The notes under the pieces were generated by a model. The model saw only the letters and a program-made list of their open reading frames with translations. It was not told the origin of the DNA and did not search any database. DNA of 64,000 nucleotides from an uncultured Clostridium sp. GTDB lineage: Bacteria > Bacillota > Clostridia > TANB77 > CAG-508. Positions 1-64,000 of the stretch are shown piece by piece; within the stretch, counting starts at the first letter, position 1; the number at the start of each line of letters is the position of its first letter. The stretch is taken from contig URZW01000002.1 in assembly GCA_900552555.1 (NCBI GenBank), positions 82,002 through 146,001 of the forward strand, read 5' to 3'. A program made the translations under genes and the position numbers.

Positions 1-1239
1 TTAATAATAGACGAAGAGCACAGATTTGGTGTAAAAGCAAAAGAAAAAATAAAACAGTACAAATCAAATATAGATGTTTTAACAATGACTGCAACACCAA
101 TACCAAGAACAATGCATATGTCAATAGTTGGAATAAGAGATATGTCAGTAATTTACGAACCACCTCACAACAGAAAACCAGTTCAAACTTATGTATTGGA
201 ATATGACCAAGAGGTTATAAAAGAGGCAATAACAAAAGAACTTGAAAGAGATGGTCAAGTATTTTATATTTATAACAGAGTAGATACAATACAGAAAAAG
301 GCAGACGAAATATCAAGACTTGTACCAGAGGCAACTGTAAGTTATGCACACGGACAAATGACAGGAAATCAAATAGAAGAAATAATGCAAGACTTTATTG
401 AAAAAAAATCGAATGTTTTAGTATGTACAACAATATTAGAATCAGGAATTGATATAGCAAATGCAAACACAATTATAGTAGAACATGCAGACAGAATGGG
501 ACTTGCAGCATTATATCAAATTCGTGGTAGAGTCGGAAGGTCAGACAGGCAAGCATATGCATACATCACATATAGAAAAGACAAAATACTTTCAGAAGAA
601 GCAGACAAGAGACTTAAAGCAATAAAAGAATTCACAGAATTTGGTTCAGGATTCAAAATAGCAATGAGAGACCTAGAAATCAGAGGAGCAGGAAGCATAC
701 TTGGAGAAATACAATCAGGTCACCTAGAACAAGTAGGATATGACACATATTGCACACTACTAGACGAAGTAGTAAAAGAAATGCAAGGTGTAGAGGTAGA
801 GCCAGAAATAGACATACAAATAGACTTAAATGTAACAAGTTATATACCAGATGAATACATACCAGACTCAGCACAAAAAATAGAAGTATATCAAAACATA
901 GCATTATGCAAAAAAGAAGAAGACATCCAAAATGTTGTAGACGAAATCATAGACAGATTTGGAAATATGCCTGCTGAATTAGAAAACTTATTAGATATTG
1001 CAAGAATAAAATTCTTGGCAAAACCATTTGCAATAAGTAAAATTGCAAGTAAAAGAACTGCCGTTGTATTTACTTTTGAACAAAGTAAATATGAAATTGA
1101 TTTACAAAATTTGATTAAAGCATATGGTAATAGAATCAAATTTTCACCAGGTATTAAGACTATGATTACATTAGATATTGGAACAACAAATGAAAGACAA
1201 ATTTTAAGTGATGTAACAGAATTTTTGAAAGGGATTTAG
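1..1239 (+). CDS. mfd: Transcription-repair coupling factor Mfd, C-terminal part (5' end lies outside the window)
   Basis: Translation from base 1 reads LIIDEEHRFGV...TATPIPRT, a helicase C-terminal motif set followed by a TRCF-type C-terminal domain. Stop at 1237-1239. Confidence 0.9.
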   Translation, partial: LIIDEEHRFGVKAKEKIKQYKSNIDVLTMTATPIPRTMHMSIVGIRDMSVIYEPPHNRKPVQTYVLEYDQEVIKEAITKELERDGQVFYIYNRVDTIQKKADEISRLVPEATVSYAHGQMTGNQIEEIMQDFIEKKSNVLVCTTILESGIDIANANTIIVEHADRMGLAALYQIRGRVGRSDRQAYAYITYRKDKILSEEADKRLKAIKEFTEFGSGFKIAMRDLEIRGAGSILGEIQSGHLEQVGYDTYCTLLDEVVKEMQGVEVEPEIDIQIDLNVTSYIPDEYIPDSAQKIEVYQNIALCKKEEDIQNVVDEIIDRFGNMPAELENLLDIARIKFLAKPFAISKIASKRTAVVFTFEQSKYEIDLQNLIKAYGNRIKFSPGIKTMITLDIGTTNERQILSDVTEFLKGI

Positions 1240-1280
1240 GGACGTTCCTTTTTCTCCCTTTTTGGAGGGATTAGGGGACA
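1231..1280. repeat. Short GC-rich intergenic repeat, family B (GGGATTTAGGGACGTTCCTT-N5-CCCTTTTT-N2-AGGGATTAGGGGACA); overlaps the mfd stop
   Basis: Nearly identical to the reverse complement of 63700-63752. Confidence 0.7.
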
Positions 1281-1350
1281 TTCTTTAAAATTATTTAGGT
1301 AATATTTTCTTACTGAACTGTAACGATATTTTCAAAAATTTGTTAATTAT

Positions 1351-1430
1351 GTCAGAGGGAACCTCCCTTTGACAGCAATGTTAAATAAATAAAAAAAGGT
1401 TGTCAAAAAGGGGCGTCCCTTTTGACAACT
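1351..1430. repeat. Family A palindromic repeats: variant GTCAGAGGGAACCTCCCTTTGACAG at 1351-1375 and GGTTGTCAAAAAGGGGCGTCCCTTTTGACAAC at 1398-1429
   Basis: Perfect inverted repeat with a GC-rich centre. Same unit recurs at 46022-46058 and 46097-46128. Confidence 0.7.
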
Positions 1431-1449
1431 TGCAAGTGGAGGCAAAAAT

Positions 1450-2241
1450 ATGCAAGTAATTACAAGTAAAGATAATGAATTTGTAAAATATGTAAAAAAA
1501 CTAAAAGAAAAAAAATACAGAGACCAAAGCCAGGAATTTATTATAGAAGGAATAAAATTAGTAAAAGAGGCAATTGAAGAAAAAGCAAATATCAAGCAAA
1601 TCATAATTTGTGACAATTGCGAAGATTCAGGAATAATTCCAAAAGACTTAATGTATGAGATTGCAAAATATAACTGTGTATATGTAACTGAAAATATATT
1701 AAAAACAATGTCAGATGTAAATGCACCACAAGGAATAATGGCAATAATAGGAAGAAACAACAATGAAAATAACATTGATTACAACCAAGACATAATAGTT
1801 GTATTAGATGATATACAAGATCCAGGAAATCTAGGAACAATACTTAGAACTGTTGATAGTATAGGACTAAATCAAATATTAGTATCAAAAAGAACAGCTG
1901 ACTGTTATAACCCAAAAGTTGTACGTTCAACAATGGGAGCAATTTTTAGAATTAAAATTATAGAATGTGCAGATTTAGAGCAAACACTAAAAGAAATACA
2001 AAAAAATAATTTTAAACTAGTTGTAAGTTCACTTCAAACAAACAATAGCTTATATGATATCAATTTTAATAAAAAAGTGATTATTATAGGAAATGAAGCA
2101 AAGGGTGTTGAACCTCAGATTCAAAAAATGGCAGATGAAAAAATAAAAATACCAATGCTTGGAAAGACAGAAAGTTTGAATGCATCAGTTGCGACAGGAA
2201 TAATTTTGTATGAGTATGTAAGACAAAAGATTAATAATTAA
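1450..2241 (+). CDS. TrmH/SpoU-family RNA 2'-O-methyltransferase (RlmB-like)
   Basis: Motifs GNLGTILRTVDSIGL, IIGNEAKGV and LNASVATGIILYE. ATG at 1450. Confidence 0.8.
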   Translation: MQVITSKDNEFVKYVKKLKEKKYRDQSQEFIIEGIKLVKEAIEEKANIKQIIICDNCEDSGIIPKDLMYEIAKYNCVYVTENILKTMSDVNAPQGIMAIIGRNNNENNIDYNQDIIVVLDDIQDPGNLGTILRTVDSIGLNQILVSKRTADCYNPKVVRSTMGAIFRIKIIECADLEQTLKEIQKNNFKLVVSSLQTNNSLYDINFNKKVIIIGNEAKGVEPQIQKMADEKIKIPMLGKTESLNASVATGIILYEYVRQKINN

Positions 2242-2378
2242 TTATAATATTTATGAGTAATTTTATTAATATGTAATTATTTAAATTAAAAAAGTTGTAA
2301 TAATACAAATAAAAATCGACAAAATAATAAAAAATGCAACAAAATTCTACAAAGAAATTTTACGAAAAATTATAATTT

Positions 2379-2419
2379 AGGTAACAATTGAAAAAGTAAT
2401 TGCAATTGTTACCTTTTTA
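2379..2419 (+). terminator. Rho-independent terminator (GGTAACAATTG...CAATTGTTACC + TTTTT)
   Basis: 11-bp perfect stem followed by a T-run, downstream of the TrmH-family gene. Confidence 0.7.
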
Positions 2420-2590
2420 TGTTACTATAAAAACAGATAAATTTTTTCGAAAAAATAGATTTAAAATTATTTCAAGTTTAATTAATCATCTTATAAAAAA
2501 ATATATTAAAATCAGATATTAAAATTATAATTCAATTTAATACCCTACATAATTTATTATATTTTAAGATTTGTATAGAAAGGAGGCCAT

Positions 2591-3226
2591 ATGATATATT
2601 TCTCCTATAATGATTTCATGGATTGTGAGCAAAATGGAGAAAATAACGGAGTAAAAAGAATTGGAGAAGAAATTGTAAAATATGAAATAAAAAATAGTGA
2701 AAAAACAATAGATAAATCACCAATTATAGAAGTTATAAAAGACAAAAAAGAACTTAAAAATTTTTTAGACGAATTTTTTAATTTAGATAATTTAATAGGG
2801 AATTATGATATTCAATATTGTAACAAAATAAAGGCAAAAACAGATAAAAATACCAACAATGTTATAATTTCCAAGATTCAAAATAAAGAAATTTTTATAG
2901 TTATTAAAGAGATAGAAAAAATTGATATAAACATTGCTTACAAAATGTTTGAACATTCATCAAACCTGATAAAACAGTGGAATCAAAATAAGGGATTACA
3001 AAAGACAAGAAATCCAATTGTAATACCTATAGTTATATATACAGGAAAGCAAAAATGGGAAAACTCAAAAAACAAAAAATACAACAAGATAAATTACATA
3101 GAATATTCAGATAACAAAATAAAATTTTCTTATAATATGCTAAAAATAAACGAATTGGATAACTTAAATTTAAAAAATAAAAAATCAAAAGTTCTAAAAA
3201 CAATTATGAAAATTAAAAATATCTAA
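2591..3226 (+). CDS. Rpn/YhgA-like (Transposase_31, PD-(D/E)XK) family protein, N-terminal nuclease-domain-like and probably truncated
   Basis: IAYKMFEHSS...PIVIPIVIYTGKQKW resembles the RpnA motifs mafRLmrY and PLVVPLLFYHGE. Strong RBS (GAAAGGAGG). Lys/Asn-rich. Confidence 0.4.
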   Translation: MIYFSYNDFMDCEQNGENNGVKRIGEEIVKYEIKNSEKTIDKSPIIEVIKDKKELKNFLDEFFNLDNLIGNYDIQYCNKIKAKTDKNTNNVIISKIQNKEIFIVIKEIEKIDINIAYKMFEHSSNLIKQWNQNKGLQKTRNPIVIPIVIYTGKQKWENSKNKKYNKINYIEYSDNKIKFSYNMLKINELDNLNLKNKKSKVLKTIMKIKNI

Positions 3227-3351
3227 TTAAAAATTAGAAAATTAAATTGTAGGAACAATAAAAAATAAATATTTACGAATTAATTAAAAAATATTGACTT
3301 ATATCCGTATAGGTGATATATTTACAAACAAGGAAAAAGGAGGGAAGGTAG

Positions 3352-3696
3352 ATGTCACCAGATTATAGTGTTATTGGCAGAAGAATAAAAGAAGCTAGAA
3401 CAGAACAAAAGATGACTCAAGAAAATTTAGCAGATAGATTAGATATTTCAATTGCTTTTTTAAGTAGAGTAGAGACTGGTAAAGCACATGTGAATTTAAA
3501 GAGATTAACACAAATAGCAGAAATTTTAAATGTATCACCATCATATTTATTAACAGGTAGCAATACTACATCTAAAGATTATTTAAGAGAAGATTTTAGA
3601 ATTATTTTGGATAGATGTTCTCCTGAACAACAAAAGTTGATATATCAAATTTCAGAACTAATTAGTAAGACAAAATTTGAAAGTATAAATATTTAA
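3352..3696 (+). CDS. XRE-family HTH transcriptional regulator
   Basis: MTQENLADRLDISIAFLSRVETGK is an HTH_3 motif. RBS AAGGAGGGAAGG. Confidence 0.75.
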   Translation: MSPDYSVIGRRIKEARTEQKMTQENLADRLDISIAFLSRVETGKAHVNLKRLTQIAEILNVSPSYLLTGSNTTSKDYLREDFRIILDRCSPEQQKLIYQISELISKTKFESINI

Positions 3697-3699
3697 GAA

Positions 3700-3735
3700 A
3701 ATAGCAATAGCTTTAAAGCTATTACTATTTTTACA
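3700..3735 (+). terminator. Rho-independent terminator
   Basis: ATAGCAATAGCTTT/AAAGCTATTACTAT stem followed by TTTTT. Confidence 0.6.
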
Positions 3736-3835
3736 TTTCAAGCATTATACTTTACGAACTGTAATATAAAAATAAAGTAACCTATATTCTGAATTTTACA
3801 TAAAATATATTAGGATAAATAAAAGGAGGCAATTT

Positions 3836-4606
3836 ATGAAAAACATACTAGAAGTCAAAAATATAGGAAAAAAATACCAAAACAAAGAAGACGAAATACA
3901 AGCACTAAAAAATGTAAATTTCAGAATAAAAGAAGGAGAATTTGTAAGCATAATAGGACCAAGCGGATGCGGAAAATCAACACTACTATCAATAATAGCA
4001 GGTCTAGAAGAAAAAACAGAAGGAGAAATCTACATAGAAGGAGAAAAAGTCAGCGGAATATCACCCAAAATAGGATATATGCTACAAAGAGACTGTCTAT
4101 TAGAATGGAGAAATATATTAAGTAATACACTATTTGGGCTAGAAATAAAAGGAATAAAAACAAAAGAAAATATTGAATATGTAAAAGAGCTACTAAAAAA
4201 ATATAATTTATACGATTTCAAAAACAAATATCCATCAGAATTATCAGGAGGAATGAGGCAAAGAGTTGCGCTAATTAGAACACTTGCAGTAAAGCCCAAA
4301 ATATTACTTTTAGACGAAGCATTTTCAGCATTAGATTATCAAACAAGAATAATGGTAACAGAAGATATTTATACAATATTAAGAAAAGAAAAAATTACGG
4401 CACTAATCGTAACACATGACATATCAGAAGCAATAAGTATGTCAGACAGAGTGCTTGTATTAAGCAAAAGGCCCGGAACAATAAAAGATATCCACAAAAT
4501 TGATTTTGAAATGGAAAATAGAACACCAATAAATTGCAGACAAAGTCCTAAATTCAGCAGATATTTTGACTGCTTATGGAAGGAGCTTGGTGTAGATGAA
4601 AAATAA
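3836..4606 (+). CDS. ABC transporter ATP-binding protein (NitT/TauT, nitrate/sulfonate/bicarbonate-type importer)
   Basis: Walker A GPSGCGKST, signature LSGGMRQRV, Walker B LLLDEAFSALD. RBS AAAGGAGG. Confidence 0.9.
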   Translation: MKNILEVKNIGKKYQNKEDEIQALKNVNFRIKEGEFVSIIGPSGCGKSTLLSIIAGLEEKTEGEIYIEGEKVSGISPKIGYMLQRDCLLEWRNILSNTLFGLEIKGIKTKENIEYVKELLKKYNLYDFKNKYPSELSGGMRQRVALIRTLAVKPKILLLDEAFSALDYQTRIMVTEDIYTILRKEKITALIVTHDISEAISMSDRVLVLSKRPGTIKDIHKIDFEMENRTPINCRQSPKFSRYFDCLWKELGVDEK

Positions 4607-5388
4607 GATATCACAAGAAAGAAAAAAATATTTAAAAAAAGTAAAAAGAAAAAAATTGCTAGTAGTAGCCACTCAATTAACAATTTTAATAGGATTTTTA
4701 GTGATTTGGGAAGCCTTAGCAAACGCAAAAATAATAGACAGTTTTATAACAAGCCAACCAAGTAGAATATGGAGTACATTTACACATTTGACATCAAACG
4801 ATTTACTAAAACATGTAAAAGTAACAGTATATGAAACAATTGTAGGATTTGGACTTGGAACATTGATAGGAGTTGCTATTGCTATAATCTTATGGTGGTC
4901 TAAATTTTTGGCAAAAGTATCAGAGCCATTTTTAGTAGTACTGAACAGTTTGCCCAAAGTTGCACTTGGTCCAATAATCATAATTTGGGTCCGGATCAGG
5001 CACGCCAGCGATCATAACTATGGCAATTTTAATTTCCTTAATAGTTACTGTGCTAGAAATGCTAAATGGATATCTAAAAACTGACAAAGAAATAATCAAA
5101 ATGGCAAAAACTTTTAGTAGTACAAAACTGCAATTACTAACAAAAATAGTTATACCAGCAAATATTGGAACATTTATAAATTCTTTAAAAGTAAATATTG
5201 GACTTTCATTGGTTGGCGTAATATCCGGTGAGTTCTTGGTTTCAAAGGCAGGTTTAGGATATTTAATTGTATATGGTGGCCAGGTATTTAAACTTGATTT
5301 GGTTATGACAAGTGTTATTATTCTAGGAATTGTTGCAGGTGTTATGTATGGGGGAGTTTTATTGCTTGAAAAATTTATCCGAAAATAA
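4596..5388 (+). pseudogene. ABC transporter permease (SsuC/TauC-like), interrupted by a single-base frameshift near 4984-4990
   Basis: ORF 4596-5084 (frame 3) and ORF 5020-5388 (frame 1) together encode one permease. Deleting one T from ATTTGGG restores ...PIIIIGSGSGTPAIITMAILISLIVTVLE.... Confidence 0.7.
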
Positions 5389-5406
5389 TATTCTAGGAGG
5401 ACTATT

Positions 5407-6420
5407 GTGAAAAGAAAAATAATAATGTTAATTGTTATATTCTTAATAATTGCAATAATTGCAGGAATAGCAATATATCAAAAAAATAATAACAAAACAA
5501 ACAGTAATTCAACAGTAATAAAAATGAATGAAGTAACACGTTCCGTATTTTACGCACCACAATATGTAGCGATAAACAACGGATATTTTAAAGACTACAA
5601 CATAGAAATAGACTTAACAACAGGGCAAGGTGCAGATGCAGTAATGACATCAGTATTATCAGGCGAATCTCAAATTGGATTTGCAGGACCAGAAGCATCA
5701 ATATATGTATATAATGAAGGAAAAGAAGATTATACACAAGTATTTGCACAACTAACAAAAAGAGATGGCTCATTTTTAGTATCAAAAGAAAAAGTTGATA
5801 AATTTGATTGGAATATGTTAAAAGGAAAAACAGTAATACCAGGCAGAAAAGGTGGAGTTCCATATATGACATTAGAGTATGTAATCAAACAAAAAGGACT
5901 AACACCTGGAAAAGATTTAACACTAGATGATAGTATAAAATTCGATTTGATGGCAAGTGCTTTTACATCAGGAAGTGCTGACTATGTAACACTTTTTGAA
6001 CCAACTGCATCTAACATAGAAAAATTAGGCAAAGGTCATATTGTAGCATCAGTTGGAAAAGAAGCGGGGGAAATACCATATACAGCATATTTTGCAAAGA
6101 AAAGTTATATTGAAAATAATCAAACTACAATTCAAAACTTTACAAATGCAATTTACAAAGGACAAAAATGGGTTAAAGAGCATACTGCAAAAGAAATAGC
6201 GGAATCAATCAAAAATTTCTTCCCAGACACGGATATTGAACTTTTAACAACCGCAATTCAAAGTTACAAAAATATTGATGCTTGGAATGAAACTCCGGTT
6301 CTAAAACAAGAGAGTTTTGATAAGTTGCAAGAAGTTATGAGTTTAGCAGGAGAACTTAAGGTTAAGGCTCCTTATGATAAAATTGTTAATAATAAATATG
6401 CACAAGAAGCAATTAAATAA
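5407..6420 (+). CDS. ABC transporter substrate-binding protein (NMT1/THI5/SsuA-like), membrane-anchored by an N-terminal TM helix
   Basis: N-terminal hydrophobic anchor plus an SsuA/NMT1-like periplasmic-binding fold. Sits in an operon with the ATPase and permease. Confidence 0.75.
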   Translation: MKRKIIMLIVIFLIIAIIAGIAIYQKNNNKTNSNSTVIKMNEVTRSVFYAPQYVAINNGYFKDYNIEIDLTTGQGADAVMTSVLSGESQIGFAGPEASIYVYNEGKEDYTQVFAQLTKRDGSFLVSKEKVDKFDWNMLKGKTVIPGRKGGVPYMTLEYVIKQKGLTPGKDLTLDDSIKFDLMASAFTSGSADYVTLFEPTASNIEKLGKGHIVASVGKEAGEIPYTAYFAKKSYIENNQTTIQNFTNAIYKGQKWVKEHTAKEIAESIKNFFPDTDIELLTTAIQSYKNIDAWNETPVLKQESFDKLQEVMSLAGELKVKAPYDKIVNNKYAQEAIK

Positions 6421-6467
6421 AGATACTTAATAATAAAAATTTAATATAATCATTTTTTAATATTTAA

Positions 6468-6503
6468 AATGTGAAACTAAATAAAAAGTGTTTCACATTT
6501 TTC
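6468..6503 (+). terminator. Rho-independent terminator (TGTGAAAC...GTTTCACA + TTTTT)
   Basis: Perfect 8-bp stem plus T-run after the substrate-binding-protein gene. Confidence 0.7.
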
Positions 6504-6624
6504 AATTTTGAAATTTTTTTTTATTTTTTATTGCATAATTTACATAAAAATGATATAATATAAAAACAAAAATCTTTATTCCTGTTTTCAGGTTAACATA
6601 GATGCAACAAGTAAAAAACATATT

Positions 6625-7545
6625 TTGATGGAAAGGATGAGTGTTATGTTAAAAATTTTAGGATTAAGTTTTATTGGCGCATTAATTTGCACACTTATTA
6701 CGGTAGTAATAGGAGCAATTGCACGGAGAGATTGGGACGATATTATTGATAGGTTAAAATTTAACCTATGTTCTTTTATAATAGAGTTTATATGGATGGA
6801 CCTACTTCTCTATTTTTCTTGCAAACCATTTACATTAATTACTGTATTAATGTGGATGTGGCCGGCAGTACTAGCAAATATTTTAATTAGTGAGATTTTT
6901 TTTGTTGCCAGTAACAGAAACAGTGATTATGTAAGTCATTGTATATTAGTAGTCATATCAGGAATTGCATTACTGGCTTCTCTTTTTAGCCCTGTTCAGA
7001 ATCTGATTTATGTACATGATATGTCAAATACAGATGTATCATACGCAGTCTCATCAGACGAAATACTGGCAAAAGTTGAACTAAAAATCAATAACAGTGA
7101 TTGGAGAGACAAATATGATGTTGATTCTCCTGAAATGAGACAAGTGAAGGGAGAAAATATTGCTGTATATCATATTAAAGATAAACTGGCACAAAGTGCA
7201 GGCAGCAGTACAGAATACATTCCTGGATTTGCTATTCAGAAAGAAAATGAATTACCACAAATAGTATCAAAAAGGATATATTTTGATACATCGTATATCA
7301 ATAAAAGAGATGCATTAAGAACTGTAAGAAGAAAATATCAAACAGTTGTTATTGGAGCACACAAGTTTGATATAGATGATGACTACAATCCATATGAAAT
7401 CTTCGAGTACAGGGAAAATCTTTTTTCCACAAATGGAAAAGACTATGGCATTATTGTGCTTAATTTGATGGATGGAACATCGGAAAAATATCAAGTAGAA
7501 GAAATTCCGGACTGGGTAGATTTTAAAACAACATATCCAAGATAA
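6625..7545 (+). CDS. Hypothetical membrane protein (N-terminal TM segments, C-terminal soluble domain)
   Basis: Long ORF with hydrophobic N-terminus. No recognisable family. Confidence 0.5.
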   Translation: MMERMSVMLKILGLSFIGALICTLITVVIGAIARRDWDDIIDRLKFNLCSFIIEFIWMDLLLYFSCKPFTLITVLMWMWPAVLANILISEIFFVASNRNSDYVSHCILVVISGIALLASLFSPVQNLIYVHDMSNTDVSYAVSSDEILAKVELKINNSDWRDKYDVDSPEMRQVKGENIAVYHIKDKLAQSAGSSTEYIPGFAIQKENELPQIVSKRIYFDTSYINKRDALRTVRRKYQTVVIGAHKFDIDDDYNPYEIFEYRENLFSTNGKDYGIIVLNLMDGTSEKYQVEEIPDWVDFKTTYPR

Positions 7546-7562
7546 AAAAACATAACCAAACA

Positions 7563-7594
7563 TAAGGAGCCCAAGTTAGGCTCCTTATCATTTT
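7563..7594 (+). terminator. Rho-independent terminator (AAGGAGCC...GGCTCCTT + ATCATTTT)
   Basis: GC-rich 8-bp stem. Confidence 0.65.
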
Positions 7595-7644
7595 ATTATA
7601 AAAAAGTTTGACAAAGATAATAATGCTAATTTTTTTCTTTTAGG

Positions 7645-7676
7645 TGTCCCAAACAGAATCGTCATCAAAAGGACAT
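7645..7676. repeat. Intergenic repeat family D (TGTCCCAAACAGAAYCGTCMYCAAAAGGACAT)
   Basis: Reverse complement of 28029-28062 with about 3 mismatches. Ends ATGTCC/GGACAT are inverted. Confidence 0.7.
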
Positions 7677-7789
7677 TTTTTTGTCTAAAATATTGTAATC
7701 ACCAACAAAATATGATATAGTGAACAAAGAAAAAATTTGGAAACAAATTTAAAATTATACCAATATATAAAAAGTAAGGAGTGATACGA

Positions 7790-8236
7790 ATGATAGCATT
7801 AGGAGCAGACCACGGAGGATACAAATTAAAAGAAGAAATAAAAAAATACTTAAGTGAAAGCGGAATAGAATACAAAGACTATGGAACGGATTCAGAAGAA
7901 AGAACAGACTACCCAATATATGCCAAAAAAGTAGCAGAAGCAATACAAAAAAAAGAATGCGATTGCGGAATATTAGTATGCAGGTCAGGATATGGAATGA
8001 CAGTAGTAGCGAACAAATTTAAAGGAATAAGAGCAGCATCAATTCATGACCAAGAATCAGCAAAATATGCAAAAGCAGATGACGACATAAATGTAGTAAC
8101 ACTTGGAGGAGACTACTTAACAACAAATGAAGCAATTTGCATAATAAGAAATTGGTTAGGAACAGAATTTAAAGGTGGAAGATATGAAGAAAGACTGAAA
8201 ATGATAGAAGAAATAGAAAACAATAATATGAAATAA
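7790..8236 (+). CDS. rpiB: Ribose-5-phosphate isomerase B (RpiB/LacAB family)
   Basis: MIALGADHGGYKLKE...GILVCRSGYGMTVVANKF. ATG at 7790, 8 nt after AAGGAG (the ORF track used GTG at 7781). Confidence 0.9.
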   Translation: MIALGADHGGYKLKEEIKKYLSESGIEYKDYGTDSEERTDYPIYAKKVAEAIQKKECDCGILVCRSGYGMTVVANKFKGIRAASIHDQESAKYAKADDDINVVTLGGDYLTTNEAICIIRNWLGTEFKGGRYEERLKMIEEIENNNMK

Positions 8237-8250
8237 TTGGAGGAATACAT

Positions 8251-9486
8251 ATGTGGGGAAATATAGCAATAGCATTTATACTGGCATTTGTAGTAACATT
8301 TGTAACTACACCATACACAATGAAAATTGCAAAAAAAATAGGAGCAATAGATGTACCAAAAGATGAAAGAAGAGCACACAAAAGAACAATGCCAAAATTT
8401 GGTGGACCAGCAGTAATATTAGGATTTTTAGTTTCAACAATTTATTTATTAATTGTAATGAGCATAGAAAATTCAATAAATCTATTTGGTGTACAAGAAT
8501 ACTGGAAAAAACTATTAGGATTTTTAGCAGGAATATTGATAATTTCAGCATTTTGTATAGTTGATGATATAAAAACCATAAAACCATTAACAAAATTAAC
8601 AGGACAAATATTAGGTGCAATATGTATTGTAGCAGCTGGAATAAGAATAGATGGAATAACATTACCATTTTTAAATTTTCCAGAGATGCATGAAATCACA
8701 TCAGTACTACTAACATTAGCCTGGATAATAATTGTAACAAATGCAATAAACTTAATAGATGGTTTAGATGGACTATCATCAGGAATATCAGTAATATCAG
8801 CACTTTCATTATTAGTAATATTTGTATTAAATGGATCATCATTAATATCAATAGTACTAATAACAGCACTAGCAGGAGCATTAGTAGGATTTTTACCATT
8901 TAATTTTACACCAGCTAAAACATTTATAGGAGATACAGGCTCAAACTTTTTAGGATTCTCATTAGCAGTAATCTCAATATTAGGGTCAGCTAAAACATAT
9001 ACAGCGGCAGTAATTGTATTACCACTTATTGTTTTGGGACTACCAATATTTGATACGGTTTGGGCAATAATAAGAAGATTAATAAAAGGAAAATCAATAA
9101 AAGCAGTATTCAAAGCAGATAAAGGACATTTACATCACAGGTTAGTTGCAAAAGGATTTAGCCAAAAACAAGCAGTTCTTATTTTATATGGAATAAGTGC
9201 AATATTTGGAATGTTTGCAGTAATATTATGTGACAGTGGAATTTGGAAAGCATTATCATTCTTATTAATTATGATAGTTGCAGTTGCATTAGGATATAAG
9301 AATTTTTCTGTTGAAAGAACAGGAAATGAACAATATGAATGTACTCAATGTAAGTATATTTATAATCCAAAGTTTGGAAATGAAAAAGCAGGAATTGCAA
9401 AGGGAACAAAGTTTGATGATTTACCAGAGGATTGGGTTTGCCCAGTTTGTGGTGAAGGTAAGGATATGTTCCAAATTCATGAATGA
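8251..9486 (+). CDS. WecA/TagO-family (MraY-like) polyprenyl-phosphate N-acetylhexosamine-1-phosphate transferase fused in frame to a C-terminal rubredoxin domain
   Basis: N-terminus reads IDVPKDERRAHKRTMPKFGGPAVILGF with multiple TM helices and an IDGLDGL motif. The last ~50 aa, YECTQCKYIYNP...DLPEDWVCPVCGEGKDMF, is a canonical rubredoxin with CxxC...CPxCG. Confidence 0.8.
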   Translation: MWGNIAIAFILAFVVTFVTTPYTMKIAKKIGAIDVPKDERRAHKRTMPKFGGPAVILGFLVSTIYLLIVMSIENSINLFGVQEYWKKLLGFLAGILIISAFCIVDDIKTIKPLTKLTGQILGAICIVAAGIRIDGITLPFLNFPEMHEITSVLLTLAWIIIVTNAINLIDGLDGLSSGISVISALSLLVIFVLNGSSLISIVLITALAGALVGFLPFNFTPAKTFIGDTGSNFLGFSLAVISILGSAKTYTAAVIVLPLIVLGLPIFDTVWAIIRRLIKGKSIKAVFKADKGHLHHRLVAKGFSQKQAVLILYGISAIFGMFAVILCDSGIWKALSFLLIMIVAVALGYKNFSVERTGNEQYECTQCKYIYNPKFGNEKAGIAKGTKFDDLPEDWVCPVCGEGKDMFQIHE

Positions 9487-9638
9487 GTTGAAAAATAATT
9501 ACAATTTTGGGCTACGGCAAATTTTATTTAAAATGCGGTTACATACAAACGTATGTGCCCTTGCTTTTTAAATAAAATTTTTCTTGCCAAAATTTAATTC
9601 TTTTCCAACCTTAAATATAAGAAAGGACAGGTAATTAA

Positions 9639-10526
9639 ATGCAAGACAAAATAATGAAATTTTTAGCATATGATGGAAAGATATCAGTAGTATGCGCAAG
9701 TACAACAGAACTTGTAGAAGAAGCAAGAAAAATACATGATTTAAGCCCAGTAGCAACAGCAGCATTTGGACGTTTACTTACAATTTCAGCAATAATGGGA
9801 AATGAAATGAAAAGTAAAGAAGACAAATTAACAGTTCAAATGAAAGGAAATGGACCACTTGGAACAATGCTTGTAACATCAGACAACTTCCCAATAGTAA
9901 AAGGATATGTAGCAAATCCAGTTGTAGACTTACCATTAAATGATATGGGAAAATTAGATGTAGGCGGAGCAGTTGGAAATGCCGGATTCATAAATGTTAT
10001 AAAAGACATTGGATTGAAAGAACCATATGTTGGAATATGTCCACTAATTTCAGGAGAAATAGCAGAAGACTTTGCAGAATATTTTGCAAAATCAGAGCAA
10101 AAAAATACAGCAGTTGCTTTAGGTGTTCTAGTAGATAAAAACGGAGTTAAATCAGCTGGAGGATATATAATCACACCAATGCCAGATGCAACAGATGAAG
10201 AAATATCAAAAATAGAACAATCAATATTTAAAGCAGGTGCAATTTCAAAAATGTTAGATAAAAATATGACATTATTAGAAATAGCAAAAGCAGTAACAGG
10301 TGATGAAAATGTTCAATTAATCGAAGAAAATATAACACCAGTATATGAATGTGACTGTTCAAAAGAGCACATGGAAGATGGACTTGCAACATTAGATAAA
10401 GATGTTTTAAAAGAAATGATTGAAGAAGATGGAAAAGCCGAATTGGTTTGCCACTTTTGCAATAAAAAATATGAATTTTCTAAGGAAGAATTAGAAGATA
10501 TATTAGAAAAAAATAAAAATAATTAA
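9639..10526 (+). CDS. hslO: Redox-regulated chaperone Hsp33
   Basis: Hsp33 fold with C-terminal zinc centre CDCSKEH...CHFCNKKY. Confidence 0.9.
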   Translation: MQDKIMKFLAYDGKISVVCASTTELVEEARKIHDLSPVATAAFGRLLTISAIMGNEMKSKEDKLTVQMKGNGPLGTMLVTSDNFPIVKGYVANPVVDLPLNDMGKLDVGGAVGNAGFINVIKDIGLKEPYVGICPLISGEIAEDFAEYFAKSEQKNTAVALGVLVDKNGVKSAGGYIITPMPDATDEEISKIEQSIFKAGAISKMLDKNMTLLEIAKAVTGDENVQLIEENITPVYECDCSKEHMEDGLATLDKDVLKEMIEEDGKAELVCHFCNKKYEFSKEELEDILEKNKNN

Positions 10527-10617
10527 AGTGTTCGCTTGTTTTTTACACATAAATGTTGTATATTAGTGAACATAGGAAATGAGATAAAAAGTTAACCAAA
10601 AAAGGAGAGAATAAAAA

Positions 10618-11544
10618 ATGGAAAATAAAGTATTAATATTTGGACACAAAAACCCAGACACAGACACAATTTGTTCTGCAATGGTAAAAGAAATTTTATA
10701 CAAAAAAAATGGATGCGAAAAATCAAAAGCAGTAAGATTAGGAAATGTAAATAAAGAAACACAATATGTTTTAAATTATTTAGGATTAAAAGCACCAGAA
10801 TTAATAGAAAAAGTTGAAGAAGGACAAGAAGTAATATTAGTAGACCACAATGAATTTAATCAAAGTGTAGAAGGAATAGAAAAAGCAAAAATTTTAGAAG
10901 TAGTAGACCACCACAGAATTGCAAACTTTGAAACATCAGAGCCACTATATTACACAGCAAGACCATTTGGATGTACATCAACAATTTTATACAAAGAGTT
11001 TAAAAATAGAAATATAGAAATCGAAAAAACAGAAGCAATATTAATGGCAAGTGCAATAATTTCTGATACATTATTATTAAAATCACCAACAACAACTGAC
11101 CATGACAGAAAAGCATTAGAAGAATTAGGAAAAATAGCAGGAATAAATGTAGAAGAATATGGACTAGAAATGTTAAAAGCAGGAACAGATTTAGACGATT
11201 TTTCAGCAGAAGAATTAATAAATTTAGATGCTAAAAGTTTAGACAAAGACGGAACAAAATTTGTTATAGCACAAGTAAATACTGTAAGCATTGAAGATGT
11301 TTTAAAGAGACAAAATGAATTAGAAGATGCAATAAACAAAGCAATTGAAGAAAAAGGTTTATCATTATTTGTATTAGCAATAACAGATATACTAAACAGC
11401 AATTCAGAAATCATTGCATTAGGAACAAAAAAAGATGCAGTTGAAAAAGCATTTGAAAAAAAATTAGAGAACAACAGAGCTTTCTTAGAAGGTGTTGTTT
11501 CAAGAAAGAAACAATTGCTACCATTTATTGATAAAAATATATAG
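10618..11544 (+). CDS. ppaC: Manganese-dependent inorganic pyrophosphatase (family II, DHH)
   Basis: HKNPDTDTICSA, VDHNE and VVDHHR motifs. Confidence 0.9.
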   Translation: MENKVLIFGHKNPDTDTICSAMVKEILYKKNGCEKSKAVRLGNVNKETQYVLNYLGLKAPELIEKVEEGQEVILVDHNEFNQSVEGIEKAKILEVVDHHRIANFETSEPLYYTARPFGCTSTILYKEFKNRNIEIEKTEAILMASAIISDTLLLKSPTTTDHDRKALEELGKIAGINVEEYGLEMLKAGTDLDDFSAEELINLDAKSLDKDGTKFVIAQVNTVSIEDVLKRQNELEDAINKAIEEKGLSLFVLAITDILNSNSEIIALGTKKDAVEKAFEKKLENNRAFLEGVVSRKKQLLPFIDKNI

Positions 11545-11571
11545 TAATGAATAAAATATATTAACAAAAGA

Positions 11572-11626
11572 AAAAATGAGGTATGGTTATTTATAGCCGA
11601 AACACCTCATTTTTAAGCTTTTTTTA
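11572..11626 (+). terminator. Rho-independent terminator (AATGAGGT...ACCTCATT + TTT...TTTTTT)
   Basis: Stem-loop plus T-runs after ppaC. Confidence 0.7.
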
Positions 11627-11732
11627 CATCTATTTTCTGCAGTTCCGTAAGGGGTTGACAAATTTGTAAAAAAAATGTATACTAAAGAACGTATTTTGGC
11701 AGAAGAAATATAATAATATAAGGAGTAAAAAA

Positions 11733-13142
11733 ATGAAAATAAAACTAAATATAAAAAGCATAATATTCATGGCAATAATATCAATAGCAAGTTTGCTTTT
11801 TATAAACATAAGCTTTGCAGCAAATACAGGAAAGGTCATAGTCGAAACAGCAAAACTTAGGGAACAGGCAAATACAGACTCTAAAGTATTAGAATTAGCA
11901 TCACAAGGAGACGAAGTAGAAATTCTAAATGAAGAAGACCAATGGTACAAAGTAAAATACAAAAAAACAACAGGATATGTAAGAAAAGACCTAATAAAAG
12001 TAGATAACAAAGAAGCTGCAAACACAACAAATAAAAACGAAAAAATAAACGAAACAAAAGAAAATACAACAAAAAATACAATTGAAAACTCTACTGAAAA
12101 TACACAAGTAGAAAACAGCAAAACAACAGAAAATAATACAACAGAAACAACAAATGAAACATCAGAACAAAATACAGAAGAAATTGTTAAAAACCAAAAA
12201 TACAAAATAACAGAAAATGTAAAAATAAAAGTAATACCACTAATAAGTTCAATAGAACTTGAAGAGGTAAAAAAAGATGATGAAGTAGAAGTTGTAGAAA
12301 TCTTAAATGACTGGGTAAAAGTAAAAACATCAAGTGAAAAAGAAGGATGGATAAGAAAAGAAAAATTAACAACTATAAAACCACAAACTGCCAATACAGA
12401 AAATACAACAACTAATACAACAGAATCAACAAATACAGAACAAACATCAACACAAAATCAAACACAAACACAACAAACAAATAAAACAATGTATGTAAAT
12501 GTACAATCTGCAAATTTAAGACAAAAAGCAGATAAAACATCACAAGTATTAAAAACTTTAACACAAAATACAAAAGTTACTGTAACATCAAGTGAAAATG
12601 GATGGGCATATATAGATGTAAATGGAACAAAAGGATATATTTCAGAAAATTTATTAACAGCAACACAAAAAGAAACTTCAAGAAGTGGATTAACAACAAG
12701 GGAACAATCAATAAATACAACAAATCAAACAAAAACAACAAATACAACAAAATCTAAATCTGTAACAGAATCAACATCAACATCACAATCTGGAAGTTCA
12801 GTTGTATCATATGCGCAACAATTTTTAGGATGTAAATATGTATATGGTGGAACATCACCAAATGGATTTGACTGTTCAGGATTTACACAATATGTATATA
12901 AACATTTTGGAGTAATTTTAAACAGAACAGCAGCAGCTCAATATAGTAATGGGCAATCTGTAACAAGCTTACAAGCAGGAGATTTAGTAATGTTTGGAAA
13001 AGCAGGAATAAATCATGTTGGAATATATATCGGGGGAAATACATTCATACATGCAGCAAATCCAAGTCAAGGAGTAAGAACTGACTCAATGTCAACAGGA
13101 TACTATAAAACAAATTATGTAGGTGCAAAAAGAATCTTTTAA
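11733..13142 (+). CDS. Secreted cell-wall hydrolase: signal peptide, three SH3b domains, a long Thr/Asn/Glu/Gln-rich low-complexity linker, C-terminal NlpC/P60 peptidase
   Basis: Signal peptide MKIKLNIKSIIFMAIISIASLLFINISFA. SH3_3-like repeats (GKVIVETAKLREQAN...). NlpC/P60 catalytic region CSGFTQYVY...HVGIYIG.... Confidence 0.85.
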   Translation: MKIKLNIKSIIFMAIISIASLLFINISFAANTGKVIVETAKLREQANTDSKVLELASQGDEVEILNEEDQWYKVKYKKTTGYVRKDLIKVDNKEAANTTNKNEKINETKENTTKNTIENSTENTQVENSKTTENNTTETTNETSEQNTEEIVKNQKYKITENVKIKVIPLISSIELEEVKKDDEVEVVEILNDWVKVKTSSEKEGWIRKEKLTTIKPQTANTENTTTNTTESTNTEQTSTQNQTQTQQTNKTMYVNVQSANLRQKADKTSQVLKTLTQNTKVTVTSSENGWAYIDVNGTKGYISENLLTATQKETSRSGLTTREQSINTTNQTKTTNTTKSKSVTESTSTSQSGSSVVSYAQQFLGCKYVYGGTSPNGFDCSGFTQYVYKHFGVILNRTAAAQYSNGQSVTSLQAGDLVMFGKAGINHVGIYIGGNTFIHAANPSQGVRTDSMSTGYYKTNYVGAKRIF

Positions 13143-13170
13143 ATAATAAAAGCAATTATAGGAGGTAATA

Positions 13171-15675
13171 TTGAAAAGACCAATTTTAGTTGCAATTATA
13201 GGATATATAATAGGTATAATAGTGGGACTATACTTGAATATAAGTATAGTTCCATTTTGTATTTTGATAATTGCAATACATCTAATTTATAAGAAAAAAT
13301 TAAATAAAAAAAGAAAACATCAAAAATTAAAATTATTTTCAATAAAAAGATATTTTAGGTATATCAAGATATTTATTAATTCAAAAGTCATATTATTAAT
13401 AATTATAACATCAATAATTTCAAATACTTTAGTCTTAATTCAAAATCATAAATATGAAAAAATCTATGATGAATTATCAAAAAGAGAAAATTTAACATTA
13501 ACTGGAATAATTATAAGCAATAAAGAAGAGAAACAGTATTACAATAAGTACAAAATTGAAACTAAATTAAAAAATAAAAATTATAGATTTTATATAATGA
13601 CAGATAAAAAATTAAAACTAGAATATGGAGATAAAATACAATTAAATGGAGAGTATAAAAAACCAGAAAAACAAAGGAATTATAAGGGTTTTGATTATTC
13701 AAAGTATTTAAAACAATTAAAAATTTATGGAACCATAAAATGTTCAAAAATTGAACTTATAAAACACAATCAAACAAATAAAATATTTCAAATATCTAAT
13801 CAAATATCAACAAAATTAATAAAAAATACAAAAAACATTTTTGATGAACAAACATCATCAATTTTATTAGGATTAATACTAGGATATAAAACGGACATAG
13901 ATGAAAATACACAGGAAAATTTTAGAAACGCCAGTATGGCACATATTTTAGCTGTTTCTGGAATGCACATTGCTTATGTCATTCTAGGAATAAAAATATT
14001 ATTCAGTAGACTACTTGGAAAAAAGAATACATATATTTTCAGTATTTTTATATTAATATTTTATATGTTTATAACAAATTTTTCTCCATCTATTACAAGA
14101 GCAGGAATTATGGGAATTTTAATGTTAGTGTCAAAAATAATATATACCAAAAATAATACATACACATCAATGGCAATATCATTATTTTTTATTTTGATAT
14201 ATAATCCATTTTTAATTTTAAATGCGGGACTGCAATTGTCATATGGTGGTGTTATAGGAATAGTTACTTTTAATAAAAATATAACTCAAATTTTATAAAA
14301 CATCAAAATAAAAAATAAAATTTATAAATATAAAATAAAACCAAGAATACAAAAAATTTTAGATAAAATAAAAGAAATTATATCAATTTCTATTTCAGTT
14401 CAATTATTTATACTTCCCATAATAATAGAAAATATGAATACCTTTAATCCATATTTTTTAATATCAAATTTAATTTTAAGTATTGCAATAGGACCAATTG
14501 TAATTATAGGTTTTCTATTTATGATTATTGTATTAATTAATTTCAAAACAGTAGATTTATTTTCAGGAATTATAAAATTAGGAATAAAAATACTAATTTT
14601 TATTTCTAATATAGGAAAACTTCAATTTTCAAAAATTTATATACCAACACCGAGTTTATTTTCAATTATTTTGTATTATTTAATAATAGGTACAATACTG
14701 TATATATATAAAGTTTATTTAGCTAAAAAACCAAATACAACGCAAATAAGGGTAAGAAATTTAATAGCTATTATAAAAATGCTAATAAGAAAAAATAAAC
14801 AAAAAATAAACAAAATATTTATGACAATAATTTTAGTAATTATTGTCATAAATATAATACCAAAAAATTTAAAGATTTACTTTATAGATGTGGGACAAGG
14901 TGATTCAACATTAATAGTAACACCAAAAAATAAAACAATTTTGATAGATGGGGGAGGGAGTAAAGATTATGATGTTGGAAAAAATACATTATTACCATAT
15001 TTATTAGACAGAGGTTATAATTCAATAGATTATGTGATTGCTAGTCATTTTGATAATGACCATATTGGGCGGTTTATTATATGTATTGCAAGAAATAAAA
15101 GTAAAAAATATAATAATAGGAAAGCAATATAAATCAAGTGAAAATTATAAAAAATTTCTGAAAATAGTAAAAGAAAAAAATATAAAAGTTAAAATAGTTG
15201 AAGCAGGACAAAGAATAAATATAGAAAACAACCTGTATTTTGATGTTTTGTGGCCAAGTCGGAAGTAATATGATTTCTGAAAATGCTATTAATAATAATT
15301 CTTTAGTGTGCAAACTTATATTTAAAAAATTTTCTATGTTATTTACTGGTGATATTGAAGAAGTAGCAGAAAAAGCAATTTTGGATAAATATGGAAATGC
15401 AGGTAACCAGCTTTTTAATGCTACTGTTTTAAAAGTTGCACATCATCGGTTCTAAAACTTCGTCGACAAAAGAGTTTTTAAATGCAGTAAAACCGAAATA
15501 TGCTGTAATTGGGGTAGGTGAAAACAATAAATTTGGACATCCATCAGATAGTACAATTCAGAATTTAATTGATATTAAAGTTAAAATTTATAGAACAGAT
15601 GAAATGGGAGAAATTATTTTAAAGACAAATGGGAAGGAAAAAATAAAAGTAGGTATTAATAATAATACAAAATAG
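13171..15675 (+). pseudogene. comEC: DNA internalisation competence protein ComEC/Rec2, broken by one in-frame ochre stop (14296-14298) and three frameshifts (~15085, ~15255, ~15445)
   Basis: Five consecutive ORFs in frames 1,1,2,0,1 carry the ComEC competence domain (AHILAVSGMHIAYV) and the metallo-beta-lactamase domain (FIDVGQGDS, ASHFDNDHIGG, LWPS, LFTGDIE, LKVAHHGS). Confidence 0.8.
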
Positions 15676-15683
15676 AAAAAGCG

Positions 15684-15890
15684 AAAATAATTATTTAAAT
15701 ACCTGTGAATTATATTTTTCATATTTTTCTCGGGTTCCCGACATAACGTTAACAAATTCTAATGTAAATACTCAAACAATACCCGAATACAGGACCCTTT
15801 TGAGTATTTACTTAAGAATTTGTAACACTATTTTGGTCACATTCGAAATATATTCAAAATATAATTCACAGGTATTTAAATAATTATTTT
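15684..15890. mobile_element. MITE-like element (~207 bp) with ~32-bp perfect terminal inverted repeats (AAAATAATTATTTAAATACCTGTGAATTATAT). The whole element is an imperfect long hairpin
   Basis: Terminal inverted repeats read directly. About 90% identical, in inverted orientation, to 25018-25197. Confidence 0.75.
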
Positions 15891-15976
15891 CACTTAACTA
15901 TAATGAGATTTCCTGTAATAGTATAAAATATGAAAAATCTGTAAATAATAAAAGAAAAAATTACGGAGGAAATCAT

Positions 15977-16582
15977 ATGAAAAAAATATGGATAATTTTA
16001 CTAAGCATTGCAATTATAATTATAGGTATTGGTCTAGGAATTTTTATTTATAACAACAATAAAAATACGAATAAACAAAGCAGTATAGTAGAAAATGAAA
16101 TAAACATTGTATCAGAAAAAGTAACAGACGAATGCACAGAAGAATATCAAAATAATGAAGAAATAGAAACAAATTCCCAAGAAGAAAAAATATCACCGAA
16201 TTGTCTGTTAATATTAAAGAAGTATTTTGAAGAGTGTAATCATACAATAAAAGAATATCTTGATGTTCCACAAGAACTAGTTAATGGAACAGAAGAGGAT
16301 TTAAAGAAAGAATATCCATATTGGCAAATAGAAAAATATTCAAGTAATGAAATAATTTTATATAAAGAATTTAACAGTAATTGTGGTCAGCATTTTGTGT
16401 TAAAAGAAGATGAAGGAAAAATTACTGTTTATAAAATAAATGAGAATAATGAAGAAGAGGTATATGAAAAAACTGAGATTTCAGTTGAGTATTTGTCTGA
16501 AACTGATAAAAATAAAATTCGTGAGGGCATTAAAGTTAATGGAATAGAAGAGCTTAATCAATTACTTGAAGATTTTGAATAA
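15977..16582 (+). CDS. Hypothetical protein with an N-terminal TM anchor
   Basis: RBS GGAGGAAATCAT. No recognisable family. Confidence 0.5.
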   Translation: MKKIWIILLSIAIIIIGIGLGIFIYNNNKNTNKQSSIVENEINIVSEKVTDECTEEYQNNEEIETNSQEEKISPNCLLILKKYFEECNHTIKEYLDVPQELVNGTEEDLKKEYPYWQIEKYSSNEIILYKEFNSNCGQHFVLKEDEGKITVYKINENNEEEVYEKTEISVEYLSETDKNKIREGIKVNGIEELNQLLEDFE

Positions 16583-16602
16583 GAATAATATTATATTAAT
16601 TT

Positions 16603-16640
16603 AAAAATGTGTAATATCTGTTTGATATTACACATTTTTA
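16603..16640. terminator. Bidirectional Rho-independent terminator between convergent genes (AAAATGTGTAATATC...GATATTACACATTTTT)
   Basis: 15-bp perfect stem flanked by A-run and T-run. Confidence 0.75.
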
Positions 16641-16653
16641 AATTAATAAATTT

Positions 16654-17259
16654 TTATTTTTTCTTAAAACTCCATTTATCTTTAACCACAACATTTTTAG
16701 TTTCTTTATTCAAATCGCTTTTATCAATAAAACCACCTTGATACAAGCATTTGACATACATAACAAGAGAAAAAACAGTACAAACTAAAGCACAACAATA
16801 AATGCCTAAATCTAAATATTCCCAAATTCCAGTAAGAGCAAGTTGTTTAATAAATAATGTAACAACAATCGCTAAATAAAACAAAACAGTTGCTAATTTA
16901 CCATACCATTTACTATAAACAACAACATCTTTTCCATAAAGGAAAGAAGCACCAACAACCATTATTAATTCTTTAAGAACAACAATAGCTAAAATCCATA
17001 CAGGAATAATTTTTACACTAACTAAAGCAGCAAGTACAGAAATTTGAGTTAACTTATCTGCTAAAGGATCCATAAGCTTTCCAAAATTAGAAACTAAGTT
17101 AAATTTTCTAGCAATAAAACCATCTAAAACATCTGTCAATCCAGAAATAGTAAAAAATATAATTCCTAAAATATAATTTCCATCAAATATGGAATTTAAA
17201 ATAATTGGTATAAATAGAAACCTTATAATTGTTAATATATTTGGTATATGTTTAAACAT
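16654..17259 (-). CDS. pgsA: CDP-diacylglycerol--glycerol-3-phosphate 3-phosphatidyltransferase
   Basis: CDP-alcohol phosphatidyltransferase motif DVLDGFIARKFN...GKLMDPLADK. Confidence 0.85.
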   Translation of the reverse strand: MFKHIPNILTIIRFLFIPIILNSIFDGNYILGIIFFTISGLTDVLDGFIARKFNLVSNFGKLMDPLADKLTQISVLAALVSVKIIPVWILAIVVLKELIMVVGASFLYGKDVVVYSKWYGKLATVLFYLAIVVTLFIKQLALTGIWEYLDLGIYCCALVCTVFSLVMYVKCLYQGGFIDKSDLNKETKNVVVKDKWSFKKK

Positions 17260-17337
17260 CGTTTTTTACTCCCTTTTATTATACTTTTGTTACAGCTTAT
17301 TAGGTTAATACCTGAGCTGTAACATACATTTTTATTA

Positions 17338-19713
17338 TTAATTCTTAACATTAAAAGTAAGCTTATCATTTTTAAAATCAACATCAATAGTTTGCCCATC
17401 AACAACTTCAGAACGAAGAATCATATCAGAAATTTCATCTTCAACATATCTTTGAATAGCCCTTCTCAAAGGCCTAGCACCAAACTTAATATTAGTACCT
17501 TTATCCAAAATAAATTTTTTAGCAGAATCAGAAATTTCAAAAGAAATATCCTTATGTTTCAATGCTTTAACTGTATCAGCAAGCATCAAATCAACAATTT
17601 GTAATAACTCTTCTTTATTCAAAGAATTAAATACAATAATCTCATCAACTCTATTTAAAAATTCAGGTCTGAAAGTTTCTTTTAAACTATCCTCAATCTT
17701 AGATTTATCAACAGTTTGTTTTCCAAAACCAATAGAATTGTTATTTAAATTTGACCCAGCATTTGATGTCATAATTATAATTGTATTTGCAAAACTAACA
17801 GTATTACCTTGTGAATCTGTAAGTTTTCCATCATCTAATACTTGTAATAAAATATTGAATACATCTGGATGAGCCTTTTCAATTTCATCCAAAAGGATAA
17901 TTGAGTAAGGTTTTCTCTTAACTTTTTCAGTTAATTGACCGGCTTCATCGTAACCAACATATCCTGGAGGTGCACCTATCAATTTAGCTGTAGAGTGACT
18001 TTCCATATATTCAGACATATCAACTCTTATTATTGAATCTTCTGAACCAAACATTTCATATGCAAGTGATTTTGCAAGTTCTGTTTTACCAACACCTGTA
18101 GGTCCAACAAATATAAATGATGGTGGCCTTTTTTCATTTTGAAGTCCAGCTCTATTTCTTCTAATTGCTCTAGAAACAGCACTTACAGCTTCTTCTTGAC
18201 CAATAATTCTTTTATGAAGATTTGTCTCTAAATTTAACAATTTTTGAGTTTCTGCTTCAGTAATTTTCTTAACAGGAATTTTTGTCCAGTTTTCGATAAC
18301 TGTAGCAATGTCTTGAAGTGTAAGATTTCTAGGCTTCATTTTTTTCTTTAATTTATCAATATCTTCTATTAATTTGCATTCTTGAGTTTTCAAATCTGCA
18401 AGTTTTTGGAATTCTTCGTTAGTTTCTGCTTGGTCAAGTCCCGCTTTTTCTGCTTGAACCTTTTCTAACTCTTTACTTAAAACCTCTAATTTAAATAAAT
18501 CTTTATTTTCCAAGTTGATTCTAGAACAAGCCTCATCTAAAATATCGATAGCTTTATCTGGTAAAAATCTGTCATGAATATATTTTTCAGACATTTCAAC
18601 AGTTTGACGAATAACATCTGTTGATATTTTTACTTTATGATATTCTTCATAATATTTTTTTATACCTTCCAAAATCTTAATTGAATCATCAACATTAGGT
18701 TCTTCAACTAAAACTTGTTGAAATCTTCTTTCTAAAGCAGAATCTTTTTCAATATATTTTCTGTATTCTTTTAAAGTAGTTGTTCCGATTAATTGAATTT
18801 CACCATTAGATAGGGAAGGCTTTAAAATATTTGCAGCATTCATAGAATGTTCACCATCACCTGCACCTATTATATTGTGAATTTCGTCAATAACTAAAAT
18901 GATATTTCCATATTCTTTACACTCATCAATAATACCTTTCATTCTAGACTCAAATTGACCTCTAAATTGAGTTCCAGCAATGACGGCAGTCATATCTAAA
19001 AGATAAACTTCTTTATTTAAAAGTTTTGCAGGAACATTTTGATTAGCAATTTTTATTGCCAAACCTTGAGCTATTGCAGTTTTACCTACACCAGGCTCAC
19101 CTATTAAGCAAGGGTTATTTTTAGAACGTCTATTTAAAATTTGTATAACTCTTTGTATTTCTTTATCTCTACCAATAACAATATCTAATTCATTATTTTT
19201 AGCTTTATTTGTAAGGTTAGTTCCATATGTGTCTAGGTATTTTTTCTTTTTATTTGTTTTTACATTTTTCTTTTTATCTTTTTTTATTTGCTTCTGATCA
19301 TTTTCTTGTTTTTCTGAATTTTCGTCATTTCCATTTTTTTGAGCAAACATGTTTGAAAATATTGAACCTAAAGGAATTGCAGCACCTGCAATTTTTGGTT
19401 TTTCTTCATCCATATCGTCATCATCTTCACCATCTAGGTCACCAAATGTGATAGCTCCATCAATGTTTTCTAGATTTTTTATATCTAAATTTTCAGCAAA
19501 ATCTTTGAATATACTTTCTAATTGTTTATTCATATCTGCAAAATTGATTTTATCTTTTGATAACAAATCTTGTTGTTTTGCTAATACTTCTGTTGCATCT
19601 ATTCCTTTTTTCTTAGCACAGTCATAGCATAAGCCTTCCATTGTGCTTTTTCCATTATCTATTTTTTCATAAAAAAGTATTGCTGGATTTTTCCTACACT
19701 CTGAACATATCAT
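17338..19713 (-). CDS. clpE: ATP-dependent Clp protease ATP-binding subunit ClpE (N-terminal zinc finger, two AAA+ modules)
   Basis: N-terminal CxxC...CxxC (MICSECRK...CYDCAKKKG). Two Walker A sites (GEPGVGKT, GPTGVGKT). Confidence 0.9.
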   Translation of the reverse strand: MICSECRKNPAILFYEKIDNGKSTMEGLCYDCAKKKGIDATEVLAKQQDLLSKDKINFADMNKQLESIFKDFAENLDIKNLENIDGAITFGDLDGEDDDDMDEEKPKIAGAAIPLGSIFSNMFAQKNGNDENSEKQENDQKQIKKDKKKNVKTNKKKKYLDTYGTNLTNKAKNNELDIVIGRDKEIQRVIQILNRRSKNNPCLIGEPGVGKTAIAQGLAIKIANQNVPAKLLNKEVYLLDMTAVIAGTQFRGQFESRMKGIIDECKEYGNIILVIDEIHNIIGAGDGEHSMNAANILKPSLSNGEIQLIGTTTLKEYRKYIEKDSALERRFQQVLVEEPNVDDSIKILEGIKKYYEEYHKVKISTDVIRQTVEMSEKYIHDRFLPDKAIDILDEACSRINLENKDLFKLEVLSKELEKVQAEKAGLDQAETNEEFQKLADLKTQECKLIEDIDKLKKKMKPRNLTLQDIATVIENWTKIPVKKITEAETQKLLNLETNLHKRIIGQEEAVSAVSRAIRRNRAGLQNEKRPPSFIFVGPTGVGKTELAKSLAYEMFGSEDSIIRVDMSEYMESHSTAKLIGAPPGYVGYDEAGQLTEKVKRKPYSIILLDEIEKAHPDVFNILLQVLDDGKLTDSQGNTVSFANTIIIMTSNAGSNLNNNSIGFGKQTVDKSKIEDSLKETFRPEFLNRVDEIIVFNSLNKEELLQIVDLMLADTVKALKHKDISFEISDSAKKFILDKGTNIKFGARPLRRAIQRYVEDEISDMILRSEVVDGQTIDVDFKNDKLTFNVKN

Positions 19714-19931
19714 AACTTTCTAATTCCTCATTTCTTTATTTTTTCAATATTATATATAATAACTCAAATTTAGAAAATAGTCAATATTTTTGTAATATAA
19801 CTAATGCTACATAGTTACTGAATTGTAGCTCCTTATGAATAAAATTTTTCATATTTTTTTAAAATTATATCAAATTTTGTTTTATTATGCTATAATGAGT
19901 ACAAAGATATTACTAAAGAGGAGGTGAAAAG

Positions 19932-20915
19932 ATGAAATTAAAACAAATCTTATTGATAATATTGTGTTTATTATTATTAACAAATACAAGTAATGCAGCA
20001 TTTATACCTGTTAACAAGGAAAATTTAAATAATGCATTACAGAATTTTATTAATTCAGATATAAACCAAAACAATTTAAATGTTAGTTCAGCTAAAGTTG
20101 TATCTGATGATAAAATTTCTTTTAATTTATCAAAAAATGTAAATATAGATGCAACATATAATTTAGATTCAAAGCCTAATATTACAATATCTGTTCCTGT
20201 AAAAAATGGTATGTCATATGATGAATGTCAAGTTCAAACAACACTAGTTTATTTGATACCAGTTACTTTTTATTCGGCAATTGCTAATATTCAGGGAATT
20301 AATTTTAATGATTCATTTGCTTATTATTGTAATATTACTGTATTTTCAGCTTTGGAAAAGTTAAACTCTTCAAAAGGAAAAAAATATACAATTTATGATG
20401 ACAGAGGTTTAGCTGATGGAGTAGTTGTAGATAAAAGTGATTCTGACAGCACTATATATACATCAGAATTTGAAAACAGAGTAATGGATTACATAAATGA
20501 TAACTTTGAAGAAAAAAATACTTTATCTGATTATTCAAATGGATTAAATACTTTCGAATTAACTGTTGAAAAAAAGGATGTTACTGATAATTCGTGTAAT
20601 TTAGTAGCAAATTTAGTTGTAAATCCTAATGCAGATTTTTCTCAATTAAATAATTATGAAAGTGATATAAAGGATTCATTTACTGATGATACAAATAATT
20701 CTTATGAAGATGAAGCTTACCAAGATAATCAGAATACTTTAGAAAATAACGATAATACAGAGGTTATTAATAATGAGGATACAACAAAATCTAAAGGACA
20801 ATTACCTAAGGCAGGAGTACTTTCCAGTGTATTAATTTTACTTATTTTAATATGTATGATTTTTATAATTTTAATATTAAGAAAGCTATTAACCAAATAT
20901 AAAGAAGTAAAATAA
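19932..20915 (+). CDS. Cell-wall-anchored surface protein candidate: signal peptide plus C-terminal LPKAG sorting-signal-like motif, hydrophobic stretch and basic tail
   Basis: C-terminus LPKAGVLSSVLILLILICMIFIILILRKLL. N-terminal signal peptide. Confidence 0.55.
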   Translation: MKLKQILLIILCLLLLTNTSNAAFIPVNKENLNNALQNFINSDINQNNLNVSSAKVVSDDKISFNLSKNVNIDATYNLDSKPNITISVPVKNGMSYDECQVQTTLVYLIPVTFYSAIANIQGINFNDSFAYYCNITVFSALEKLNSSKGKKYTIYDDRGLADGVVVDKSDSDSTIYTSEFENRVMDYINDNFEEKNTLSDYSNGLNTFELTVEKKDVTDNSCNLVANLVVNPNADFSQLNNYESDIKDSFTDDTNNSYEDEAYQDNQNTLENNDNTEVINNEDTTKSKGQLPKAGVLSSVLILLILICMIFIILILRKLLTKYKEVK

Positions 20916-21089
20916 GTTGATTATAAATATTTAATATAGAATTAGAACATTGTATAAATAATGTCGAAAATTATCAAAAACTGCGATGAAATGCCTAGAA
21001 AATAAAGAAAAAACTATTGAAATGTTATGTTAAATATGCTATAATAAAAATGGCAACAAAATAACATTATTAAGTAGGAGGTAATACAA

Positions 21090-21308
21090 ATGCCACAGAA
21101 TTTAAGCTTTAAGAAAATCGAAAACACCACATACATCCTTAATGGAAAAGAATTGTTAGGAACACTAACAATTGAAGATCCAGACAAAAAGGAAGGAAAA
21201 GTTAATTTTAGCAAAAGCTTTGATGGCAACCAGAAAGTAGCTGAAAAACGATTGCTTGAATTATACTTTGCTAATAATGTGGAATGTCCGATGATGACTA
21301 CGGCATAA
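21090..21308 (+). CDS. Small protein (72 aa), member 1 of a tandem duplicated cassette
   Basis: Perfect RBS AGGAGGTAA. Own sigma-A-like promoter (TTGAAA-17-TATAAT). Paralogous to the 21519-21716 ORF. Confidence 0.5.
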   Translation: MPQNLSFKKIENTTYILNGKELLGTLTIEDPDKKEGKVNFSKSFDGNQKVAEKRLLELYFANNVECPMMTTA

Positions 21309-21316
21309 GTTTACCG

Positions 21317-21350
21317 CTGGGCTCTCTGTTATGGAGAGTCCTCTTTTTTT
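21317..21350 (+). terminator. Rho-independent terminator (GGCTCTC...GAGAGTC + CTCTTTTTTT)
   Basis: Stem with one G-U pair plus T7 run. Confidence 0.55.
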
Positions 21351-21518
21351 GAAAAAATGACATTAATGTTTTATAATTTTAAATATTTAAAATTATGTCG
21401 AATTGTATCAAAAAATGCGATGAAAAGATTGAAAATACAGTAAAATTCTATTGCAAAATTATGTAAAATATGTTAATATAAAATAGTTACTCGAAAACAA
21501 GTCATGTAAGGAGGTAAA

Positions 21519-21716
21519 ATGATAACATTTCGGTGGGCAAGAGGAGGAACATTTATAGTTTTAAAAGACAAAGAAGAAATCGGAACATTGAATCCAGTAA
21601 CTAAAAAGAAAAGCAGTGTTTCTTTCAATTCTGATTTTAAAGATGACCGAGAAGAAGAAAAAAAGAAAATTATAGATGTTTTTTTCGAAGACATGCCAGT
21701 GGCAACAGTTAGCTAA
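21519..21716 (+). CDS. Small protein (65 aa), member 2 of the duplicated cassette
   Basis: RBS AAGGAGGTAAA. Promoter TTGCAA-17-TAATAT. Shares the GTL...VSF/VNFS pattern with member 1. Confidence 0.5.
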   Translation: MITFRWARGGTFIVLKDKEEIGTLNPVTKKKSSVSFNSDFKDDREEEKKKIIDVFFEDMPVATVS

Positions 21717-21725
21717 TTTTTACCA

Positions 21726-21756
21726 AAGGTCTTCCTCTCTTGGAAGACCTTTTATG
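21726..21756 (+). terminator. Rho-independent terminator (AGGTCTTCC...GGAAGACCT + TTT)
   Basis: Perfect 9-bp stem. Confidence 0.65.
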
Positions 21757-21932
21757 TTATATCTAAAACTTTATTTATGTAGAAATATAACAATCTTATG
21801 ATACATAAAATTATTTTAATAAAAAATAATTGACCACAACTTATAAAAAATGTTATACTAAAAAAGAAGAAAAAAAGTTACAGTTCAAGTATTATCACGA
21901 CTGAACTACAAACAAAAAGATAGGAGAAAAAC

Positions 21933-22781
21933 ATGAATTTAGAATTACCAGAGAAAGAAAAAATACCAAAGCAAAGAATAATAATATATATAACAGTAGC
22001 AATAATATGTATAATAGCAATAACAGTAGTAATAGGAGTACAAATCTTAGGAAATGATGTAGTAGACAATATGTTTGGAATAAACAAAATAACAAAAAGA
22101 AGTGAAGAAGAAGAAACAGCACTAAAAACAAACTTTGAGAATATATTTGACAATCAAGTAGAAGACAAAGGAGAATATAAAATACAAAAACAAAATCCAA
22201 ATGAAAAAATAGTTTACACAGAATACAGTAAAGAAGATAAAACAGAAAAACACGAAATAAATGTAAATTTACCATGTATCAATATAAAAAATGAAGATGT
22301 AGAAAATTTTAATAAAGACATAGAAAACACATTTGGAGGAAAATCAGAAGAAATATTAAAAAGCACAAATCAAAACATAATATATACAGTAAAATATAAA
22401 GCATATGTAGACAACAACATATTATCAATAATAATATATTCAGACTTAAAACAAAATACAAGTGCACAAAGAGCAATAGTTCAAACATTCAATTTTGATT
22501 TAAATGAAAACAAAAAATTATCTTTAGAAGATGTTTTAAACAGTTTTGGATTAAAGAAAAATGAAGTACAAAATAAAATAGATTCAGACATACAAAAAGA
22601 ACAAAAAAAATCAGAGGATTTAATCAAGTTAGGATATAATGTATTTTCAAGAGATACAAAAAGTGATATTTATAAGATAGAAAATATAACAGAATACTTT
22701 GTATATAATAATAATATATATATTATATTTGCATATGGAAATGATAGAATGACAAGTGAAAAAGATATAGTAATAATATAA
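21933..22781 (+). CDS. Hypothetical membrane-anchored protein (single N-terminal TM; possible DUF4163/DUF3298-like extracytoplasmic domain)
   Basis: TM IIIYITVAIICIIAITVVIGV. Weak resemblance (QTFNFDLNENKKLSLEDVL) to RsiV-type domains. Confidence 0.45.
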   Translation: MNLELPEKEKIPKQRIIIYITVAIICIIAITVVIGVQILGNDVVDNMFGINKITKRSEEEETALKTNFENIFDNQVEDKGEYKIQKQNPNEKIVYTEYSKEDKTEKHEINVNLPCINIKNEDVENFNKDIENTFGGKSEEILKSTNQNIIYTVKYKAYVDNNILSIIIYSDLKQNTSAQRAIVQTFNFDLNENKKLSLEDVLNSFGLKKNEVQNKIDSDIQKEQKKSEDLIKLGYNVFSRDTKSDIYKIENITEYFVYNNNIYIIFAYGNDRMTSEKDIVII

Positions 22782-22787
22782 AAAAAG

Positions 22788-22815
22788 CTAGGAACCGTAA
22801 GGAACCTAGCCTTTG
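22788..22815. terminator. Hairpin (GCTAGG...CCTAGC) flanked by A-run and T-run; candidate bidirectional terminator
   Basis: 6-bp GC-rich stem with a 12-nt loop containing a direct AGGAACC repeat. A7 upstream and T-rich downstream on the minus strand. Confidence 0.4.
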
Positions 22816-22979
22816 AAAATAAAAGGGGATGTTTTTTTATTAAAGTCAGATAACTTCCTGACTATGTTGATATTATAATAATGAATTTTGTCCATTGTGT
22901 GAATTAAAAGTGAAGAGTTTATTAAATTTTTATTTAATAAACTCTTCGTTTTCCAAATAAATATATATAATATCAAAAG

Positions 22980-24233
22980 TTAAGGTTGTTCACCTAAAGT
23001 TATAGTAAGTTCTTTATCAGAACCATCCCTATTAACCTTTAATTTAATAGAATCACCAATTTGATGAGAATTTTTAATTTCATTTAATTCATCCATTGTT
23101 TTAATAGATTTTCCATCAGCCTCAGTAATTACATCACCTGCTTTTAAACCACCTTTTTCTGCAGCAGAGAAATCTTCAACAGATTTTACATATACACCAA
23201 CAGATAAATTATATTTTTTAGCAGTAGTTTCATCTAAATCAATACCAGAAATACCAATATAAGGTCTTTTTACTTTACTATATTGAATTAATTGAGAAGT
23301 TATATCAGTTGTAGAATTTATAGGAATTGCAAAACCAATACCCTCAATTCCAGTACCTGATAATTTCAAAGTATTAATACCAATAACCTTGCCTTGAGCA
23401 TTAACCAAAGCACCACCGCTATTACCTGAATTTATAGCCGCATCAGTTTGTATACAAGTATATGTTTTACCATCAGAATCTGTAATTTTTCTATTAACAG
23501 CACTTACAATACCAGTTGTAACAGTACTTGTCATATTTACAGGGTTACCAACAGCCATTGCGAATTCACCAACTTTAACATCATCAGAATCAGCAAATTC
23601 AGCTTTTGTCAAACCTGTTTTTTCAATTTTTATAACAGCTAAATCAGTTTGTTCATCTTGACCAACAATTTTAGCTTCATATTCAGTTTCATCATTAAAC
23701 AAAGTTACAGAAACCTTAGTTGCCTCTGATATTTGATAATAAGAATTTGATTCAGAAGAACTTGAAGAAACAACATGATTGTTAGTTAAAATATATCCAT
23801 CATCACTAATTATAATTCCAGAACCAGAAGCTGTTGCAGTTGATGTTCCAGATCTACCAAAAAATGAAGTAGAATTTACAGTATATTCAATTTTTATTCC
23901 AACTATTGATGGCAATATTTTATTTGCTGCATATACAGAAGTATCTGAATAGTTCTCTAAAGAAGTTTGTTTTACATATCCATCAGATTGTGTTGAAGTG
24001 TTATTTGAAGTACTTATAGAAGAACCTCCTGAATTACCTACAATTTTTGTTCTTATTGAAGGAACACCAAAACAAGTTCCTATTACAACTGAACAACCAA
24101 CAACACCACTAACAAAAGGTAGCATTACACTTTTTCCAAAGCCAGATTTGTTCTTTTTAGACTTATTATAAGATGTTGAACCTGTTACTGGTATGGCTTT
24201 AAATTTTTGATTATTTTGTTCATTTTCATTCAT
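22980..24233 (-). CDS. htrA: Serine protease HtrA/DegP (trypsin-like domain plus PDZ), membrane-anchored
   Basis: TNNHVV, GNSGGALVN and a C-terminal PDZ domain. RBS GGAGGT. Confidence 0.9.
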   Translation of the reverse strand: MNENEQNNQKFKAIPVTGSTSYNKSKKNKSGFGKSVMLPFVSGVVGCSVVIGTCFGVPSIRTKIVGNSGGSSISTSNNTSTQSDGYVKQTSLENYSDTSVYAANKILPSIVGIKIEYTVNSTSFFGRSGTSTATASGSGIIISDDGYILTNNHVVSSSSSESNSYYQISEATKVSVTLFNDETEYEAKIVGQDEQTDLAVIKIEKTGLTKAEFADSDDVKVGEFAMAVGNPVNMTSTVTTGIVSAVNRKITDSDGKTYTCIQTDAAINSGNSGGALVNAQGKVIGINTLKLSGTGIEGIGFAIPINSTTDITSQLIQYSKVKRPYIGISGIDLDETTAKKYNLSVGVYVKSVEDFSAAEKGGLKAGDVITEADGKSIKTMDELNEIKNSHQIGDSIKLKVNRDGSDKELTITLGEQP

Positions 24234-24393
24234 TTTTAATTACCTCCTAAATGAAATAAATATTATATTTATATAATAACCTAATTCTTTACAAGAATAC
24301 AATAGTATTGTGAACTTTTTGTGAAAAAAATGTAGTTATTCAATGCTTTTTGTGATATAATAAATATATATTTGTCTGAAAGGAGACTCCTGC

Positions 24394-24948
24394 ATGAATG
24401 AAAAAATATTAGAGGATATCCAATTAGATATCCGGAAAAACTTTAACAAACACAATAATTTATTTTGGAAAAAAATAGATATTACACACTATAATTGCTA
24501 TATGTATGTGATTTCTAATACCATACCAACTGAAATATTAGACTATTTATCAGACGATCAACCGTTTTTGCGAAGTGTTATTAGTTACAATATGAAATTT
24601 TTCTTTGGTGATATAGGACAAATTTCAGGAAAAGTCAATTTTCATAACACAGAACAATTAAAAGAAGCATTAAAAGCTGACTTGAATGTCTTAGGTTTTG
24701 ATGTAAAAGAGTGCACCTTATCAGAAAAGTTAGATAAGAGATATAAAAGAATAGCATTTTTTTATGACCTAGAGAGATTAGAAAAATATGGACCTCATCA
24801 AAACTTCCATTTTTTAAGGCAACAGGAAAACTTTTGGTTTCACAAAAGAGGCTGGGACGGTCCAATAGAAAAAATAAAAGAGCCTATTGAAGATTTTAAA
24901 GCAGATGGACTTCATTTGGTAGGATATTTCAAAATTCGGTTAAAGTGA
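24394..24948 (+). CDS. Hypothetical protein (184 aa)
   Basis: RBS AAGGAG. No recognisable domain. Confidence 0.45.
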   Translation: MNEKILEDIQLDIRKNFNKHNNLFWKKIDITHYNCYMYVISNTIPTEILDYLSDDQPFLRSVISYNMKFFFGDIGQISGKVNFHNTEQLKEALKADLNVLGFDVKECTLSEKLDKRYKRIAFFYDLERLEKYGPHQNFHFLRQQENFWFHKRGWDGPIEKIKEPIEDFKADGLHLVGYFKIRLK

Positions 24949-25017
24949 AGTAAAAGGACTTGGAAATTTTATAAAATTTCTAAGTCTTTTTATTATGATT
25001 CAATAATAATAATGCTG

Positions 25018-25197
25018 GAATACCTGTGAATTACATTTTGAATATATTTCGAATGCGACCAAAATAGTGTTACAAATTCTTAGGTAACTGCTCTAAAGGA
25101 TCCTGCCTTCGGGTATTGTTAGAGTATTTACATTAGAATTTGTTAACGTTATGTAGGGAGCCTGAGAAAAATATGAAAAATGTAATTCACAGGTGTT
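25018..25197. mobile_element. Second copy of the MITE-like hairpin element (inverted relative to 15684-15890)
   Basis: About 90% identical to the reverse complement of copy 1. TIR ATACCTGTGAATTACATTTT/AAAATGTAATTCACAGGTGT. Confidence 0.75.
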
Positions 25198-25377
25198 TCC
25201 ATTATTATCATTATCTAATTAGGACATCTTTTTTATATTTAAAAAATCTCTTGATTTGAAATAAGAAATTATAGTATAATAAAAAGAAAGAAAATAATGT
25301 AAAAATAAAAAGTACTCATAAAAGAATAATAAGGCATCAAACCAAGTTTGCACATTAGGAAAGGAATGAAATTATAT

Positions 25378-25923
25378 ATGAAAAATAAAGGAATAACAAT
25401 GATTTCTTTAGTATTAACAGTAATAATACTATTAATACTAGCCGGAATATCAATAGGAGCAGGAAGTAATATAATAACAAAATCAAAACTAGAAAACATA
25501 AAAACAGATATGATGTTAATAAAAGTAAAAGGAAAAGAATATGTTGAAAATGCAAACTATAGTCTAGGAACAGGTTTTGATAAAATAACAGACGAAAATG
25601 AAAAAAATACAAGAATAGAAAATGCAAAATCAAAATTAAAAGGAACAGAAATTGAAGAAAATAATGGATTAGATTCGATAATTGGCATAAATTCAGATGA
25701 ATTTCAAGAAGAAAAACAAAATTTAACTTATTACTATAAACTATCAACAAAAGACCTAGAAGACATAGGAATTTCTAATGTTAAATCAGATGAAAAAAAT
25801 GGAGAATATATAATAAAATATGATATAAAAAATGTTGAAATAGAAATATATAATACACAAGGATTCAAAAATGAAAACAAAAATTACTATTCTTTAAATG
25901 AATTAGAAAATTTAGAAGTGTAG
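25378..25923 (+). CDS. Small pilin-like protein with a non-canonical prepilin-type N-terminus (MKNKG|ITMISLVLTVIILLILAGISI)
   Basis: N-terminal segment homologous to those of the 30676 and 38026 adhesin-like proteins. ATG at 25378, about 12 nt after AGGAAAGGA. Confidence 0.5.
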   Translation: MKNKGITMISLVLTVIILLILAGISIGAGSNIITKSKLENIKTDMMLIKVKGKEYVENANYSLGTGFDKITDENEKNTRIENAKSKLKGTEIEENNGLDSIIGINSDEFQEEKQNLTYYYKLSTKDLEDIGISNVKSDEKNGEYIIKYDIKNVEIEIYNTQGFKNENKNYYSLNELENLEV

Positions 25924-26012
25924 AAATATATATCAAAAAATACAGTTCAGTGAAAAAAGTATATATGTATATTACTGAACTGTAGAAAAATATAGAAATG
26001 AAGGAATAACAA

Positions 26013-26639
26013 ATGAGAGAAAAAGAAGAAGAAAGATTAATAAATTTAAAAGAAATAGAAAAAGAATTACACAAAAAAGGCTTTAAAAACATATGTGGAA
26101 TAGATGAAGCAGGAAGAGGACCATTAGCTGGTCCCGTTGTAGTTGCTGGGGTAATAATGCCGGAAGATTCTATGATAGAAGGAGTAAATGATTCAAAAAA
26201 AGTTTATGAAAAGAAAAGAGAATTGTTATATGATAAAATAATTGATGAAGCAATAAGCTATTCAGTAGCAATTATTGGACAAGATGTAATTGATGATATA
26301 AATATTTTGAATGCAACAAAAAGTGGAGTTACAGGTGTTGTAAAAGGACTAGATGTAAGACCTGATTTAATTATAATAGATGCACTTCAACATATAGATA
26401 CAGACGGTGTACCATATGATTCTATAATAAAAGGTGATGCAAAGTGTTACTCAATTGCTGCTGCATCTATTATTGCAAAAGTTACAAGGGATAGAATTAT
26501 GAGAGAGTGGGATAGTGTTTATCCTCAATATGGATTTGCAAAACATAAAGGCTATGGAACAGCTCAACATATTGCGGCAATTAAAGAATATGGATTGTGC
26601 CCAATTCATAGGAGAAGTTTTACTGGACATTTTATTTAA
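26013..26639 (+). CDS. rnhB: Ribonuclease HII
   Basis: ICGIDEAGRGPLAGPVVVAG...DSKK. Confidence 0.9.
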   Translation: MREKEEERLINLKEIEKELHKKGFKNICGIDEAGRGPLAGPVVVAGVIMPEDSMIEGVNDSKKVYEKKRELLYDKIIDEAISYSVAIIGQDVIDDINILNATKSGVTGVVKGLDVRPDLIIIDALQHIDTDGVPYDSIIKGDAKCYSIAAASIIAKVTRDRIMREWDSVYPQYGFAKHKGYGTAQHIAAIKEYGLCPIHRRSFTGHFI

Positions 26640-26679
26640 AATATATTTAATGCATTATTAAAATAGAAAGGTAAGATTT

Positions 26680-27984
26680 ATGAATATTTTAGAGATTATA
26701 GAAAAAAAGAGAGAAAAACAAGAATTAACAAAAGAAGAAATTGAATATTTTGTGAAAGAATATGTAGAAGGAGAAGTAGCAGACTACCAAGCAGCAGCAC
26801 TAGTAATGGCAATATTTTTAAATGGAATGACAAAACAAGAAACAACAAATTTAACAATATCAATGGCACATTCAGGAGAAATATTAGACCTATCAAAATT
26901 AAACAAAACAATAGTAGACAAGCACTCAACAGGAGGAGTAGGAGACAAAGTATCAATCTGTTTATTACCACTAGTTGCATCACTTGGAGTACCAGTAGCA
27001 AAAATGTCAGGAAGAGGATTAGGATTTACAGGTGGAACAGTAGACAAAATGCAATCAATACCAGGTTACAAAACAGACATAGATATCAACAGTTTTATAA
27101 AAAATGTGGAAAACATTGGTATAAGCATGATTTCACAAACAATGAACTTAGCACCAGCAGACAAAAAACTATATGCACTAAGAGATAGTATTGCTTGTGT
27201 TGAAAGCATTCCATTAATAGCCTCAAGCATAATGAGTAAAAAAATAGCAAGTGGAGCAGAAAAAATTGTATTAGATGTAACGGTTGGAAAAGGTGCATTT
27301 ATGAAAAATATGAAAAATGCAGAATTACTTGCAAATGAAATGATAGAAATAGGAAAACTTGCAAACAGAGAAACAGTATGTGTTTTAACAAATATGAATG
27401 AACCACTTGGATTTGCAGTAGGAAATAATTTGGAAGTAATAGAAGCAATAAAATTTCTAAAAGGAGATATGCCAGAAGACTTAAAACAAGTAGTATTAGA
27501 ACTTGGAGCATACATGATAAAACTTGCAGGACTAGGTGAAAATTTAGAAGAAAACAAAAATAAAATGCTAGAAAATATATCAAATGGAAAAGCATTTAAC
27601 AAATTTGTAGAACTAGTAAAGAATCAAGAAGGAGATATTTCATATTTAGAAGACACTAATAAATTTGAAAAAGCAAAAATCATTGAACCAATTATTGCAA
27701 AACAAGATGGATATATACAAGAAATGAATGCAGAAGAAATTGGAAAAGTAGCTTGTGGGCTTGGAGCTGGAAGAGTAAAAAAAGAGGATAGCATAGATTA
27801 TGCTGTTGGAATAATTTTAAACAAAAAAGTAGCAGAAAAGGTAACAAACGGTGATATTATAGGATATATTCACGCAAATAACCAAGAAAAATATGAAGAA
27901 GCGGAAAGAAAATTAACAGAAATTATAAAAATAAGAGAAAAGAAAATTGAAAAAGAACAAACAATTTTTGGTATTTGCAAATAA
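26680..27984 (+). CDS. pdp: Pyrimidine-nucleoside (thymidine) phosphorylase
   Basis: Glycosyl transferase family 3 motifs (DKHSTGGVGDK, SGRGLGFTGGT). Confidence 0.9.
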   Translation: MNILEIIEKKREKQELTKEEIEYFVKEYVEGEVADYQAAALVMAIFLNGMTKQETTNLTISMAHSGEILDLSKLNKTIVDKHSTGGVGDKVSICLLPLVASLGVPVAKMSGRGLGFTGGTVDKMQSIPGYKTDIDINSFIKNVENIGISMISQTMNLAPADKKLYALRDSIACVESIPLIASSIMSKKIASGAEKIVLDVTVGKGAFMKNMKNAELLANEMIEIGKLANRETVCVLTNMNEPLGFAVGNNLEVIEAIKFLKGDMPEDLKQVVLELGAYMIKLAGLGENLEENKNKMLENISNGKAFNKFVELVKNQEGDISYLEDTNKFEKAKIIEPIIAKQDGYIQEMNAEEIGKVACGLGAGRVKKEDSIDYAVGIILNKKVAEKVTNGDIIGYIHANNQEKYEEAERKLTEIIKIREKKIEKEQTIFGICK

Positions 27985-28028
27985 GTTATTGAAATTAAAT
28001 ATATTTTAGTGCTATAATATTAAACAGA

Positions 28029-28062
28029 GATGTCCTTTTTGGGACGGTTCTGTTTGGGACAT
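28029..28062. repeat. Intergenic repeat family D, second copy (inverted)
   Basis: GATGTCCTTTTTGGGACGGTTCTGTTTGGGACAT is the reverse complement of 7645-7676. Confidence 0.7.
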
Positions 28063-28096
28063 TGTAAAAAAATTTAGTGACAATGAACAAAACAAA

Positions 28097-28279
28097 GTGA
28101 AGCGAAAGGAAGAAAAAAGTATGAAAAATAAAGAAAAAAATATTAAAGAGAAAAAAATAAAAAACAAAGAACAAAGAAAATATGATAAAGGACAAATATT
28201 TGTAAAAGTCATGGCAGGAATACTAGCAATGCTTATGGTTTTATCAGTAGCAGCATCATTAATATTTTCATTAATATAG
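28097..28279 (+). CDS. Small Lys-rich membrane protein (60 aa) upstream of cdaA
   Basis: Basic N-terminus plus a single TM. Weak support. Confidence 0.3.
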   Translation: MKRKEEKSMKNKEKNIKEKKIKNKEQRKYDKGQIFVKVMAGILAMLMVLSVAASLIFSLI

Positions 28280-28327
28280 AAAAAACAAAGTAAAAAATAA
28301 TTCTCAAAATTTGAGAGAAGGTGTAAT

Positions 28328-29266
28328 ATGGAAAAAAGTATAAGTAATAGTTGGATGAATTTTTATAATGAAAATATATTAAAAGGATTTCAAAATTTGA
28401 GTGAAAATCCATTTACCTTATTTACAACAATATTAGACTTAGTAATAGTGATATTCCTATTATATTGTTTTGTAAAAATGGTAAAAGGTTCAAGAGCATG
28501 GCAATTAATAAAAGGAATAGCATTTTTAATAATAGCAACATGGCTTAGTGGATTATTAAATTTAAAAATTTTAAACTCAATTTTAACAGGAATAATGAAT
28601 TGGGGAGTAATAGCAATAATAGTAATATTCCAACCCGAATTAAGAAGAGGGCTTGAACAATTAGGAACAAATAAATTTACAAAATTTTTTGGATTAGACA
28701 GTGACCTAGCAACAAAAACAAAAGAAGACATTTATAAAGTAGTTATAGCAGCTACGGAACTTTCAAAAACAAAAACAGGTGCATTAATAGTACTAGAAAG
28801 AGACATAAACATTCAAGACATAATAGCAACAGGGGTTCCAATGAATTCAGAAATATCTCCACAATTATTAGTAAATATATTTGTACCAAAAACACCCTTA
28901 CATGATGGAGCAGTTGTTATAAGTAATAACAAAATTGCAGCAGCAGCTTGCGTTTTACCGCTTTCTGATGACCAAGATATTGCGAAAGAATTAGGAACAA
29001 GACACAGAGCTGCTATAGGAATTTCAAAAGAATCTGATAGTATAGTTGTAGTAGTATCTGAAGAAACTGGAAAAATTTCTGTTGCAAAAGATGGAACTTT
29101 AATTGCAGATGTAAGGGAAGATACTTTAAAGAAAATACTGATAAGCAATATTGTTACTAAAAGATTTACACAAAAAAAGACAGTAAAAAATAAAAGAATT
29201 GAAAATTTAAAAAAGAGATTTAGTAAGAAATCAAAAATAGAAACAAAAGAAAATGAAAATAAATAA
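28328..29266 (+). CDS. cdaA: Diadenylate cyclase CdaA (DisA_N domain) with N-terminal TM helices and a Lys-rich C-terminal extension
   Basis: DAC-domain motifs GALIVLERD, LHDGAVVISNN, GTRHRAAIGISKESD. Confidence 0.85.
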   Translation: MEKSISNSWMNFYNENILKGFQNLSENPFTLFTTILDLVIVIFLLYCFVKMVKGSRAWQLIKGIAFLIIATWLSGLLNLKILNSILTGIMNWGVIAIIVIFQPELRRGLEQLGTNKFTKFFGLDSDLATKTKEDIYKVVIAATELSKTKTGALIVLERDINIQDIIATGVPMNSEISPQLLVNIFVPKTPLHDGAVVISNNKIAAAACVLPLSDDQDIAKELGTRHRAAIGISKESDSIVVVVSEETGKISVAKDGTLIADVREDTLKKILISNIVTKRFTQKKTVKNKRIENLKKRFSKKSKIETKENENK

Positions 29267-29270
29267 TGAA

Positions 29271-29300
29271 AGTCGCTCACAAGGCGGCTTTTATAAAATT
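29271..29300 (+). terminator. Rho-independent terminator (AGTCGC...GCGGCT + TTT)
   Basis: 6-bp stem with one G-U pair. Confidence 0.45.
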
Positions 29301-29441
29301 ATAGAAGTAAAGAGTATGTAAAGAGTGAACAATTATTACAAATTTATCTGTGTGCAGAAAAAATTTATTAACAAATATTTGTTTTCTTCATATTTGTTCT
29401 TTAGACAAAATGCATACATTAAGAAAGGAATATTACAAAAA

Positions 29442-30182
29442 ATGAGAAATATAAAATTAACAATAGAATATGATGGAAAAGACTTTAACGGCTGGCAGAA
29501 GCAACCAACAAAATTAAATATTCAAGGTACAATAGAACAAGCTATAAAAATAGTAACAGGCGAAGATGTTGATTTAATGGCATCAGGTAGAACAGATGCA
29601 GGCGTTCATGCATTTGGACAAGTTGCAAATTTTAAAACAAATTCAAATATTCCAATAGAAAAAATTCCAATAGCATTAAATTCAAATTTAAAAAAATCAA
29701 TAAGAATTATATCAGCAGAAGAAGTTGATGAACGCTTCCATAGTAGATTAACATGTAAAAGAAAAACATATAGATATGTTATAAATAATTCAGAATTTTC
29801 ATCAGCTATTTATAGAAATTTAGAAACCCACATACCACAAAAATTAGATGTAGAAAAAATGAAACATGCAGCAAAATATTTTGAGGGTGAACACGATTTT
29901 AAAGCATTTAAAGCAAGTGGAACAAGTAGTAAAAGTAGTGTTAGAACAATTTACAAAGCAGAAGTTTTTGAAATGCCAAATAACAGAATTTACATTGAAT
30001 TAACAGGAAATGGATTTTTGTATAATATGGTTAGAATTATTGCTGGTACATTAGTTGATGTTGGAACAGGAAAGATACAACCTGAAGATATAGAAAAAAT
30101 AATTGAGTCTAAAGACAGAAGCTTGGCTGGGAAAACATTGCAACCAAATGGATTGTATTTAGTTAAAGTAAATTATGAATAA
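29442..30182 (+). CDS. truA: tRNA pseudouridine(38-40) synthase TruA
   Basis: MRNIKLTIEYDGKDFNGWQKQ. Start taken at the ATG at 29442 rather than the upstream in-frame extension. Confidence 0.85.
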   Translation: MRNIKLTIEYDGKDFNGWQKQPTKLNIQGTIEQAIKIVTGEDVDLMASGRTDAGVHAFGQVANFKTNSNIPIEKIPIALNSNLKKSIRIISAEEVDERFHSRLTCKRKTYRYVINNSEFSSAIYRNLETHIPQKLDVEKMKHAAKYFEGEHDFKAFKASGTSSKSSVRTIYKAEVFEMPNNRIYIELTGNGFLYNMVRIIAGTLVDVGTGKIQPEDIEKIIESKDRSLAGKTLQPNGLYLVKVNYE

Positions 30183-30269
30183 TGAAAAAATTACATCATT
30201 AAGATATTATAATAAGTTAATCATAATAATTAAGATATTATTACATAGGTATTATTATAAATTAATATA

Positions 30270-30310
30270 AAAGACTAGAACATATAATTATAAAAAGTTC
30301 TAGTCTTTTA
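30270..30310. terminator. Bidirectional terminator (AAAGACTAGAAC...GTTCTAGTCTTT)
   Basis: 12-bp perfect stem between convergent truA and the XRE gene. Confidence 0.7.
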
Positions 30311-30544
30311 ATCGTCATCCAACTCATCAAACAAAGGACTATCATAAAAATCTTTTAGTTTTATATCAAGGCCTCGGCATATTCTAAGTATAGTCAATGT
30401 TTTGGGATTTATAAATTTTTTATTAACAATTCCTTCAAGTGTTGATTGTGTAATTCCACATATTGTTGAAAGCTTATTTATTGTGATATCTCGTTCATTA
30501 CAAAGTTCTACTATTCGATAACTAACAGCTGAAATTAAAGTCAT
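30308..30544 (-). CDS. XRE-family HTH regulator, divergent from adhesin-like gene A
   Basis: HTH_3 motif INKLSTICGITQSTLEGIVNKK. RBS AAGGTGG. Confidence 0.7.
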   Translation of the reverse strand: MTLISAVSYRIVELCNERDITINKLSTICGITQSTLEGIVNKKFINPKTLTILRICRGLDIKLKDFYDSPLFDELDDD

Positions 30545-30675
30545 TTTTCCACCTTCTTATGAAAAAAGTATATCAAAAAAATAAATATAAGATTAACTGT
30601 CTACAGGTGACAATAAAAAAAGTTATATAGTAAAATATTTGATAATATTAGAATAAAAACGAAGGAGAAGGTTTG

Positions 30676-32318
30676 ATGAAAAAGAAAAATATGCTGAAAA
30701 AAAGAATGGGATTACACTAGTAACTTTAGTAATAACAATTATTATTTTATTGTTACTTGCTGGAATTACAATTGCAACACTAGGAGGAGAAAATGGGTTA
30801 TTTGTTAAAGTAAAACAATCGAAAGAAAAATATTCAATATCAGAAGCAAAAGAAAAATTAGAATTAGCAATATCAACTTTACAAATTGAACAAGAGGGAA
30901 AAGGCGAAAATTTAAAAAAGGAAGATTTGCCAAAAATAAATGATGATGAAATAGATGTTAGGGATACATCCAATTTTCCAATTAAAGTAATATGTAACAA
31001 TTATGAATTTAACATAGACTCTAATTTTGTTGTTTCATATGTTGGAATAGCAAACGAAACAATTATTACATATACAACAGAACCAGAAGGTTATACCAAT
31101 AAAAATGAAATAAAGATATTAGTAAAAATAAAAAATTCCAAGGGAATAAAAACCATAGAATATCCTAATGATAACGATAAATTACTGGCAAATGGTCAAA
31201 CAGAAATAGGATTGGATTATAAGGTTACAGCAAATGGAACATATACTTTTAAAATAGTAGATAATGATAATAAAGAGACTAAAAAAGATATAGTTATTGA
31301 TAAAATTGATACAGTTGAACCAAAAGAATTTACACCAAGTATAGAAAATACAACAATGGAAGGATTTACAATAGTTGCAAATGCAGAAGACGGAGATGCA
31401 ACAAGAGAAAGTAGCAAAAGTGGAATAGAAAAATATGAATTTTATATTAACAATGTAAAATATGAAAGTGACACAAATAAATATATGGCAACTGGACTAA
31501 ATAAAAATACTAATTATAATGTATATGTAATTGCATATGATAAAGCTGGTAACAGTAAAAAATCAGAAGTAATTACTGCAAAAACATCATCTACATTACC
31601 TCCACCTGTGGCTAATATTACATTTAATGAAAATAATGCAACCAAAAAAGCTGCCGATTATCCATTATTAACAATGAGTGGAATGAAAAATTGTATTTTG
31701 GAACCTAATAAAGGAGAAGAAGTGACATTAGAAATTACAAGTAAAAAAAGTGATAATATAATTTATTATTATAGCGAAGATGGAGGAAATACCTGGAATG
31801 AATATACTCAGCCAGTAAAAATTAGTTATAATGGAGATAATTTAATAAAAGTAAAAAGTATGTACATTAATAATAATATAGAGTCAGAAGCTCAAGAGGT
31901 AAAAAAATATATATCATATGAAATTAATACAGAATGTACAGCATCAAATTCGTTAAAAAAAATCGCATATGATAAAAATATAAATTCCTATATGTCGATA
32001 TTATCATATGACGATATATATTTTAGAGTCAGTACAGAATGTTGGGGAAAGTATATAAATATTGACTGTAGCACACCGACACACGGATTTTATGGTTGGA
32101 TTTCATTGGGAAACAAAAATGGATTCTGGGATAATCCATTGGCTGGATACCTTGTAACTTTTACAGGGATAAGTGCACAAACACATTGTATTAGAAGTTT
32201 AAAGATACCAGAAAATTCTTTTTGGGGAGTATGTGAGGCAGGAACGTCTGGACAAGAGTTCAGGACATATGAAGTTTGGTGTGGAGAAGAAAATTTAACA
32301 GGGCAAATAAATAAATAA
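30676..32318 (+). CDS. Pilin-like large surface adhesin-like protein, paralog A (FN3-like domain, Cys-containing C-terminal domain). Currently out of frame at an A7 tract (30697-30703)
   Basis: ATG at 30676 with RBS AAGGAG. Adding one A gives MKKKNMLKKKNGITLVTLVITIIILLLLAGITI..., matching paralog B. About 270 aa at roughly 90% identity to B. FN3-like YNVYVIAYDKAGNSKKS. Confidence 0.6.
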
Positions 32319-32431
32319 CAAAAAGTAACCAAATCCAATAAAAAGCATAAAATATAGTAAAAACGATTAAAAATCAAAATTTTTAAACTTTATAGTTAAC
32401 CAAAAAAAGTTAACTTGAAAGGAGAAAAAGA

Positions 32432-33005
32432 ATGAACGCTTTACTAATATTTTTTGCTTTACCAATAGCAGTAATAATAATATCAATAGCACTACAAAAA
32501 ATCTTCAAATGTCCATTTTTAGTAGCAGCAATAATATTTGCAATATTCCTAATAGTAACATTTGTAATAGGAAATCTAAATTACTTAGTAGCAACAATAG
32601 CATATACAATACTAGCATTTATAACAGCAGTACTAACAAACATAATTTGCAGAATATTTAGAGAATTAGATAGGAGAGAAGGAGAAAGAGAATCAAGTTG
32701 TTGTAACAGAAGAAACAGAAATTCAAACAATAACAATAATGGAACACAACTATTATCAATAACTCGGAGACTGCTCAAACAACAATAATGGAAATTTATT
32801 AACAATAAGTAGTAATGGATGTAATGGAGTTGAAAATGACTTATTAACAATCAACACAAATTGTCCAAATAATAGCAATAATAACAGTTGTTCATGCAGT
32901 TGCAATACATCAAATGATTCAATAGCAGTTAGAGCAAATGTATTTCCAAATAATAATACAAATGGAAGAACGGGAAGTTTTTGTGGATGCTTTAGAAGAA
33001 GGTAG
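32432..33005 (+). CDS. Small 3-TM membrane protein with an Asn/Cys-rich repetitive C-terminal tail. The tail continues out of frame (+1) after the annotated stop at 32788
   Basis: ORF 32432-32788. Frame +1 from 32763-33005 encodes ...NNNNGNLLTISSNGCNG...CSCSC...CGC. 30-nt near-repeats encode NNG-x-LL-[ST]-I. Confidence 0.35.
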
Positions 33006-33273
33006 AAAATGTCGAATTTTGCGATGAAAAAATATTGCAAAGTTCGACATTTTGTAGTATTATATAAATACTTTAATTTTATTCAAATATTTATTCAAGG
33101 TCAAAAATCGATGACCAAAATTCCAAAAAATACAAAAAAGTAAAGAAGATGATTACAATAATAAAAGGAAATTAACTTTTAAATTAATATTGACAAAATC
33201 AAAAATGAATATTATAATAAAGGAGATGAAGTAATATAGAAATATTTACATATGGAGAGTATATAAAATATAG

Positions 33274-33693
33274 ATGTTTATTCAAAAAATGGTCAAAAAA
33301 AAAAGAAAGGATACAAATGAAATTATAGAAATATTAAACAAAGTAATTAAAAGTACTAAAGATGAAAATAAAGAAATGCTTAAAAGAATTATATTTATAG
33401 CTTTAGAAGAAAAGCTAGGATATAAGGAAACAATGGAAGTAATTGATAAAATAGATGGAGGTGAGGAAGAAATGTTAGCAATAGTAGATACAATACGCAG
33501 AGAAAATCAAATGTATATAAATATGGGAAGAAAAGAAGCAAAGAAAGAAGCAAAAAAAGAAATTAAAAACAAGCTATATAAAATAGCACAAAAGTTATTG
33601 GAAAGAAATACATCAAAAGAGGATGTAGCAGAAATAACAGGACTAAAAGAAAAAGAAATAGAAAAAGTATTAAAAATGGAGAAAATATTATAA
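33274..33693 (+). CDS. Rpn/YhgA-like (Transposase_31) C-terminal fragment
   Basis: KEDVAEITGLKEKEIEKVLK plus a Lys/Glu-rich helix matches the conserved C-terminal tail of Rpn-family proteins. The nuclease domain is absent. Confidence 0.4.
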   Translation: MFIQKMVKKKRKDTNEIIEILNKVIKSTKDENKEMLKRIIFIALEEKLGYKETMEVIDKIDGGEEEMLAIVDTIRRENQMYINMGRKEAKKEAKKEIKNKLYKIAQKLLERNTSKEDVAEITGLKEKEIEKVLKMEKIL

Positions 33694-33809
33694 AAAAACA
33701 CGAACAATGTAATTAGCCAAAAAGCCAAAGAACTACAAATAAAATTGCTTGATAATTTTACATTTTTATGTTAAACTAATAAATGCAAAACATTTTAGGA
33801 GGAATAAAA

Positions 33810-34706
33810 ATGTTAGAAATTATAGAAGATACACTAATAGATGCCATAAAACTATTACCATTTCTATTTATAACATATCTAATTATGGAATATATAGAAC
33901 ACAAAATGGGACATAAAACAAAAAAGGCAATAAAAAAATCAGGAAAATGGGGACCAATAATAGGAAGCATACTTGGAGCATTTCCACAATGTGGATTTTC
34001 AGTATCAGCAACAAATCTATATGCAGGACGAGTTATAACACTAGGGACACTAATAGCTGTATATCTATCTACATCAGATGAAATGCTACCAATATTTATA
34101 TCAGAAGCGGTTTCTCCAATAATAATATTAAAAATATTAGGAATAAAACTTATTATAGGAATGATAGCAGGAACAATAATAGACTTATTAGTACATATAA
34201 TAAAAAACAAAATAATAAAAAATAAAAAAATTGAAATAACAGTTGAAGAAGAAAATGATGAAGACGAAATAGGACATATGTGCGAAGAAGACCACTGTCA
34301 CTGTAATGAAAGTGGAATACTTAAATCAGCAATACATCATACATTAAGCATATTGTTATTTATAATAATAATAACATTTATTATAAATACAGTGGTACAC
34401 TTTGTAGGGGAAGAAACCATTGCAAGTTGGATATTAAATAAACCAGTAATTGGACCAATAATTGCATCACTAATAGGATTAATTCCAAACTGTGCGGCAT
34501 CAGTAATAATAACAAATATGTATTTAGAAAATGTTATTTCACTGGGAAGTATGATTTCAGGTTTATTAACAGGTGCAGGAGTTGGACTTGCAGTCTTATT
34601 AAAAACAAATAATAAAATTAAAGAAAATATAGGAATAATCACTTTATTATATGCAATAGGAGTTATATCAGGTATAATAATCGATTTAATAGGAATTGCA
34701 TTATAA
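33810..34706 (+). CDS. Two-repeat integral membrane permease (DUF318/ArsP-like) with a His/Cys-rich central loop (GHMCEEDHCHCNESG)
   Basis: Internal duplication with P-x-C motifs (FPQCGFSV, IPNCAASV) and an acidic/His/Cys loop. ATG at 33810 after AGGAGGAAT. Confidence 0.45.
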   Translation: MLEIIEDTLIDAIKLLPFLFITYLIMEYIEHKMGHKTKKAIKKSGKWGPIIGSILGAFPQCGFSVSATNLYAGRVITLGTLIAVYLSTSDEMLPIFISEAVSPIIILKILGIKLIIGMIAGTIIDLLVHIIKNKIIKNKKIEITVEEENDEDEIGHMCEEDHCHCNESGILKSAIHHTLSILLFIIIITFIINTVVHFVGEETIASWILNKPVIGPIIASLIGLIPNCAASVIITNMYLENVISLGSMISGLLTGAGVGLAVLLKTNNKIKENIGIITLLYAIGVISGIIIDLIGIAL

Positions 34707-34757
34707 TAAATCATAATAAAAAACTGCCAAAAGTAAATAACTAATGACAGTTTTTAT

Positions 34758-37064
34758 TTATTTATTCTTTTTATTTTTTAAATTAACTATAATAGCATCC
34801 TCATTATCAAATAAATAATTAGAATCTGTTGTATCAGTTTGAACAGGATTTATTTCATTTCTTTCATCAATAAAATCCAACTTTTTAGGATTGAATTTTT
34901 TTCTATTCAAACCATTTTCATTATCTTCAGTTTCAGTAGTAACACCATCGGAATATTTACCAAAATCATATATTTTTGTTTTTCTTGGTTCTTTATATTT
35001 AGATGCTAAATAATTAAATTTACCTGGACCAGCCATTGGTTTACCATTAGAACCTCTAATTTTATAAGCACAATCCTTTTGACCAAGAGTTTGTAATTTA
35101 CCAGGTTTAAAATATGGAGTAAATTTCCATTCAACACTACCATGTTTTGAATCATATTTCATCTTATCAAAATCAATAGAATTACCCATAGACCATTCTC
35201 TCTTTTGTCCAAATTCGCTACTCCACCATTCAAGTTCGCTAATTACTCCGCCACCTGTAAAGATTTTACTAGCGCAGTTTGATAATATAGTTTGTTTAGC
35301 GCCAGCTACATTTAATTGCTCAAGGTTTTGAGCAGATATAACAGTACCAACTTTATATTTCCTATACATTGTAAATATAGGTTCTGTTGCTTTACAAATA
35401 AAGTCAGGAAATTCATCAATGTATAAGAAGTTTGGAACTCTAGATTTTTCGCTTCCAGGTCTTCTTAAAACAGCATTTTGCATTGAAATTAAGAAGAATA
35501 GTCCAAATGCTTTATGGTTAGTAGCACCTAAATCACCACGTCTAGTACATATAAAAGTAATATCTCCATTTGCTAAAGACTCGTCAAAATTAATATTGTT
35601 ATGTCTATTACATAAGATATTTTTTACACCAGGAACACGTAGTAATCTATCAAGAATGTCTGCAACAACAGAAATGAATGTTTCTGTATTATGTTTGTTA
35701 GGAGCGTCTTTGTAAAAGTTATTTTTAAAATAAACAAGTTGAGTGTTGTATTTTTCTTTTAGCTCTTCGTCATGTTCTAGAATTTTACACATTTTTTCTA
35801 TTAAATCGAAGTTTGTAAACATTTTTAGCATATCTTCTAAATTAGGTAACATACCTTCGTTCATTTTAGGGTACATTTCTTTCAATAATATAGAAATGTT
35901 TTCGATGGCTTGAATTACTTGCAATTCCTTGAAAAGTTCATATTTTGAAATATCAACCATAGCTTTCATTACTGAAGAAATAGTAATTGCTATTTTATTT
36001 GTATCATCATAAACAAATGGATTTAAGCCAATTGAATTTTTATCAGAAGGATCAATGACATTATAAGTTAAACCAAAATTTTTACATACATCCATCATAT
36101 GGTCTGAAATTTCTCTATCAGGAGACATAACAGTTACACCACAATTTTTATAAGTGATTTCAGAAGTAGAATCTAAAATCATTTTTTTCATATATCCTTT
36201 ATAAACATCTTCATTTCCAGAAGTTGGTGTCAACATATTTAAATTAAAATTAGAATTTAAATACTCATTATCATATGGTTTTGTTAATGTAGCAATTCCT
36301 GTTTTTAAAGCAGTAAATCCCATTTCTTTTGCAACTTCTCTAAAGAAAAATTTTTTTTCTAAATCTCTAGCTATTAAAGGTTCATAAACTAAAGATGTTT
36401 TTCCAGAACCAGATGCACCACATACAAACATTGATTGATATCTTGAAGCTTCTGGAATTGTTATTTGTTGAGAAGTTTCACTATTTTGACATAGGTATAT
36501 ATCACATGTATATGGTCCATGACCTTGTTTTTTATCAGATAAATCAATTCCTGCATAATCCCAAATAGATTGTTTCATATCTTTACTATCATTTACACCA
36601 AAATACAAGAAATTAAATATCTTTGGAATAACAAGTACCGGTACTAAAATAGTTAAAGATGTTAAAGCTGGACGAACTAGATCAGAAAAATCTGTAACTA
36701 AATCAACATATCCAGGATTAAATACAAGTAGTAACCATGCCCCCATATTAAGCCATTGAGTAAACATAGAAATTGCAATTATACTCAAACCAATTACATA
36801 TATATAAAATAAAGTAACTTTTTTACTTTTGGTTGATGCAAATTCAGATGGAATTGAAAAAGCAAATGCTAACATAGGACATGCAAGTGCTATTGTATAT
36901 TGAAGTGGTCCCCAATATGAATAAGAAACACCTGTAAATAACATTAATAACATTTCAGTGATTCTGTCAACTGCTATGTATACAGTTATAAGTGTTAATA
37001 TATATGTGGCAAAAGTGTTTCTACTAACTCCTAGTTTTTTTAAAAAATTGTCTATTATTTTCAT
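34758..37064 (-). CDS. Membrane-embedded FtsK/HerA-superfamily P-loop ATPase resembling type IV secretion VirD4/TraG coupling proteins (or VirB4). About 5 N-terminal TM helices
   Basis: Walker A VCGASGSGKTS, Walker B FLYIDEFPDF, then the pattern R..KVGTVISAQNLEQL...ILSNCASKIF. Strong RBS AAAAGGGG. Confidence 0.5.
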   Translation of the reverse strand: MKIIDNFLKKLGVSRNTFATYILTLITVYIAVDRITEMLLMLFTGVSYSYWGPLQYTIALACPMLAFAFSIPSEFASTKSKKVTLFYIYVIGLSIIAISMFTQWLNMGAWLLLVFNPGYVDLVTDFSDLVRPALTSLTILVPVLVIPKIFNFLYFGVNDSKDMKQSIWDYAGIDLSDKKQGHGPYTCDIYLCQNSETSQQITIPEASRYQSMFVCGASGSGKTSLVYEPLIARDLEKKFFFREVAKEMGFTALKTGIATLTKPYDNEYLNSNFNLNMLTPTSGNEDVYKGYMKKMILDSTSEITYKNCGVTVMSPDREISDHMMDVCKNFGLTYNVIDPSDKNSIGLNPFVYDDTNKIAITISSVMKAMVDISKYELFKELQVIQAIENISILLKEMYPKMNEGMLPNLEDMLKMFTNFDLIEKMCKILEHDEELKEKYNTQLVYFKNNFYKDAPNKHNTETFISVVADILDRLLRVPGVKNILCNRHNNINFDESLANGDITFICTRRGDLGATNHKAFGLFFLISMQNAVLRRPGSEKSRVPNFLYIDEFPDFICKATEPIFTMYRKYKVGTVISAQNLEQLNVAGAKQTILSNCASKIFTGGGVISELEWWSSEFGQKREWSMGNSIDFDKMKYDSKHGSVEWKFTPYFKPGKLQTLGQKDCAYKIRGSNGKPMAGPGKFNYLASKYKEPRKTKIYDFGKYSDGVTTETEDNENGLNRKKFNPKKLDFIDERNEINPVQTDTTDSNYLFDNEDAIIVNLKNKKNK

Positions 37065-37258
37065 TATTTATTTGCCCCTTTTTATTAATTATATTTTATT
37101 TGAAATTTTATAATACTACATATCTATTATCCTATAAAATGAGGAAAAAAACAAGTATTTTTGGAAAAAAAGTACATAAATAGTTACTATAAAAGAATAA
37201 AAATCTAATAAACAACATATAATATTTAAAATTACATAAGAATAGGAGAGATGTGTTT

Positions 37259-37537
37259 ATGGAAGAATTCAAAAAAGAACAATTAATAAAAGAAAAAAGT
37301 GAACTAGATAAAGAATTAGAATTAATTAGAAATATAATAAAAACAAGAGAAGAATTAAAAAATGACAATAAAAATTTTGAATTTGCAGAAATGGAATTAG
37401 TAGATTATTATATATATCATATAAAAGCAAATCAAGCAAAATTAGATTATTTAATAAAATTAGCAAAAGTAAATGGAATTACAATAGATAGAATAAACAA
37501 AATAAAATATGAAAATTATGATGAAGAAATAGGGTAA
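37259..37537 (+). CDS. Hypothetical small coiled-coil protein
   Basis: RBS GGAGAG. No recognisable family. Confidence 0.35.
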   Translation: MEEFKKEQLIKEKSELDKELELIRNIIKTREELKNDNKNFEFAEMELVDYYIYHIKANQAKLDYLIKLAKVNGITIDRINKIKYENYDEEIG

Positions 37538-37652
37538 GAGGTAACAATATTTATTCCAGATAATAACAATAAAGATAATTATAAAAATAAAATATAAATG
37601 AATATTTGTCCATATTTATTCATACAAATGTATAAATAAAGTTTGAAGAGGG

Positions 37653-37916
37653 ATGAGTATGGATACAAATATAATTACATATTTAGCATGCATATGTTTT
37701 TTATTTATTTTTGGTAGAATTTTTATTGTGCCAATAACAAAGATTTTAAAACTTGTTATTAATTCTATTTTAGGTGGAGTAGCTATATTTTTAATAAATC
37801 TTGTTGGGGGATTGTGGGGATTCCATATAGGACTTAATATTTTTACAAGTATTTTAGTTGGCTTATTAGGATTGCCTGGAGCTGTGTGCTTGGTTATTCT
37901 AAAATTATTAATATAA
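37653..37916 (+). CDS. bofA: BofA-family small membrane protein (pro-sigma-K processing inhibitor-like)
   Basis: NSILGGVAIFLINLVG...LNIFTSILVGLLGLPGAVCLVILKLL matches the BofA pattern, including the conserved GLPG motif. Confidence 0.55.
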   Translation: MSMDTNIITYLACICFLFIFGRIFIVPITKILKLVINSILGGVAIFLINLVGGLWGFHIGLNIFTSILVGLLGLPGAVCLVILKLLI

Positions 37917-38025
37917 TAGATATATTTAATAAAACAGCAAATTATTATAACATCATAATAGTTTGCTGTTTTATCTTATGGAATCAAAATTCAAAAATTT
38001 TATACCATAACTATAGAGGGTTAGC

Positions 38026-39387
38026 TTAAAATTCTTGACAAGACAAATCTTCATCTGTACATTTAACTTCATATACATAAAAAGGAACAGATAAAGATGT
38101 CCCATCTAATAATGAAATCATTTTTGTATTCTGTGGTATTTTTACACTTTTTGCTGTTTTAGTACCGAATGTTTTATTTTCTGATAGCCTGTATAAGTAA
38201 TCAAATTTTATTAAATTATTTATATTTATTGATGAAAACATAGCCATACATCCATAACTAGAACAATCTGCAGTCCATGTATATAAGGTTATATATTTTC
38301 CCCAACACGCAGGATCTATCATTAATTTATTTAAATAGGAATTATCAGTATCACAATCAGCATAAGTTGTATAATTATTATCATATGCTTTTTCTGCTAA
38401 TGCATCTTCAGTCAATCCATCATCAGGTATCATAACTCCATTTAATGTTAAAGTTGGATAACCACCTTCTGTAGTTGTTACAGTTATTGTTGATGACTGT
38501 TTAGAATTTCCAGCTCTATCATATGCTTTAACATATACAGAGTAACTTGTCTTTTTAGTTAATCCTGTTACCTTAAAAATTTTTTGGCTTGACTCATATT
38601 TAGTATTGTTTACAAAAATTTCATACTTTTCAATTCCACTTTTTATACTAGTATCTGTTTCATCACCATCTTCAACATTTGCAACTACTGTAAATGCCGT
38701 TGATTTTATATTTTCTATACTAGGTGTGAAATCTTTAGGCGCAACGGTATCAATTTTTTCAATAACTATATCCTTTGTAGTTTCAATATTATCATTATCT
38801 ACTATCTTAAAAGTATATGTTCCATTTGCTGTGACTTTATAATCAAATCCAACTTCTGTTTGACCATTTGCCAATAATTTATCATTATCATTTGGGTATT
38901 CAATAGTTTTTATTCCTTTAGAATTTTTAATTTTTATTAATATTTTAACCTCGTTTTTATTAGTATAACCTTCTGGATCTGTGGTATATGTAACAATAGT
39001 TTCATTAGCTATTCCAACATATGAAATAACAAAATTAGAATCTATATTAAATTCATAATTATTGCATATTACCTTAACTGGAAAATTTGAAGTATCCCTA
39101 ACATCTATTTCATCATTATTTATTTTAGGTAAATCTTCTTTTTTCAAGTTCTCACCATTTCCTTCTTGTTCAATTTGCAAAGTTGATATAGCTAATTCCA
39201 ATTTTTCTTTAGCTTCTGATATTGAATATTTTTCTTTTGATTTTTTCACTCTAGCAAATAATCCATTTTCTCCCATTAATGTTGAAATTGTTATCCCAGA
39301 AAGAATTAACAAGATAATAATTGTAACAACCAACGAGACCAAAGTAATACCTTTCAAAGACTTTAAATTCGTTTTTAAATTTTTCAT
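38026..39387 (-). CDS. Pilin-like large surface adhesin-like protein, paralog B (intact). Non-canonical prepilin-like N-terminus, FN3-like domain, Cys-containing C-terminal domain
   Basis: MKNLKTNLKSLKG|ITLVSLVVTIIILLILSGITI. FN3-like YSVYVKAYDRAGNSKQS. RBS GGAGGA. Confidence 0.6.
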   Translation of the reverse strand: MKNLKTNLKSLKGITLVSLVVTIIILLILSGITISTLMGENGLFARVKKSKEKYSISEAKEKLELAISTLQIEQEGNGENLKKEDLPKINNDEIDVRDTSNFPVKVICNNYEFNIDSNFVISYVGIANETIVTYTTDPEGYTNKNEVKILIKIKNSKGIKTIEYPNDNDKLLANGQTEVGFDYKVTANGTYTFKIVDNDNIETTKDIVIEKIDTVAPKDFTPSIENIKSTAFTVVANVEDGDETDTSIKSGIEKYEIFVNNTKYESSQKIFKVTGLTKKTSYSVYVKAYDRAGNSKQSSTITVTTTEGGYPTLTLNGVMIPDDGLTEDALAEKAYDNNYTTYADCDTDNSYLNKLMIDPACWGKYITLYTWTADCSSYGCMAMFSSININNLIKFDYLYRLSENKTFGTKTAKSVKIPQNTKMISLLDGTSLSVPFYVYEVKCTDEDLSCQEF

Positions 39388-39568
39388 TTCAAAAATCCTC
39401 CTTCTTCTTTAGTTTAAAGCTTTTTTATTGTTTTTTTAAAATTAAAAGACTATTATATCAATATACTTTTGAAAAATTTTTTCATCAAAAACAGCGAGAG
39501 AGGCTCGCTCTTTTTGAAAGATTTTATCATACAATAAAAAAGTAGTCAATGAAGTTAGGAGAAAAACA

Positions 39569-39808
39569 TTGAAAAAGTATGAAAATAAAAATAATGTTAT
39601 AGGAAATCTAATAAAAGAATATAGAGAAAATTCGAAATTATCTAAAACGGAAGTTAGTAGACAACTACAATTACATGCTGTTTATATTGATCGCACGGAA
39701 TTAAATAGAATGGAAGAAGGGAGAATGATTGTAAAAGATTTTGAACTTATTGCTTTATGCAAAGTACTAAAAATTCCATTTGAAAAATTATCATACCTCA
39801 TAGAATAA
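39569..39808 (+). CDS. XRE-family HTH regulator, divergent from adhesin-like gene B (TTG start)
   Basis: HTH_3-like LSKTEVSRQLQLHAVYIDRTE. RBS AGGAGA, then 6 nt to TTG. Confidence 0.6.
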   Translation: MKKYENKNNVIGNLIKEYRENSKLSKTEVSRQLQLHAVYIDRTELNRMEEGRMIVKDFELIALCKVLKIPFEKLSYLIE

Positions 39809-39843
39809 ATGAAATTTTATAGGGCTTATATTAATTAAAAAAA

Positions 39844-39870
39844 GGGATTGAAGACCAGGCCCCTAATCCC
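39844..39870. repeat. Intergenic repeat family C (GGGATTGAAGRCCWGGCCCCYAATCCC)
   Basis: Palindromic GGGATT...AATCCC. Matches the reverse complement of 63651-63679. Confidence 0.65.
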
Positions 39871-39915
39871 GAAAAAAAACAGGAAATAAGACATACGTCC
39901 TCAATCCTGTTTTTT

Positions 39916-41757
39916 TTATTCAACTGTAACTGATTTTGCTAAGTTTCTAGGCTTATCAACATCCAAACCTTTTTCCTTAGAAATATGATAAGCAAGTAAT
40001 TGTAATGGAACAATTGATAAAATAGGGGAAACAAAACAATTTGTTTCAGGGATATCAATTACAACATCAAACATACTCTTATCAATATCTTGGTTAGAAA
40101 TAACCAAAGTTTTAGCACCACGAGTAATAACTTCTTGAATATTACTTACAGTCTTTTTAACCAAATCTTTATCAGTCATAATACTAATAACAGTAACACC
40201 ATTTTCAATTAAAGCAATAGGACCATGTTTCAATTCACCAGCTGCATAACTTTCAGAATGAATATAAGAAATCTCCTTTAATTTCAAAGAACCTTCTCTT
40301 GCAACTGTCTCATCAATACCTCTACCCAAGAAAAATATATCTTTTTCTTGATAAATCTGCTTAGCAAATTCTTCAATTTTTTCATCACATTTTAAAACTT
40401 CTTCTATTTTTTTAGGTAATTCTAAAATATTTTTCTTAATATCAACTAATAAACTTTCATCAGCAGTTTCAAGGATTTCTGCAAAATAAATTGCTAAGAT
40501 AGTCATTAAAACAACTTGAGAAGTATATGCTTTTGTAGAAGCAACAGCAATTTCTGGACCAGCATGTGTATAAACTGAATAATCTGCTTCTCTTGTTATA
40601 GAACTTCCAATAACATTAGTAATTGCAATAGTTTTAGCACCTTTTTCTTTTGATAATTTTAATGCTGCTATTGTATCAGCTGTTTCACCAGACTGAGACA
40701 AGAAAATACATAAAGTTTTATCATCTACAATTGGGTCTCTATATCTAAATTCTGAAGCAATATCAACTTCTGTAGGAATTCTACAAAGTTTTTCAATTGA
40801 ATTTTTTCCTGTAAGTCCAGCGTGCATTGCTGTACCACAAGCTACAATATAAATTTTATTTAAGCTTGATAAATATTCTTTTGTGAATTTTAATTCATCA
40901 AATTCACATTTTGAATTTACATTTACTTTAGCACCTATTGTTTCTCTAATAGCAGTTGGTTGTTCAAAAATTTCTTTTAACATGAAATCGTCATAACCTT
41001 CTTTTTCTGCAGCTGTAGCATTCCATTCAATAGATTCAGTTTTCTTTTCAATTTCGTTTAAATCTTTATCATAAAATTTCGCAGAATCTTTTGTTAAAAC
41101 AACAAATTCTAAATCATTTAAAAGATAAAAATCTTTTGTGTAAGAAAGTATAGCTGGGATGTCTGAAGATAAATATTTTTCATCTTCACAAGTTCCTATA
41201 ACTAAGGGGCTATCTTTTCTCACAACTATCATATTATCTGGGTAAAAACTTGAAATAACTTCAAGTGCAAAACTTCCTTTTAAATCTAAACAAGCATTTC
41301 TTACTGCTCTTAAAAATTTCAAATTATCATTTTTTGTATCATTTGTAAAATAATAATGTATTAAGTTAGGGATAACTTCTGTATCTGTTTGAGAATAGAA
41401 TGTATATCCTTTTTCTGTTAAAAATTTTCTTAATTCATTGTAATTTTCAATAATTCCATTATGAACTACACTAAATGTTTTTGAATTATCTTGATGAGGG
41501 TGAGAGTTCTCCTTTGATGGCTTTCCGTGTGTTGCCCATCTTGTATGAGCAATACCAATAGTTCCTTCTAATTTATCAATTCCGTCTAAGTTTGATAAAT
41601 TTTTAACCCTTCCTTTATCTTTCATTATTGATAATCCATTTTTTTCGATTGTTGAAATACCAGCAGAGTCATATCCTCTGTATTCCAATCTTGTTAGCCC
41701 TGCTAAAAGTATAGGGCATGCTTTTTTTGTTCCAATGTAACCTACAATTCCACACAT
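39916..41757 (-). CDS. glmS: Glutamine--fructose-6-phosphate aminotransferase
   Basis: MCGIVGYIG N-terminal nucleophile plus two SIS domains. Confidence 0.95.
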   Translation of the reverse strand: MCGIVGYIGTKKACPILLAGLTRLEYRGYDSAGISTIEKNGLSIMKDKGRVKNLSNLDGIDKLEGTIGIAHTRWATHGKPSKENSHPHQDNSKTFSVVHNGIIENYNELRKFLTEKGYTFYSQTDTEVIPNLIHYYFTNDTKNDNLKFLRAVRNACLDLKGSFALEVISSFYPDNMIVVRKDSPLVIGTCEDEKYLSSDIPAILSYTKDFYLLNDLEFVVLTKDSAKFYDKDLNEIEKKTESIEWNATAAEKEGYDDFMLKEIFEQPTAIRETIGAKVNVNSKCEFDELKFTKEYLSSLNKIYIVACGTAMHAGLTGKNSIEKLCRIPTEVDIASEFRYRDPIVDDKTLCIFLSQSGETADTIAALKLSKEKGAKTIAITNVIGSSITREADYSVYTHAGPEIAVASTKAYTSQVVLMTILAIYFAEILETADESLLVDIKKNILELPKKIEEVLKCDEKIEEFAKQIYQEKDIFFLGRGIDETVAREGSLKLKEISYIHSESYAAGELKHGPIALIENGVTVISIMTDKDLVKKTVSNIQEVITRGAKTLVISNQDIDKSMFDVVIDIPETNCFVSPILSIVPLQLLAYHISKEKGLDVDKPRNLAKSVTVE

Positions 41758-41854
41758 ATTTTTAATCCTCCTAATATATTAAAATTAATTTTTAAAATAA
41801 AATTGATGCTTAATAATGTCAAAATTAATTATTTTAAAAATTGATGGAATTGAA

Positions 41855-42012
41855 AGTATGCAAACTTAAAATATTAACTTCTGTTCTAATATTACTATTA
41901 GTTTTTAAATTAATACTTATGACTTTAAGTAAAAGCCACTAGAGTATCCGCCGAATTTTTCGATAACTCTAGACCTCGTCAACCACATTAAATAGTGGTC
42001 CTGGCGCTTGAA
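41855..42012 (-). ncRNA. glmS ribozyme: glmS ribozyme (GlcN6P-responsive self-cleaving riboswitch) in the glmS 5' UTR
   Basis: Minus strand reads A|AGCGCCAGGACC...GACGAGG-UCUAGAG-UUAUCGAAAAAUUCGGCGGAU-ACUCUAG-UGGC. Conserved core matches the consensus, and P2 shows compensatory base changes. Confidence 0.85.
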
Positions 42013-42117
42013 AAATAACTCCTTTCTTGATATTTTTATGCATCTTTCAATTTTACTTTATTATATTACATCAAAATATATTTTGGTGCAAGTGTTTTTA
42101 ATTATTTTTAAAAAACA

Positions 42118-42160
42118 AAAATACAAGCTCCAAAAAGGAGCTTGTAAATGTTACACTTTC
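42118..42160 (-). terminator. Rho-independent terminator (CAAGCTCC...GGAGCTTG + U-rich) for the upstream zinc-ribbon gene
   Basis: 8-bp GC-rich stem followed by TATTTTTGTTTTTT on the minus strand. Confidence 0.7.
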
Positions 42161-42173
42161 CATTAAAAGTGAT

Positions 42174-43286
42174 TTATTCAATTAACTCTGCTGTACCTAA
42201 TGAAACTTTTAATTTAAAATCTTTATCAACATCAACTTTTTTCCAGTCATCAAAAGAAATTAAATAGGTTTTTTGCTTATCATTTACAATACCAGTTATT
42301 TGATATTGCTGCGATTTTGAACTTTCTCTTTCATCTGAAGCAAGATTTAAATTTCCCCAGTAAGGATTTTTATCTTTTCCAGATGTTTTTACACTACGTT
42401 CATAGAGCCATTTATCAATTTCATAATAATATTTTGTTTTATAAACCGGTTCTTCTCTATAAACTGGCTCTTTATAGTATTCAGTTTCATAATATGTTTC
42501 ATATATTGGCTCACTATGTTCTTCTTCTTCGAAGTATCCATTTCCTAAATCATTATAGGTATAGTAGGTATTATATCCTGTAATTCGTTCTTTGGAAACC
42601 TCTCTTGATTTGGTTTCGTAATGATCTAATACAGTGTCATAATGATGAATTTCTTGCACTGAATGCAATAGCCGTGCATTTTTGGGTAATAACCAGTCGT
42701 TTTCTTTGACTGTTTGATGTTTTTCAACATCAATTGTCCTATTCCAAGATACTTCAGTTACACTCATAGTAACTTCTTTAGGCTTTACCAAAGCAATAAT
42801 CCCAGTTATAAATAATGCTATAATAAGACCAAAAAAAATGTATCTAAATACAGAAGAGGATGCAAAAGACAAAAAATTGCTTTTTAGATTTTGCAAAGTG
42901 TTTTTTTTGGTTTCATTCTCAGGATTAAAAACTTTATCAGAGTTTGATTTTGTAGTAGAATTTTTTGAATCATTATTTAAGGTTTTCTTTTTTTGGATAT
43001 CAAAATAATTTTCATCACTTTCTGCTCTTGAAGCACCACAGCAAGTACAGGTATCATAATTATCAGAATTGTAGCTTTGGCAATAACTGCACATCCAGTC
43101 AGGATTTTTATTTATTTTTTTGGCTTTATCATCAGGAACATAATTATCCTTGATGTTTTTTGGTAAAGTAGCTTTGAAATCCTTATCCCTTTGCCGTCCA
43201 CAATTAGGACAACTTTGATATCTACCTAATATTTCTTCTGTCTTACAATATGGACATTTCCACCGTCCTTCAACTATTCTTCTCAT
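42174..43286 (-). CDS. Membrane protein with several N-terminal zinc-ribbon (CxxC) motifs, one TM, and an extracytoplasmic domain
   Basis: CPYCK...CPNCG, CSYCQ...CTCCG, TM FRYIFFGLIIALFITGIIALV. Start at the ATG at 43286 with RBS AAGGAGG. Confidence 0.5.
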   Translation of the reverse strand: MRRIVEGRWKCPYCKTEEILGRYQSCPNCGRQRDKDFKATLPKNIKDNYVPDDKAKKINKNPDWMCSYCQSYNSDNYDTCTCCGASRAESDENYFDIQKKKTLNNDSKNSTTKSNSDKVFNPENETKKNTLQNLKSNFLSFASSSVFRYIFFGLIIALFITGIIALVKPKEVTMSVTEVSWNRTIDVEKHQTVKENDWLLPKNARLLHSVQEIHHYDTVLDHYETKSREVSKERITGYNTYYTYNDLGNGYFEEEEHSEPIYETYYETEYYKEPVYREEPVYKTKYYYEIDKWLYERSVKTSGKDKNPYWGNLNLASDERESSKSQQYQITGIVNDKQKTYLISFDDWKKVDVDKDFKLKVSLGTAELIE

Positions 43287-43581
43287 AATGTTCCTCCTTT
43301 TGTTATTTTTTATAATTGTATAGTTTGAGTTAATTGATTTTTGCACAAAATGTTGCTTTATAAAAAATTATAACAGGTATATGAGATTATGTCAAATAAT
43401 TACTCAATATCAATAAGTTTTCTGGCATAAATAAAACATTTTCAAAAGTTATTACTTAAGACATTATCATAAATTAATCATAAGATTAGTCACAAATTTA
43501 TGAAATAGCATTGACAAAATTTACATAATGTGTTATTGTTTATTTGTCACAATAAATTTTTTAACAATAGGAGGTTTTAGC

Positions 43582-44058
43582 ATGGAAGAATACAAATTAT
43601 TTCATGTAACACGTAACTTAGCTAAACACGCATTTGAACTTGACGATGCTATTCATGGCTCACCATTGCACAAAGAAGTAACAGACTGGGCAGTAAAAAA
43701 ACCAGGGCTGTATGTTCAGCGGTTAACAGCTGAAAAACTGAGACTGGAAGCATTACTTTCGGATTTGCAGTATGTTATGAGATGCAAGAATATCCAAATG
43801 GAGCTGGAAAACAAACCATTTGATATGAATGAAGAAGACTGTGATGCTTATATATATCACAGATTTCATCATCGCTCGTTTTCATACGCAGAAAAAGTTA
43901 GTTTCTGGCTTCAGGAAAAGACCCCTGAAGATATCGATCTGATTGTTCCAAAGGCAAAAAGACAGTTAAATGCCTTAGTGGCGGCAATTCAGGATGTGAA
44001 TGTGAGTCTTGTAAGATATAGCAATTATTACGAGACAGCCAAAGAAACAGAAGGCTAA
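43582..44058 (+). CDS. Hypothetical protein encoded by a GC-rich (~40% GC) segment; probably horizontally acquired
   Basis: RBS AGGAGG. Codon usage (CTG, CAG, GCG) atypical for the surrounding ~28% GC DNA. Confidence 0.45.
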   Translation: MEEYKLFHVTRNLAKHAFELDDAIHGSPLHKEVTDWAVKKPGLYVQRLTAEKLRLEALLSDLQYVMRCKNIQMELENKPFDMNEEDCDAYIYHRFHHRSFSYAEKVSFWLQEKTPEDIDLIVPKAKRQLNALVAAIQDVNVSLVRYSNYYETAKETEG

Positions 44059-44078
44059 GTAGTTTAGCAACAAACCTC

Positions 44079-44110
44079 AAAGGTTCCCTATTTTTAGGGG
44101 ACCTTTTCTA
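44079..44110 (+). terminator. Rho-independent terminator (AAAGGTTCCC...GGGGACCTTT + TCT)
   Basis: Stem with one G-U pair after the GC-rich gene. Confidence 0.5.
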
Positions 44111-44229
44111 ATAATTTATCTTGATTTTATATCTACTAATAGGTTATAATAAATATGTAAAGAAGAACAGGAGAAAGGGATTAATCAATTATAGATTAAT
44201 ATTTCTATATATTGATTATGTAAAAAATA

Positions 44230-46017
44230 ATGTTTAACATAGAAGAAGAGTTAAAAAAACTACCGGGAAAACCTGGAGTATATGTAATGCACGACAAAGA
44301 CGACAATATAATCTATGTAGGAAAAGCAGTTTCATTAAAGAACAGAGTAAGGTCATATTTTAGAAAAACAAATAAGACCGAAAGAATCAAAAAAATGGTA
44401 AGTTTAATAGACCACTTTGAATACATAGTTGTTGACAATGAGGCAGAGGCATTGATTTTGGAATGTAACTTAATCAAGAAAAACAGACCCAAATTCAATG
44501 TTTTATTAAAAGATGACAAAACATATCCATATATAAAAATAGATGTAAAATCAGACTATCCAACTGTAGTTTTAACAAGAAGAGTTATAAATGATGGAGC
44601 AAAATATTTTGGACCATATGCAAATCCAGGTGCTGCTAAAGAAATGATAGATTTTATAAAACAAAAATATAAAATACGTCAATGTAGAAATTATCAAGGT
44701 AGAACAAGACCATGTCTAAATTATCACATAAAAAGATGTTTAGCACCATGTATGGGATATGTAACACCAGAAGAGTACAAAAAACAAATTGACGAAATAA
44801 TTGATTTGCTAGAAGGAAAAACAGATAAAATTTTAAAAGAACTAGACAAGCAAATGCAAGAAGCATCAGCAAAACTAGATTTTGAAAAAGCTGCAGAACT
44901 AAGAGATAGAAAATTAGCAATAGAAAGAGCATCATCAAAACAAAAAGTATCGAATATTTCAGAAAACAACATAGATGTTATAGGACTATATAAATCAGAA
45001 TTAGAAGTATGTATAGAAATTTTTTTTGTGCGTGGAAGTAAAATGATAGGAAGAGAACACTACTTTTTTACAGAATTAAAAGATATGGAAGATAGTGAAA
45101 TTTTATCAGGATTTATAAAACAATATTATTTAGAAAATCCAAACATACCAAGCAAAATAATGCTGAGAGAAGAATTGCCTGAAAAAGATGTAATAGAGAA
45201 ATGGTTATCCACAATGTTAGGAAAAAAAGTGGAACTTAAAAGCCCTAAAAAAGGCGAAAAACTAAGATTTGTAGAGATGGCAGAAAATAATGCAAAAGTT
45301 ACACTAGAAAACAAAGAAAAAGACAAATCAGAAATATTAATGGAACTAAAAGATGTACTAAAAATGGACAAATTACCACGAAAAATTGAAACATATGATA
45401 TATCAAATATCTCAGGAGAATTTATGGTTGCAGGAATGTGTGTAATGCAAGACGGAGTTATCAAGAAAAACTTATCAAGAAGATTTAAAATAAAGACAGT
45501 CTTAACACAAGATGACCCTAAATGTATGGAAGAAGTTGTAACAAGAAGATTAGCACATTCAATAGAAAACGAAGATAAAGGCTTTGGAAAACTACCAGAC
45601 GCAATATTTGCAGATGGTGGTATAACACAAATTAGAGCAATTAGGAATGCTATAAACAAATATGAAAACCAAGATATAAAAATATTTGGTATGGTTAAAA
45701 ACGACAAGCATCAAACTAGAGCATTAATAGACGAAAATAGAAATGAAATACCAATTTCAAAAAATCTTATGAATTTAATAACAAGATTCCAAGACACTGT
45801 ACATGATACAGCAATTACATATCACAGAAAATTGCGTGCTAAAGCAATTACTAAATCAGAGTTAGATGATATTGAGGGAATAGGTGAAGTTAAGAAAAGG
45901 GAATTACTTAAAAAGTTTGGAAGTGTTGAAAAAATAAAACAGGCTTCTAAAGAAGAATTAATGCAAGTAAAAGGTATAACAGAAAAAATAGTAAAACAAA
46001 TAAAAAAAAGAGATTAA
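44230..46017 (+). CDS. uvrC: Excinuclease ABC subunit C
   Basis: GIY-YIG N-terminus (KPGVYVMHDKDDNIIYVGKA), UvrC homology region, C-terminal HhH. Confidence 0.95.
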   Translation: MFNIEEELKKLPGKPGVYVMHDKDDNIIYVGKAVSLKNRVRSYFRKTNKTERIKKMVSLIDHFEYIVVDNEAEALILECNLIKKNRPKFNVLLKDDKTYPYIKIDVKSDYPTVVLTRRVINDGAKYFGPYANPGAAKEMIDFIKQKYKIRQCRNYQGRTRPCLNYHIKRCLAPCMGYVTPEEYKKQIDEIIDLLEGKTDKILKELDKQMQEASAKLDFEKAAELRDRKLAIERASSKQKVSNISENNIDVIGLYKSELEVCIEIFFVRGSKMIGREHYFFTELKDMEDSEILSGFIKQYYLENPNIPSKIMLREELPEKDVIEKWLSTMLGKKVELKSPKKGEKLRFVEMAENNAKVTLENKEKDKSEILMELKDVLKMDKLPRKIETYDISNISGEFMVAGMCVMQDGVIKKNLSRRFKIKTVLTQDDPKCMEEVVTRRLAHSIENEDKGFGKLPDAIFADGGITQIRAIRNAINKYENQDIKIFGMVKNDKHQTRALIDENRNEIPISKNLMNLITRFQDTVHDTAITYHRKLRAKAITKSELDDIEGIGEVKKRELLKKFGSVEKIKQASKEELMQVKGITEKIVKQIKKRD

Positions 46018-46021
46018 GCAA

Positions 46022-46128
46022 AAGTTGTCAAAAGGGACGCCCCTTTTTGACAACTTTTTATAAAATTTCAAAAGACAACTTTTTTGATAACTTTACTTGT
46101 CAAAAAAGGGCGTCCCTTTTGACAACTT
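46022..46128. repeat. Two family A palindromic repeats (46022-46058 and 46097-46128) between convergent uvrC and the GT39-like gene; probable bidirectional terminators
   Basis: AAGTTGTCAAAAGGGACGCCCCTTTTTGACAACTT and CTTGTCAAAAAAGGGCGTCCCTTTTGACAAC. The second overlaps the minus-strand stop. Confidence 0.7.
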
Positions 46129-47703
46129 TTATTTAGAAACCAAATATATATTATCCATAACAACCTCAGAATTAGGGCCAATTTCAGATTTATAAAGTAA
46201 AGAAATATTCTTAAACTCAGACTCTTCCTTGATTCTATTCAAAATAGCATCATTATCCATATAAGATTTAATAGATAAAATATAAGAATTCTCACCATTT
46301 AAACTATCATCATTGATAACATAATGAAGTTCATCATTATTATTAACATTAATAACTAAAGTTCTATCATAAATCATCATCTCAGGAACACTTTGCATAT
46401 GATTAAAGAAATTATCATAAACATACACAAAAGATTTATCCTTATTTTCTTCAGCAATATCTAAAATATTTTTATAATTCTCATACAAAAATAGTGGCTT
46501 AGAAAATATAAAACCATTTATTACTAAAGCAAGAGAAATTGCAATAAATAAAATATTTTTATATTTAAATTTAATAAATTCATTTAATATAAAGAAAATT
46601 GTTAAAACGACAAAAGGAATAACAGGCATTATGTATCTCAACTCTTGGAAGGATGTCATCCTAACAGCTATAAAATAGTAAAAAATACTTGGTACAATTG
46701 TAACTAAAACAATAAACTTTTCTTTACTCTTTACACATAAAACAACAGTAGCAATTACAAATAAAATTAGTGTAATAACCATTAAAGCAACATTTGAGTT
46801 ATTTATACTAAAAGAAAAAGCAAGATGCTTTAAATATTCAAATACATGTGTAAAATATCCACTATTTTCTAAATTAGTTAATCCCCTATCTGAAAATAAC
46901 AAATGTTTTATACAAGGTACAAATATAAGAATTCCAACAACTGCATAAACAATATGTGAAACAACATATTTAGAAATTGCTTCTTTATCTTTTTTAGTTC
47001 TTATCATTTCAATTAACATTATTGCAAATATGAAAAAAGCATAAATTGCAAAAAAGTATTGTGTTAAAAATCCTAAAACAGTTATAACTCCAAGCTGAAT
47101 TGTAAACTTTTTGTCCATTACAAAATCATTTTTATATAATTTTAAACTCAAATAAAAATATAATAAAATAAATAATGTAAGAAGCATGTACATTCTTTGG
47201 AAAATAACCATAGAAATAGTACCCATTGATAATCCATATAAAATTAAAGCTGGTATTATTAAATTTTCTTTATTTAATAATTTTAAAATCTTAGAAATTA
47301 CCAAACAACTAATTATAAATGCAATTATATTTACAATAAAAGCTGAATAGAAAGAAAATTTTCCACCAAAAAATAATGTTGCAAAATGTACTAGAGTATA
47401 GAAAAATGGAGGATGATTATCATATGCTTGATTTAAATATAATGCTTTAAAGTTCAAAATGTTACTTGGCAATAAACTCAAAGCATTTTGAACGTATTCT
47501 TTTGTTCTCCAAGTTGGGTTATTTGTATTATTATCATAGACAGACAGTACACCATTATCTGGATTTACAGAAGAACATATAGTGTATCCTTCATCCTCAT
47601 GTAATCCAACTTTTTTGGTTTGATAAAAAAATATTATACCAGACATTATTGCAATTAAAACAACCAATAAAATTTTTTTTAATTTTTCCTTATTTTTTAA
47701 CAT
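46129..47703 (-). CDS. Multi-TM GT-C glycosyltransferase (GT39/GT83, PMT/ArnT-like)
   Basis: About 12 TM segments. N-terminal loop LHEDEGYT resembles the DE motif of PMT/ArnT-family enzymes. Confidence 0.5.
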   Translation of the reverse strand: MLKNKEKLKKILLVVLIAIMSGIIFFYQTKKVGLHEDEGYTICSSVNPDNGVLSVYDNNTNNPTWRTKEYVQNALSLLPSNILNFKALYLNQAYDNHPPFFYTLVHFATLFFGGKFSFYSAFIVNIIAFIISCLVISKILKLLNKENLIIPALILYGLSMGTISMVIFQRMYMLLTLFILLYFYLSLKLYKNDFVMDKKFTIQLGVITVLGFLTQYFFAIYAFFIFAIMLIEMIRTKKDKEAISKYVVSHIVYAVVGILIFVPCIKHLLFSDRGLTNLENSGYFTHVFEYLKHLAFSFSINNSNVALMVITLILFVIATVVLCVKSKEKFIVLVTIVPSIFYYFIAVRMTSFQELRYIMPVIPFVVLTIFFILNEFIKFKYKNILFIAISLALVINGFIFSKPLFLYENYKNILDIAEENKDKSFVYVYDNFFNHMQSVPEMMIYDRTLVINVNNNDELHYVINDDSLNGENSYILSIKSYMDNDAILNRIKEESEFKNISLLYKSEIGPNSEVVMDNIYLVSK

Positions 47704-47744
47704 TTAAAAATCAACCTTTCTATAAAAAGTGGAAACCATGGGCA

Positions 47745-47912
47745 TTACTGCCCAGGTTTTTTGAAGACAGTTCTCACATTTACAGGAGAGCCATTTGGTC
47801 GGACAAAACAAATATTAATTGGAATTATATTTTGCTTTCTCCGAGCTAATATCTTAGAAAAGTAAGATATTAGTAAGGCAAGTACACAGAATATAAAAAT
47901 CTTTTTCTTCAT
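47745..47912 (-). CDS. Small ORF (55 aa) with a strong RBS and hydrophobic N-terminus, immediately upstream of the GT39-like gene
   Basis: AGGAGGCAACAAATG. Partly GC-rich. Not in the ORF track (<60 aa). Confidence 0.3.
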   Translation of the reverse strand: MKKKIFIFCVLALLISYFSKILARRKQNIIPINICFVRPNGSPVNVRTVFKKPGQ

Positions 47913-48043
47913 TTGTTGCCTCCTTTAAATATATTTATTTTTTCATCAAGATTATAGCACCATTTGAAAATTTTAACAATAAAATTTTAATAATTGGAAT
48001 ATTTTATTTTTTTTTGAATATATATTAACAAGGGGGAGTTTTA

Positions 48044-48241
48044 ATGGAAAATATTTTTAATGTGAAATATAATTCAAAATTGGACAGGCTTGAAATACCA
48101 AAAGAAACTAGAAAATTTAAAATATTTGATTTCTTAAAAAATCATAAATTTTTTTCTATGATTATAATGAGTTTTTTTATTTTTTCAGGTATTAACTTTT
48201 ACTTGGTTTTTAGTTTTATGAAAATTTTAGAAAATATTTGA
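48044..48241 (+). CDS. Small hypothetical membrane protein (65 aa)
   Basis: RBS AAGGGGGAG. C-terminal TM. Confidence 0.35.
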   Translation: MENIFNVKYNSKLDRLEIPKETRKFKIFDFLKNHKFFSMIIMSFFIFSGINFYLVFSFMKILENI

Positions 48242-48332
48242 TGATTAATTCTTTAAAAAAATAAAAAAATATGGTAAAATAGAACTATTCTAGGAAAGAG
48301 GAGGATAGTAGCTATTAAGCTATATAAAAAAT

Positions 48333-49196
48333 ATGAAATTAGCAAATGAATGGAAAGATTATAAAATAATAGACATGGCAGATGGCCAAAAACTAGAAAA
48401 ATGGGGAGATGTAATATTATCTAGACCAGACCCACAAATAATATGGAAAGACAAAATCTATCCAAAAAAATGGAAAGAAATAAATGCAATATATCACAGA
48501 AGTAGTTCTGGTGGAGGTTCATGGGAATTTAACAAAAAAATGCCTAAACAATGGCAAATAAAATATAAGAATTTAACATTTAATATCAAACCAATGGGTT
48601 TTAAACATACAGGTCTATTTCCAGAACAGGCAGTTAACTGGGACTGGATGATAAACAAAATTAAATCAGAAAAAAGAGAAATAAAAGTATTAAATTTATT
48701 TGCATATACAGGTGGTGCAACAGTAGCGTGTGCATCAGCAGGAGCGTCAGTATGCCATGTTGATAGCTCAAAAGGAATGACAACATGGGCAAAAGAAAAT
48801 ATTGAATCATCTGGATTAAAAGACAGACCAGTTAGATTTATTGTTGACGATGTTGTTAAATTTGTAAACAGGGAAATAAGAAGAGGCAATAAATATGATG
48901 CAATAATAATGGACCCACCATCATATGGTAGAGGAGCAAAAGGGGAAGTATGGCAATTTGAAAATAATATATATGATTTAGTAGAATTGTGTACAAATGT
49001 ATTATCAGATAACCCACTATTTTTCTTAATAAATTCATATACAACAGGAATTTCAAGCAAGGTTTTAGAAGATATTTTGAATTTAACTGTCGCCAAAAAA
49101 TATAAAGGAAAATTGGAATCAGGAGAAATTGGAATTCCTATGGAAAATTCTAGCTTAGTATTGCCATGTGGAATCTATGGAAGATGGGAAAGATAA
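48333..49196 (+). CDS. Class I SAM-dependent RNA methyltransferase (RlmI/RlmKL-like)
   Basis: Motifs VLNLFAYTGGATVACA and IIMDPPSYGRG. Confidence 0.75.
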   Translation: MKLANEWKDYKIIDMADGQKLEKWGDVILSRPDPQIIWKDKIYPKKWKEINAIYHRSSSGGGSWEFNKKMPKQWQIKYKNLTFNIKPMGFKHTGLFPEQAVNWDWMINKIKSEKREIKVLNLFAYTGGATVACASAGASVCHVDSSKGMTTWAKENIESSGLKDRPVRFIVDDVVKFVNREIRRGNKYDAIIMDPPSYGRGAKGEVWQFENNIYDLVELCTNVLSDNPLFFLINSYTTGISSKVLEDILNLTVAKKYKGKLESGEIGIPMENSSLVLPCGIYGRWER

Positions 49197-49244
49197 AATT
49201 TAATTATTTTTCAAATTAATTCGTACTTGAAAAAGGAGAAATAT

Positions 49245-49935
49245 ATGCAAAATTTAAAAGTGATTTATGAAGATAATCATATTATAGTAGTAGAAAAAAC
49301 ACCCAATATTCCATCACAATCAGACAAAACTGGTGATATTGATATGCTTACACTTGTAAAAAAATATTTAAAAGAAAAGTATAATAAACCTGGAAATGTA
49401 TATTTAGGACTTGTACATAGACTGGATAGACCTGTTGGTGGAATTATGATTTTTGCTAAAACATCTAAAGCCGCAGGAAGATTAAGTAATCAAGTAAGAG
49501 AAAAAATATTTAAAAAGGAATATTTGGCTGTTGTTGATGGGAAAGTCAATCAAAAGAAGCGGAAGTTTAGAAAACTACTTATATAAAGATGAAAGAAATA
49601 ATATGAGCAAAGTTGTTAGCAAAGATAAGAAAAATGCAAAACTTGCAAAATTAGATTATGAAGTAATAACATATAATGAAGTAAAAAATTTAAGTTTATT
49701 AAAAATCAATTTGCACACAGGAAGGCACCATCAAATAAGAGTTCAACTGTCAAATTTTGGACATAGCATATTTGGAGACCAAAAATATGGTACAAGGGGA
49801 CAAGGCAAACAAATTGCTTTGTGGGCATATAAATTGACAATTGAACATCCAATAAGTAAAGAAAAAATGACATTTACAGATTTACCGGAAACAGTTGGAA
49901 CTTGGTGCATTTTAAGAGATATAAATAATTTATAA
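49245..49935 (+). pseudogene. RluA-family pseudouridine synthase interrupted by a single-base frameshift near 49545-49556
   Basis: ORF 49227-49586 carries HRLDRPVGGIMIFAK. ORF 49531-49935 carries LHTGRHHQIRVQL. Removing one base in CAAAAGAAGCGG joins them as ...VDGKVNQKSGSLENYLYKD.... Confidence 0.7.
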
Positions 49936-50160
49936 ATGAAAACTATTAAAGGAATTTTTACAATATCCTTTTAATAGTTTTTTTAAATTTTTATTGATTA
50001 TAAATATTATATTAATGATTTTATAAAAGTAATAAAATGTTTTATAAACAAGAAAATATAAAATAATATAAAAGAAAATACACTTTTTATAAAACAAAAT
50101 TTGTATTTGTCAAATTAGATGATAAACTATAGAAAACTTAAGAAAAAGCGTGGTGAGAAA

Positions 50161-50778
50161 ATGATAGATAAAATCACAGAATTTCTAACCAACAAAATTA
50201 GAAAAGAGATGCCAGATGTAGATGATGAAAGAGCAGAAATTATAAACTATGGTCTTCAGATTTTAATAGGTGAAGTACCAAAAATATTTATAATGTTAGC
50301 TATTGCATATTTATTAGGAGTATTTAAACTTAGTTTAATAACATTCTTAACATTAATACCATACAGAGGGTTTTCTGGAGGATTTCATCTAAAGACTCAT
50401 ATAGGATGTATTATATCAACATGTACATTTTATTGTGGAACAGCATTGCTTGCTAAATATATAGTTTTAGGAAGTATTACAAAATATGTATCAATTATAT
50501 TATTAGCAATTTTTGGAATTATTATGATAAAACTATATGCACCAGCAGATACTGAAGATGTTCCAATAATAAGCCCAAAAATAAGAAAACAAAAACAAAT
50601 ATTATCATATATATCATTTATAATTGGTTTATTAATTGCATCTTTGATTAATAACAATATAATATCAAATATAATAATATTTGGATATTTAATGCAAACA
50701 TGTATGATAACAAGGTTAGCATATAAACTTACAAATAATAAATATGGCTATGAGGTTTATGAAAATGCTACAAATTAA
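50161..50778 (+). CDS. agrB: AgrB-family AgrD-processing membrane peptidase
   Basis: IINYGLQILIGE...RGFSGGFHLKTHIGCIISTC carries AgrB motifs including the catalytic His and Cys. Alternative start at 50119. Confidence 0.8.
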   Translation: MIDKITEFLTNKIRKEMPDVDDERAEIINYGLQILIGEVPKIFIMLAIAYLLGVFKLSLITFLTLIPYRGFSGGFHLKTHIGCIISTCTFYCGTALLAKYIVLGSITKYVSIILLAIFGIIMIKLYAPADTEDVPIISPKIRKQKQILSYISFIIGLLIASLINNNIISNIIIFGYLMQTCMITRLAYKLTNNKYGYEVYENATN

Positions 50779-50856
50779 TTAGTTAATATTAAAAATACAA
50801 AGCCGGCTGTATTTTTATATTATATAAATTTTTTTAAAACAAAGGAGGAAAACTTT

Positions 50857-50976
50857 ATGTTAAAATTATTAGCTAAAGTTGCAGAAAAATATGCAAAATC
50901 TACTAACACAGCTTGTGGGTTGTGGGTTATAATGCATCAACCTAAAATGCCAGCTAGTTTAGTAAAAAAAGATTAA
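50857..50976 (+). CDS. agrD: AgrD autoinducing-peptide precursor (39 aa)
   Basis: Perfect RBS AAAGGAGGAAAACTTT-ATG. Amphipathic leader MLKLLAKVAEKYAKS, core TACGLWVIM, conserved HQP-K tail as in clostridial AgrD. Confidence 0.65.
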   Translation: MLKLLAKVAEKYAKSTNTACGLWVIMHQPKMPASLVKKD

Positions 50977-51136
50977 TTTTAAATTGTTTTTAAACTTAAA
51001 TATGAGTAGTTCGACAATGCTTATATTTAGGGTACAATATACTTAATGTTATTTATAGACAATCCACTAAAAAAGGAACAGGTTACTGTTCTTTTTTTAG
51101 TGAGTAAATAAAAATGATAGAATAAATCTATCATTT

Positions 51137-52486
51137 TTAATAATATATTTCTAATTGTTGAGAAAAATATTTTCCATTTTTAGCTGTATGTAAATTAACA
51201 TTATTATTTTTCTTTAATATTTGTCTTATTTCCCATAAACCAAGACCAGTATGATTTTCTTTTCCAGTAATACCTTTATTAAATATTTGTTCTACATTTA
51301 CATCCTTATCTTTATAGGTATTTTCTATTAATATTATATTTCGATTATTTTTTGATTCATTCCTAAATACTATATTAATTTCTTTTTCATCACATTCTTC
51401 AGATGCTTCTATAGCATTATCTAATAAAATACCTAAAATTCTTGCAAATTCATAAACCTTCATATGTAAATTAGTTAAATCTAATAAAAATGTTAAGTTT
51501 ACTTTTATACCTTTTTCTTCAGCTTCACTATATTTAGATGTAAGCAAATTATATATTCCAGGGTTATTAATAATATCTGGATTTAAAAGATATAAATTAT
51601 TAACTTTGGAACAATCACTTTCAAGTTGAGAATAATATTTTTTTAAACCATCCATATCATTTGTTTTTATATATCCACCTATAGTTGTAACTATATTATC
51701 AAAATCATGTTTGAATCCTCTAACACTATCATGTAAAATATGTAATGTTTTATTATATTCTTCAGCACTTTCTAATTTTTGTGTAGTTGTTACTAATTTC
51801 ATTATTTTGGCTAAACTATAAAAACTTAAACTAAAATAAATCAATAAACAAATAAAATTAAAGAAAGTAAATTGTACGGGCAAAATATTTATATAATTTG
51901 AAGTTAAGATTCCTTGAATTATTATATATATTATGGCAAATAAAAAATTTAATGTAATAATAAATTTATTTCTTTTATCAATATTATCTAGAATTGTAAC
52001 ACTAATATTTTTATATTTTATAGCCATATTTAATAATAGAATTATCAAATATACAAGAAGTACAAAAGGAATTCTATAAATAGGAATATACAAAGCTTGC
52101 TCTAAAGTAATATTTAAAATTGATAAATAAGGATTGAATAACAAATTTACTACCAAATTAAATATTATACTTGGAAATATAGATGCTATAACTGATTTAA
52201 TTACCCCTAACTTAATTACAAAGTATAAAATCAAAAAAGCCGAAGAATAATTTAAAATAGTATTATATGGAGATGGCAGTATATACATTGAAATTATACC
52301 TATCACAGAAACTACAATTATATAAATAAATTTTTGTTTTTTATTACAAATTATATTAAAAATATTACATATTAAAGAAAAAGAAAGAGGAGTCTCTATA
52401 AATATAATTAAAAGAGATATACATATTTTTACAAGAAATTCATTCGGCGTACTCACTGCCAACCACAAATTATTCAGAATGTTCAT
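51137..52486 (-). CDS. agrC: AgrC-like (HPK10) membrane sensor histidine kinase
   Basis: 6-7 N-terminal TM helices. H-box RGFKHDFDNIV. C-terminal GHKL ATPase (GLGLWEIRQIL). Confidence 0.75.
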   Translation of the reverse strand: MNILNNLWLAVSTPNEFLVKICISLLIIFIETPLSFSLICNIFNIICNKKQKFIYIIVVSVIGIISMYILPSPYNTILNYSSAFLILYFVIKLGVIKSVIASIFPSIIFNLVVNLLFNPYLSILNITLEQALYIPIYRIPFVLLVYLIILLLNMAIKYKNISVTILDNIDKRNKFIITLNFLFAIIYIIIQGILTSNYINILPVQFTFFNFICLLIYFSLSFYSLAKIMKLVTTTQKLESAEEYNKTLHILHDSVRGFKHDFDNIVTTIGGYIKTNDMDGLKKYYSQLESDCSKVNNLYLLNPDIINNPGIYNLLTSKYSEAEEKGIKVNLTFLLDLTNLHMKVYEFARILGILLDNAIEASEECDEKEINIVFRNESKNNRNIILIENTYKDKDVNVEQIFNKGITGKENHTGLGLWEIRQILKKNNNVNLHTAKNGKYFSQQLEIYY

Positions 52487-53183
52487 TTTTCTTAACCTCC
52501 TCGATCAAACTTTTCTTGAATTTTGGACCAATATCACAAGTTGACCCATTATCAAAATACACAATATTACCTATAGAATCCAAATTAGCGATATTATTAA
52601 TATTAACAATAAAAGACTTATGAGCCCTAACAAAATTAGAAGGCAAAGAACACATAATTTTATTAAAAGAACTATAAGTTTCATAATCACGAGTTTTAGT
52701 ATGAAAAACCAACTTCATACCATCACGTTTAATATACAAAATTTCATTTTCATCAATAATAGTCTTTTTATTATCAACTTTAATATATCTTTTAGGGCGA
52801 CCATTAACATCCTCAAACAAACGAACAATAGTCTCCTCCAATCTATCAGAAGTTACCGGTTTAGCCAAGTAATCAAAAGTTTTAAATTTATATGCCATCA
52901 TAGCATATTCTAAATGAGCAGTAGTGAATATAAAATAAGTATCCTTATTACTTTCTCTAACTTTAGATGCGATTTCTAGACCAGTTTTATTTGATTTTAA
53001 ATTAATATCTAAAATTAAAACATCAGTTTTATTTTCATCAATATAATCTAATAATTCATCAACATTATTTGTACTGATACCAATCTTTGCATCATAATCA
53101 TGTTTTATAAATATAGTTTCAAGAATTTTTGAAAATTTATCTAAAATATTTATATTATCATCACAAATTGCAAAATTTAACAT
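52470..53183 (-). CDS. agrA: AgrA-like LytTR-family response regulator
   Basis: Receiver domain (ICDDN...LILDINL) plus LytTR DNA-binding domain. 17-nt overlap with the agrC start (translational coupling). Confidence 0.8.
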   Translation of the reverse strand: MLNFAICDDNINILDKFSKILETIFIKHDYDAKIGISTNNVDELLDYIDENKTDVLILDINLKSNKTGLEIASKVRESNKDTYFIFTTAHLEYAMMAYKFKTFDYLAKPVTSDRLEETIVRLFEDVNGRPKRYIKVDNKKTIIDENEILYIKRDGMKLVFHTKTRDYETYSSFNKIMCSLPSNFVRAHKSFIVNINNIANLDSIGNIVYFDNGSTCDIGPKFKKSLIEEVKKNEHSE

Positions 53184-53514
53184 ATAAATCCCCTCCTATA
53201 AAAATATAAAATTCTAGAAAAAAAGTAATCGACAAAATAACAAAAATTTCCTTTATTTTCCAGAAACAATAACAATATAATCTAAAATTAATACAATGTC
53301 AATAGAAAAATTACAAATTTATCCAATTGGTAAAACAATTAATATTAATAGTATTTAGAGATACTACAATCAATATTTATAGCACACATTTATATATAAA
53401 TTAAGTCAAAAAAATACAAAAAAACAAAAATTTTTAAAAGTCATAATAGTGTTTTAATTAGTAATAATTTTATAAAAATATCATAAAATTAAGAAAAGAA
53501 TAGGAGTTGATAAA

Positions 53515-54333
53515 ATGAATAAAAAAAATATAAAAATCATAATAACAGTAACAGCTATAGTATTAGTACTAACAGTTATAATGATACAAATAGGAGAAAA
53601 AAACAAAACAAAAAAAGTAACAGTAACAAGTACATCAGCATTAAGCAATAAAAAGATAGGCTGGGGAATTAAAAGAAATGATAATCATGAGCAACCAGAT
53701 TTAGGAAAAACAAACAAAGACATATTAGAAAAAAATAATGGAATTGCAATGGGAAATAATAATGATAAATTCATTTATTTAACATTTGATGAAGGATATG
53801 AAGCAGGCCATACACAACAAATTTTATCAATTTTAAAAGAGAACAATGTAACAGCAACATTTTTTATAACAGCTCATTATCTAAATACACAACCAGAATT
53901 AGTCAAACAAATGATAGATGAAGGACATATTGTAGGAAACCATACAGTAAATCATAAAAGCATGCCAACTTTATCAGAAGAACAAATAAATTCAGAAGTA
54001 ATGGATTTGCATAAATCAATATATGAAAAATTTGGGTATGAAATGAAATACATAAGACCACCCATGGGAGAATTTAGCGAAAAAAGCATAAGTGTAACAA
54101 ATTCCTTAGGATATAAAACAGTAATGTGGTCATTTGCATATGAAGATTGGAATGAAAACAAACAGCCAGAAGAACAAAGTGCAAAAAAGAAAATTATAGA
54201 TAATGTTCATAACGGAGAAATTATGCTTTTACATGGAAATTCAAAAACAAATACAAATATATTAGGAGATATAATCAAAGAAATAAAAAATATGGGATAC
54301 AAATTTAAATCTTTAGATGAATTCAAACAATAG
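53515..54333 (+). CDS. Polysaccharide deacetylase (NodB homology domain; PdaA-like), membrane-anchored
   Basis: FDEGY...TATFFITAHY...GHIVGNHTVNH. Confidence 0.8.
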   Translation: MNKKNIKIIITVTAIVLVLTVIMIQIGEKNKTKKVTVTSTSALSNKKIGWGIKRNDNHEQPDLGKTNKDILEKNNGIAMGNNNDKFIYLTFDEGYEAGHTQQILSILKENNVTATFFITAHYLNTQPELVKQMIDEGHIVGNHTVNHKSMPTLSEEQINSEVMDLHKSIYEKFGYEMKYIRPPMGEFSEKSISVTNSLGYKTVMWSFAYEDWNENKQPEEQSAKKKIIDNVHNGEIMLLHGNSKTNTNILGDIIKEIKNMGYKFKSLDEFKQ

Positions 54334-54394
54334 ATATATGCAAAATCTGTGTAAAATTAAAAAGTTTTTTATTAATTAATACATTAAGAAGGGA

Positions 54395-54688
54395 ATGATG
54401 AAAATGAAAAAAAAGAAAAATAATTTTTCAAAAATAGATAGATTACTAGAAATGCCACAAGAAGTTTACACAGACACACCTAAAATAACAATAACAGGTT
54501 TTAATGAAATGATAATAGAAAATTTCAAAGGGATATTAGAATATGAAGATTATTATATCAGAATAAATACATCACTTGGAATTATAAATATAAATGGATT
54601 TGAATTAAAATTAGAAAATATGACAAATGATGATATCAAAGTTAAAGGAAAAGTAGAAAGCATTGATATAGAAAGAAAATTTGACTAA
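54395..54688 (+). CDS. yqfC: YabP/YqfC-family sporulation protein
   Basis: ITITGFNEMIIENFKGILEYEDYYIRINT...ININGFELKLENM matches the YabP family. Confidence 0.6.
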   Translation: MMKMKKKKNNFSKIDRLLEMPQEVYTDTPKITITGFNEMIIENFKGILEYEDYYIRINTSLGIININGFELKLENMTNDDIKVKGKVESIDIERKFD

Positions 54689-54764
54689 TTTCTAAATTTG
54701 TAATTCATTAAAAATAAGATTTGTACAGAACTGTAATTTTACAATATAAATGAAAGGAAAAAGT

Positions 54765-55949
54765 ATGTTAATTAAAATAATATTTAATTATATAATCGGA
54801 TACATAAGAATATCAATAGAAGGATATTACATAGAAAGATTTATAAACATATGCAGGAACGAAAAAATAACAATATGGAATTTAAAAAGAGACAAAAATG
54901 TTAAATTAGAATTAAATATAGCAATAAAAGACTTAAAAAGAGTAGCAAAAATTGCAAAACAAACAAAATGTAAAATGAAAATAACTCGAAAAAAAGGACT
55001 ACCATTTATATTCAACAAATATAAAAAAAGAAAGTTATTTTTTGTATTTTTAATAGTAATTATAATAATCTTAGCAATTTCATCAAACTTTATATGGAAC
55101 ATACAAATAATAGAAGAAGACAAGCAAAATATACAAAATTTATATCAAGATGTTGTGGATAGTGGATTACAAATTGGAACAATGAAAGCAAAAATAAATA
55201 CAAAAGATATTATAAATAAAATAAGATTAAAAAGAGATGACATAGCATGGATAGGAATAGAATTAAAAGGCACAAATGCAATAGTAAGAACAGTTAAAGC
55301 AACAGCAAAACCAGATATAGTAAATGATAAAGATTACTGTAATATTGTTTCAGACAAACAAGGAATAATAACAAAAATCAGTGCACAAAATGGAACAATA
55401 GCTGTAAAAGTAGGAGATACAGTAAATGTAGGAACAACATTAATAAATGGATGGATGGAAGGAAAATATACAGGAATAAGATATGTACATGCAAAAGGAG
55501 AAATACAAGCAAAAGTATGGCACACCAAAAGTAAAAAAATACAATATAACACTACGGAAAGAACAGAAACAGGTAATATAGAGAATAAATATCAAATAAA
55601 AATAAATAATTTTAAAATAAATTTGTCAAAAAGGCTTTCAAAATTTAAAATTTATGATACAATAGTGGAAGAGAATAAATTTAAGATATTTTCAGATTTT
55701 TATTTACCTATTTCTTTAATAAAAACAACAAATAAAGAAGTAAAAGAAGAACAAAAAAAATATGAAATAGAAGAAGCAAAAAACTTAGGGATACAACAAT
55801 TACAAGACGAATTAGAAAATGAAATAGAGAACAAAGAAAAAATAGTCAATAAAATTATAAATACATATGAAAAAGAAGACGGAATAGAAGTCTATGTAAC
55901 ATATGAAGTGCTTGAAGATATAGGGACAAATGAAAAAATAGTTTTTTAG
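54765..55949 (+). CDS. yqfD: Sporulation protein YqfD (stage IV-type)
   Basis: GYIRISIEGYYIERFINICRNEKITIWNLKR matches the YqfD N-terminus. Internal TM. ATG at 54765 after AAAGGA. Confidence 0.65.
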   Translation: MLIKIIFNYIIGYIRISIEGYYIERFINICRNEKITIWNLKRDKNVKLELNIAIKDLKRVAKIAKQTKCKMKITRKKGLPFIFNKYKKRKLFFVFLIVIIIILAISSNFIWNIQIIEEDKQNIQNLYQDVVDSGLQIGTMKAKINTKDIINKIRLKRDDIAWIGIELKGTNAIVRTVKATAKPDIVNDKDYCNIVSDKQGIITKISAQNGTIAVKVGDTVNVGTTLINGWMEGKYTGIRYVHAKGEIQAKVWHTKSKKIQYNTTERTETGNIENKYQIKINNFKINLSKRLSKFKIYDTIVEENKFKIFSDFYLPISLIKTTNKEVKEEQKKYEIEEAKNLGIQQLQDELENEIENKEKIVNKIINTYEKEDGIEVYVTYEVLEDIGTNEKIVF

Positions 55950-55976
55950 GTTATAAATTAAATGGATTAATTTATA

Positions 55977-57215
55977 ATGGAAAGGAAGTACAAAATGGAA
56001 GAAAGAAGTTTAAGAATAACTGGAGCAAACACAAATTTTTTCAACAAAATAACAAGTACACTAACAAAAATATTGATACCAACAAGAATTGGAATTAATG
56101 GAATGCTAATTTCAATGAAAAGAAATAATTTAATAAAAGCATTTGAAAACTATAAAAAAGATACAGAAAATTATAATACAGATGAGTTAGAAAAAAAATA
56201 TGATGAAGCATATACTGTTTATTTAGAAGCTCTAGATAAATATGTAATGGACTCAATTTACAAAAAAGTAAAAAATAATACAGCAAGTGAATTTGAAAGA
56301 GATGCATTATCTAGATATTATGAAGTTACAAGTCTAAAAGAAAAAGAATATATGGATTACAAATATAGGAAACAAAAATATTTATTAGAATTAGACAAAG
56401 AAAGTGTAAGACTTAATGCAAAAGAAAAAGTACAAGAAAAATATAATAGATTCTATGTAAATAAAATGGACACATTATATAAAGCAATATTAAAAAATTA
56501 TTCAATAAAACTTGCAGATACAACAAACATATATGATTCATCAAAAGAGTGGATATATGTAAAAATATTCTATACACTAGAAGAATACATCAAAAATATA
56601 TTACCATTAAAAATGGAAATAAATCCAAAAGATGAATTTAAAGACATAATAGATGACTACGAAAAATTTGAAAGCTATACAGTTGGCAAATTAGACACAA
56701 AAGATAATATCGAAAAAAATATGATTTTACTAGGAATAAGCAGAAAATTATTTACACACAGCATCCCCTTAATAGTAGCAGAACAATGCTATGAAAAATT
56801 ATTAAAAGATGCAAGAGTATTAGTACAAGATACAAAAATGGCAGCAAAAAGAGAAAAAGCATATGCAATGCTAATAAATTTAATAGAAGATTACAATGTT
56901 CGTTTATTATCAACAAAAGTATATTGGGAAGATACAAAAGCAAGAGAACAATATAAAAAATATTGGGACAAGTATAAAAAAATATCAAAATTAAAAGATG
57001 TTGATTTTGTTGAATATATGAAACAAAAAGAAATATTATTTATAAAAAATGATATGAAAAAAATAGCTGGTTCAAAAGTAGATTATTCAAAAATAATTAC
57101 ATACTATAGAAGAAAGCTAGTTGATTATGGAGTAATAAAAGAATTAAAAAATACTTACAAATCAGAAGGAAAATATACAGGAATAATAAATAAAGAAGAC
57201 AGGGTGGTGGCATAA
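55977..57215 (+). CDS. Hypothetical protein (412 aa)
   Basis: Long ORF between yqfD and ybeY. No recognisable family. Confidence 0.4.
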   Translation: MERKYKMEERSLRITGANTNFFNKITSTLTKILIPTRIGINGMLISMKRNNLIKAFENYKKDTENYNTDELEKKYDEAYTVYLEALDKYVMDSIYKKVKNNTASEFERDALSRYYEVTSLKEKEYMDYKYRKQKYLLELDKESVRLNAKEKVQEKYNRFYVNKMDTLYKAILKNYSIKLADTTNIYDSSKEWIYVKIFYTLEEYIKNILPLKMEINPKDEFKDIIDDYEKFESYTVGKLDTKDNIEKNMILLGISRKLFTHSIPLIVAEQCYEKLLKDARVLVQDTKMAAKREKAYAMLINLIEDYNVRLLSTKVYWEDTKAREQYKKYWDKYKKISKLKDVDFVEYMKQKEILFIKNDMKKIAGSKVDYSKIITYYRRKLVDYGVIKELKNTYKSEGKYTGIINKEDRVVA

Positions 57216-57691
57216 TGTACGAAATTACATATTTAAATTTAGAAAAAGGACAAGAAGATTGGGAAGGTATTGTAAAAAAAGTCTTAAATAAATGCTTTGA
57301 AGAAGAAGGACTATTAGACTCAAAATTGATAATGACAATAACATTCACAACACCAGAAGAAATCAGAAAAATAAATAAAAAATATAGAAAAATAGACAGA
57401 GCAACAGATGTATTATCATTCCCAATGTTCGAAAAAGAAGAATTAGATGAAAAAATAAAAAATAAAGATTTTCTATATGAAGATGTTTTAGGAGATATAA
57501 TAATTTCAATTGATAAAGTTAGAGAACAAGCAGAAGAATATGGACATAGTTTCGAAAGAGAACTAAGTTACATGTTAGTACATGGATTTTATCACTTGAT
57601 GGGATATGACCATATTGAAGAAGAAGACAAAAAAATAATGAGACCAAAAGAAGAAAAAATTTTAAATGAGTTAAAAATTACGAGAGATTAA
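57215..57691 (+). CDS. ybeY: rRNA maturation endoribonuclease YbeY
   Basis: HGFYHLMGYDH metal-binding motif. Confidence 0.85.
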   Translation: MYEITYLNLEKGQEDWEGIVKKVLNKCFEEEGLLDSKLIMTITFTTPEEIRKINKKYRKIDRATDVLSFPMFEKEELDEKIKNKDFLYEDVLGDIIISIDKVREQAEEYGHSFERELSYMLVHGFYHLMGYDHIEEEDKKIMRPKEEKILNELKITRD

Positions 57692-57704
57692 AAGGGGGAA
57701 AAAG

Positions 57705-58790
57705 ATGGGAAAACATGGAGTAAGAACATTAATAATAATATTAGTTATTTTAATTTTAGCAGCTGGTGGAATTTTGGCATACAAAATAACAAGAGACAAG
57801 AAAAATGCCACACAAGAAGTTTCAGAAGGTCAAAGTGAAGATAATGTATTGACAGCAGGAATAAGTGAAAAGAAAATAAAAATATTTAATGGTGAAGATA
57901 GACCAATAGCTGTAATGATTGACAACCACAACCAAGCTTGGCCACAAGCCGGACTAAATAAAGCATATTTAGTATATGAAATAATAGTGGAAGGTGGAGA
58001 AACACGTCTAATGGCAGTATTTAAGGGTGTTAATGTTGATAAAATTGGACCGGTTAGAAGTTCAAGACATTATTTTTTAGATTATGCTATGGAAAATGAT
58101 GCAATATATGCACATTATGGTTGGAGCCCAATGGCAGAAAGTGATATAAAATCTTACAACATAAACAATTTAAATGGAATAACAGAAAGCACATCAACAT
58201 TCTGGAGAGTTAAAGATAAATCAGCTCCACACAATGCTGTAACAAGTACAGATGCATTATTAAAAGCTGCAAAAGCAAAAGGATATAAAACAACATCAAC
58301 AAAGAAAAGTGTATTAAATTACACAACAGATGATGTAACATTAGAGGACGGACAAGGAGCAACAAGTGTTACAATACCACATTCAAATCTTCAAACTGTA
58401 AAATATGTATATGATGAGGAAAACCAAGTATATAAAAGGTATGCAAGAAATAAAGCACAAACAGACTGGGATACAGGAAATAGTATCACAACAAAAAATA
58501 TAATAATAACAATGTGCGATAATTATACATTAGATGATAGCGAAAATAAAGGAAGACAAGGACTTAAAAATATTGGAACATTTAATGGATATTATATAAC
58601 AAATGGAAAAGCTATAAAAATTAAATGTATAAAAGAAGCAAGAAATACTCAGACAAAATATGAGGATTTACAAGGAAATGAAATAAAAGTAAATGATGGA
58701 AATACATGGATTAATATTTGCCCAACAGATGCAAAACTTGAAATAACAGGACCAAATACAAACAGTTCTACTACAACAAATAATATGTAA
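57705..58790 (+). CDS. DUF3048-family (YerB-like) membrane-anchored protein
   Basis: PIAVMIDNHNQAWPQAGLNKAYLVYEIIVEGGETRLMAVF resembles the conserved DUF3048 N-terminal region. Confidence 0.55.
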   Translation: MGKHGVRTLIIILVILILAAGGILAYKITRDKKNATQEVSEGQSEDNVLTAGISEKKIKIFNGEDRPIAVMIDNHNQAWPQAGLNKAYLVYEIIVEGGETRLMAVFKGVNVDKIGPVRSSRHYFLDYAMENDAIYAHYGWSPMAESDIKSYNINNLNGITESTSTFWRVKDKSAPHNAVTSTDALLKAAKAKGYKTTSTKKSVLNYTTDDVTLEDGQGATSVTIPHSNLQTVKYVYDEENQVYKRYARNKAQTDWDTGNSITTKNIIITMCDNYTLDDSENKGRQGLKNIGTFNGYYITNGKAIKIKCIKEARNTQTKYEDLQGNEIKVNDGNTWINICPTDAKLEITGPNTNSSTTTNNM

Positions 58791-58865
58791 AACAAATGGC
58801 ATAATAAAATGATATGATTTTATTATGCCTTGGATATTTATATTCTAGGAAAGGAAGTAACAAAA

Positions 58866-59201
58866 ATGAATATATATGATACAGCAAATAGATTAGCACA
58901 AGAACTTAAACAATCAGAAGAATATGTAAATTACAAAATGGCTAAAGAAGCATTAAGTTTGAACCCAGATTTAAAGAAGAAAATAGAAGAGTTTGAAACA
59001 GCTAGATATGATGCTCAAATAACAGCTATGCAAACAGGAAAGAATGATGAAGAAAAAACTAAAAAAATGCAACAATTGTATATAGAGTTGTATGAAAATC
59101 AAGATGCAGCAAAATTTTTTGATGCTGAAACAAAATTTAATATAATTTTGTCAGATGTTAATAAAATAATTGGTGATGCAGTAATGGATGTACTTAAATA
59201 A
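58866..59201 (+). CDS. YlbF/YheA/YmcA-family (UPF0342) regulatory protein
   Basis: ANRLAQELKQSEEY...KKIEEF helical pattern. Confidence 0.5.
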   Translation: MNIYDTANRLAQELKQSEEYVNYKMAKEALSLNPDLKKKIEEFETARYDAQITAMQTGKNDEEKTKKMQQLYIELYENQDAAKFFDAETKFNIILSDVNKIIGDAVMDVLK

Positions 59202-59316
59202 AATTTTTTAGAAAAATATGAAAAATATCATTCACATGTATTTAAAGAAAATATATAAATGGAATTTTGAATAGGATTGTTTATAAAATAGCATTATTAG
59301 TAAAGAAAAGGAGTAG

Positions 59317-60009
59317 ATGATGGAATTTATAGTTTTACTAATAATAAATATAATAATATATATTACATTAAAAATTATATTTGATGCTAGTTTAAAAAAA
59401 TTAAAACACATAGGAGAAAACAAAGAACTAGATGAATTAACACAAAAATACCCAGAAAACATAGAAATATGTAAATGGTACCTAAAAAAATTAAACAATG
59501 AAAGTGTAAAAATAGAAGAAGATAAAAATTCAAATTCAACTTTATATTTAGTAACAAGTAATAAAATATTTATAGCAAATTTAAAAAACAGTTACACAAG
59601 AATACAAACAATAGCACATGAATGCTTACATTCGATTCAAAGCAAAAAAATGTTATGGTTCAACTTCATTTTTTCAAATATATACTTAATATTTTTTATT
59701 ATAACTTGTATATTAAGAATATTAAAGAACTTACCAAATGAAACGATGTTTTTAACCATATTTATATTGGCAGGATTTGTATATTATGTAGTAAGAACGT
59801 ATTTAGAAGATGATGCTATGATAAAAGCTAGATTTTTGGCAAAAGATTATATGCAAGAAATTAAATTGTCTAGTAAAGAAGAAATTGAAAAAATTGTTAG
59901 TAAATATGATGAATTAAATGATGTAGGAATAAAATGTACAAATTTTCAATTATTAAGTAGTGTATTAATTAAAAATATAATATTAATTTTAATTTTTATT
60001 ATTTTTTAA
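59317..60009 (+). CDS. Membrane protein with an HExxH zinc-metallopeptidase-like motif (IAHECLHSIQ)
   Basis: N-terminal TM, HEXXH motif, further TM segments. Confidence 0.4.
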   Translation: MMEFIVLLIINIIIYITLKIIFDASLKKLKHIGENKELDELTQKYPENIEICKWYLKKLNNESVKIEEDKNSNSTLYLVTSNKIFIANLKNSYTRIQTIAHECLHSIQSKKMLWFNFIFSNIYLIFFIITCILRILKNLPNETMFLTIFILAGFVYYVVRTYLEDDAMIKARFLAKDYMQEIKLSSKEEIEKIVSKYDELNDVGIKCTNFQLLSSVLIKNIILILIFIIF

Positions 60010-60095
60010 AATAAAGAAATAGCATACTTGCATTTTAAAAATATATATGATAAAATAACCCAAGTAATATAACAAACCGCAAGGAGGAATTGTAA

Positions 60096-60344
60096 ATGAG
60101 TGTAATAAGAACAATATTAACAGTGATATATTTTGTAGTAGCATTAGTTGTAATAATATTAGCATTAATACAAACAAAAGATGATTCAGGATTATCACAA
60201 ACAATAACAGGTTCATCAACAAACAACTTTTATGAAAAAAATAAAGGTAGAACTAAAGAAGGAAAACAAAAAAGAATGATGGTTATTTCTTCAATTGTTT
60301 TCGGTGTTCTAACATTAGTATTAGGAATATTATATTTAGTATAA
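60096..60344 (+). CDS. secG: Preprotein translocase subunit SecG
   Basis: Two TM helices, size and sequence typical of SecG. RBS AAGGAGG. Confidence 0.85.
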   Translation: MSVIRTILTVIYFVVALVVIILALIQTKDDSGLSQTITGSSTNNFYEKNKGRTKEGKQKRMMVISSIVFGVLTLVLGILYLV

Positions 60345-60570
60345 GCATAAAAAGAGAAAATATTTAAAAGTATTTTCTCTTTTTTCAAAACCATTATACA
60401 GTAAATTACAATTTACACACAAAAATATCCGAGGCTGTGAATTGTAATTACAGTAACTAAAAATGTAAAAAATTTCAATTGCAAACTTGACATAAAACAA
60501 AAAATGCTATAATATAAATGTAACCAAAATGTAGATTATTTAACTAGAATTATAGTTAGAAAGGAAAAAA

Positions 60571-61362
60571 ATGAAAGATAACATTGTAATTGTAAAAAAA
60601 ATCAAAGAACAAGTAAAAAAAATTTCAACTCAAATATTGAACATTGATTCTTTAGCAGAGATTGAAAAAGCAGTATCAGAAAAAGGAAAAAGCAATTATG
60701 TTACAAAATATGATTTGGAAGTAGAAAATCAATTAAAGCAGAATCTAAAAAATTTAATACCAAATTCAACTTTTTTAGGTGAAGAAACAGGAGGAAAAAT
60801 ATCAGAAACAGGATATACTTGGGTGGTGGATCCTATAGATGGAACGACAAATTTTATTCATGGACTTCCATTTGCAATTTCCATAGGATTAATAAAAAAC
60901 AAAGAAACTATCATTGGATGTATCTATAATCCAACAACAGATGACTTTTGGTATGCTATAAAAAATAATGGAGCATATAAAAATGAAATAAAATTGCAAG
61001 CCAGCAATAGAAACGAAATTTCTGGAACAGTTATGCAGTTTGGCTTTCCATATGATATTAACAAAACAGAAGATATATTAAAAAAAGTTTTAGATGTAAA
61101 GAATGCTGGGGCAGCAGATATCAAACGAATTGGTCCTGCATGCTTAGATATATGTAGAGTAGCATCTGGTGAATGTGATGCATATTTTGAGCATGACTTA
61201 AAACCATGGGATATTGCAGCTGCAAAGTTAATATTAGAGGAAGCAGGAGGAAACATTTGCAAAATGGATGGAAACAAGTATGATTTTTCACAAAGTTCAA
61301 TAATTGCTTGTAATCAATCAAAAAAGTTACAAATGGAGTTATTAAAAATTTTAAAGAAATAA
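60571..61362 (+). CDS. Inositol monophosphatase family protein (SuhB-like)
   Basis: WVVDPIDGTTNFIHGLPFAISIGL. Confidence 0.8.
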   Translation: MKDNIVIVKKIKEQVKKISTQILNIDSLAEIEKAVSEKGKSNYVTKYDLEVENQLKQNLKNLIPNSTFLGEETGGKISETGYTWVVDPIDGTTNFIHGLPFAISIGLIKNKETIIGCIYNPTTDDFWYAIKNNGAYKNEIKLQASNRNEISGTVMQFGFPYDINKTEDILKKVLDVKNAGAADIKRIGPACLDICRVASGECDAYFEHDLKPWDIAAAKLILEEAGGNICKMDGNKYDFSQSSIIACNQSKKLQMELLKILKK

Positions 61363-61495
61363 GGATTTGAAAAAACAAAGAGTAAATTTTTACTCTTTGT
61401 TTTTTGCCAAATTAAATATTGTATTAACAAGTATAAAATGATATAATTACAATAACCGCATAGCAAGAAAAATTAATTGTTTGAAAGGAAGAAAA

Positions 61496-63613
61496 ATGAA
61501 TAAAGAAAATATTATTTTAGAATTCATGAAAGACGAAAACTATACTCCAATGAAAGCAAAAGAAATAGCTATTTTATTAGGAGTACCAAAAAAAGAATAC
61601 AATGAATTCACACAAACACTAAGAAATTTAGAAGAAAATTATAAAATAGTAAAAAATAAGAAAAACAGATATAGACTAATAGGCGAAAATTTTGTAGAAG
61701 GTATATATAGAAAAAATCAAAAAGGATTTGGATTTGTAAAAATAGAAAATCAAGAAGACGAAATATATATATCAAAAGAAGACTCATTAAATGCCCTAAA
61801 TGGAGACAGAGTTTTAGTTGAAATAACAGAAGAAAAAAATAAGATAAAAAGAGCAGAAGGAAAAATCAAAAAAATAATAAAACACGAAAAAGATACAGTA
61901 GTCGGAACATTCCAAAAAAGTCAAAACTTTGGATTTGTAGTACCAGACGAAAAAAGCTTTGGAACAGATGTATTTATATCAAAAAATAATTTTGGAAAAG
62001 CTAGAAATGGATATAAAGTATTAGTACAAATAACAAAATATCCTGAAAAAGGAAAAAATGCAGAAGGTAAAATTATAGAAGTCTTAGGAGACCCAAATCA
62101 AGCTGGTGTTGATATGTTATCACTAATCAAAGAATATAATCTACCATCCACATTTCCAGAACAAGTTGTGGAAGAAGCCAAAAAATATGGTGATAAAATA
62201 GACCCAAAAGACATACCAAATCGTGTTGACTGTAGAGAGCATGTAATTTTTACAATAGATGGTGAAGATGCAAAAGATTTAGACGACGCTGTAAGAGTTA
62301 CAAAATTAGAAAATGGAAACTATAGATTAGATGTTCATATAGCAGACGTAAGCTATTATGTAAGAGAAGGAAGTTTTCTAGATAAAGAGGCTCAAATCAG
62401 AGGAACAAGTATATATATGCTTTCTAGAGTAATACCAATGTTACCAAGAGAACTATCAAATGGAATATGCAGTTTAAATGCAGGAGAAGACAGATTCACA
62501 CTTTCATGTTCAATGGAAATAAATCCAGAAGGAAAAACTATATCAACAGAAGTGTATAAAGGAATAATAAATGTACGCGAAAGAATGAACTATCACGATG
62601 TACAAAAAATCCTAGATAAATCTGACAGAGAAGTGCTAAAAAGATATGAAAAATATATAAAAGACTTTGAATTAATGGCAGAACTTGCAACAATTTTGAA
62701 AGAAAGAAGATTAAAGCAAGGATATTTAAACTTAGACATACCAGAAAGTAAAATTGATTTAGACCAAGATGGATGGGCAATAAATGTAGGAAAATATGAA
62801 ACAAGCTTTAGTAATGAAATAATAGAACAATTTATGCTAAGTGCAAATGAAGCAATTGCAGAAAAATTCTATTGGCTAGAAGCACCATTCATTTACAGAG
62901 TTCACGAAGACCCAGACCTAGATAAAATAAAAGACTTAAATAAATTTTTATTTAATTTTGGATTAAAAATAAAAGTAGTAAATGAAAAAGTATATCCAAC
63001 AGAAGTATCAAAAATTCTTGAAGAAATAAAAGGAAAAGACGAAGAAAAAGTAGTATCAACATTAATATTAAGAACACTTAAAGTTGCAAGATATGAATCA
63101 GAAAACAAAGGGCACTTTGGAATTGCAAGTAAATATTATTGTCACTTTACATCACCAATAAGAAGATATCCTGACTTGTTTATACACAGAATAATCTCAA
63201 AATATTTGGAAGACAATTATGTTGTAGACGATAAATGGATAGAAGAATATCAAGAAAAAGCACAGCAAAGAGCGGCATCATCATCAGAAAGAGAAAAAGT
63301 TGCAACTAAGGTTGAAAGAGATAGTGAAGACTTGAAAAAGGCTGAATATATGCAAAATAAAATTGGCGAAGAATATGAGGGAATTGTTTCTTCAGTTACT
63401 CAATTTGGTATTTTTGTTGAACTAGAAAATACGGTTGAAGGCTTGATTAGATTTGAAAATTTGGGTGACGAGTATTTTATTTACGATGAAGAGAGAAAAA
63501 GACTTATTGGAGAAAAGACAAATACAACTTATAAAATTGGAGATAAGGTTAAGATTAGGGTTATTTCTGCTAATAAGATGCTAAGACAAATTGATTTTGA
63601 AATTGTAAAATAA
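61496..63613 (+). CDS. rnr: Ribonuclease R
   Basis: OB folds, RNB catalytic domain (HFTSPIRRYPD), C-terminal S1 domain. ATG at 61496 after AAAGGAAG. Confidence 0.9.
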   Translation: MNKENIILEFMKDENYTPMKAKEIAILLGVPKKEYNEFTQTLRNLEENYKIVKNKKNRYRLIGENFVEGIYRKNQKGFGFVKIENQEDEIYISKEDSLNALNGDRVLVEITEEKNKIKRAEGKIKKIIKHEKDTVVGTFQKSQNFGFVVPDEKSFGTDVFISKNNFGKARNGYKVLVQITKYPEKGKNAEGKIIEVLGDPNQAGVDMLSLIKEYNLPSTFPEQVVEEAKKYGDKIDPKDIPNRVDCREHVIFTIDGEDAKDLDDAVRVTKLENGNYRLDVHIADVSYYVREGSFLDKEAQIRGTSIYMLSRVIPMLPRELSNGICSLNAGEDRFTLSCSMEINPEGKTISTEVYKGIINVRERMNYHDVQKILDKSDREVLKRYEKYIKDFELMAELATILKERRLKQGYLNLDIPESKIDLDQDGWAINVGKYETSFSNEIIEQFMLSANEAIAEKFYWLEAPFIYRVHEDPDLDKIKDLNKFLFNFGLKIKVVNEKVYPTEVSKILEEIKGKDEEKVVSTLILRTLKVARYESENKGHFGIASKYYCHFTSPIRRYPDLFIHRIISKYLEDNYVVDDKWIEEYQEKAQQRAASSSEREKVATKVERDSEDLKKAEYMQNKIGEEYEGIVSSVTQFGIFVELENTVEGLIRFENLGDEYFIYDEERKRLIGEKTNTTYKIGDKVKIRVISANKMLRQIDFEIVK

Positions 63614-63650
63614 CAAATCTGAAAAAATCAAATATTTTTTCAGAAAATTT

Positions 63651-63752
63651 GGGATTGGGGGGCTAGGCCTTCAATCCTCTTTTCATATTTTTTAAAAGGC
63701 TGTCCCCTAATCCCTAAAAAAGGGGATTTTAAGGAACGTCCCTAAATCCCCC
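63651..63752. repeat. Composite of repeat family C (63651-63679) and family B (63700-63752)
   Basis: Reverse complements of the 39844-39870 and 1231-1280 elements respectively. Confidence 0.7.
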
Positions 63753-63933
63753 TTCCTTTCAAGAAAACAACTACATTAGCAATAACAAGAACAATAACAG
63801 TAAAAACAATAATAGCAACCCCACCAGATTTATTATCTTGAGTCTTAATTTCATACAAAGCATAAAAAACAGACTTCAACAAAACAAAAATACTAAAAAT
63901 AAAAAACAAAAAATTAAAAAAATAATTAATCAC
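63742..63933 (-). CDS. Small hypothetical membrane protein (63 aa)
   Basis: Two hydrophobic segments. Weak support. Confidence 0.3.
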   Translation of the reverse strand: MINYFFNFLFFIFSIFVLLKSVFYALYEIKTQDNKSGGVAIIVFTVIVLVIANVVVFLKGRGI

Positions 63934-64000
63934 AAAATCACCTCTACATTTAAGTTTTATTCAATAAAAAACCTGAATCAATAGTAGTATTAATATTTAC

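Follow-up and report, generated by a model that had tools for sequence, protein, structure and literature searches.

Several families of imperfectly palindromic intergenic repeats of 100-200 bp have been described in bacteria, among them the Correia elements of Neisseria, the ERIC (or IRU) sequences of enterobacteria and the RUP elements of S. pneumoniae. These form long hairpins when co-transcribed, may have promoter-like ends and differ in presence or absence between strains, and copies of ERIC have been reported to retain the hairpin through compensatory change. Correia and RUP elements duplicate a TA dinucleotide, and have fixed terminal inverted repeats (TIRs) tied to a known IS family, which for RUP is IS630-Spn1. 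REPINs are doublets of REP sequences moved by RAYT (IS200-like TnpA) transposases. Their arms co-vary, so that the hairpin is retained, and carry a conserved REP motif at their tips; their mobility probably requires a folded single strand, and there is no target-site duplication.

The prokaryotic MITE is defined as an element, typically shorter than 500 bp and containing neither a transposase nor any other gene, with TIRs, flanked by direct repeats in young copies, located at AT-rich intergenic sites and giving stable stem-loop transcripts; it is dispersed in several copies that vary between genomes, and a related autonomous IS supplies the transposase that can act on it in trans (PMC10969869). 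One described example, QMITE2 of Coxiella burnetii, has 7-9-bp direct repeats, a 113-145-bp core and TIRs of 23-29 bp (PMC10969869).

We have studied two long hairpins, copies 1 and 2, in a 64-kb stretch of DNA (termed the window) from an uncultured gut bacterium. The GC content of the window is 26.5%, and proteins identical to those flanking the hairpins are found only on human-gut metagenome contigs. Since the loci examined encode BofC-like, Spo0A, CotJ and BofA proteins, the host is deduced to be an uncultured spore-forming Firmicute. We consider it probable that the two hairpins are members of an AT-rich, non-coding foldback MITE family in an uncultured spore-forming human-gut Clostridia clade of approximately 26.5% GC. 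The features are collected in Table 1.

Table 1. Family members, their flanking repeats and putative relics in the window and at related loci (L numbers). Percentages beside a locus give the identity of its pilin-like or BofC-like protein to that of the window.
Feature	Sequence	Position	Strand	Basis or remark
Possible solo end, CTTACTGAACTGTAAC	window	1309..1324	+	16/16 to canonical right terminus, E 7e-4
Copy 1, 207-bp foldback unit	window	15684..15890	-	perfect 32-bp inverted ends
Left 12-bp palindromic repeat, AAATAATTATTT	window	15685..15696	.	target duplication or internal arm repeat
Copy 1 insert, AAATACCTGTG...CACAGGTATTT, 181 bp	window	15697..15877	-	alignment with L036, L037, L038
Right 12-bp repeat, AAATAATTATTT	window	15878..15889	.	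alignment with L036-L038
97-nt AT-rich hairpin between bofC-like gene and pgsA	window	16573..16669	.	L039 counterpart has 144-nt family core in loop
Candidate target-site duplication, left flank of copy 2, GTCTTTTT	window	24984..24991	.	also T-run of upstream terminator
Copy 2, full-length 234-bp member, arms partly decayed	window	24992..25225	+ (forward)	nhmmer, self-inverted BLAST, length
Conserved asymmetric core of copy 2, TTTTGAAT...TTCGAATGCGACC ... CCTGAGAAAAATATG	window	25035..25175	+	85-92% identity across family members
Candidate target-site duplication, right flank of copy 2, ATCTTTTT	window	25226..25233	.	7/8 match to left
Mini-hairpin resembling outermost termini, TACAGTTCAGT...ACTGAACTGTA	window	25941..25984	.	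possible relic; 13/13, E 0.04, weak alone
Solo right arm in ~60-nt insertion	window	59209..59269	+	short AATTTT repeats flanking; absent in L054, L051
Four copies in 20.5 kb	L039 (pilin-like 81%)	3046-3286, 6861-7094, 9638-9868, 20073-20306		
Direct repeats at 6861-7094	L039	left TATATATA, right TATATATT		7/8
Direct repeats at 20073-20306	L039	left CAATAAAAG, right CAATAAAAG		9/9
Two copies	L040 (pilin-like 81%)	6886-7084, 1-153		1-153 cut by contig end
Divergent subfamily	L032, L033 (BofC-like 88%)	17035-17233		same place as copy 2
Divergent subfamily	L041 (pilin-like 64%)	18976-19179		nested in larger palindrome
Full copies: none	L043, L044 (pilin-like 60%)			

In architecture the family agrees with the definition of prokaryotic MITEs. 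Its copies are small (207, 181 and 234 bp) and contain no ORF, and they have TIRs of 32 bp in copy 1, approximately 60 bp, also perfect, in L039 6861-7094, and 19 bp in copy 2. Flanking direct repeats are present (9/9, 7/8 and 7/8), that of 12 bp at copy 1 being ambiguous and there being none at L039 3046-3286. The copies are dispersed and vary in presence and absence, all lie in AT-rich intergenic DNA, and the predicted stem-loops are stable, with fold z-scores from -8 to -16.6. Among described examples QMITE2 is the best architectural match; likened by description, both are short, gene-less, AT-rich and intergenic, with TIRs and a stable stem-loop. The host phylum differs, however, and in the present family the complementarity runs through the whole element, the arms reaching 45-60 bp or more, variation is greater at the ends than in the core, and a parent IS was not found.

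The two hairpins of about 200 bp had been described in the initial annotation as inverted copies of one element, and this is borne out: copy 2 is 90.5% identical to copy 1 over 190 nt in the opposite orientation (25019-25208), and both fold far better than shuffled sequences. The 12-mer ACCTGTGAATTA occurs four times in the window, where 0.53 occurrences are expected, and solely at the four ends of the two copies. The ends of copy 1, AAAATAATTATTTAAATACCTGTGAATTATAT, are perfect inverted repeats of 32 bp (15684-15715 and 15859-15890), and the complementarity of its halves, from which a long hairpin had been predicted, extends over 84 nt at 77%. As RNA, copy 1 is calculated to fold with -81.4 kcal/mol on the + strand and -95.3 kcal/mol on the - strand, compared with shuffle means of -25.6 and -34.1 (z = -16.6 and -16.1); none of 200 shuffles folds as well. 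The forward orientation of the family, in which the TTCGAATG arm comes first, corresponds to the - strand of copy 1. Neither copy contains an ORF, in keeping with the non-autonomous nature ascribed to them earlier.

Copy 1 follows a broken comEC gene, starting 9 nt past the stop codon of its last fragment, and is separated by 87 nt from a bofC-like gene downstream. The comEC sequence at 13171-15675 is divided into four ORFs (13171-14298, 14434-15132, 15240-15455 and 15436-15675); other strains have a 653-aa ORF together with the same small C-terminal fragments. Because the C-terminus is split in the sister species too, the 3' frameshifts are old, and the strain of the window has one extra break.

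The extent of copy 2 required revision. It had been placed at 25018-25197 with AATACCTGTGAATT taken as the terminus. The nhmmer envelope is 24991-25220 and self-inverted BLAST gives 25002-25212, and the full-length element ends GTTACAG...CTGTAAC, approximately 26 bp further out, giving the bounds in Table 1. Its inverted repeats are perfect over 19 bp, the outer arms being decayed, and its fold z-scores are -8.3 and -10.3. Copy 2 separates a gene of 184 aa, followed by a terminator of its own, from a pilin-like gene whose separate promoter is TTGATT-18-TATAAT. It is an older copy of full length, at a site that is also occupied by family members in sister lineages. In L036, copy 2 has a different right arm; that contig ends inside the repeat and may be chimeric.

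No Pfam domain is encoded by the 184-aa gene (24394-24948). The sister lineages L032, L039 and L043 do not have it at this place, where htrA and the pilin-like gene follow each other. Its sole homologues, with 48-50% identity, adjoin Mob_Pre, TnpV and KilA-N genes (L026) or an IS110 transposase gene (L030), unrelated and mobile contexts that could not serve for a comparison of synteny. The gene has the appearance of an accessory gene that was inserted beside copy 2.

Orthologous loci were taken through homologues of the bofC-like and pilin-like proteins, giving 439 kb of related loci, in which the family was sought by self-inverted BLAST followed by all-against-all BLAST and an nhmmer profile. 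This revealed at least 10 distinct full or near-full copies, at no fewer than six loci in five lineages, with a density in related gut lineages of up to 4-5 copies per 20-27 kb. Both orientations relative to neighboring genes occur across the family; at the site upstream of the pilin-like gene, members are found in the same orientation in three lineages.

Might the two copies have been left simply by a segmental or inverted duplication in the local DNA, rather than being discrete elements? The presence of merely two near-full copies in the 64-kb window would fit such an origin, and two copies contained in a larger duplicated segment was the outcome that the initial annotation had named as contradicting its own reading. 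It is refuted. The similarity between copies 1 and 2 stops at the hairpin boundaries, related copies with different flanks are found at six or more loci in other lineages, and there are insertion polymorphisms and empty sites. The count of two was itself too low, as the window also holds a solo arm and several core-less relics, and relatives carry more copies.

Some observations on members in the related lineages may be added here. The divergent member of L041 is nested inside a palindrome of about 500 nt (approximately 18830-19330), the outer arms of which (GATGTATAAGGGGCTACCTTAGGGGTTATATATCTTTGATATTGTATCC...) are partly present also to the left of the L032 17035 copy. In L043 (9885-9915) and L044 (9898-9928), the sequence ATTTGAATGCTAACAATGAGAAAAAG lies upstream of the pilin-like gene; in it the two motifs that bound the core, TTTGAATGC and GAGAAAAA, are separated by a few bases, and it may be the footprint of a family member without its interior.

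Three copies (copy 2, L039 6861-7094 and L039 20073-20306) are exactly 234 bp long when bounded by their duplications, and the termini, GTTACAG...CTGTAAC with variants GTACATAG and ATTATGA, are homologous among them. The cleanest insertion is L039 20073-20306. Its target site is non-palindromic, and is single and hairpin-free in the window (approximately 37189-37195), in L043 and in L044. Target-site duplications, which had been proposed as a check on the element, were found, with a perfect match over 9 bp at this locus. The elements insert into AT-rich intergenic DNA with a direct target duplication of 8-9 bp, and they are present or absent between strains and species. The initial reading of the hairpins as a MITE is upheld by these discrete ends, the presence and absence between strains, the duplications and the clean empty sites in relatives. 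Because the duplication is of 8-9 bp, a staggered cut of the DDE type fits, and a transposase encoded elsewhere could move the elements in trans.

A contrasting explanation requires no transposase. The elements might spread by template switching or gene conversion between palindromes that fills or empties hairpins, with fold-back homogenizing the arms. Such a process would be consistent with the location of copy 1 exactly at the center of a 24-nt palindrome, with the many core-less foldback relics, and with arms that are near-identical within a copy and 50-70% alike between copies. The copy at L039 3046-3286 also points in this direction: its core lies in the loop of a hairpin that exists core-less in the window (16573-16669), direct repeats are absent from the junctions, and TGTTT and AAACA are inverted there. 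A rearrangement breakpoint between L040 and L039 lies in an element, as this explanation would allow. Nevertheless, we regard transposase-free spread as quite unlikely. The insertion at L039 20073-20306 was into a non-palindromic site that is empty in three lineages, with a clean 9-bp direct duplication, and the three 234-bp copies have homologous termini abutting direct repeats of 8-9 bp. Constant length and clean direct duplications are hallmarks of enzymatic cut-and-paste or copy-and-paste transposition, and therefore argue against it. Several findings count against a MITE moved by a transposase, among them the junctions of L039 3046-3286 without direct repeats. The ends vary more between copies than the interior, the opposite of what is predicted for a transposase that reads the ends, and the copy number looks low in the species of the window itself, the copy-2 locus being the only one detected in a metagenome scan.

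The origin of copy 1 can be examined by comparison with conspecific strains. In L036-L038, where the bofC-like protein is 95% identical, exactly 193 bp are missing at copy 1, and the flanks differ by a single base. L055 and L056 (bofC-like protein 97% identical) have the same short spacing of 329 bp upstream of the bofC-like gene. The 193-bp indel comprises the 181-bp insert plus one 12-bp repeat: the empty allele reads GCGA-AAATAATTATTT-TCAC, and the long allele has AAATAATTATTT on each side of the insert. The short allele is a 24-nt palindrome (AAGCGAAAATAA|TTATTTTCACTT), and the 12-mer is itself palindromic. The claim of perfect 32-bp TIRs for copy 1 can be kept in part. The ends are perfect reverse complements, but the outer 12-13 bp are probably the duplicated palindromic site and not sequence of the element.

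We favor the view, without regarding the matter as settled, that copy 1 was inserted at the center of a small palindrome and the site duplicated; the palindrome may itself be an older relic. The less likely course of events is that the empty allele arose by slippage deletion between the two 12-mers; because the empty allele and the 12-bp repeat are palindromic, such a deletion could mimic an empty site. Recent gain is favored because only the sub-lineage of the window has the long allele and because the arms are perfect over 37 nt. On this basis copy 1 would be young, its arms still perfect, and would represent an inner version of 181 bp centered in a small palindrome. Since the copies differ by about 10% although the arms of copy 1 are perfect, copy 1 was not derived from copy 2, and therefore a closer source copy must exist outside the window.

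The elements decay by internal deletion, leaving solo arms and core-less mini-hairpins. A solo arm in the window is that at 59210-59243, which is identical to the right arm of L039 6861-7094 at 34/34 positions. The hairpin at 16573-16669, located between the bofC-like gene and pgsA, has probably lost its core; alternatively it was a pre-existing hairpin that served as a target. The mini-hairpin at 25941-25984 is absent from that site in four related lineages. Two further stretches (19812-19862 and 21882-21912) were weak candidates for relics, and are not claimed.

The full-length unit of 234 bp has three layers, namely variable outer arms of approximately 45-60 bp ending GTTACAG...CTGTAAC, an inner stem, and a conserved asymmetric core of about 140 nt. 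The core has 85-92% identity among most copies. At mirror-image positions of the core the two arms have different conserved sequences that do not pair, TTCGAATGYGACC... in the one and ...GRRCC.GAGAAAAATATG in the other. The asymmetric internal loops TTCGAATGYGA / GARCC.GAGAAAA are kept even in the divergent subfamily of L032 and L041, while changes in the stems are compensated. Beyond the core, arms taken from different copies share only about 50-70% of their sequence, while the two arms within any copy are nearly identical.

The pairing was analyzed in an alignment of nine sequences. Standard pairs occupy 94.8% of cells, compared with 83.2% in shuffled alignments and 33-50% when the partners are slid. 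Both sides have changed in 27 of 56 pairs, against 11 ± 2.2 in shuffled and at most 7 in slid alignments. The conclusion that emerges is that complementarity is actively maintained, at a level that the test leaves unspecified.

Does the conserved core then function as a structured nucleic acid, with mobility secondary and the copies kept by host or element for that function? It might be an RNA hairpin, be it an sRNA, a substrate of RNase III or a decoy resembling 6S, or a hairpin of single-stranded DNA such as a promoter or origin. The compensated stems and the retention of the internal loops even in the divergent subfamily would be expected of such a function, as would the pairing statistics, and the occupancy of the site upstream of the pilin-like gene in one orientation in three lineages is consistent with it. 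In addition, every copy has one strand that gives the better fold, and in the core G.U pairs outnumber A.C pairs. The G.U excess of the forward strand is, however, located at shared ancestral positions of the core, and the copy-specific outer arms have no strand bias (approximately 12 compared with 11); we have therefore rejected it as independent evidence for an RNA. Moreover, the same covariation would arise in a DNA palindrome if one arm were copied from the other. No family of Rfam 15 matched the element, 6S included, whether in the window at the gathering threshold, for copy 1 at E-values up to 10, or in L032 and L041; the matches to copy 1 at E up to 10 were merely to generic hairpins (miRNA precursors), far below thresholds. 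Copies come and go between strains and lie in both orientations relative to neighboring genes, and the inner stem of copy 2 has uncompensated changes (GTAACTGCTCT vs AGAGTATTTAC), from which it follows that older copies decay like neutral DNA. We consider a primary function of this kind unlikely. The matched arms are best explained by an event during the copying or repair of a copy.

Promoter-like sequences are present at the ends of both copies, with TTCACA-16/17-TATTAT/CATTAT directed outward at either end of copy 2; in copy 1 the right end has a hybrid TTTAAA-18-TATAAT. In the scans for promoters and terminators, promoter-like matches were no commoner than in shuffled sequence, which also weighs against the functional core, and no terminators were found.

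A related idea retains mobility but places recognition in the folded structure, in place of an enzyme that reads the ends. The core of about 140 nt would be recognized, or would function, in folded single-stranded DNA or RNA, and the arms would need only to pair. Such a structure-guided mobile hairpin would explain the variable, self-complementary arms, the movement of short inner versions alone, and the location of some copies exactly in the centers or loops of existing hairpins. We rate it as rather unlikely; if true, it would be a kind of element not yet described in Firmicutes. Under the preferred reading of a foldback MITE family, the arms could be kept matched by a step templated on the hairpin, either conversion of one arm by the other or an intermediate of folded single strand; selection acting on the hairpin could do the same. 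For the host the elements are probably neutral, although they may supply read-out promoters and, where they are co-transcribed, long hairpins of RNA.

The initial annotation had suggested a search for an IS with matching inverted repeats, and this yielded no partner, which counts against the MITE reading: neither the window nor the 439 kb of related loci contained an autonomous IS with such ends, and searches of plasmids, phages, viral contigs and GTDB representative genomes were likewise negative. A search of the GTDB representatives for both ends with a gap gave no matches, and the 21-mer end pattern found only a 26-nt relic in another Clostridia MAG (L022) and chance matches. Apart from one chance match, the metagenome scan gave just the copy-2 locus, from another sample, and plasmids, phages and viral contigs gave no matches to the family. 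A possible resemblance of the family ends to those of IS256 or IS66 is not claimed.

These properties set the family apart from the other groups of small repeats. Its target duplications are of 8-9 bp and its arms vary in sequence from copy to copy, whereas Correia and RUP have the TA duplication and fixed TIRs. Like REPINs it is hairpin-forming and non-autonomous with co-varying arms, but the direct duplications of 8-9 bp separate it from them, and no RAYT gene was noticed at the loci examined. Nor does it correspond to the PATEs derived from IS200/IS605, which have subterminal hairpins without TIRs or duplication; here there are long TIRs and duplications. The inverted repeat running through the whole element, the greater similarity of arms within a copy and the frequent internal deletions recall the foldback elements and hairpin MITEs of eukaryotes, which belong to a different domain of life; there is no evidence of a shared ancestry or enzyme.

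The analysis adds a MITE or foldback family for a poorly known clade of uncultured gut Clostridia, and overturns nothing current. The combination of a conserved core with variable but matched arms poses a small puzzle about the copying of foldback elements, the only feature that a specialist might follow. The elements mark strain-level differences, and place long hairpins and possible outward promoters beside the bofC-like and pilin-like genes. They also break short-read assemblies. The Logan short-read contigs L008-L011 and L015-L019 end inside elements, in copy 1 at 29 nt from its right end and in copy 2 after 46 nt, and it is because contigs end inside them that we conclude that the hairpins fragment de Bruijn assemblies.

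An element is also located at the rearrangement breakpoint between L039 and L040. The contigs concerned (element at L039 6854-7101 and L040 6886-7084) encode the same pilin-like protein, with different genes to the left of the element (a ClpB-like gene vs a G5/SH3/glucosaminidase gene). In L040 the two ends of the copy do not match (ACCTGTAAATGAT vs ATCATTCACATGT). This suggests a rearrangement by recombination between two copies, with the breakpoint in the element.

Other hairpins were observed in these genomes. A second, unrelated family of long hairpins is built of repeated AACCAATGGGGACGTTG units (L032 10613-10811, L036 5974-6124 and L022 1667-1767), with arms of up to 83 nt at 99% complementarity. 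These lie in the gap between the bofC-like gene and pgsA, the site of the 16573-16669 hairpin in the window. Hairpins of the TTGTCAAAAGGGACGCCCCTTTTGACAA type occur in inverted pairs in the window (46020-46130 and 1399-1430) and in L041 (8109-8218). Since the motif GGGACG recurs in several intergenic hairpins of these genomes, they may be a third repeat family or shared terminators. An imperfect palindrome of 123 nt at 9487-9609, equivalent to L032 3528-3650, lies between a glycosyltransferase/rubredoxin gene and hsp33. It has no Rfam match at the gathering threshold, and is 99% identical between the window and the sister species, although the BofC-like proteins are 88% identical; it may be a conserved regulatory or RNA element. 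The sole Rfam match in the window is a full-length glmS ribozyme (RF00234) at 41862-42019 on the - strand, with 88.3 bits and E = 5e-19.

Follow-up and report, generated by a model that had tools for sequence, protein, structure and literature searches.

Strain-variable islets encoding modular type IV pilin-like proteins at both ends of a conserved chromosomal block in a gut Clostridia bacterium

Known modular pilins and the layout of the locus

Modular pilins and the class III signal peptide have been defined previously (PMC8179133, PMC10191384). In Streptococcus sanguinis, PilB and PilC have an N-terminal pilin module, i.e., a class III signal peptide and the alpha-1 helix, onto which a C-terminal binding module (vWA in PilB, lectin in PilC) is grafted, and both are proposed to be located at the tip and to act as adhesins (PMC8179133, PMC9934059). 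Glu5 helps subunits to dock in filaments; it occurs "often, but not always", and the subunit that caps the tip complex lacks it (PMC10191384). The tip minor pseudopilins GspK/PulK and PilK lack Glu5, are larger than the major subunit, carry an extra domain inserted into the pilin sheet and are expected to cap the filament (PMC10191384, PMC8179133). PilV, the minor type IV pilin of the IncI plasmids R64, R721 and TP114, joins an N-terminal part that stays constant (~345 aa in TP114) to alternative C-terminal adhesin tips that alter binding specificity; in its shufflon, the 3′ ends within one gene are swapped by the tyrosine recombinase Rci at short sfx sites that occur in clusters (PMC9045228). 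In low-GC human-gut Clostridia, one Tad/Flp-type cluster (TadZ/CpaE, TadA/CpaF, TadB/C) of the uncultured order TANB77 encodes pilin-like proteins of 143-236 aa in which a short leader in the cytoplasm is followed by a single transmembrane helix and a domain on the outside (PMC11680825).

The locus described here lies in a 64-kb stretch of DNA (the window) from an uncultured human-gut Clostridia bacterium. Its genes A and B are best read as encoding XRE-controlled modular type IV pilin adhesins, carried on strain-variable 2-kb islets (Table 1). The locus consists of a conserved ancestral chromosomal block, which runs from truA through the genes for DUF2651, the ArsP-like permease, the TraG-D_C ATPase, YaaL and BofA to glmS, and of two separately inserted ~2-kb two-gene islets, one in the intergenic spot at each end.

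Like PilB and PilC, proteins A and B combine such a pilin module with a grafted C-terminal module, of a predicted lectin type as in PilC, and a tip location and an adhesin role may be proposed for them. Unlike the S. sanguinis proteins, they lack Glu5 and any match to IPR012902/N_methyl HMM, have a two-domain Ig-fn3 stalk between pilin module and tip, are encoded outside any pilus operon in single-gene islets with a divergent XRE of their own, and belong to a large family with many alternative tips that is known here from sequence alone. Like GspK/PulK and PilK, they lack Glu5, exceed the major subunit in size, bear an extra domain and would be expected at the filament cap; however, no sequence similarity to these pseudopilins was found past the hydrophobic segment, the extra modules are appended rather than inserted, and in the A/B clade even the small, presumably major, pilins of the operon lack Glu5. 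With PilV they share the likeness to a minor pilin, the constant N-terminal part with alternative tips and the inverted DNA segments at the locus, whereas sfx-like sites, a recombinase and isomers were absent, and the tips belong to complete separate genes at separate loci. The TANB77 proteins resemble A and B in leader, helix and outside domain, but the machinery linked to A/B is of the PilB/PilT/PilC/PilD type, and A/B-type proteins are modular adhesins of 450-650 aa at scattered loci.

Table 1. Features of the locus, in window coordinates
Position	Strand	Feature	Remarks
25366..25923	+	third pilin-like gene, 185 aa, outside the locus	same N-terminal motif; no Pfam match; 185 aa also in L006
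30183..32322		cassette A (XRE_A and modular pilin gene A)	~2.1-kb strain-variable islet, directly after truA stop codon
30308..30544	-	XRE_A, Cro/C1-type HTH, single-domain, 78 aa	Pfam HTH_26 3.8e-09; divergent from gene A
30545..30675		divergent intergenic region, cassette A	presumed promoters and operator
30676..32318	+	gene A, modular type IV pilin-like adhesin	leader-coding part frameshifted; Pfam fn3 4.5e-06
30697..30703	+	poly-A tract A7 in Lys-rich leader of gene A	frameshift site
30704..31585	+	left repeat arm	hydrophobic N-terminus, long helix, small sheet, Ig-like + fn3 stalk of gene A; AF2 model of homologous 315 aa
31590..31895	+	extra ~105-aa beta-sandwich middle domain of gene A	alignment gap; gene B without it
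31896..32315	+	Cys-containing C-terminal tip of gene A, A-type (ECWGKY...YEVWC)	29-30% identical to gene B tip
32432..32788	+	DUF2651 membrane protein	Pfam DUF2651 1.5e-08; same position in cassette-free genomes
33274..33693	+	139-aa ORF, weakly Rpn C-terminal-like	TIGR01784 E 0.0011, below cut-off; in small variable backbone stretch
33783..34706	+	ArsP-like permease (NCBIfam "arsenic efflux protein" family)	NF037962 5.7e-97; Pfam ArsP_2 8.3e-25
34758..37064	-	membrane P-loop ATPase, TraG-D_C domain, 768 aa	Pfam TraG-D_C 5.7e-08
37253..37537	+	YaaL-like DUF2508 protein	Pfam DUF2508 2.3e-06
37653..37916	+	BofA (inhibitor of pro-sigma-K processing)	Pfam BofA 2.6e-19; TIGR02862 2.5e-15
37917..39830		cassette B (modular pilin gene B and XRE_B)	~1.9-kb islet between bofA stop codon and glmS terminators
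38026..39387	-	gene B, modular type IV pilin-like adhesin, 453 aa	intact ORF
38029..38448	-	C-terminal tip of gene B	predicted galactose-binding-like (CBM32/discoidin-type) beta-sandwich
38474..39355	-	right repeat arm	stalk-coding part of gene B
39388..39568		divergent regulatory region, cassette B	GC-rich palindrome 39485-39517, TCAAAAACAGCGAG-N5-CTCGCTCTTTTTGA
39569..39808	+	XRE_B, HTH_3/HTH_31 regulator, 79 aa	Pfam HTH_3 1.5e-07; divergent from gene B

Inverted repeat, gene order and insertion states

The earlier note had described an inverted duplication of whole "regulator + adhesin" modules, with a long inverted repeat at 85-90% DNA identity. When genes A and B were aligned, the long repeat was recovered at a slightly lower identity: the two arms form a single blastn match (886 nt, 81.9%), within which 30704-31465 and 38594-39355 are 83% identical over 762 nt, and 31475-31585 and 38474-38584 are 71% identical over 111 nt. 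The shared part, ~880 nt, comprises only the stalk-coding 5′ parts of the two paralogues, whose products are 72% identical over the first ~336 aa and then diverge. The duplication does not extend to the modules: no similarity between XRE_A and XRE_B was detectable (BLASTP E 0.21), and the promoter and leader regions of the two cassettes could not be aligned. The inverted repeat exists only because the stalk is retained in both paralogues and these happen to point towards one another; it is a by-product of this shared stalk, and neither a DNA-flipping switch nor a mobile element.

Recombination between the ~880-nt arms would flip a 6.9-kb segment and swap the 3′ tips of A and B, in the manner of a shufflon. 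The arms are real and long and lie inside the coding regions just 5′ of the variable parts, so that an exchange would give in-frame chimeras, and domain mosaicism does occur in the family: the B-site allele P0004 joins a B-like stalk and a B-like tip to a middle domain of the gene A type. P0004, however, differs from A by 41% in this domain and is therefore not a recent A x B recombinant. Such a switch is in our judgement very unlikely. No inversion isomer was seen among the contigs examined, all of which are collinear; these include eight contigs that span both genes (L006-L009, L011 and L097-L099), which gave single blastn matches to the window, and the contigs with cassette B only, and ~16 further places were reported with the same neighbours. 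The A-B identity is flat (81.7-82.0%) in every strain, and no conversion tracts were seen. The arms have diverged by 17-18%, their longest identical run is 26 nt, and the codon differences between A and B are synonymous in 65 cases and non-synonymous in 39. Neither a tyrosine or serine recombinase nor sfx-like short repeats were found in 27-43 kb, and cassette A is simply absent in close relatives. Hence, the inversion-prone architecture proposed earlier was not borne out, and inversion between A and B does not appear to be a source of diversity.

The order and orientation of the backbone genes are the same in the sister species without a cassette (L105-L108), in strains with cassette B only (L001-L005) and in those with both cassettes (the window, L006-L011 and L097-L102). 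Cassette A is cleanly missing in L001, although identity to the window is 99% and 97% in the two flanks; it is also missing in L002/L003 and in L105-L108. In all of L105-L108 the glmS terminators directly abut bofA, with nothing between. The inserted, variable parts are the pilin cassettes, and not the segment between them, which the earlier note had taken for the cargo of a decayed mobile element.

As a mobile element or ICE remnant, the locus would carry the VirD4-like ATPase, the Rpn fragment and the permease as cargo or transfer genes, with the inverted pilin modules at its ends. Conjugative coupling proteins typically have a TraG-D_C domain, a weak Rpn-like ORF is present, and strains differ in whether they have the cassettes. 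This explanation is nonetheless highly improbable: the supposed cargo lies between truA and glmS in every relative examined, including the cassette-free sister species, where it is 86-89% identical and unchanged in order, and the fixed chromosomal position of the five-gene block refutes it. More than 3,428 homologues of the ATPase were counted, many of them ~92% identical, on gut contigs of up to 1.74 Mb, and the gene is absent at the pilin loci L092, L093 and L095; it belongs to the conserved core of the chromosome and is not carried along with the pilin cassettes. YaaL and BofA have housekeeping or sporulation roles, a relaxase, an integrase, VirB4 and other T4SS components were all absent, and the GC content is even (25-28%) over cassettes and backbone alike. 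The list of intervening genes in the earlier note was otherwise accurate, but the "frameshifted Cys/Asn-rich membrane protein" is the DUF2651 gene, full length (118 aa) like its relatives, and the Rpn-transposase fragment is present as an ORF whose match lies below threshold. The stretch at 33046-33762 has no counterpart in L002 or L105.

The pilin-like N-terminus, the stalk and the tips

Proteins A and B begin with a sequence that resembles a class III signal peptide, i.e., a basic leader that ends in Gly followed by ~25 hydrophobic residues, with Ala, Ser or Thr replacing Glu at position 5. The same motif (basic leader to Gly/Ala, then [IV]T[LMI][IV]x[LV] and a hydrophobic run) was present in 118 of the 120 best homologues, and a motif search of the window returned three matches against none expected. 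The signal is followed by a long alpha-1 helix, a small beta-sheet, an Ig-like + fn3 stalk, a beta-sandwich (in A only) and the tip; the fn3 match of gene B (4.5e-05, 24.0 bits) is slightly below the 25-bit cut-off. Neither protein matched Pfam N_methyl or TIGR02532 at E <= 0.1, and a GspG match (0.0023) was far under the cut-off. In a PDB profile search, type IV pilins accounted for five of the eight top matches, with GITLVAL in register with their GFTLIEL. The AF2 model (homologous 315 aa, pLDDT 85) has helices at 16-38 and 43-76 and a small sheet before the Ig and fn3 domains. Foldseek with the N-terminal model returned Ig/fn3 tandems only and no pilin match, so that for residues 1-126 a pilin fold is deduced from secondary structure and profile homology.

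The related MAG L063 carries three tandem small pilins with the same N-terminus inside a verified type IV pilus operon, together with genes for a PilN-domain protein, an A24_N_bact peptidase, a T2SSE+MshEN ATPase, a second T2SSE ATPase (likely PilT, judged by position) and T2SSF. Gene B aligned to one of these pilins with an E of 1e-15, and profile-profile comparison of the A/B N-terminus with the operon pilins (hhalign) gave 99.6% probability and an E of 1.6e-23 over 96 columns. In addition, Peptidase_A24 genes were found at a distance of 1-3 genes from large pilin-like genes that carry BspA LRR modules. We infer that an A24 prepilin peptidase would cut the A/B prepilins, that a type IV pilus would then present the proteins at its tip, and that the tip module may bind a glycan or another ligand; display at the tip is proposed because A and B lack Glu5 and have a bulky module.

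These proteins might also be individual surface binding proteins with class III signals rather than pilus subunits, the N-terminus being a processed or uncleaved membrane anchor, as in the archaeal "bindosome" substrate-binding proteins with class III signal peptides. Besides the missing Glu5, the abundance of the motif points in this direction, with at least 599 stretches in GTDB species representatives and several per MAG, and large proteins with this N-terminus outnumber the usual count of minor pilins in a MAG. The motif is found mostly on proteins of 300-1,500 aa scattered among housekeeping genes, far from pilus operons, and no pilus machinery or prepilin peptidase was found within the 64-kb window. 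Yet the small pilins of the true pilus operon bear exactly the same Glu5-less N-terminus, so that filaments in this clade can assemble without Glu5; there are known modular pilins whose genes lie outside the pilus operon, and a long Ig-fn3 stalk after the pilin module fits display at a tip. Accounting for A and B as binding proteins of this kind is thus unlikely, although it retains some weight, and we favor the reading of A and B as modular pilins.

A conserved stalk with a variable tip, as described in the earlier note, was found throughout the family: the ~300-aa N-terminal module is fused to the Cys-domain or, in relatives, to RCC1, LamG or F5/8-C (discoidin) tips that replace it on the same stalk. 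As also noted before, A and B diverge after the stalk and converge again on the Cys-containing C-terminal domain (29% over 125 aa, E 2e-08). The ~105-aa middle domain is present in some members and absent in others; in gene A it gave weak OmpL47-type (2.3e-05) and CHB_HEX_C (0.016) matches, both below the cut-off. Orthologues of gene B are P0001 (98%) and P0002 (83%). The A/B tip is predicted to be a CBM32/discoidin-like jelly roll. Compared with the CBM32/F5-8 type C modules of gut Clostridia glycosidases (C. perfringens NanJ, GH84C/GH89), A and B give no Pfam F5_F8_type_C match, their tips are only 9-15% identical to the solved modules, and a conserved Cys pair is specific to the A/B family.

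Phage receptor-binding proteins, too, are built from a conserved N-terminus and a swappable C-terminus, and the small XRE/Cro-like regulators match the phage regulator families PHROG 8 and 3 (E ~1e-7), as would be expected if A and B were receptor-binding or tail-fibre-like genes left by prophages with their own Cro/CI-type repressors. We consider this origin extremely improbable. Among 2.9 million viral contigs there were only five weak matches, all limited to the N-terminus and none with the 300-aa module; A and B have no meaningful PHROG matches, phage structural, integrase and lysis genes are absent beside all of the loci, and the N-terminus is a transmembrane or pilin segment.

Divergent regulators and leader frameshifts

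The small divergent XRE-type regulator reported beside each adhesin was confirmed as HTH_26 for A and HTH_3/HTH_31 for B. Such a gene lies 70-180 bp upstream in 6/6 distinct close-family loci (A, B, L012, L092, L093 and L095) and is also present at four more distant loci. XRE_A is 42% identical to the regulator of the RCC1-tipped pilin in L093, and XRE_B has the same position in L001-L005, L114 and L012. The intergenic region of cassette A contains promoter-like sites at 30607-30636 (+) and 30613-30584 (-) and an AT-rich palindrome at 30625-30648, all of them consensus matches only. That of cassette B is 97% conserved even in a lineage with flanking coding DNA at 81-87% identity, and contains promoter-like sites and the GC-rich element listed in Table 1, either a palindrome or a terminator-like hairpin. 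To judge from gene position, each XRE, a small single-domain regulator of repressor type, would bind the shared intergenic region, with its putative operator, and set the expression of its own adhesin.

Gene A had been taken for an intact ORF, but the frame that opens with a good RBS and the ATG at 30676 terminates at 30718, and in the long frame no ATG precedes the TTG at 30750. Such frameshifts in the leader poly-A (Lys codon) tract are one source of diversity, besides gain or loss of whole islets and domain exchange among family members over evolutionary time. The out-of-frame version, CTG-A7-GAAT, is shared by the window, L097/L101, L102 and L099, whereas the closest in-frame allele has A8 (CTG-A8-GAAC, L098, 99.7% identical over 14 kb), and L006-L011 are in frame with CTA-A5-G. 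An in-frame allele of gene A, P0011 (548 aa), is 99% identical.

Backbone and cassettes between truA and glmS

The genes for DUF2651, an ArsP-like permease, a TraG-D_C ATPase, YaaL (DUF2508) and BofA lie between truA and glmS, and this block is flanked by two cassettes, A and B, each composed of a small XRE regulator gene and a large gene for a pilin-like adhesin (see table). Contigs encoding these proteins or relatives of them show the locus in three states: without a cassette, with cassette B alone, or with A and B. In a sister species (contigs L105-L108) the order is glmS-bofA-yaaL(DUF2508)-ATPase-arsP-DUF2651-truA, with neither a pilin nor an XRE gene at either end of the block. When the window was compared with L105 by blastn, the backbone showed 86-89% identity, and the alignment was broken exactly at 30184-32417 and 37917-39830. 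The related contigs L001-L005 carry cassette B and no cassette A, and L001 matched the window at 99% and 97% on the two flanks of a clean 2,138-bp gap (30183-32320). Both cassettes are present in the window, in L006-L011 and in L097-L102.

The segment between the cassettes had been read in an earlier note on this DNA as cargo, possibly of a decayed mobile element. As observed here, it occupies the same site in all relatives, the cassette-free sister species included. The ATPase of the sister species, 92% identical to that of the window, has entries in 88 blocks of the collection, with contigs of up to 1.74 Mb. The TraG-D_C ATPase, with more than 3,428 homologues, is missing from three other loci with members of the pilin family and behaves as a core gene. 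The GC content is uniform (25-28%), and integrase, relaxase and other T4SS genes were not found, the ATPase being the sole gene of this kind. The fixed order of the backbone in relatives, the core-like ATPase, the uniform GC content and the lack of transfer genes therefore leave the mobile-element reading unsupported, and a TraG-like ATPase that lies between repeats is, by itself, no evidence for such an element. The supposed cargo belongs to the ancestral chromosome, into which the pilin modules were inserted. The best description of the locus is a core block flanked by two islets that were acquired independently, each coding for a modular type IV pilin adhesin and an XRE regulator.

At the cassette borders we looked for target-site duplications and terminal repeats, and none were seen. 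The empty site of L001 resembles the 3′ end of gene A over 40 nt, in a stretch too AT-rich to interpret. The Rfam scan found the glmS ribozyme alone, with no recognised RNA element inside the cassettes. The DUF2651 gene, previously described as frameshifted, is full length with an unbroken reading frame, and the ORF at 33274-33693 (+), the Rpn fragment of that note, resembles just the C-terminal part of Rpn proteins, with a score below the cut-off. Rpn/YhgA-like genes (Transposase_31 / PDDEXK_2) are found at 2591-3226 (+) of the window and in the related contig L093, at 8555-9352 and 17303-18226, where they adjoin a cassette of the family. A phage origin was rejected, since the viral-contig scan and PHROGs were both negative.

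Features of the window and of related contigs (window positions unless a contig is named)
Feature	Location	Strand	Remarks
Cassette A	30183-32322		regulator and pilin islet
XRE_A	30308-30544	-	divergent from gene A
Gene A	30676-32318	+	modular pilin-like adhesin
Cassette B	37917-39830		regulator and pilin islet
Gene B	38026-39387	-	modular pilin-like adhesin
XRE_B	39569-39808	+	divergent from gene B
Inverted arms	30704-31465 / 38594-39355		762 nt, 83% (repeat search of the window)
Arm continuation	31475-31585 / 38474-38584		111 nt, 71% (repeat search of the window)
GC-rich palindrome, terminator-like hairpin	39485-39517		14-nt arms, flanking T and A runs, in an AT-rich divergent promoter region
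Third small pilin-like gene	25366-25923	+	185 aa, Glu5-less N-terminus KGITMISLVLTVIILLILAG
glmS ribozyme	41862-42019	-	upstream of glmS; Rfam RF00234, 88.3 bits, full length
ComEC, apparently split in two ORFs	13171-15132	+
ComEC ORF 1	13171-14298	+	DUF4131 and N-terminal part of Competence domain
ComEC ORF 2	14434-15132	+	Lactamase_B
AgrB-like membrane protein	50119-50778
Histidine kinase	51137-52486	-
LytTR-type regulator	52470-53183	-
Type IV pilus operon, complete	L063 7140-17440		related MAG, Pfam-verified
B-site allele P0004	L114 487-2163		558 aa

Inverted repeat and genome orientation

The long inverted repeat between genes A and B, put by eye at roughly 85-90% identity over some 800 nt in the earlier note, is real, and blastn joined both arm pieces into a single match of 886 nt at 81.9%. 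The repeat starts exactly at the Gly codon that closes the leader peptide, and the RBS, the leader codons and the promoters of both genes lie outside the alignable region. The two proteins are 72% identical across their first ~336 residues and divergent afterwards, with a C-terminal Cys-containing domain of ~125 aa common to both (29% identity, E 2e-08). The arms share no mismatch-free run longer than 26 nt, the A-B identity is constant across strains (81.7-82.0%), and no sign of gene conversion between A and B was observed; the 253 gap-free codons of the pair differ at 65 synonymous versus 39 non-synonymous positions. The XRE regulators, which had been considered duplicates, are unrelated (BLASTP E 0.21; HTH_26 versus HTH_3/HTH_31). 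We rejected the possibility that A is a recent copy of B, because neither the regulators nor the leaders are related, and because the stalk of A, 79% identical to that of B at the amino acid level and 83% to that of the homologue P0006, is no nearer to B than to other family members. A and B are separate members of one multigene family.

A long inverted repeat between paralogues is, by itself, no evidence for an inversion switch, and the proposal of an inversion-prone locus did not hold. Every contig spanning the region was collinear with the window, with a single high-identity blastn match each (L006-L011 at 95.5-97%, L097-L104 at 99.7-100%), and locus look-ups reported the same neighbours at ~16 further places. 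No alternative orientation was found among the contigs assembled from independent gut metagenomes. No gene between 27 and 43 kb carries the domain of a site-specific recombinase (Rci-type tyrosine recombinase or invertase), and a recombinase was also missing from the Pfam marks of the syntenic loci. The repeat search revealed no short conserved sites of the sfx/IR type and, besides the two long diverged coding arms, returned just short AT-rich chance repeats. PilV of the IncI shufflon (PMC9045228) is alike in its constant N-terminus and variable C-terminus; however, that shufflon has sfx sites, the Rci recombinase and isomers, and the window locus is without all three.

N-termini without Glu5 and the pilin assignment

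The earlier view of A and B as pilin-like adhesins with a stalk and a tip held. A class III signal peptide has a hydrophilic leader of variable length with Gly or Ala at its end (PMC10191384). The leader of gene B, MKNLKTNLKSLKG, is followed by ITLV, in-frame A alleles carry MKKKNMLKKNG before the same ITLV, and a basic leader of 4-35 aa ending in G or A was present in 118 of 120 homologues. In nearly all of the 120 best homologues the leader is followed by [IV]T[LMI][IV]x[LV][VI][IV]T and then by ~20 further hydrophobic residues; in gene B the hydrophobic stretch directly after the predicted cleavage site is ITLVSLVVTIIILLILSGITISTLM (25 aa), in line with the 20-25 residues given for alpha-1N. 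Apart from position 5, this arrangement is that of a class III signal peptide (PMC10191384, PMC8179133). Glu5 is absent, position 5 being Ser in B and Thr or Ala in A, and all homologues carry Ala, Ser, Thr or Val there, the pilins of the L063 operon included. Glu at mature position 5 is frequent in type IV pilins and not obligatory. A Glu5-less capping subunit is known from tip complexes (PMC10191384), whereas here the small operon pilins lack Glu5 too.

The complete type IV pilus operon of L063 contains genes for a PilN-domain protein and, in tandem, for three small pilins of 159-168 aa. Its further products are an A24_N_bact peptidase, a T2SSF platform protein and two ATPases, one of them T2SSE+MshEN and the other, a T2SSE protein, from its position likely PilT. 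The N-terminus of A and B recurs in the small pilins (KGITLIALVITIIVLLILAGVSIAMLTGENGIL), and all three are without Glu5, which suggests a clade-wide Glu5-less pilus. This operon was recognised from the gene map and Pfam; a search for PilB-type ATPases beside 80 pilin-like loci used a Walker-A regex that was too strict (0 matches, L063 missed). In other MAGs, a Peptidase_A24 gene is located at most three genes from large pilin-like genes with BspA-type LRR modules.

Neither A nor B matched PF07963 N_methyl, TIGR02532 or IPR012902 at E <= 0.1, and TIGR01710 GspG gave 0.0023 with 18 bits (cut-off 88.85). The L063 operon pilin reached 20.4 bits on N_methyl, slightly below the cut-off of 21.2, and gene B matched it by BLASTP at E 1e-15, with 60 residues aligned. 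When the profile of the A/B N-terminus was aligned to the small-pilin profile, hhalign returned 99.6% (E 1.6e-23, 96 columns). A PDB profile search gave weak matches (E 0.013-1.4), five of the top eight being type IV pilins, in register (GITLVAL versus GFTLIEL). The AF2 model of the first 315 residues (pLDDT 85) has helices at 16-38 and 43-76 and a sheet of four strands at 94-126, followed by Ig-like and fn3 domains. This predicted secondary structure is compatible with a pilin fold, in which an alpha-1 helix of ~50 residues packs on an antiparallel beta-sheet; with this model, Foldseek against PDB returned tandem Ig/fn3 matches alone, which dominated the search, and no pilin match. In the 64-kb window no prepilin peptidase or pilus assembly gene was found. 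If the pilin reading holds, A and B would be processed and displayed on pili, and this step is its chief uncertainty. The main alternative, that they serve as a bindosome-like surface anchor instead of as pilus subunits, seems unlikely to us.

Among described systems, modular type IV pilins come nearest, for instance those of S. sanguinis, whose PilB carries a vWA module and whose PilC carries a lectin module (PMC8179133, PMC9934059). The pilus described for TANB77, an uncultured order of the gut, is of the Tad type (PMC11680825), a machinery different from the type IV pilus system considered here. A literature search with N-terminal peptide strings of the A/B family found no paper. Pfam and NCBIfam give the family no pilin call, and its annotation would read generic fn3 or RCC1 surface proteins. 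The third small pilin-like gene of the window lies alone among housekeeping genes and has no Pfam match.

Tips, regulators and the reading frame of gene A

The 120 best homologues have a ~300-aa N-terminal module in common and diverge beyond it. RCC1 repeats form the majority of the tips, which also include the Cys domain, LamG and F5/8 type C. A motif scan of GTDB species representatives gave at least 599 stretches, and all 80 loci kept from it were in gut- or animal-associated MAGs of 'uncultured Clostridia / Clostridium sp.'; the window's species was not among the matches, the best of which had 42% identity. A profile search of 1.84 billion representatives gave 329 clusters at E <= 1e-30, and ~100 of the best 150 clusters were proteins of 300-1,500 aa with the whole stalk matched at the N-terminus. 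The B-site allele P0004 has a B-like stalk (81-84%), a B-like tip (71-80%) and also a ~105-aa middle domain that is otherwise seen in A-type genes only (59% identity), and it shows domain gain or loss at a single locus. Stalk, optional middle domain and tip thus appear in different combinations across family members, and the conserved stalk with a variable tip, as proposed earlier, is supported over evolutionary time by P0004 and by the tip diversity of the family. Should this reading of the locus hold, uncultured Clostridia that are abundant in the human gut have a strain-variable repertoire of pilus-displayed adhesins, and the tips, which look like glycan-binding modules, would be candidate determinants of niche and host-glycan specificity.

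The pairing of each pilin gene with a small divergent HTH gene, already noticed at A and B, was confirmed there, and a divergent XRE gene of 73-83 aa is located 70-180 bp upstream at 6/6 distinct close-family loci (A, B, L012, L092, L093 and L095). The same arrangement was seen at four more distant loci; we claim it for the close family alone, single-sequence phmmer being insensitive at distant loci (5 of ~70 found). The regulators belong to at least three unrelated subtypes, and the conserved feature is the arrangement, not any one regulator. From position only, we infer that the adjacent XRE regulator controls the adhesin. The intergenic region of cassette B (181 bp) is 97% conserved even in a lineage whose coding DNA is 81-87% identical. 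One variant of the palindrome was seen, in L002, with G-U pairing kept solely on the gene-B sense strand; there are hints that the palindrome may be an RNA hairpin or attenuator, and not just a protein operator.

Gene A had been regarded as intact; translation from the ATG at 30676, where the RBS is good, ends at 30718, and the long frame is without an ATG. The out-of-frame CTG-A7-GAAT is found in the window, L097/L101 (ERR1190956), L102 (ERR11569892) and L099 (SAMN08335057), and as it recurs in independent samples it is not a sequencing error. A contig of ERR1190956 matches the window at 100% across 14 kb. L098 (99.7% identical, 14 kb) has CTG-A8-GAAC and a 547-aa product, and L006-L011 carry an in-frame version shorter by one codon. 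The defect is a one-base homopolymer difference from the closest in-frame allele. The A7 tract could reflect reversible phase variation, or a null allele that became fixed in a dispensable gene; in favour of the latter, gene A is wholly missing from L001-L005. At the contig end of L099 (14380-14430), abutting window position 30686, the 50 bases upstream of the gene A leader are unlike the window and occur nowhere else in it, and are either an artefact of the contig end or the mark of an alternative junction.

A joint reading, which we offer as a tentative possibility, is that of an all-Glu5-less type IV pilus with a library of stand-alone, XRE-gated tip-adhesin islets, some of them poly-A-switched. 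Every pilin of this uncultured gut Clostridia lineage, the major ones included, may lack Glu5, and the library genes may join one Ig-fn3 stalk to CBM32-like, RCC1, LamG, discoidin or LRR tips. The tips would bind glycans or proteins, every gene would form a self-contained 2-kb islet under an XRE switch of its own, and some adhesin genes would be turned off and on by slippage of the poly-A tract within the leader codons. If true, such a system would amount to a shufflon counterpart that is spread over many loci and gated by regulators, in which a single pilus could show varied adhesins to the host or to dietary glycans. The family is a natural test case for filament assembly with Glu5 missing from all subunits, and for the selection of bulky modular pilins for the tip.

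Among the other features of the window, the split ComEC may be a disrupted competence channel gene. An agr-like quorum-sensing set at 50119-53183 was judged by eye, and AgrB and HATPase_c_5 Pfam marks are found at the matching position of L002.

Follow-up and report, generated by a model that had tools for sequence, protein, structure and literature searches.

A length-polymorphic 5' poly-A tract and an out-of-frame allele of a putative surface-protein gene in an uncultured gut Clostridia lineage

The gene for an adhesin-like protein, here called paralog A, carries near its start codon a poly-A tract whose length differs among closely related strains, and the A7 and A8 states of this tract are a genuine on/off polymorphism, not a sequencing error. 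In the window, meaning the whole 64,000-nucleotide stretch of the uncultured Clostridium contig that was analyzed, the tract is in the A7 state and the gene is out of frame with its start codon (OFF), while A8 alleles in the closest strains are in frame (ON). The proposed explanation, to which an even chance is given, is that a real OFF allele has arisen at a slippage-prone 5' tract, which would turn a dispensable surface protein ON and OFF at a low rate and potentially reversibly. In this explanation, we infer that slippage caused the mutation, that the change is reversible, that the protein lies at the surface and that the OFF state is selected.

Anatomy of the locus and length alleles of the tract

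The window is ordinary chromosome of a spore-forming Clostridia bacterium. The locus is flanked on one side by pyrimidine-nucleoside phosphorylase, cdaA and truA, and on the other by DUF2651, an ArsP_2 permease, a TraG/VirD4-like ATPase, paralog B and glmS with its ribozyme, with the agr locus, yqfD, uvrC and RNase R lying further out. A divergent 78-aa gene of the Xre type (HTH_26; 30308..30544, minus strand) is located upstream of paralog A and could possibly serve as its local regulator. The small HTH genes beside A and beside B have no detectable relation to each other.

Paralog A lies on the plus strand, with a Shine-Dalgarno motif AAGGAG at 30662..30667, located 8 nt 5' of the start codon and kept at all related loci. 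From the ATG at 30676, frame 0 of the window OFF allele encodes a stub of 14 codons (MKKKNMLKKRMGLH; 30676..30720), closed by TAG at 30718-30720. Within the stub, a homopolymer of exactly seven A's (30697..30703) encodes leader Lys residues. The body of the gene is fully open from 30708 to 32318 in the -1 frame relative to the ATG, encoding a hydrophobic helix (GITLV...), a long helix, a tandem beta-sandwich region (fn3/Ig-like) and a C-terminal domain. Adding one A to the run produces a continuous ORF of 547 aa, beginning MKKKNMLKKKNGITLVTLVITIIILLLLAGITI and ending at 32318, as established by direct reading and by script. Near the 3' end, the motif AAAT occurs in three copies (32305..32316, plus strand); the CTA lineage has two copies, and its protein ends in QINNKK instead of QINK.

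In the ORF frame, no ATG, GTG or TTG is present between the upstream stop and TTG 30750, which is positioned within the hydrophobic helix. Since this first in-frame start lies inside the helix, the A7 allele gives no leader-bearing protein by ordinary translation, and an alternative start rescuing the paralog A ORF is excluded.

These results uphold the anatomy described in the first-pass annotation, which had given the ATG at 30676 with its AAGGAG ribosome-binding site, the stop after 14 codons and the A7 run, and had proposed that a single added A joins the frame to the 522-aa ORF. It had also likened the repaired N-terminus to that of paralog B, where the same layout of leader and GITLV... 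helix is indeed found. Paralog B itself (38026..39387, minus strand) is intact, encodes 453 aa with the leader MKNLKTNLKSLKG, and contains no A-run longer than 5.

The A7 allele is reproducible, occurring in identical form in at least four independent human-gut metagenome runs from different projects. Its exact 522-aa product (P0121) is encoded on 8 contigs, which come from ERR1190956 (in both its ENA and its Logan assembly), ERR11569892 and SRR13336919. The DNA around A7 is 100% identical to the window in the two ERR1190956 assemblies and in ERR11569892 (7.5 kb), and the same holds over 5.1 kb for an A7-bearing scaffold from SAMN08335057 (L018). The SRR13336919 locus also has A7 and is 99.6% identical. 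Overall, the A7 matches span 2.4-21.6 kb at 99.6-100% identity to the window.

The possibility of a homopolymer sequencing or assembly error, with A8 as the true genomic state, had been raised in the first-pass annotation and is rejected here, its remaining probability being next to negligible. Homopolymers are error-prone on some platforms, but the identical A7 recurs across independent runs, projects and assemblers, including two assemblies of one run, and is therefore not an artefact. Moreover, A8 alleles were assembled properly in 18 other contigs, and other A7, A8 and A10 runs reproduce between assemblies. The shortened 522-aa gene call in public metagenome-assembled genomes (MAGs) thus represents a real allele, which should not be silently corrected in annotation.

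Comparison with related strains, a check named in the first-pass annotation, revealed a polymorphic tract with both ON and OFF states. Gene order is the same at every locus compared (truA, HTH, gene A, DUF2651 onward), and the tract between CT and GAA measures 6, 7, 8 or 9 nt, giving four states in strains that are 96-99.7% identical. The A8 repair that had been postulated from the window occurs naturally in the closest strains, as an in-frame allele with CTG followed by A8 (P0122, 547 aa, 18 contigs, at least 10 runs). CTG followed by A7, as in the window and P0121, is out of frame, and CTG followed by A7GG is in frame with the tract interrupted (P0124). A second lineage has either CT followed by A6, an in-frame form that lacks one Lys (P0001, 16 contigs), or CT followed by A7, which is out of frame and was found for P0125 in at least six runs (L026-L031) and for P0123 at locus L010. 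A pattern search of metagenome contigs returned only L010.

OFF alleles account for approximately 21 of 64 paralog A contigs (about a third) and in-frame alleles for about two thirds, counts that are not independent as the contigs are clonally related. The frameshifts at the tract represent at least two independent OFF events, on different haplotypes and in opposite directions (A8 minus one, A6 plus one). The locus thus has several of the features by which phase-variable genes are recognized: a 5' coding repeat in which a gain or loss of one base switches between full-length and cut products, ON and OFF lengths coexisting in close strains, and homoplastic frameshifts, the last with modest support from only two events.

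The encoded protein and its family

The first-pass annotation had labeled the product an adhesin, a description that rests on Ig/FnIII-like folds. In Pfam, paralog A has one fn3 domain, scoring just above threshold (27.2 bits against a cutoff of 25). The AlphaFold (AF2) model, built from a 20-sequence alignment with a pLDDT of 85, predicts a transmembrane (TM) helix at residues 11-37 and a long helix at 42-75, followed by serial beta-sandwich domains. The top structural matches of the model in the PDB are tandem Ig/FnIII arrays, namely the SiiE adhesin, fibronectin and titin. Surface display and binding activity are predicted from these folds, and paralog A is accordingly described as a putative adhesin-like surface protein with a pilin-like signal-anchor.

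The term prepilin-like, also applied to this N-terminus in the first-pass annotation, holds for its layout and fails in the specific tests. A short basic leader ending in Gly and followed by a helix of about 20 residues is present, MKKKNMLKK(K)NG preceding ITLVTLVITIIILLLLAG. The Glu at +5 is absent: paralog A has Thr there, and each of the 109 homologs scored has Ala, Ser, Val or Thr. The pilin HMMs N_methyl and TIGR02532 gave no match, and GspG matched with E-values of 0.002-0.08, far below cutoff. An in-register alignment to the N-terminus of Geobacter PilA-N was obtained from the PDB, though it is weak (E = 0.47). No prepilin peptidase, assembly ATPase or other pilus machinery was found among the approximately 30 window genes scanned with Pfam, the window being a 64-kb part of a larger genome. 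Given the missing Glu5 in 109 homologs and the lack of a pilin HMM match, there is no support for placing paralog A among the type IV pilins. Paralog A resembles type IV pilins and pseudopilins in its basic, Gly-ended leader, its hydrophobic helix of about 20 residues and its long helix, but differs from type IV pilins in its body, which is a tandem beta-sandwich stalk rather than a pilin head.

Homologs were found only in human-gut metagenomes and in MAGs of uncultured Clostridia, with several copies per genome. An alignment-based search of GTDB representatives recovered relatives of at most 61% identity, all in uncultured Clostridia MAGs, and a single-protein search of genome contigs found no relative. 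Across 131 family proteins, gene calls starting within the TM helix occur only in the ortholog group of paralog A. One protein with such a start, P0018, was dropped as an OFF allele, its start in the TM helix being a contig-edge truncation. Elsewhere in the family the leaders are basic too, but they vary and share no conserved poly-K stretch. One paralog A allele breaks the tract with G.

Homopolymer background and state of the OFF haplotype

The tract has to be seen against an AT-rich genome. The window has a GC content of 26.5% and contains 89 A7 and 18 A8 runs. Its 48 genes hold 91 A/T runs of at least 7 nt, and in 18 of them such a run falls within the first 90 nt. The occurrence of the run in itself is therefore no more than chance would give. 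What exceeds chance is the position of the tract in an otherwise open frame of 522 codons at this GC content, together with its polymorphism among strains. Lys is encoded by AAA in 88% of cases, and among the 48 genes coding runs never exceed 8 nt, making A8 the normal coding maximum. All nine KKK triplets (9/9) are interrupted by AAG, which has a probability of 3e-5 under the observed codon usage. The genome thus appears to purge longer runs, with the A8 of the ON allele lying at that ceiling.

Contrary to what would be expected of a phase-variable gene, the tract was found to be neither longer than the genome background, nor over-represented, nor conserved in orthologs. Because the run is absent from most family members, there is no sign of selection for mutability, and the tract is probably a side effect of the bias toward AAA among Lys codons in the n-region of a signal peptide, not an evolved device.

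As a control, the 26 coding A/T runs of at least 7 nt that lie in the interval 20.7-42.4 kb were followed through as many as 16 strains at 93-99.7% identity. Alignment-edge artefacts discounted, the 5' tract of paralog A is the only one of these 26 coding runs that changes in length. Within paralog A, an A8 run (31955-31962) and three A7 runs are invariant among the strains. Approximately 7 of 20 intergenic runs vary in length; slippage is therefore visible wherever it is unconstrained.

Paralog B offers a second comparison, being intact (453 aa) in 66 of 67 contigs versus paralog A OFF in 21 of 64. The contig-level Fisher p of 6e-7 for this contrast is discounted because the contigs are clonally related, and counted by distinct variants (3/10 versus 1/13) the difference is not significant.

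The OFF allele is otherwise intact. Its product P0121 has no differences from the ON product P0122 across residues 50-455, the two being the same protein from about residue 45 onward, and the A8 strains differ from the window DNA at 0-1 positions over 30806-35788. The identity of the bodies and of the downstream DNA indicates that the OFF allele is not decayed. The exception is the P0123 lineage, where the 5' frameshift is accompanied by a second one, a 2-nt deletion at 32079-32080, a pattern expected of a gene in decay. The same deletion occurs in P0124, which is ON at its 5' end, and causes a C-terminal truncation there; its presence in P0124 shows that paralog A tolerates damage.

The window and the A8 strains are separated by a patch of 120 nt (30686..30805, plus strand) with 11 linked substitutions in addition to the tract indel. 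This recombination patch covers the leader and TM codons and is present only in OFF loci. SNPs specific to the window include 30707T, 30719A, 30723A and 30725T. The ON and OFF alleles are consequently not one-step neighbors. Among about 15 billion proteins, no in-frame version of the window N-terminal haplotype was found, neither with A8 nor with an A5-type repair, and no gene-conversion donor for the patch was found among the 131 family proteins and all fetched loci. The haplotype is uniformly A7 in every sample carrying it, and as far as sampled it is stably OFF across several hosts. Given the linked 11-SNP patch, the A7 state may stem from recombination and not from slippage in situ.

The candidate phase-variation switch of the first-pass annotation is therefore retained in part. 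The frameshift, the length polymorphism and the existence of two OFF alleles stand, whereas fast reversible switching is unsupported, the window haplotype never having been seen in frame.

Competing explanations, known systems and meaning

In the proposed mechanism, a one-base change in the Lys-coding leader run places the start codon out of frame with the gene; translation would break off behind the fourteenth codon, leaving the cell without a membrane-anchored or exported product. At the population level, the tract would act as a slipped-strand mutational switch, at least two independent events, a -1 and a +1 change, having led to the OFF state. The window strain is in the OFF state and might return to ON by the gain of one A, as is known of swrA in B. 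subtilis and flgG in Paenibacillus. Given the stability of OFF from host to host, switching would probably be slow.

Plain loss of function is a serious but tentative alternative, rated somewhat short of even. Here, the gene would be an incipient pseudogene, dispensable or disadvantageous in the gut, with a chance frameshift in a mutable run whose allele persists and spreads, and with no functional reversibility, and the ON/OFF difference would be a presence/absence polymorphism of an accessory surface protein. The OFF haplotype fits this reading, being A7 and never in frame in all of the at least four samples that carry it, as do the tolerated damage seen in the second frameshift of P0123 and the truncation of P0124, and a tract that is ordinary for the genome; relaxed selection alone would give variation limited to one coding run. 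The sequence of the gene argues the other way, with no further changes relative to the ON allele over approximately 500 codons and 0-1 differences in the downstream 5 kb. Additionally, two of three independent inactivating events in the species fall at one 5' run despite an equally long A8 and three A7 runs elsewhere in the gene, and about two thirds of contigs still carry an in-frame allele.

Recombination in place of slippage is a further alternative, considered unlikely, in which a 5' module (promoter, leader, TM helix and first ~760 nt) is exchanged among alleles and paralogs by homologous recombination or by inversion, and the A7 leader is the defective end of a swappable cassette. A possible substrate is an inverted repeat of 762 nt with 83% identity, common to paralogs A and B (arm 1 at 30704..31465, arm 2 at 38594-39355), with a 7.1-kb segment between its arms. 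The OFF/ON difference is confined to the discrete 120-nt patch, and the family consists of modular mosaics, such as P0002, whose leader is of the B type and whose middle resembles A. A hybrid is found on a single contig (L025, product P0131), in which the B upstream region and first ~300 nt are joined to the A body, with 100% identity to the window on either side of a crossover at 30943-30967; a clean hybrid of this kind, B 5' end on A body, is what inversion would produce. This hybrid is nevertheless a single contig of 2.5 kb at approximately 2x coverage with its junction in an exact repeat of 25 nt, and may be a small-k assembly chimera. No reciprocal A-leader on a B body was found among 13 B variants on approximately 67 contigs, and every long contig has the same A...B arrangement. 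A combined scheme, with two layers of variation in which A/B recombination or inversion swaps promoter-leader modules between adhesin bodies while the homopolymer switch acts in addition, the frameshifted leader marking a silent expression end, is similarly improbable. The sap-type inversion of Campylobacter fetus follows a comparable logic. If true, such a two-layer system would reside in an uncultured gut Clostridia lineage with a multigene family of such proteins.

The remaining alternative is recoding, by which RNA polymerase slippage adding an A, or a ribosomal -1 shift, would yield some full-length protein from OFF alleles; it is judged very improbable. A-runs are recognized slippage sites of RNA polymerase and ribosomes, and slippage during transcription might in principle restore some expression of both OFF alleles, of which one needs an A added and the other an A removed. 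Seven A's are, however, short for efficient transcriptional slippage. None of the marks of a recoding site, whether a conserved arrangement, a phased motif or a stimulatory element, was found. The out-of-frame layout is not conserved, most alleles being in frame; the AAAAAAG heptamer does not have the phase that tandem -1 slippage out of frame 0 would require; and the RNA over 30660-30800, from the ribosome-binding site to approximately 100 nt past the tract, folds no better than shuffled sequences (z = 0.08). Programmed -1 frameshifting is rejected on the heptamer phase and the lack of structure, and on the opposite shift that the second OFF allele needs. The avoidance of coding runs longer than 8 nt in this genome suggests that slippage is a cost and not a device, and low-level transcriptional slippage, which may occur, shows no sign of being programmed.

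The slipped-strand switch proposed here belongs to a mechanism that is already well known, so that it adds only modestly in concept. The classical contingency loci, in Neisseria, Haemophilus, Campylobacter and Helicobacter, rely on slipped-strand mispairing in 5' coding repeats of surface-protein genes. Their tracts are typically longer, more numerous than the genome would lead one to expect, and conserved as such. The window tract is alike in that a simple repeat in the 5' coding region toggles the frame of a putative surface-protein gene, but differs in lying at the ordinary upper limit of the genome (A8), in being one of 91 runs in 48 genes and in its absence from most of the family.

A closer parallel is flgG of Paenibacillus glucanolyticus, in which a KKK-coding run near the start codon changes reversibly between A8 and A7, with reversion shown in culture and 0.9% of reads being A7 in wild-type cultures (PMC9941203). 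As in the window lineage, 7-8 A's near the start encode lysines, A8 is ON, and A7 is OFF through a premature stop. Similar 5' poly-A frameshifts in B. subtilis swrA and Leptospira fliM are cited in that paper (PMC9941203). All three are motility genes, whereas the target in the window is a putative surface Ig-like protein of an uncultured organism. Reversion and minority variants were measured for flgG, while the window tract was compared among assembled alleles. In Mycobacterium tuberculosis, adaptive switches at the 7-nt tract of glpK and at others were inferred from homoplastic frameshifts in 31,428 isolates with formal homoplasy statistics, at a measured rate of about 3e-8 per generation (PMC10334774). 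The evidence for the window tract is of the same population-genomic type, though with only two independent events.

If the tract toggles in vivo, it would document that a homopolymer turns a surface protein ON and OFF in an uncultured, spore-forming group of commensal Clostridia from the human gut. Nearly all knowledge of this group comes from MAGs, and searches for phase variation in it have mostly targeted invertible promoters. The OFF state of about a third of contigs, with paralog B intact, suggests host- or phage-driven selection on paralog A. The A6, A7 and A8 states at one site also provide a marker that can be scored directly in existing metagenomic reads.

Recombination around paralogs A and B

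The truA-paralog A locus is a recombination mosaic. Among near-identical strains, substitutions concentrate in two short patches, one located at the 3' end of truA (29915-30140) and the other covering the initial 120 nt of paralog A (30686-30805), the Ig-like surface-protein gene whose ATG lies at 30676 and whose window allele is switched off by the A7 tract at 30697-30703. One related locus (L024) carries the same OFF allele as the window but a different truA patch.

Paralog A also shares an inverted repeat of 762 nt, at 83% identity, with its intact relative paralog B, the two copies occupying 30704-31465 and 38594-39355. A perfect hybrid, joining the 5' part of paralog B to the body of paralog A with a crossover at 30943-30967, was observed in one low-coverage contig (L025), and a search for its reciprocal product did not find one. 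The hybrid is either an inversion or recombination variant of the locus or an assembly chimera.

A further junction occurs in L018, a scaffold end from SAMN08335057, where the first 51 nt (1-51) are unrelated to the window and are joined to window sequence at 30686, which is 11 nt ahead of the A7 tract, yielding a spurious 560-aa open call. These 51 nt are probably a contig-end artefact, with structural variation in the 5' region of paralog A as the less likely reading.

The interval between the paralogs contains a TraG/VirD4-like coupling-protein homolog (TraG-D_C; 34758-37064, reverse strand), measuring 768 aa in the window versus 775 aa in other strains, with no further conjugation genes detected near it. 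A small BofA-like gene and a 92-aa gene lie between this homolog and paralog B.

Surface-protein family and the 3' end of paralog A

Paralogs A and B belong to an uncharacterised family of modular surface proteins in uncultured gut Clostridia, represented by several copies per MAG. Homolog search matches (loci L032-L055) indicate conservation of the N-terminal ~300 residues, encompassing a leader, a [G/A]ITL[IV]ALVITIIILLILAG helix, a long helix, and two beta-sandwich domains. In relatives, this conserved N-terminus is joined to very different C-terminal modules, including RCC1 repeats, F5/8 type C, and laminin-G-like modules.

The C-terminal part of paralog A is itself variable. A 2-nt (AC) deletion at 32079-32080 in L010, L011, and L016 removes the C-terminal ~62 residues (products P0123 and P0124), and it is found with in-frame as well as out-of-frame 5' tracts. 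Its presence on both tract states implies that the C-terminal domain is dispensable, or that decay of the gene is under way in this lineage. Further downstream, an (AAAT) tetranucleotide repeat at 32305-32316 runs across the stop codon. The window and CTG-lineage alleles have three copies and alleles of the in-frame P0001 type have two, so that the C-terminal tail reads QINK* in the former and QINNKK* in the latter.

Other homopolymers and features of the window

Adjacent A6 and A10 runs (33284-33304) lie at the 5' end of a 139-aa ORF (33274..33693). The pair differs between strains, as (6,10), (7,10), and (7,11), with the gene call moving among 139, 134, and 105 aa. The ORF shows weak likeness to Rpn-family nucleases, and to their C-terminal part alone (TIGR01784, E = 0.001), so the variable stretch is probably untranslated or a gene remnant.

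Across the 48 genes of the whole window, coding homopolymers are at most 8 nt long, and each of the nine KKK triplets is broken by an AAG, against 88% AAA usage (P ~ 3e-5 under codon usage). From this sequence pattern, coding runs of A9 or longer appear to be avoided genome-wide.

A secondary BLAST match revealed an inverted repeat of ~190 nt at ~90% identity (~25019-25208 versus 15687-15876), for which a gathering-threshold Rfam scan returned no family match. The glmS ribozyme/riboswitch upstream of glmS (41862-42019, reverse strand; RF00234, 88 bits) is ordinary, and an agr-type quorum-sensing cluster, comprising AgrB, a GHKL histidine kinase, and a LytTR response regulator, occupies 50119-53183.

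Follow-up and report, generated by a model that had tools for sequence, protein, structure and literature searches.

A stand-alone, chromosomal type IV coupling protein gene under purifying selection in uncultured gut Clostridia

The window analyzed here, by which we mean the whole 64-kb stretch of DNA from an uncultured Clostridium sp., encodes a protein that is a type IV coupling protein (T4CP) of the VirD4/TrwB type, as opposed to a VirB4 or an FtsK. In the lineage of the window, the gene for this T4CP-like protein is vertically inherited, stand-alone, chromosomal and under strong purifying selection, and it is common, at a single locus, to hundreds of species of uncultured gut Clostridia. 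Its identity and its evolutionary status are both well supported. Since the gene is intact, strongly conserved, stand-alone and widespread, the host appears to have retained it for its own purpose. Coupling proteins are usually counted among the components of mobile conjugation machinery or of effector-secretion machinery; in this case, one is a housekeeping-like gene that hundreds of abundant uncultured gut species carry with a private promoter and a conserved, putative docking motif. Sister lineages also keep a relaxase-type partner, and the case looks like a clear host capture of conjugation parts. As for what the protein does, we lean tentatively, at slightly less than an even chance, towards a host-owned DNA-transfer coupling motor that was domesticated from a plasmid mobilization module.

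Family assignment and domain layout

The T4CP-like gene is monocistronic, being convergent with an ArsP2 gene and divergent from yaaL, and the plus-strand frame across its interval has many stops (Table 1). The motifs quoted in the initial annotation, VCGASGSGKTS, FLYIDEFPDF, KVGTVISAQNLEQL (residues 571-584) and ILSNCASKIF (residues 593-602), were all recovered from this 768-aa minus-strand ORF. Its identity as a VirD4/TrwB-type protein draws on the following: 1) a match to TraG-D_C; 2) a predicted fold that matches Cagbeta and TrwB; 3) intact Walker A and Walker B motifs; and 4) four transmembrane (TM) helices. Among the Pfam profiles that had been named as a check, TraG-D_C (PF12696) lies above threshold, at 33.2 bits with a cut-off of 22, while in the protein itself T4SS-DNA_transf and FtsK_SpoIIIE give no match, and CagE_TrbE_VirB and AAA_10 give none at E<=0.1. 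TrwB_AAD_bind (PF10412) scores 15.7 bits, below its cut-off of 20.5, and profiles of the T2SSE/GspE/PilB type do not match. Across a 40-sequence family alignment that takes in the T4CP-like protein, T4SS-DNA_transf matches 20 sequences and TrwB_AAD_bind 17 at E<=1e-3, and FtsK_SpoIIIE matches one weakly (E 2.3e-4).

Structure comparison points the same way. The AlphaFold model (pLDDT 82.8, pTM 0.73) was compared with the PDB by Foldseek, and the best matches were Cagbeta (8dol, E 7.6e-11) and TrwB (1e9s, E 9.6e-11), both at probability 1.0 and with target TM-scores of 0.57-0.68 for a query that is itself a predicted model. DndH, TdpAB, HerA, HerA-Sir2 and VirB4 are all ranked lower than the T4CPs, with VirB4 (4ag5) at rank 49 (E 3.5e-5), and FtsK is missing from the top 50. 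Of the two kinds of FtsK/HerA-type ATPase first proposed for this gene, VirD4/TraG-like or VirB4-like, the former thus stands as VirD4/TrwB-type and the latter is set aside, given the TraG-D_C match and fold E-values of about 1e-10 versus 3.5e-5. Sequence identity to solved T4CPs is only 12-14%; a PDB sequence search with the single protein returned nothing relevant, and one with the family profile (alignment A1) returned only DotL/IcmO of 6sz9, with the match in the TraG-D_C region. PHROGs gave a weak P-loop match to terminase. The protein is clearly no chance reading frame: homologues at E<=1e-3 number 3428 among the scored candidates, and an exhaustive search yielded 2940 cluster representatives.

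Table 1. Features of the T4CP-like gene and its surroundings, in window coordinates
Feature	Position	Strand	Basis
T4CP-like gene, 768 aa	34758..37064	-	uninterrupted ORF, ATG start; coordinates include the stop codon (34758-34760)
N-terminal membrane domain, residues 1-160	36585..37064	-	hydropathy; helices of the AlphaFold model
Walker A (P-loop) VCGASGSGKTS, residues 214-224	36393..36425	-	sequence position
All-alpha insertion, residues ~355-499	35568..36002	-	secondary structure of the model
Walker B FLYIDEFPDF, residues 546-555	35400..35429	-	sequence position
TraG-D_C profile match, residues 547-633, including sensor strand VGTVISAQN	35166..35426	-	Pfam
Acidic motif VQTDTTDSNYLFDNEDAIIV, residues 741-760	34785..34844	-	orthologue alignment
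Promoter element CTTGTTTTTTTCCTCATTTTATAGGATAAT	37126..37155	-	alignment and pattern match upstream of the T4CP-like gene
yaaL (DUF2508) and bofA, context	37253..37916	+	Pfam, NCBIfam; divergent from the T4CP-like gene
ArsP_2/arsenic-efflux-type permease, context	33783..34706	+	NF037962, 324 bits; convergent with the T4CP-like gene

The N-terminal membrane anchor that was initially read as about five TM helices is indeed present, and four helices are more likely than five, since hydropathy and the AlphaFold model agree on four long helices (residues 15-44, 53-70, 79-114 and 127-158) and one short one. Four TM helices would place the ATPase domain in the cytoplasm. An amphipathic helix occupies residues 2-11, the charged residues D32, R33 and E36 of the first long helix are conserved, and over 81 orthologues few regions of the protein are better conserved than the membrane domain. 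In the 40-sequence alignment, G216, G219, K222 and T223 of Walker A are invariant or nearly so, as is, nearly, D550 of Walker B within YIDEF (residues 548-552); no block of the protein is more conserved than Walker B, whose identity over the 81 orthologues is 0.90. By its position, the all-alpha insertion would correspond to the substrate-binding all-alpha domain of T4CPs. The C-terminal tail (residues 708-768) is predicted to be disordered, with pLDDT <50 from residue 708 of the model, and a C-terminal gamma (winged-helix) or KOPS-type domain was not found, the C-terminus holding no folded domain. Within this tail, the acidic motif has a column identity of 0.82 among the 81 orthologues and is kept, as DPIxTDxSDSxYLFDNEDAI..LKK, in sister lineages at 43-55% overall identity; it may dock a partner.

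Conservation, neighborhood and promoter

A one-genome-per-species collection contains 188 related stretches, and the counts for species loci given here rest on the best 80 of these matches. The T4CP-like gene is full length in all 80 at 64-91% amino acid identity, and it is likewise intact in 80/80 metagenome loci and in 160/160 loci overall, with dN/dS of 0.08-0.15. The orthologue P0065, on a 1.74-Mb contig, is 92% identical. Gene order is kept across the 80 species loci as glmS-bofA-yaaL, then the T4CP gene, then ArsP2-DUF2651-truA-cdaA-pdp-rnhB; yaaL is present in 75, bofA in 74 and the ArsP_2 permease in 73 of them, and yaaL and bofA are not neighbors of the T4CP gene in sister lineages. 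Profile scans with Pfam and NCBIfam, covering nearly all ORFs within 15 kb and most of the larger ORFs in the 64-kb window, found no relaxase, VirB4, VirB6, VirB8 or integrase gene, in agreement with the earlier description of the gene as solitary. Neither a T4SS channel gene nor a relaxase gene lies within 10 kb in the 80 related species loci, and no integrase or att-like structure was found in the flanks.

These data bear on both explanations offered by the initial annotation, the first of which was a remnant of a degraded conjugative element. That the gene is a leftover of an integrative conjugative element, drifting to loss, is very improbable and is already contradicted by the conservation data: the reading can point to an Rpn-like fragment about 1 kb away and to a real ancestry from mobile T4CPs, but the gene is undamaged in every locus, evolves at a low dN/dS, keeps its promoter and sits between housekeeping genes in fixed order. 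The Rpn fragment, for its part, was recognized by a weak match (TIGR01784, E 1e-3) confined to the C-terminal portion, and it occurs in 4/80 related loci, which does not support its link to decay of an element. A mobile-element origin therefore survives as remote ancestry only.

According to the second explanation, the ATPase would have been recruited to export or assemble the pilin-like Fn3 surface proteins encoded on either side. The named neighbors are as described, namely a pair of pilin-leader and Fn3 genes, BofA (PF07441, 69.5 bits) and the ArsP_2-type permease, and in this genome the pair does bracket the locus. However, the two pilin-like genes form an 83% identical inverted duplication that is specific to this genome, and the expected co-occurrence fails, pilin-like genes being found in 1-2/80 and XRE partners in 1-4/80 related loci, as against 80/80 for the ATPase. 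Pilin-type substrates are normally handled by ATPases of the GspE/PilB type, whose profiles do not match the T4CP-like protein. A role in surface-protein export or assembly can hardly be credited on these grounds.

The gene is preceded by a conserved element, about 60 nt upstream of its ATG, which comprises a -35 hexamer TTGTTT (37154-37149), a 17-nt spacer and a -10 hexamer GATAAT (37131-37126). It occurs once in the 64-kb window, where 0.03 occurrences are expected by chance, aligns upstream of the gene in almost all of the 80 species loci, and as a pattern is matched in 162/169 loci, including relatives at 32-36% amino acid identity; the mobile relatives in L082, L087 and L089 have no such element upstream. 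We infer that the element would function as a gene-specific promoter of the sigma-A type. A sporulation-specific promoter was considered and rejected in a by-eye comparison with the consensuses for sigma-E, F, G, K and H, in which only the sigma-A-type TTGTTT-17-GATAAT fits; a sigma-H-like AGGA is present, but no conserved GAAT accompanies it at the appropriate distance. Also rejected was the idea that the element forms a hairpin or an oriT-like inverted repeat, because complementarity between its variable flanks in 134 distinct sequences was not above that of shuffled controls, with pairing between an A-run and a T-run as the sole exception. One locus (L081) has, by eye, a 14-bp inverted repeat at the element.

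Mobile ancestry and the MOBC partner

Relatives on chromosomes, at 32-50% identity, each stand alone in a housekeeping neighborhood, and the neighbors of the distant ones vary by lineage (pth, fmt/HU, pyrG, MurJ-like). A search for a conserved functional partner near these distant relatives was negative except for a MOBC relaxase-type gene, which alone recurs while the other neighbors differ. The relatives tested at 22-29% identity belong to plasmid-like elements, lying next to RPA, DnaA_N, ParM-like, DUF3854 and integrase genes or on clostridial plasmids. Among cultured organisms, the closest relatives are encoded on C. botulinum plasmids of the pFWSKR40E1 type and on C. beijerinckii p1; these plasmid T4CPs, of 920-1000 aa, are 27.6-28.4% identical to the T4CP-like protein over 86-90% of the length and are annotated as ‘TraM recognition domain-containing’ or ‘T4SS DNA-binding domain-containing’ proteins. 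Integrase genes lie near the T4CP gene on both the C. botulinum and the C. beijerinckii plasmids, and on the C. botulinum plasmid, some 8 kb downstream of it, there is also a DUF87 (VirB4-like) gene.

Replic_Relax (PF13814) is the Pfam equivalent of the MOBC family, whose relaxases are found paired with VirD4-type coupling proteins in integrative mobilizable elements (IMEs) (PMC5357655). A Replic_Relax gene is directly downstream in 2/4 metagenomic mobile T4CPs. In sister chromosomal lineages at 43-55% identity, where the Replic_Relax gene exceeds the Pfam threshold, the T4CP-MOBC pair is found among housekeeping genes in 61/80 metagenome loci; the two genes are convergent in these chromosomal pairs and co-directional in the mobile ones. 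In the lineage of the window, tblastn and a purpose-built HMM found no MOBC homologue in the window or within 10 kb in the best 80 related loci. A neighbor-joining tree, built without support values, nests the window lineage inside a clade with adjacent MOBC genes, and in the same tree MOBC adjacency is missing in six separate clades with the T4CP intact throughout. Because the adjacent MOBC gene is missing in these six clades while the T4CP stays intact, the function of the protein may no longer involve a relaxase.

The partner family of the sister lineages belongs to the PD-(D/E)XK superfamily (PMC3424549), and this raises a defensive reading, modelled on defense pairs of a HerA- or FtsK-type ATPase with a nuclease, in which the T4CP-like ATPase, alone or together with the PD-(D/E)XK Replic_Relax nuclease, would sense and destroy incoming conjugative or phage DNA. 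A weak PADLOC match to mad8 (E 2e-4, 18.8 bits) and the presence of DndH, TdpAB and HerA-Sir2 among the lower-ranked fold matches are consistent with it. Against it, T4CPs head both the fold and the profile matches, the gene is a single-locus, syntenic gene of low dN/dS and not part of a variable island, the partner family is the MOBC relaxase, the same pair resides on plasmid-like elements beside replication genes, and the window lineage has no nuclease nearby. We therefore consider a defense component improbable.

Possible functions and comparison with known systems

In the reading we lean towards, that of a domesticated coupling motor, a T4CP-like gene from the mobilization module of a plasmid or IME, consisting of a coupling protein and a MOBC relaxase, would have become fixed in the chromosome and been captured by the host. 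The protein would most likely form a membrane-bound hexamer, as T4CPs do, with its all-alpha domain binding DNA or a nucleoprotein substrate and its C-terminal motif binding a partner; ATP hydrolysis could then drive the substrate to or through an envelope channel whose genes might lie at another site in the genome or belong to resident conjugative elements. The protein is probably still a motor for DNA or nucleoprotein. The channel and the substrate are conjecture, because the 64-kb window contains no T4SS channel gene or relaxase gene, and neither do the 10-kb surroundings of the gene in the 80 related species. It also counts against the coupling reading that upkeep across hundreds of species by way of sporadic conjugative elements is hard to see.

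An autonomous, re-purposed DNA pump is a rival reading: here the protein would act alone as a membrane-anchored hexameric translocase like FtsK, SpoIIIE or Streptomyces TraB, no longer docking to a T4SS, in a housekeeping process, for example segregating the chromosome, clearing the septum or handling DNA during sporulation. A solitary core gene with a constitutive-type promoter and the purifying selection typical of housekeeping genes suits such a pump, as does the retention of the gene where the adjacent MOBC gene is missing. FtsK and SpoIIIE have four TM helices per subunit, which the T4CP-like protein shares, as compared with the usual two of VirD4. Genes for the nucleoid and for division are neighbors in several lineages (HU near P0122, P0131, P0132 and P0135; SMC and MinDE near P0135), but HU, fmt and similar neighbors may simply reflect synteny shared by related lineages. 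The plasmid-borne relatives P0142 and P0144 also show, by hydropathy, four TM segments in corresponding places, and the four-TM anchor is thus not a new adaptation. The lack of an FtsK_SpoIIIE match and of a gamma or KOPS-type domain, together with the place of FtsK outside the top 50 folds, also argues against a pump of this kind, and the organism, since it has the sporulation genes bofA and yqfD, probably possesses a normal SpoIIIE as well. Both the pump itself and the cellular roles proposed for it are, in our view, unlikely.

It is possible, if somewhat on the unlikely side, that a plasmid mobilization module, with a VirD4-type coupling ATPase whose partner in the sister chromosomal lineages is a MOBC-type PD-(D/E)XK protein, was turned, in a large radiation of uncultured low-GC gut Clostridia, into a host-controlled core system that has its own conserved promoter and a function so far not ascribed to T4CPs. 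Host-owned transfer or export of chromosomal DNA, or autonomous membrane DNA translocation in the cell or sporulation cycle, are candidates for that function, and the lineage of the window would have gone one stage further, its ATPase operating with no linked nuclease. Should the T4CP-like protein still move DNA, these bacteria may have a host-encoded route of DNA exchange, with consequences for how genes flow through the gut microbiome; a new cellular role would widen the known range of FtsK/HerA-type T4CP motors. Whichever holds, the family lends itself to testing, being a well-delimited target made up of a single gene, its promoter, a motif in the tail and, optionally, a nuclease partner.

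Literature searches yielded no report of a clostridial T4CP that is solitary and vertically inherited, and the nearest parallel is in Patescibacteria. There, in small genomes, chromosomal VirD4-like t4cp genes are mostly unlinked to virB4, relaxases belong most often to the MOBC class, and some relaxase genes adjoin the t4cp gene (PMC12102498). That case concerns another phylum, and its genomes have a recognized chromosomal T4SS (PMC12102498), whereas no T4SS channel gene was found in the 64-kb window. The T4CPs of clostridial plasmids differ in being longer and plasmid-borne, the T4CP-like gene being chromosomal and 768 aa in length. CloDF13 MobB/MobC is a mobilization module of a coupling protein and a MOBC relaxase. 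The coupling protein and MOBC relaxase of class 8 streptococcal IMEs (PMC5357655) resemble the sister-lineage pairs and two of the mobile relatives. In contrast to such modules, the chromosomal pair is embedded in fixed housekeeping synteny without integrase or replication genes, and the window lineage is without a MOBC gene within 10 kb.

With the VirD4, TrwB, Cagbeta and DotL T4CPs, the protein shares the P-loop fold, Walker A and B motifs, the sensor strand, an N-terminal membrane anchor, the all-alpha insertion, an acidic disordered C-terminal tail and TraG-D_C above threshold. It departs from VirD4-type T4CPs in its four TM helices, where two are usual, and from VirD4/TrwB T4CPs in lacking a nearby T4SS or relaxase gene, in being a chromosomal core gene, single-copy and preceded by a conserved promoter of its own, and in that T4SS-DNA_transf and TrwB_AAD_bind remain below threshold. 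From FtsK, SpoIIIE and Streptomyces TraB it is set apart by the missing FtsK_SpoIIIE match, gamma domain and top-50 fold match; with them it has in common the ATPase superfamily and a multi-helix N-terminal membrane domain, and since these proteins can work without a dedicated secretion apparatus, they provide a model for how the T4CP-like protein might act alone.

Predicted fold and membrane topology

The minus-strand ORF is uninterrupted from its ATG start and encodes 768 aa, and the plus-strand reading of the same interval is full of stops. All motifs and ORF coordinates quoted in the initial annotation were found, and the catalytic residues are intact. In Pfam, residues 547-633 match TraG-D_C above threshold (33.2 bits vs 22), TrwB_AAD_bind falls below threshold, and FtsK_SpoIIIE, CagE_TrbE_VirB and AAA_10 have no match in the protein; NCBIfam gives a weak match to Bacteroides MobC, a type IV coupling protein (T4CP), and nothing else. 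Within a 40-sequence family alignment, TraG-D_C was detected in 31, T4SS-DNA_transf in 20 and TrwB_AAD_bind in 17 sequences at E<=1e-3. An AlphaFold model built from this alignment has a mean pLDDT of 82.8 and a pTM of 0.73, with disorder limited to residues 708-768. When this predicted model was compared with the PDB using Foldseek, the top ranks were T4CPs, namely Cagbeta (8dol, E 7.6e-11) and TrwB (1e9s and others, E ~1e-10), with DndH-C, HerA and DotL at lower ranks, VirB4 not before E 3.5e-5, and no FtsK among the top 50 matches. DotL was also recovered by sequence with the family profile. Because of the TraG-D_C match, the Foldseek ranking, the DotL profile match and the Pfam matches across the family, the protein is, by predicted fold and motifs, a VirD4/TrwB-type coupling protein. 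It had initially been described as VirD4/TraG- or VirB4-like; the coupling-protein half of that description holds, but the VirB4 half does not, given the missing CagE_TrbE_VirB and AAA_10 matches and the late VirB4 rank. A defence role for such an ATPase fits the data poorly and appears improbable.

Hydropathy and the model place an amphipathic helix at the N-terminus and, after it, four long hydrophobic helices (15-44, 53-70, 79-114, 127-158). An N-terminal transmembrane domain had been anticipated with about five helices, but four is the more likely number and would put the ATPase domain in the cytoplasm. The four-helix anchor is probably ancestral, because the mobile T4CP relatives P0142 and P0144 have four transmembrane segments at matching positions by hydropathy. 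The disordered C-terminus carries the motif DPIxTDxSDSxYLFDNEDAIxxxLKK, with a column identity of 0.82 in the window lineage, which also occurs in sister lineages with and without a MOBC-type (Replic_Relax, PF13814) neighbor. By analogy with tails of T4CPs to which relaxosome or adaptor proteins bind, it is a putative docking site for a partner.

Coordinates of the T4CP gene, its motifs and associated features
Feature	Position	Strand	Remarks
T4CP gene	34758..37064	-	
Walker A VCGASGSGKTS	residues 214-224		
Walker B FLYIDEFPDF	residues 546-555		
KVGTVISAQNLEQL	residues 571-584		
ILSNCASKIF	residues 593-602		
Promoter-like element CTTGTTTTTTTCCTCATTTTATAGGATAAT	37155-37126	-	TTGTTT, 17-nt spacer, GATAAT; upstream of T4CP gene
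Inverted repeat	30704-31465 and 38594-39355		762 nt, 83% complementarity, 7.1 kb between arms
Pilin-leader + Fn3 genes	30750-32318 and 38026-39387	+ and -	each beside an XRE gene
XRE genes	30308-30544 and 39569-39808	- and +	beside Fn3 genes
Replic_Relax gene, ~310 aa	L083:10941-11864	-	convergent with T4CP-like gene
Replic_Relax gene, ~310 aa	L090:12494-13435	-	convergent with T4CP-like gene

Conservation of the gene and its surroundings

The window is plainly chromosomal, with a G+C content of 22-31% and housekeeping genes including mfd, a ClpB/ClpC-type ATPase, htrA, the N-terminal part of comEC, rnhB, pdp, truA, glmS, uvrC, yqfD and RNase R. In agreement with the initial annotation, profile scans of the neighbors gave no relaxase, VirB6, VirB8 or integrase match, nor any for VirB4. 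A one-genome-per-species collection yielded 188 matching stretches, and conservation counts rest on the best 80 of these, all from uncultured gut Clostridia (e.g. Clostridium sp. CAG:389, CAG:575, 28_17 and 26_22). Orthologues are intact in 80/80 loci (741-806 aa, 64-91% identity over the full length), in the conserved order glmS> bofA< yaaL< T4CP> ArsP2< DUF2651< truA< cdaA< pdp< rnhB<, with yaaL kept in 75, bofA in 74, ArsP2 in 73 and glmS in 64 of the 80. T4CP divergence is comparable to that of the housekeeping neighbors, and comparisons with ten orthologues give pairwise dN/dS values of 0.08-0.15. The T4CP-like gene belongs to the chromosomal core, evolves under purifying selection and is no relic. 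The proposal of a leftover from a degraded conjugative element, for which the adjacent Rpn fragment had been cited, fits these data poorly and is very improbable; an Rpn-like fragment is found in only 4/80 related loci. Equally hard to credit is the suggestion that the ATPase exports or assembles the flanking pilin-like surface proteins, since pilin-leader + Fn3 genes occur near the T4CP gene in 1-2/80 loci and do not track it across relatives; XRE regulators occur in 1-4/80. In one related species (L061:10001-12325), only the T4CP-like gene is flipped within the otherwise conserved neighborhood, and ~1.8 kb of extra sequence separates it from yaaL.

The promoter-like element upstream of the gene is aligned in almost all 80 species loci and occurs once in the 64-kb window vs 0.03 expected by chance. 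With up to four substitutions allowed, its pattern was present in 162/169 loci, among them chromosomal relatives whose proteins share only 32-36% identity, and it is absent upstream of the mobile relatives in L082, L087 and L089. Conservation of these 30 nt is unusually high for non-coding DNA, and the element has a T-run in its spacer, with ATATATGTAT following the -10 hexamer. Its sequence suggests a sigma-A-type promoter, which may also contain an operator for some regulator; the promoter reading speaks for steady expression under host control and for a single capture event behind the chromosomal clade. A hairpin or oriT-like repeat was also considered and dropped, because the variable flanks show no co-variation.

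Several further features of the window were observed. In this genome, the Fn3 genes form an inverted duplication that has diverged (72% aa identity over 314 residues), and the Fn3/XRE copies bracket the conserved DUF2651-ArsP2-T4CP-yaaL-bofA segment, which could be inverted between them; the cassette itself is confined to the 1-2 species already mentioned. The plus-strand Fn3 gene has its pilin-like leader KKNGITLVTLVITIIILLLLAG upstream of the first in-frame ATG, GTG or TTG (30654-30760), and so has either an unusual start codon or a damaged 5' end. A 139-aa ORF (33274-33693) matches only the C-terminal part of an Rpn-family nuclease/transposase (TIGR01784, E 1e-3). A 191-aa ORF (25348-25923), syntenic in 45/80 loci, has a weak prepilin-type N-terminal methylation motif (PF07963, E 0.048) and may encode a pseudopilin-like protein that is conserved and has no relation to the variable Fn3 genes. 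A comEC-type gene (13171-14298; DUF4131 and Competence domains) stops at 375 aa before a separate 232-aa ORF (14434-15132), and the two may represent a competence channel gene that has been split. Overlapping ORFs 49227-49586 and 49531-49935 both match one rluB-type pseudouridine synthase gene of the sister lineage L083, which suggests a frameshift, through sequencing error or pseudogene formation.

Plasmid-borne ancestry and the MOBC-type partner

An exhaustive search returned 2940, 622 and 105 cluster representatives at E<=1e-3, 1e-10 and 1e-30, respectively. At 32-50% identity, relatives stand alone amid housekeeping genes (pth, RNase G, ileS; pth, L21, L27, obg; pyrG, rluB, leuS; fmt, HU; SMC, MinDE; MurJ-like flippase). 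Those at 22-29% adjoin RPA and DnaA_N-type replication genes, ParM-like genes, DUF3854, UvrD-like genes and integrases. The nearest PLSDB genes (~28% identity) lie on large plasmids of C. beijerinckii and C. botulinum, the latter with a DUF87 (VirB4-like) gene 8 kb downstream.

In two sister chromosomal lineages, the gene directly downstream of and convergent with the T4CP gene scores above the Replic_Relax threshold (30.7 and 27.1 bits vs 25.3). PF13814 represents the MOBC relaxase superfamily in CONJscan, and IMEs pair MOBC relaxases with VirD4-type coupling proteins (PMC5357655); the family has a PD-(D/E)XK fold (PMC3424549). Metagenomes scanned with the chromosomal clade as seed gave 80 sister-lineage loci (T4CP 43-55% identical to the window protein), 61 with an adjoining MOBC-type gene; among the other 19, downstream sequence is <1.5 kb in seven, 2.1 kb in L153 and >=4.7 kb in eleven. 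The gene is fixed in the chromosome of sister lineages (L083, L090 and these 61 loci), convergent with the T4CP-like gene. An S1-domain gene comes next in 32/80 metagenome loci; in L083, L090 and L117, the three contexts inspected, rluB-type genes follow at a greater distance. On one 900-kb sister contig, the pair has a MurJ-like flippase, an S1-domain gene, two rluB-type genes and tagA around it and no integrase. An HMM of the sister-lineage proteins matches the immediate downstream neighbor of two mobile T4CPs (E ~3e-26), and has no match in the window or the 80 window-lineage loci. The motifs E-V-R-R, C-E-D-x-x-H and F-T-T-D, which are catalytic-type, are common to chromosomal copies and those of plasmid-like elements (L087, L088). 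A neighbour-joining tree, which carries no support values, nests the window lineage in the clade with adjoining MOBC genes, and adjacency is absent in six separate clades with the T4CP still intact. The ancestry of the window T4CP lies in a clade of plasmid-borne T4CPs, and a MOBC-type gene comes next downstream of two of these.

Possible role of a solitary coupling protein

The protein probably forms a membrane-bound hexamer that hydrolyzes ATP and handles DNA or a nucleoprotein. We tentatively favor a host-owned coupling motor, which would pass this substrate to a channel encoded elsewhere in the genome or provided by elements resident in the cell. The leading alternative is that it works autonomously in some housekeeping process, in the manner of FtsK, SpoIIIE or TraB; this is rather unlikely, though not negligible. 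In our literature search, no paper described a T4CP in Clostridia that stands alone and is inherited vertically. The closest comparable case comes from Patescibacteria, in which MOBC is the most frequent relaxase class and many VirD4-like genes are encoded apart from virB4 (PMC12102498).
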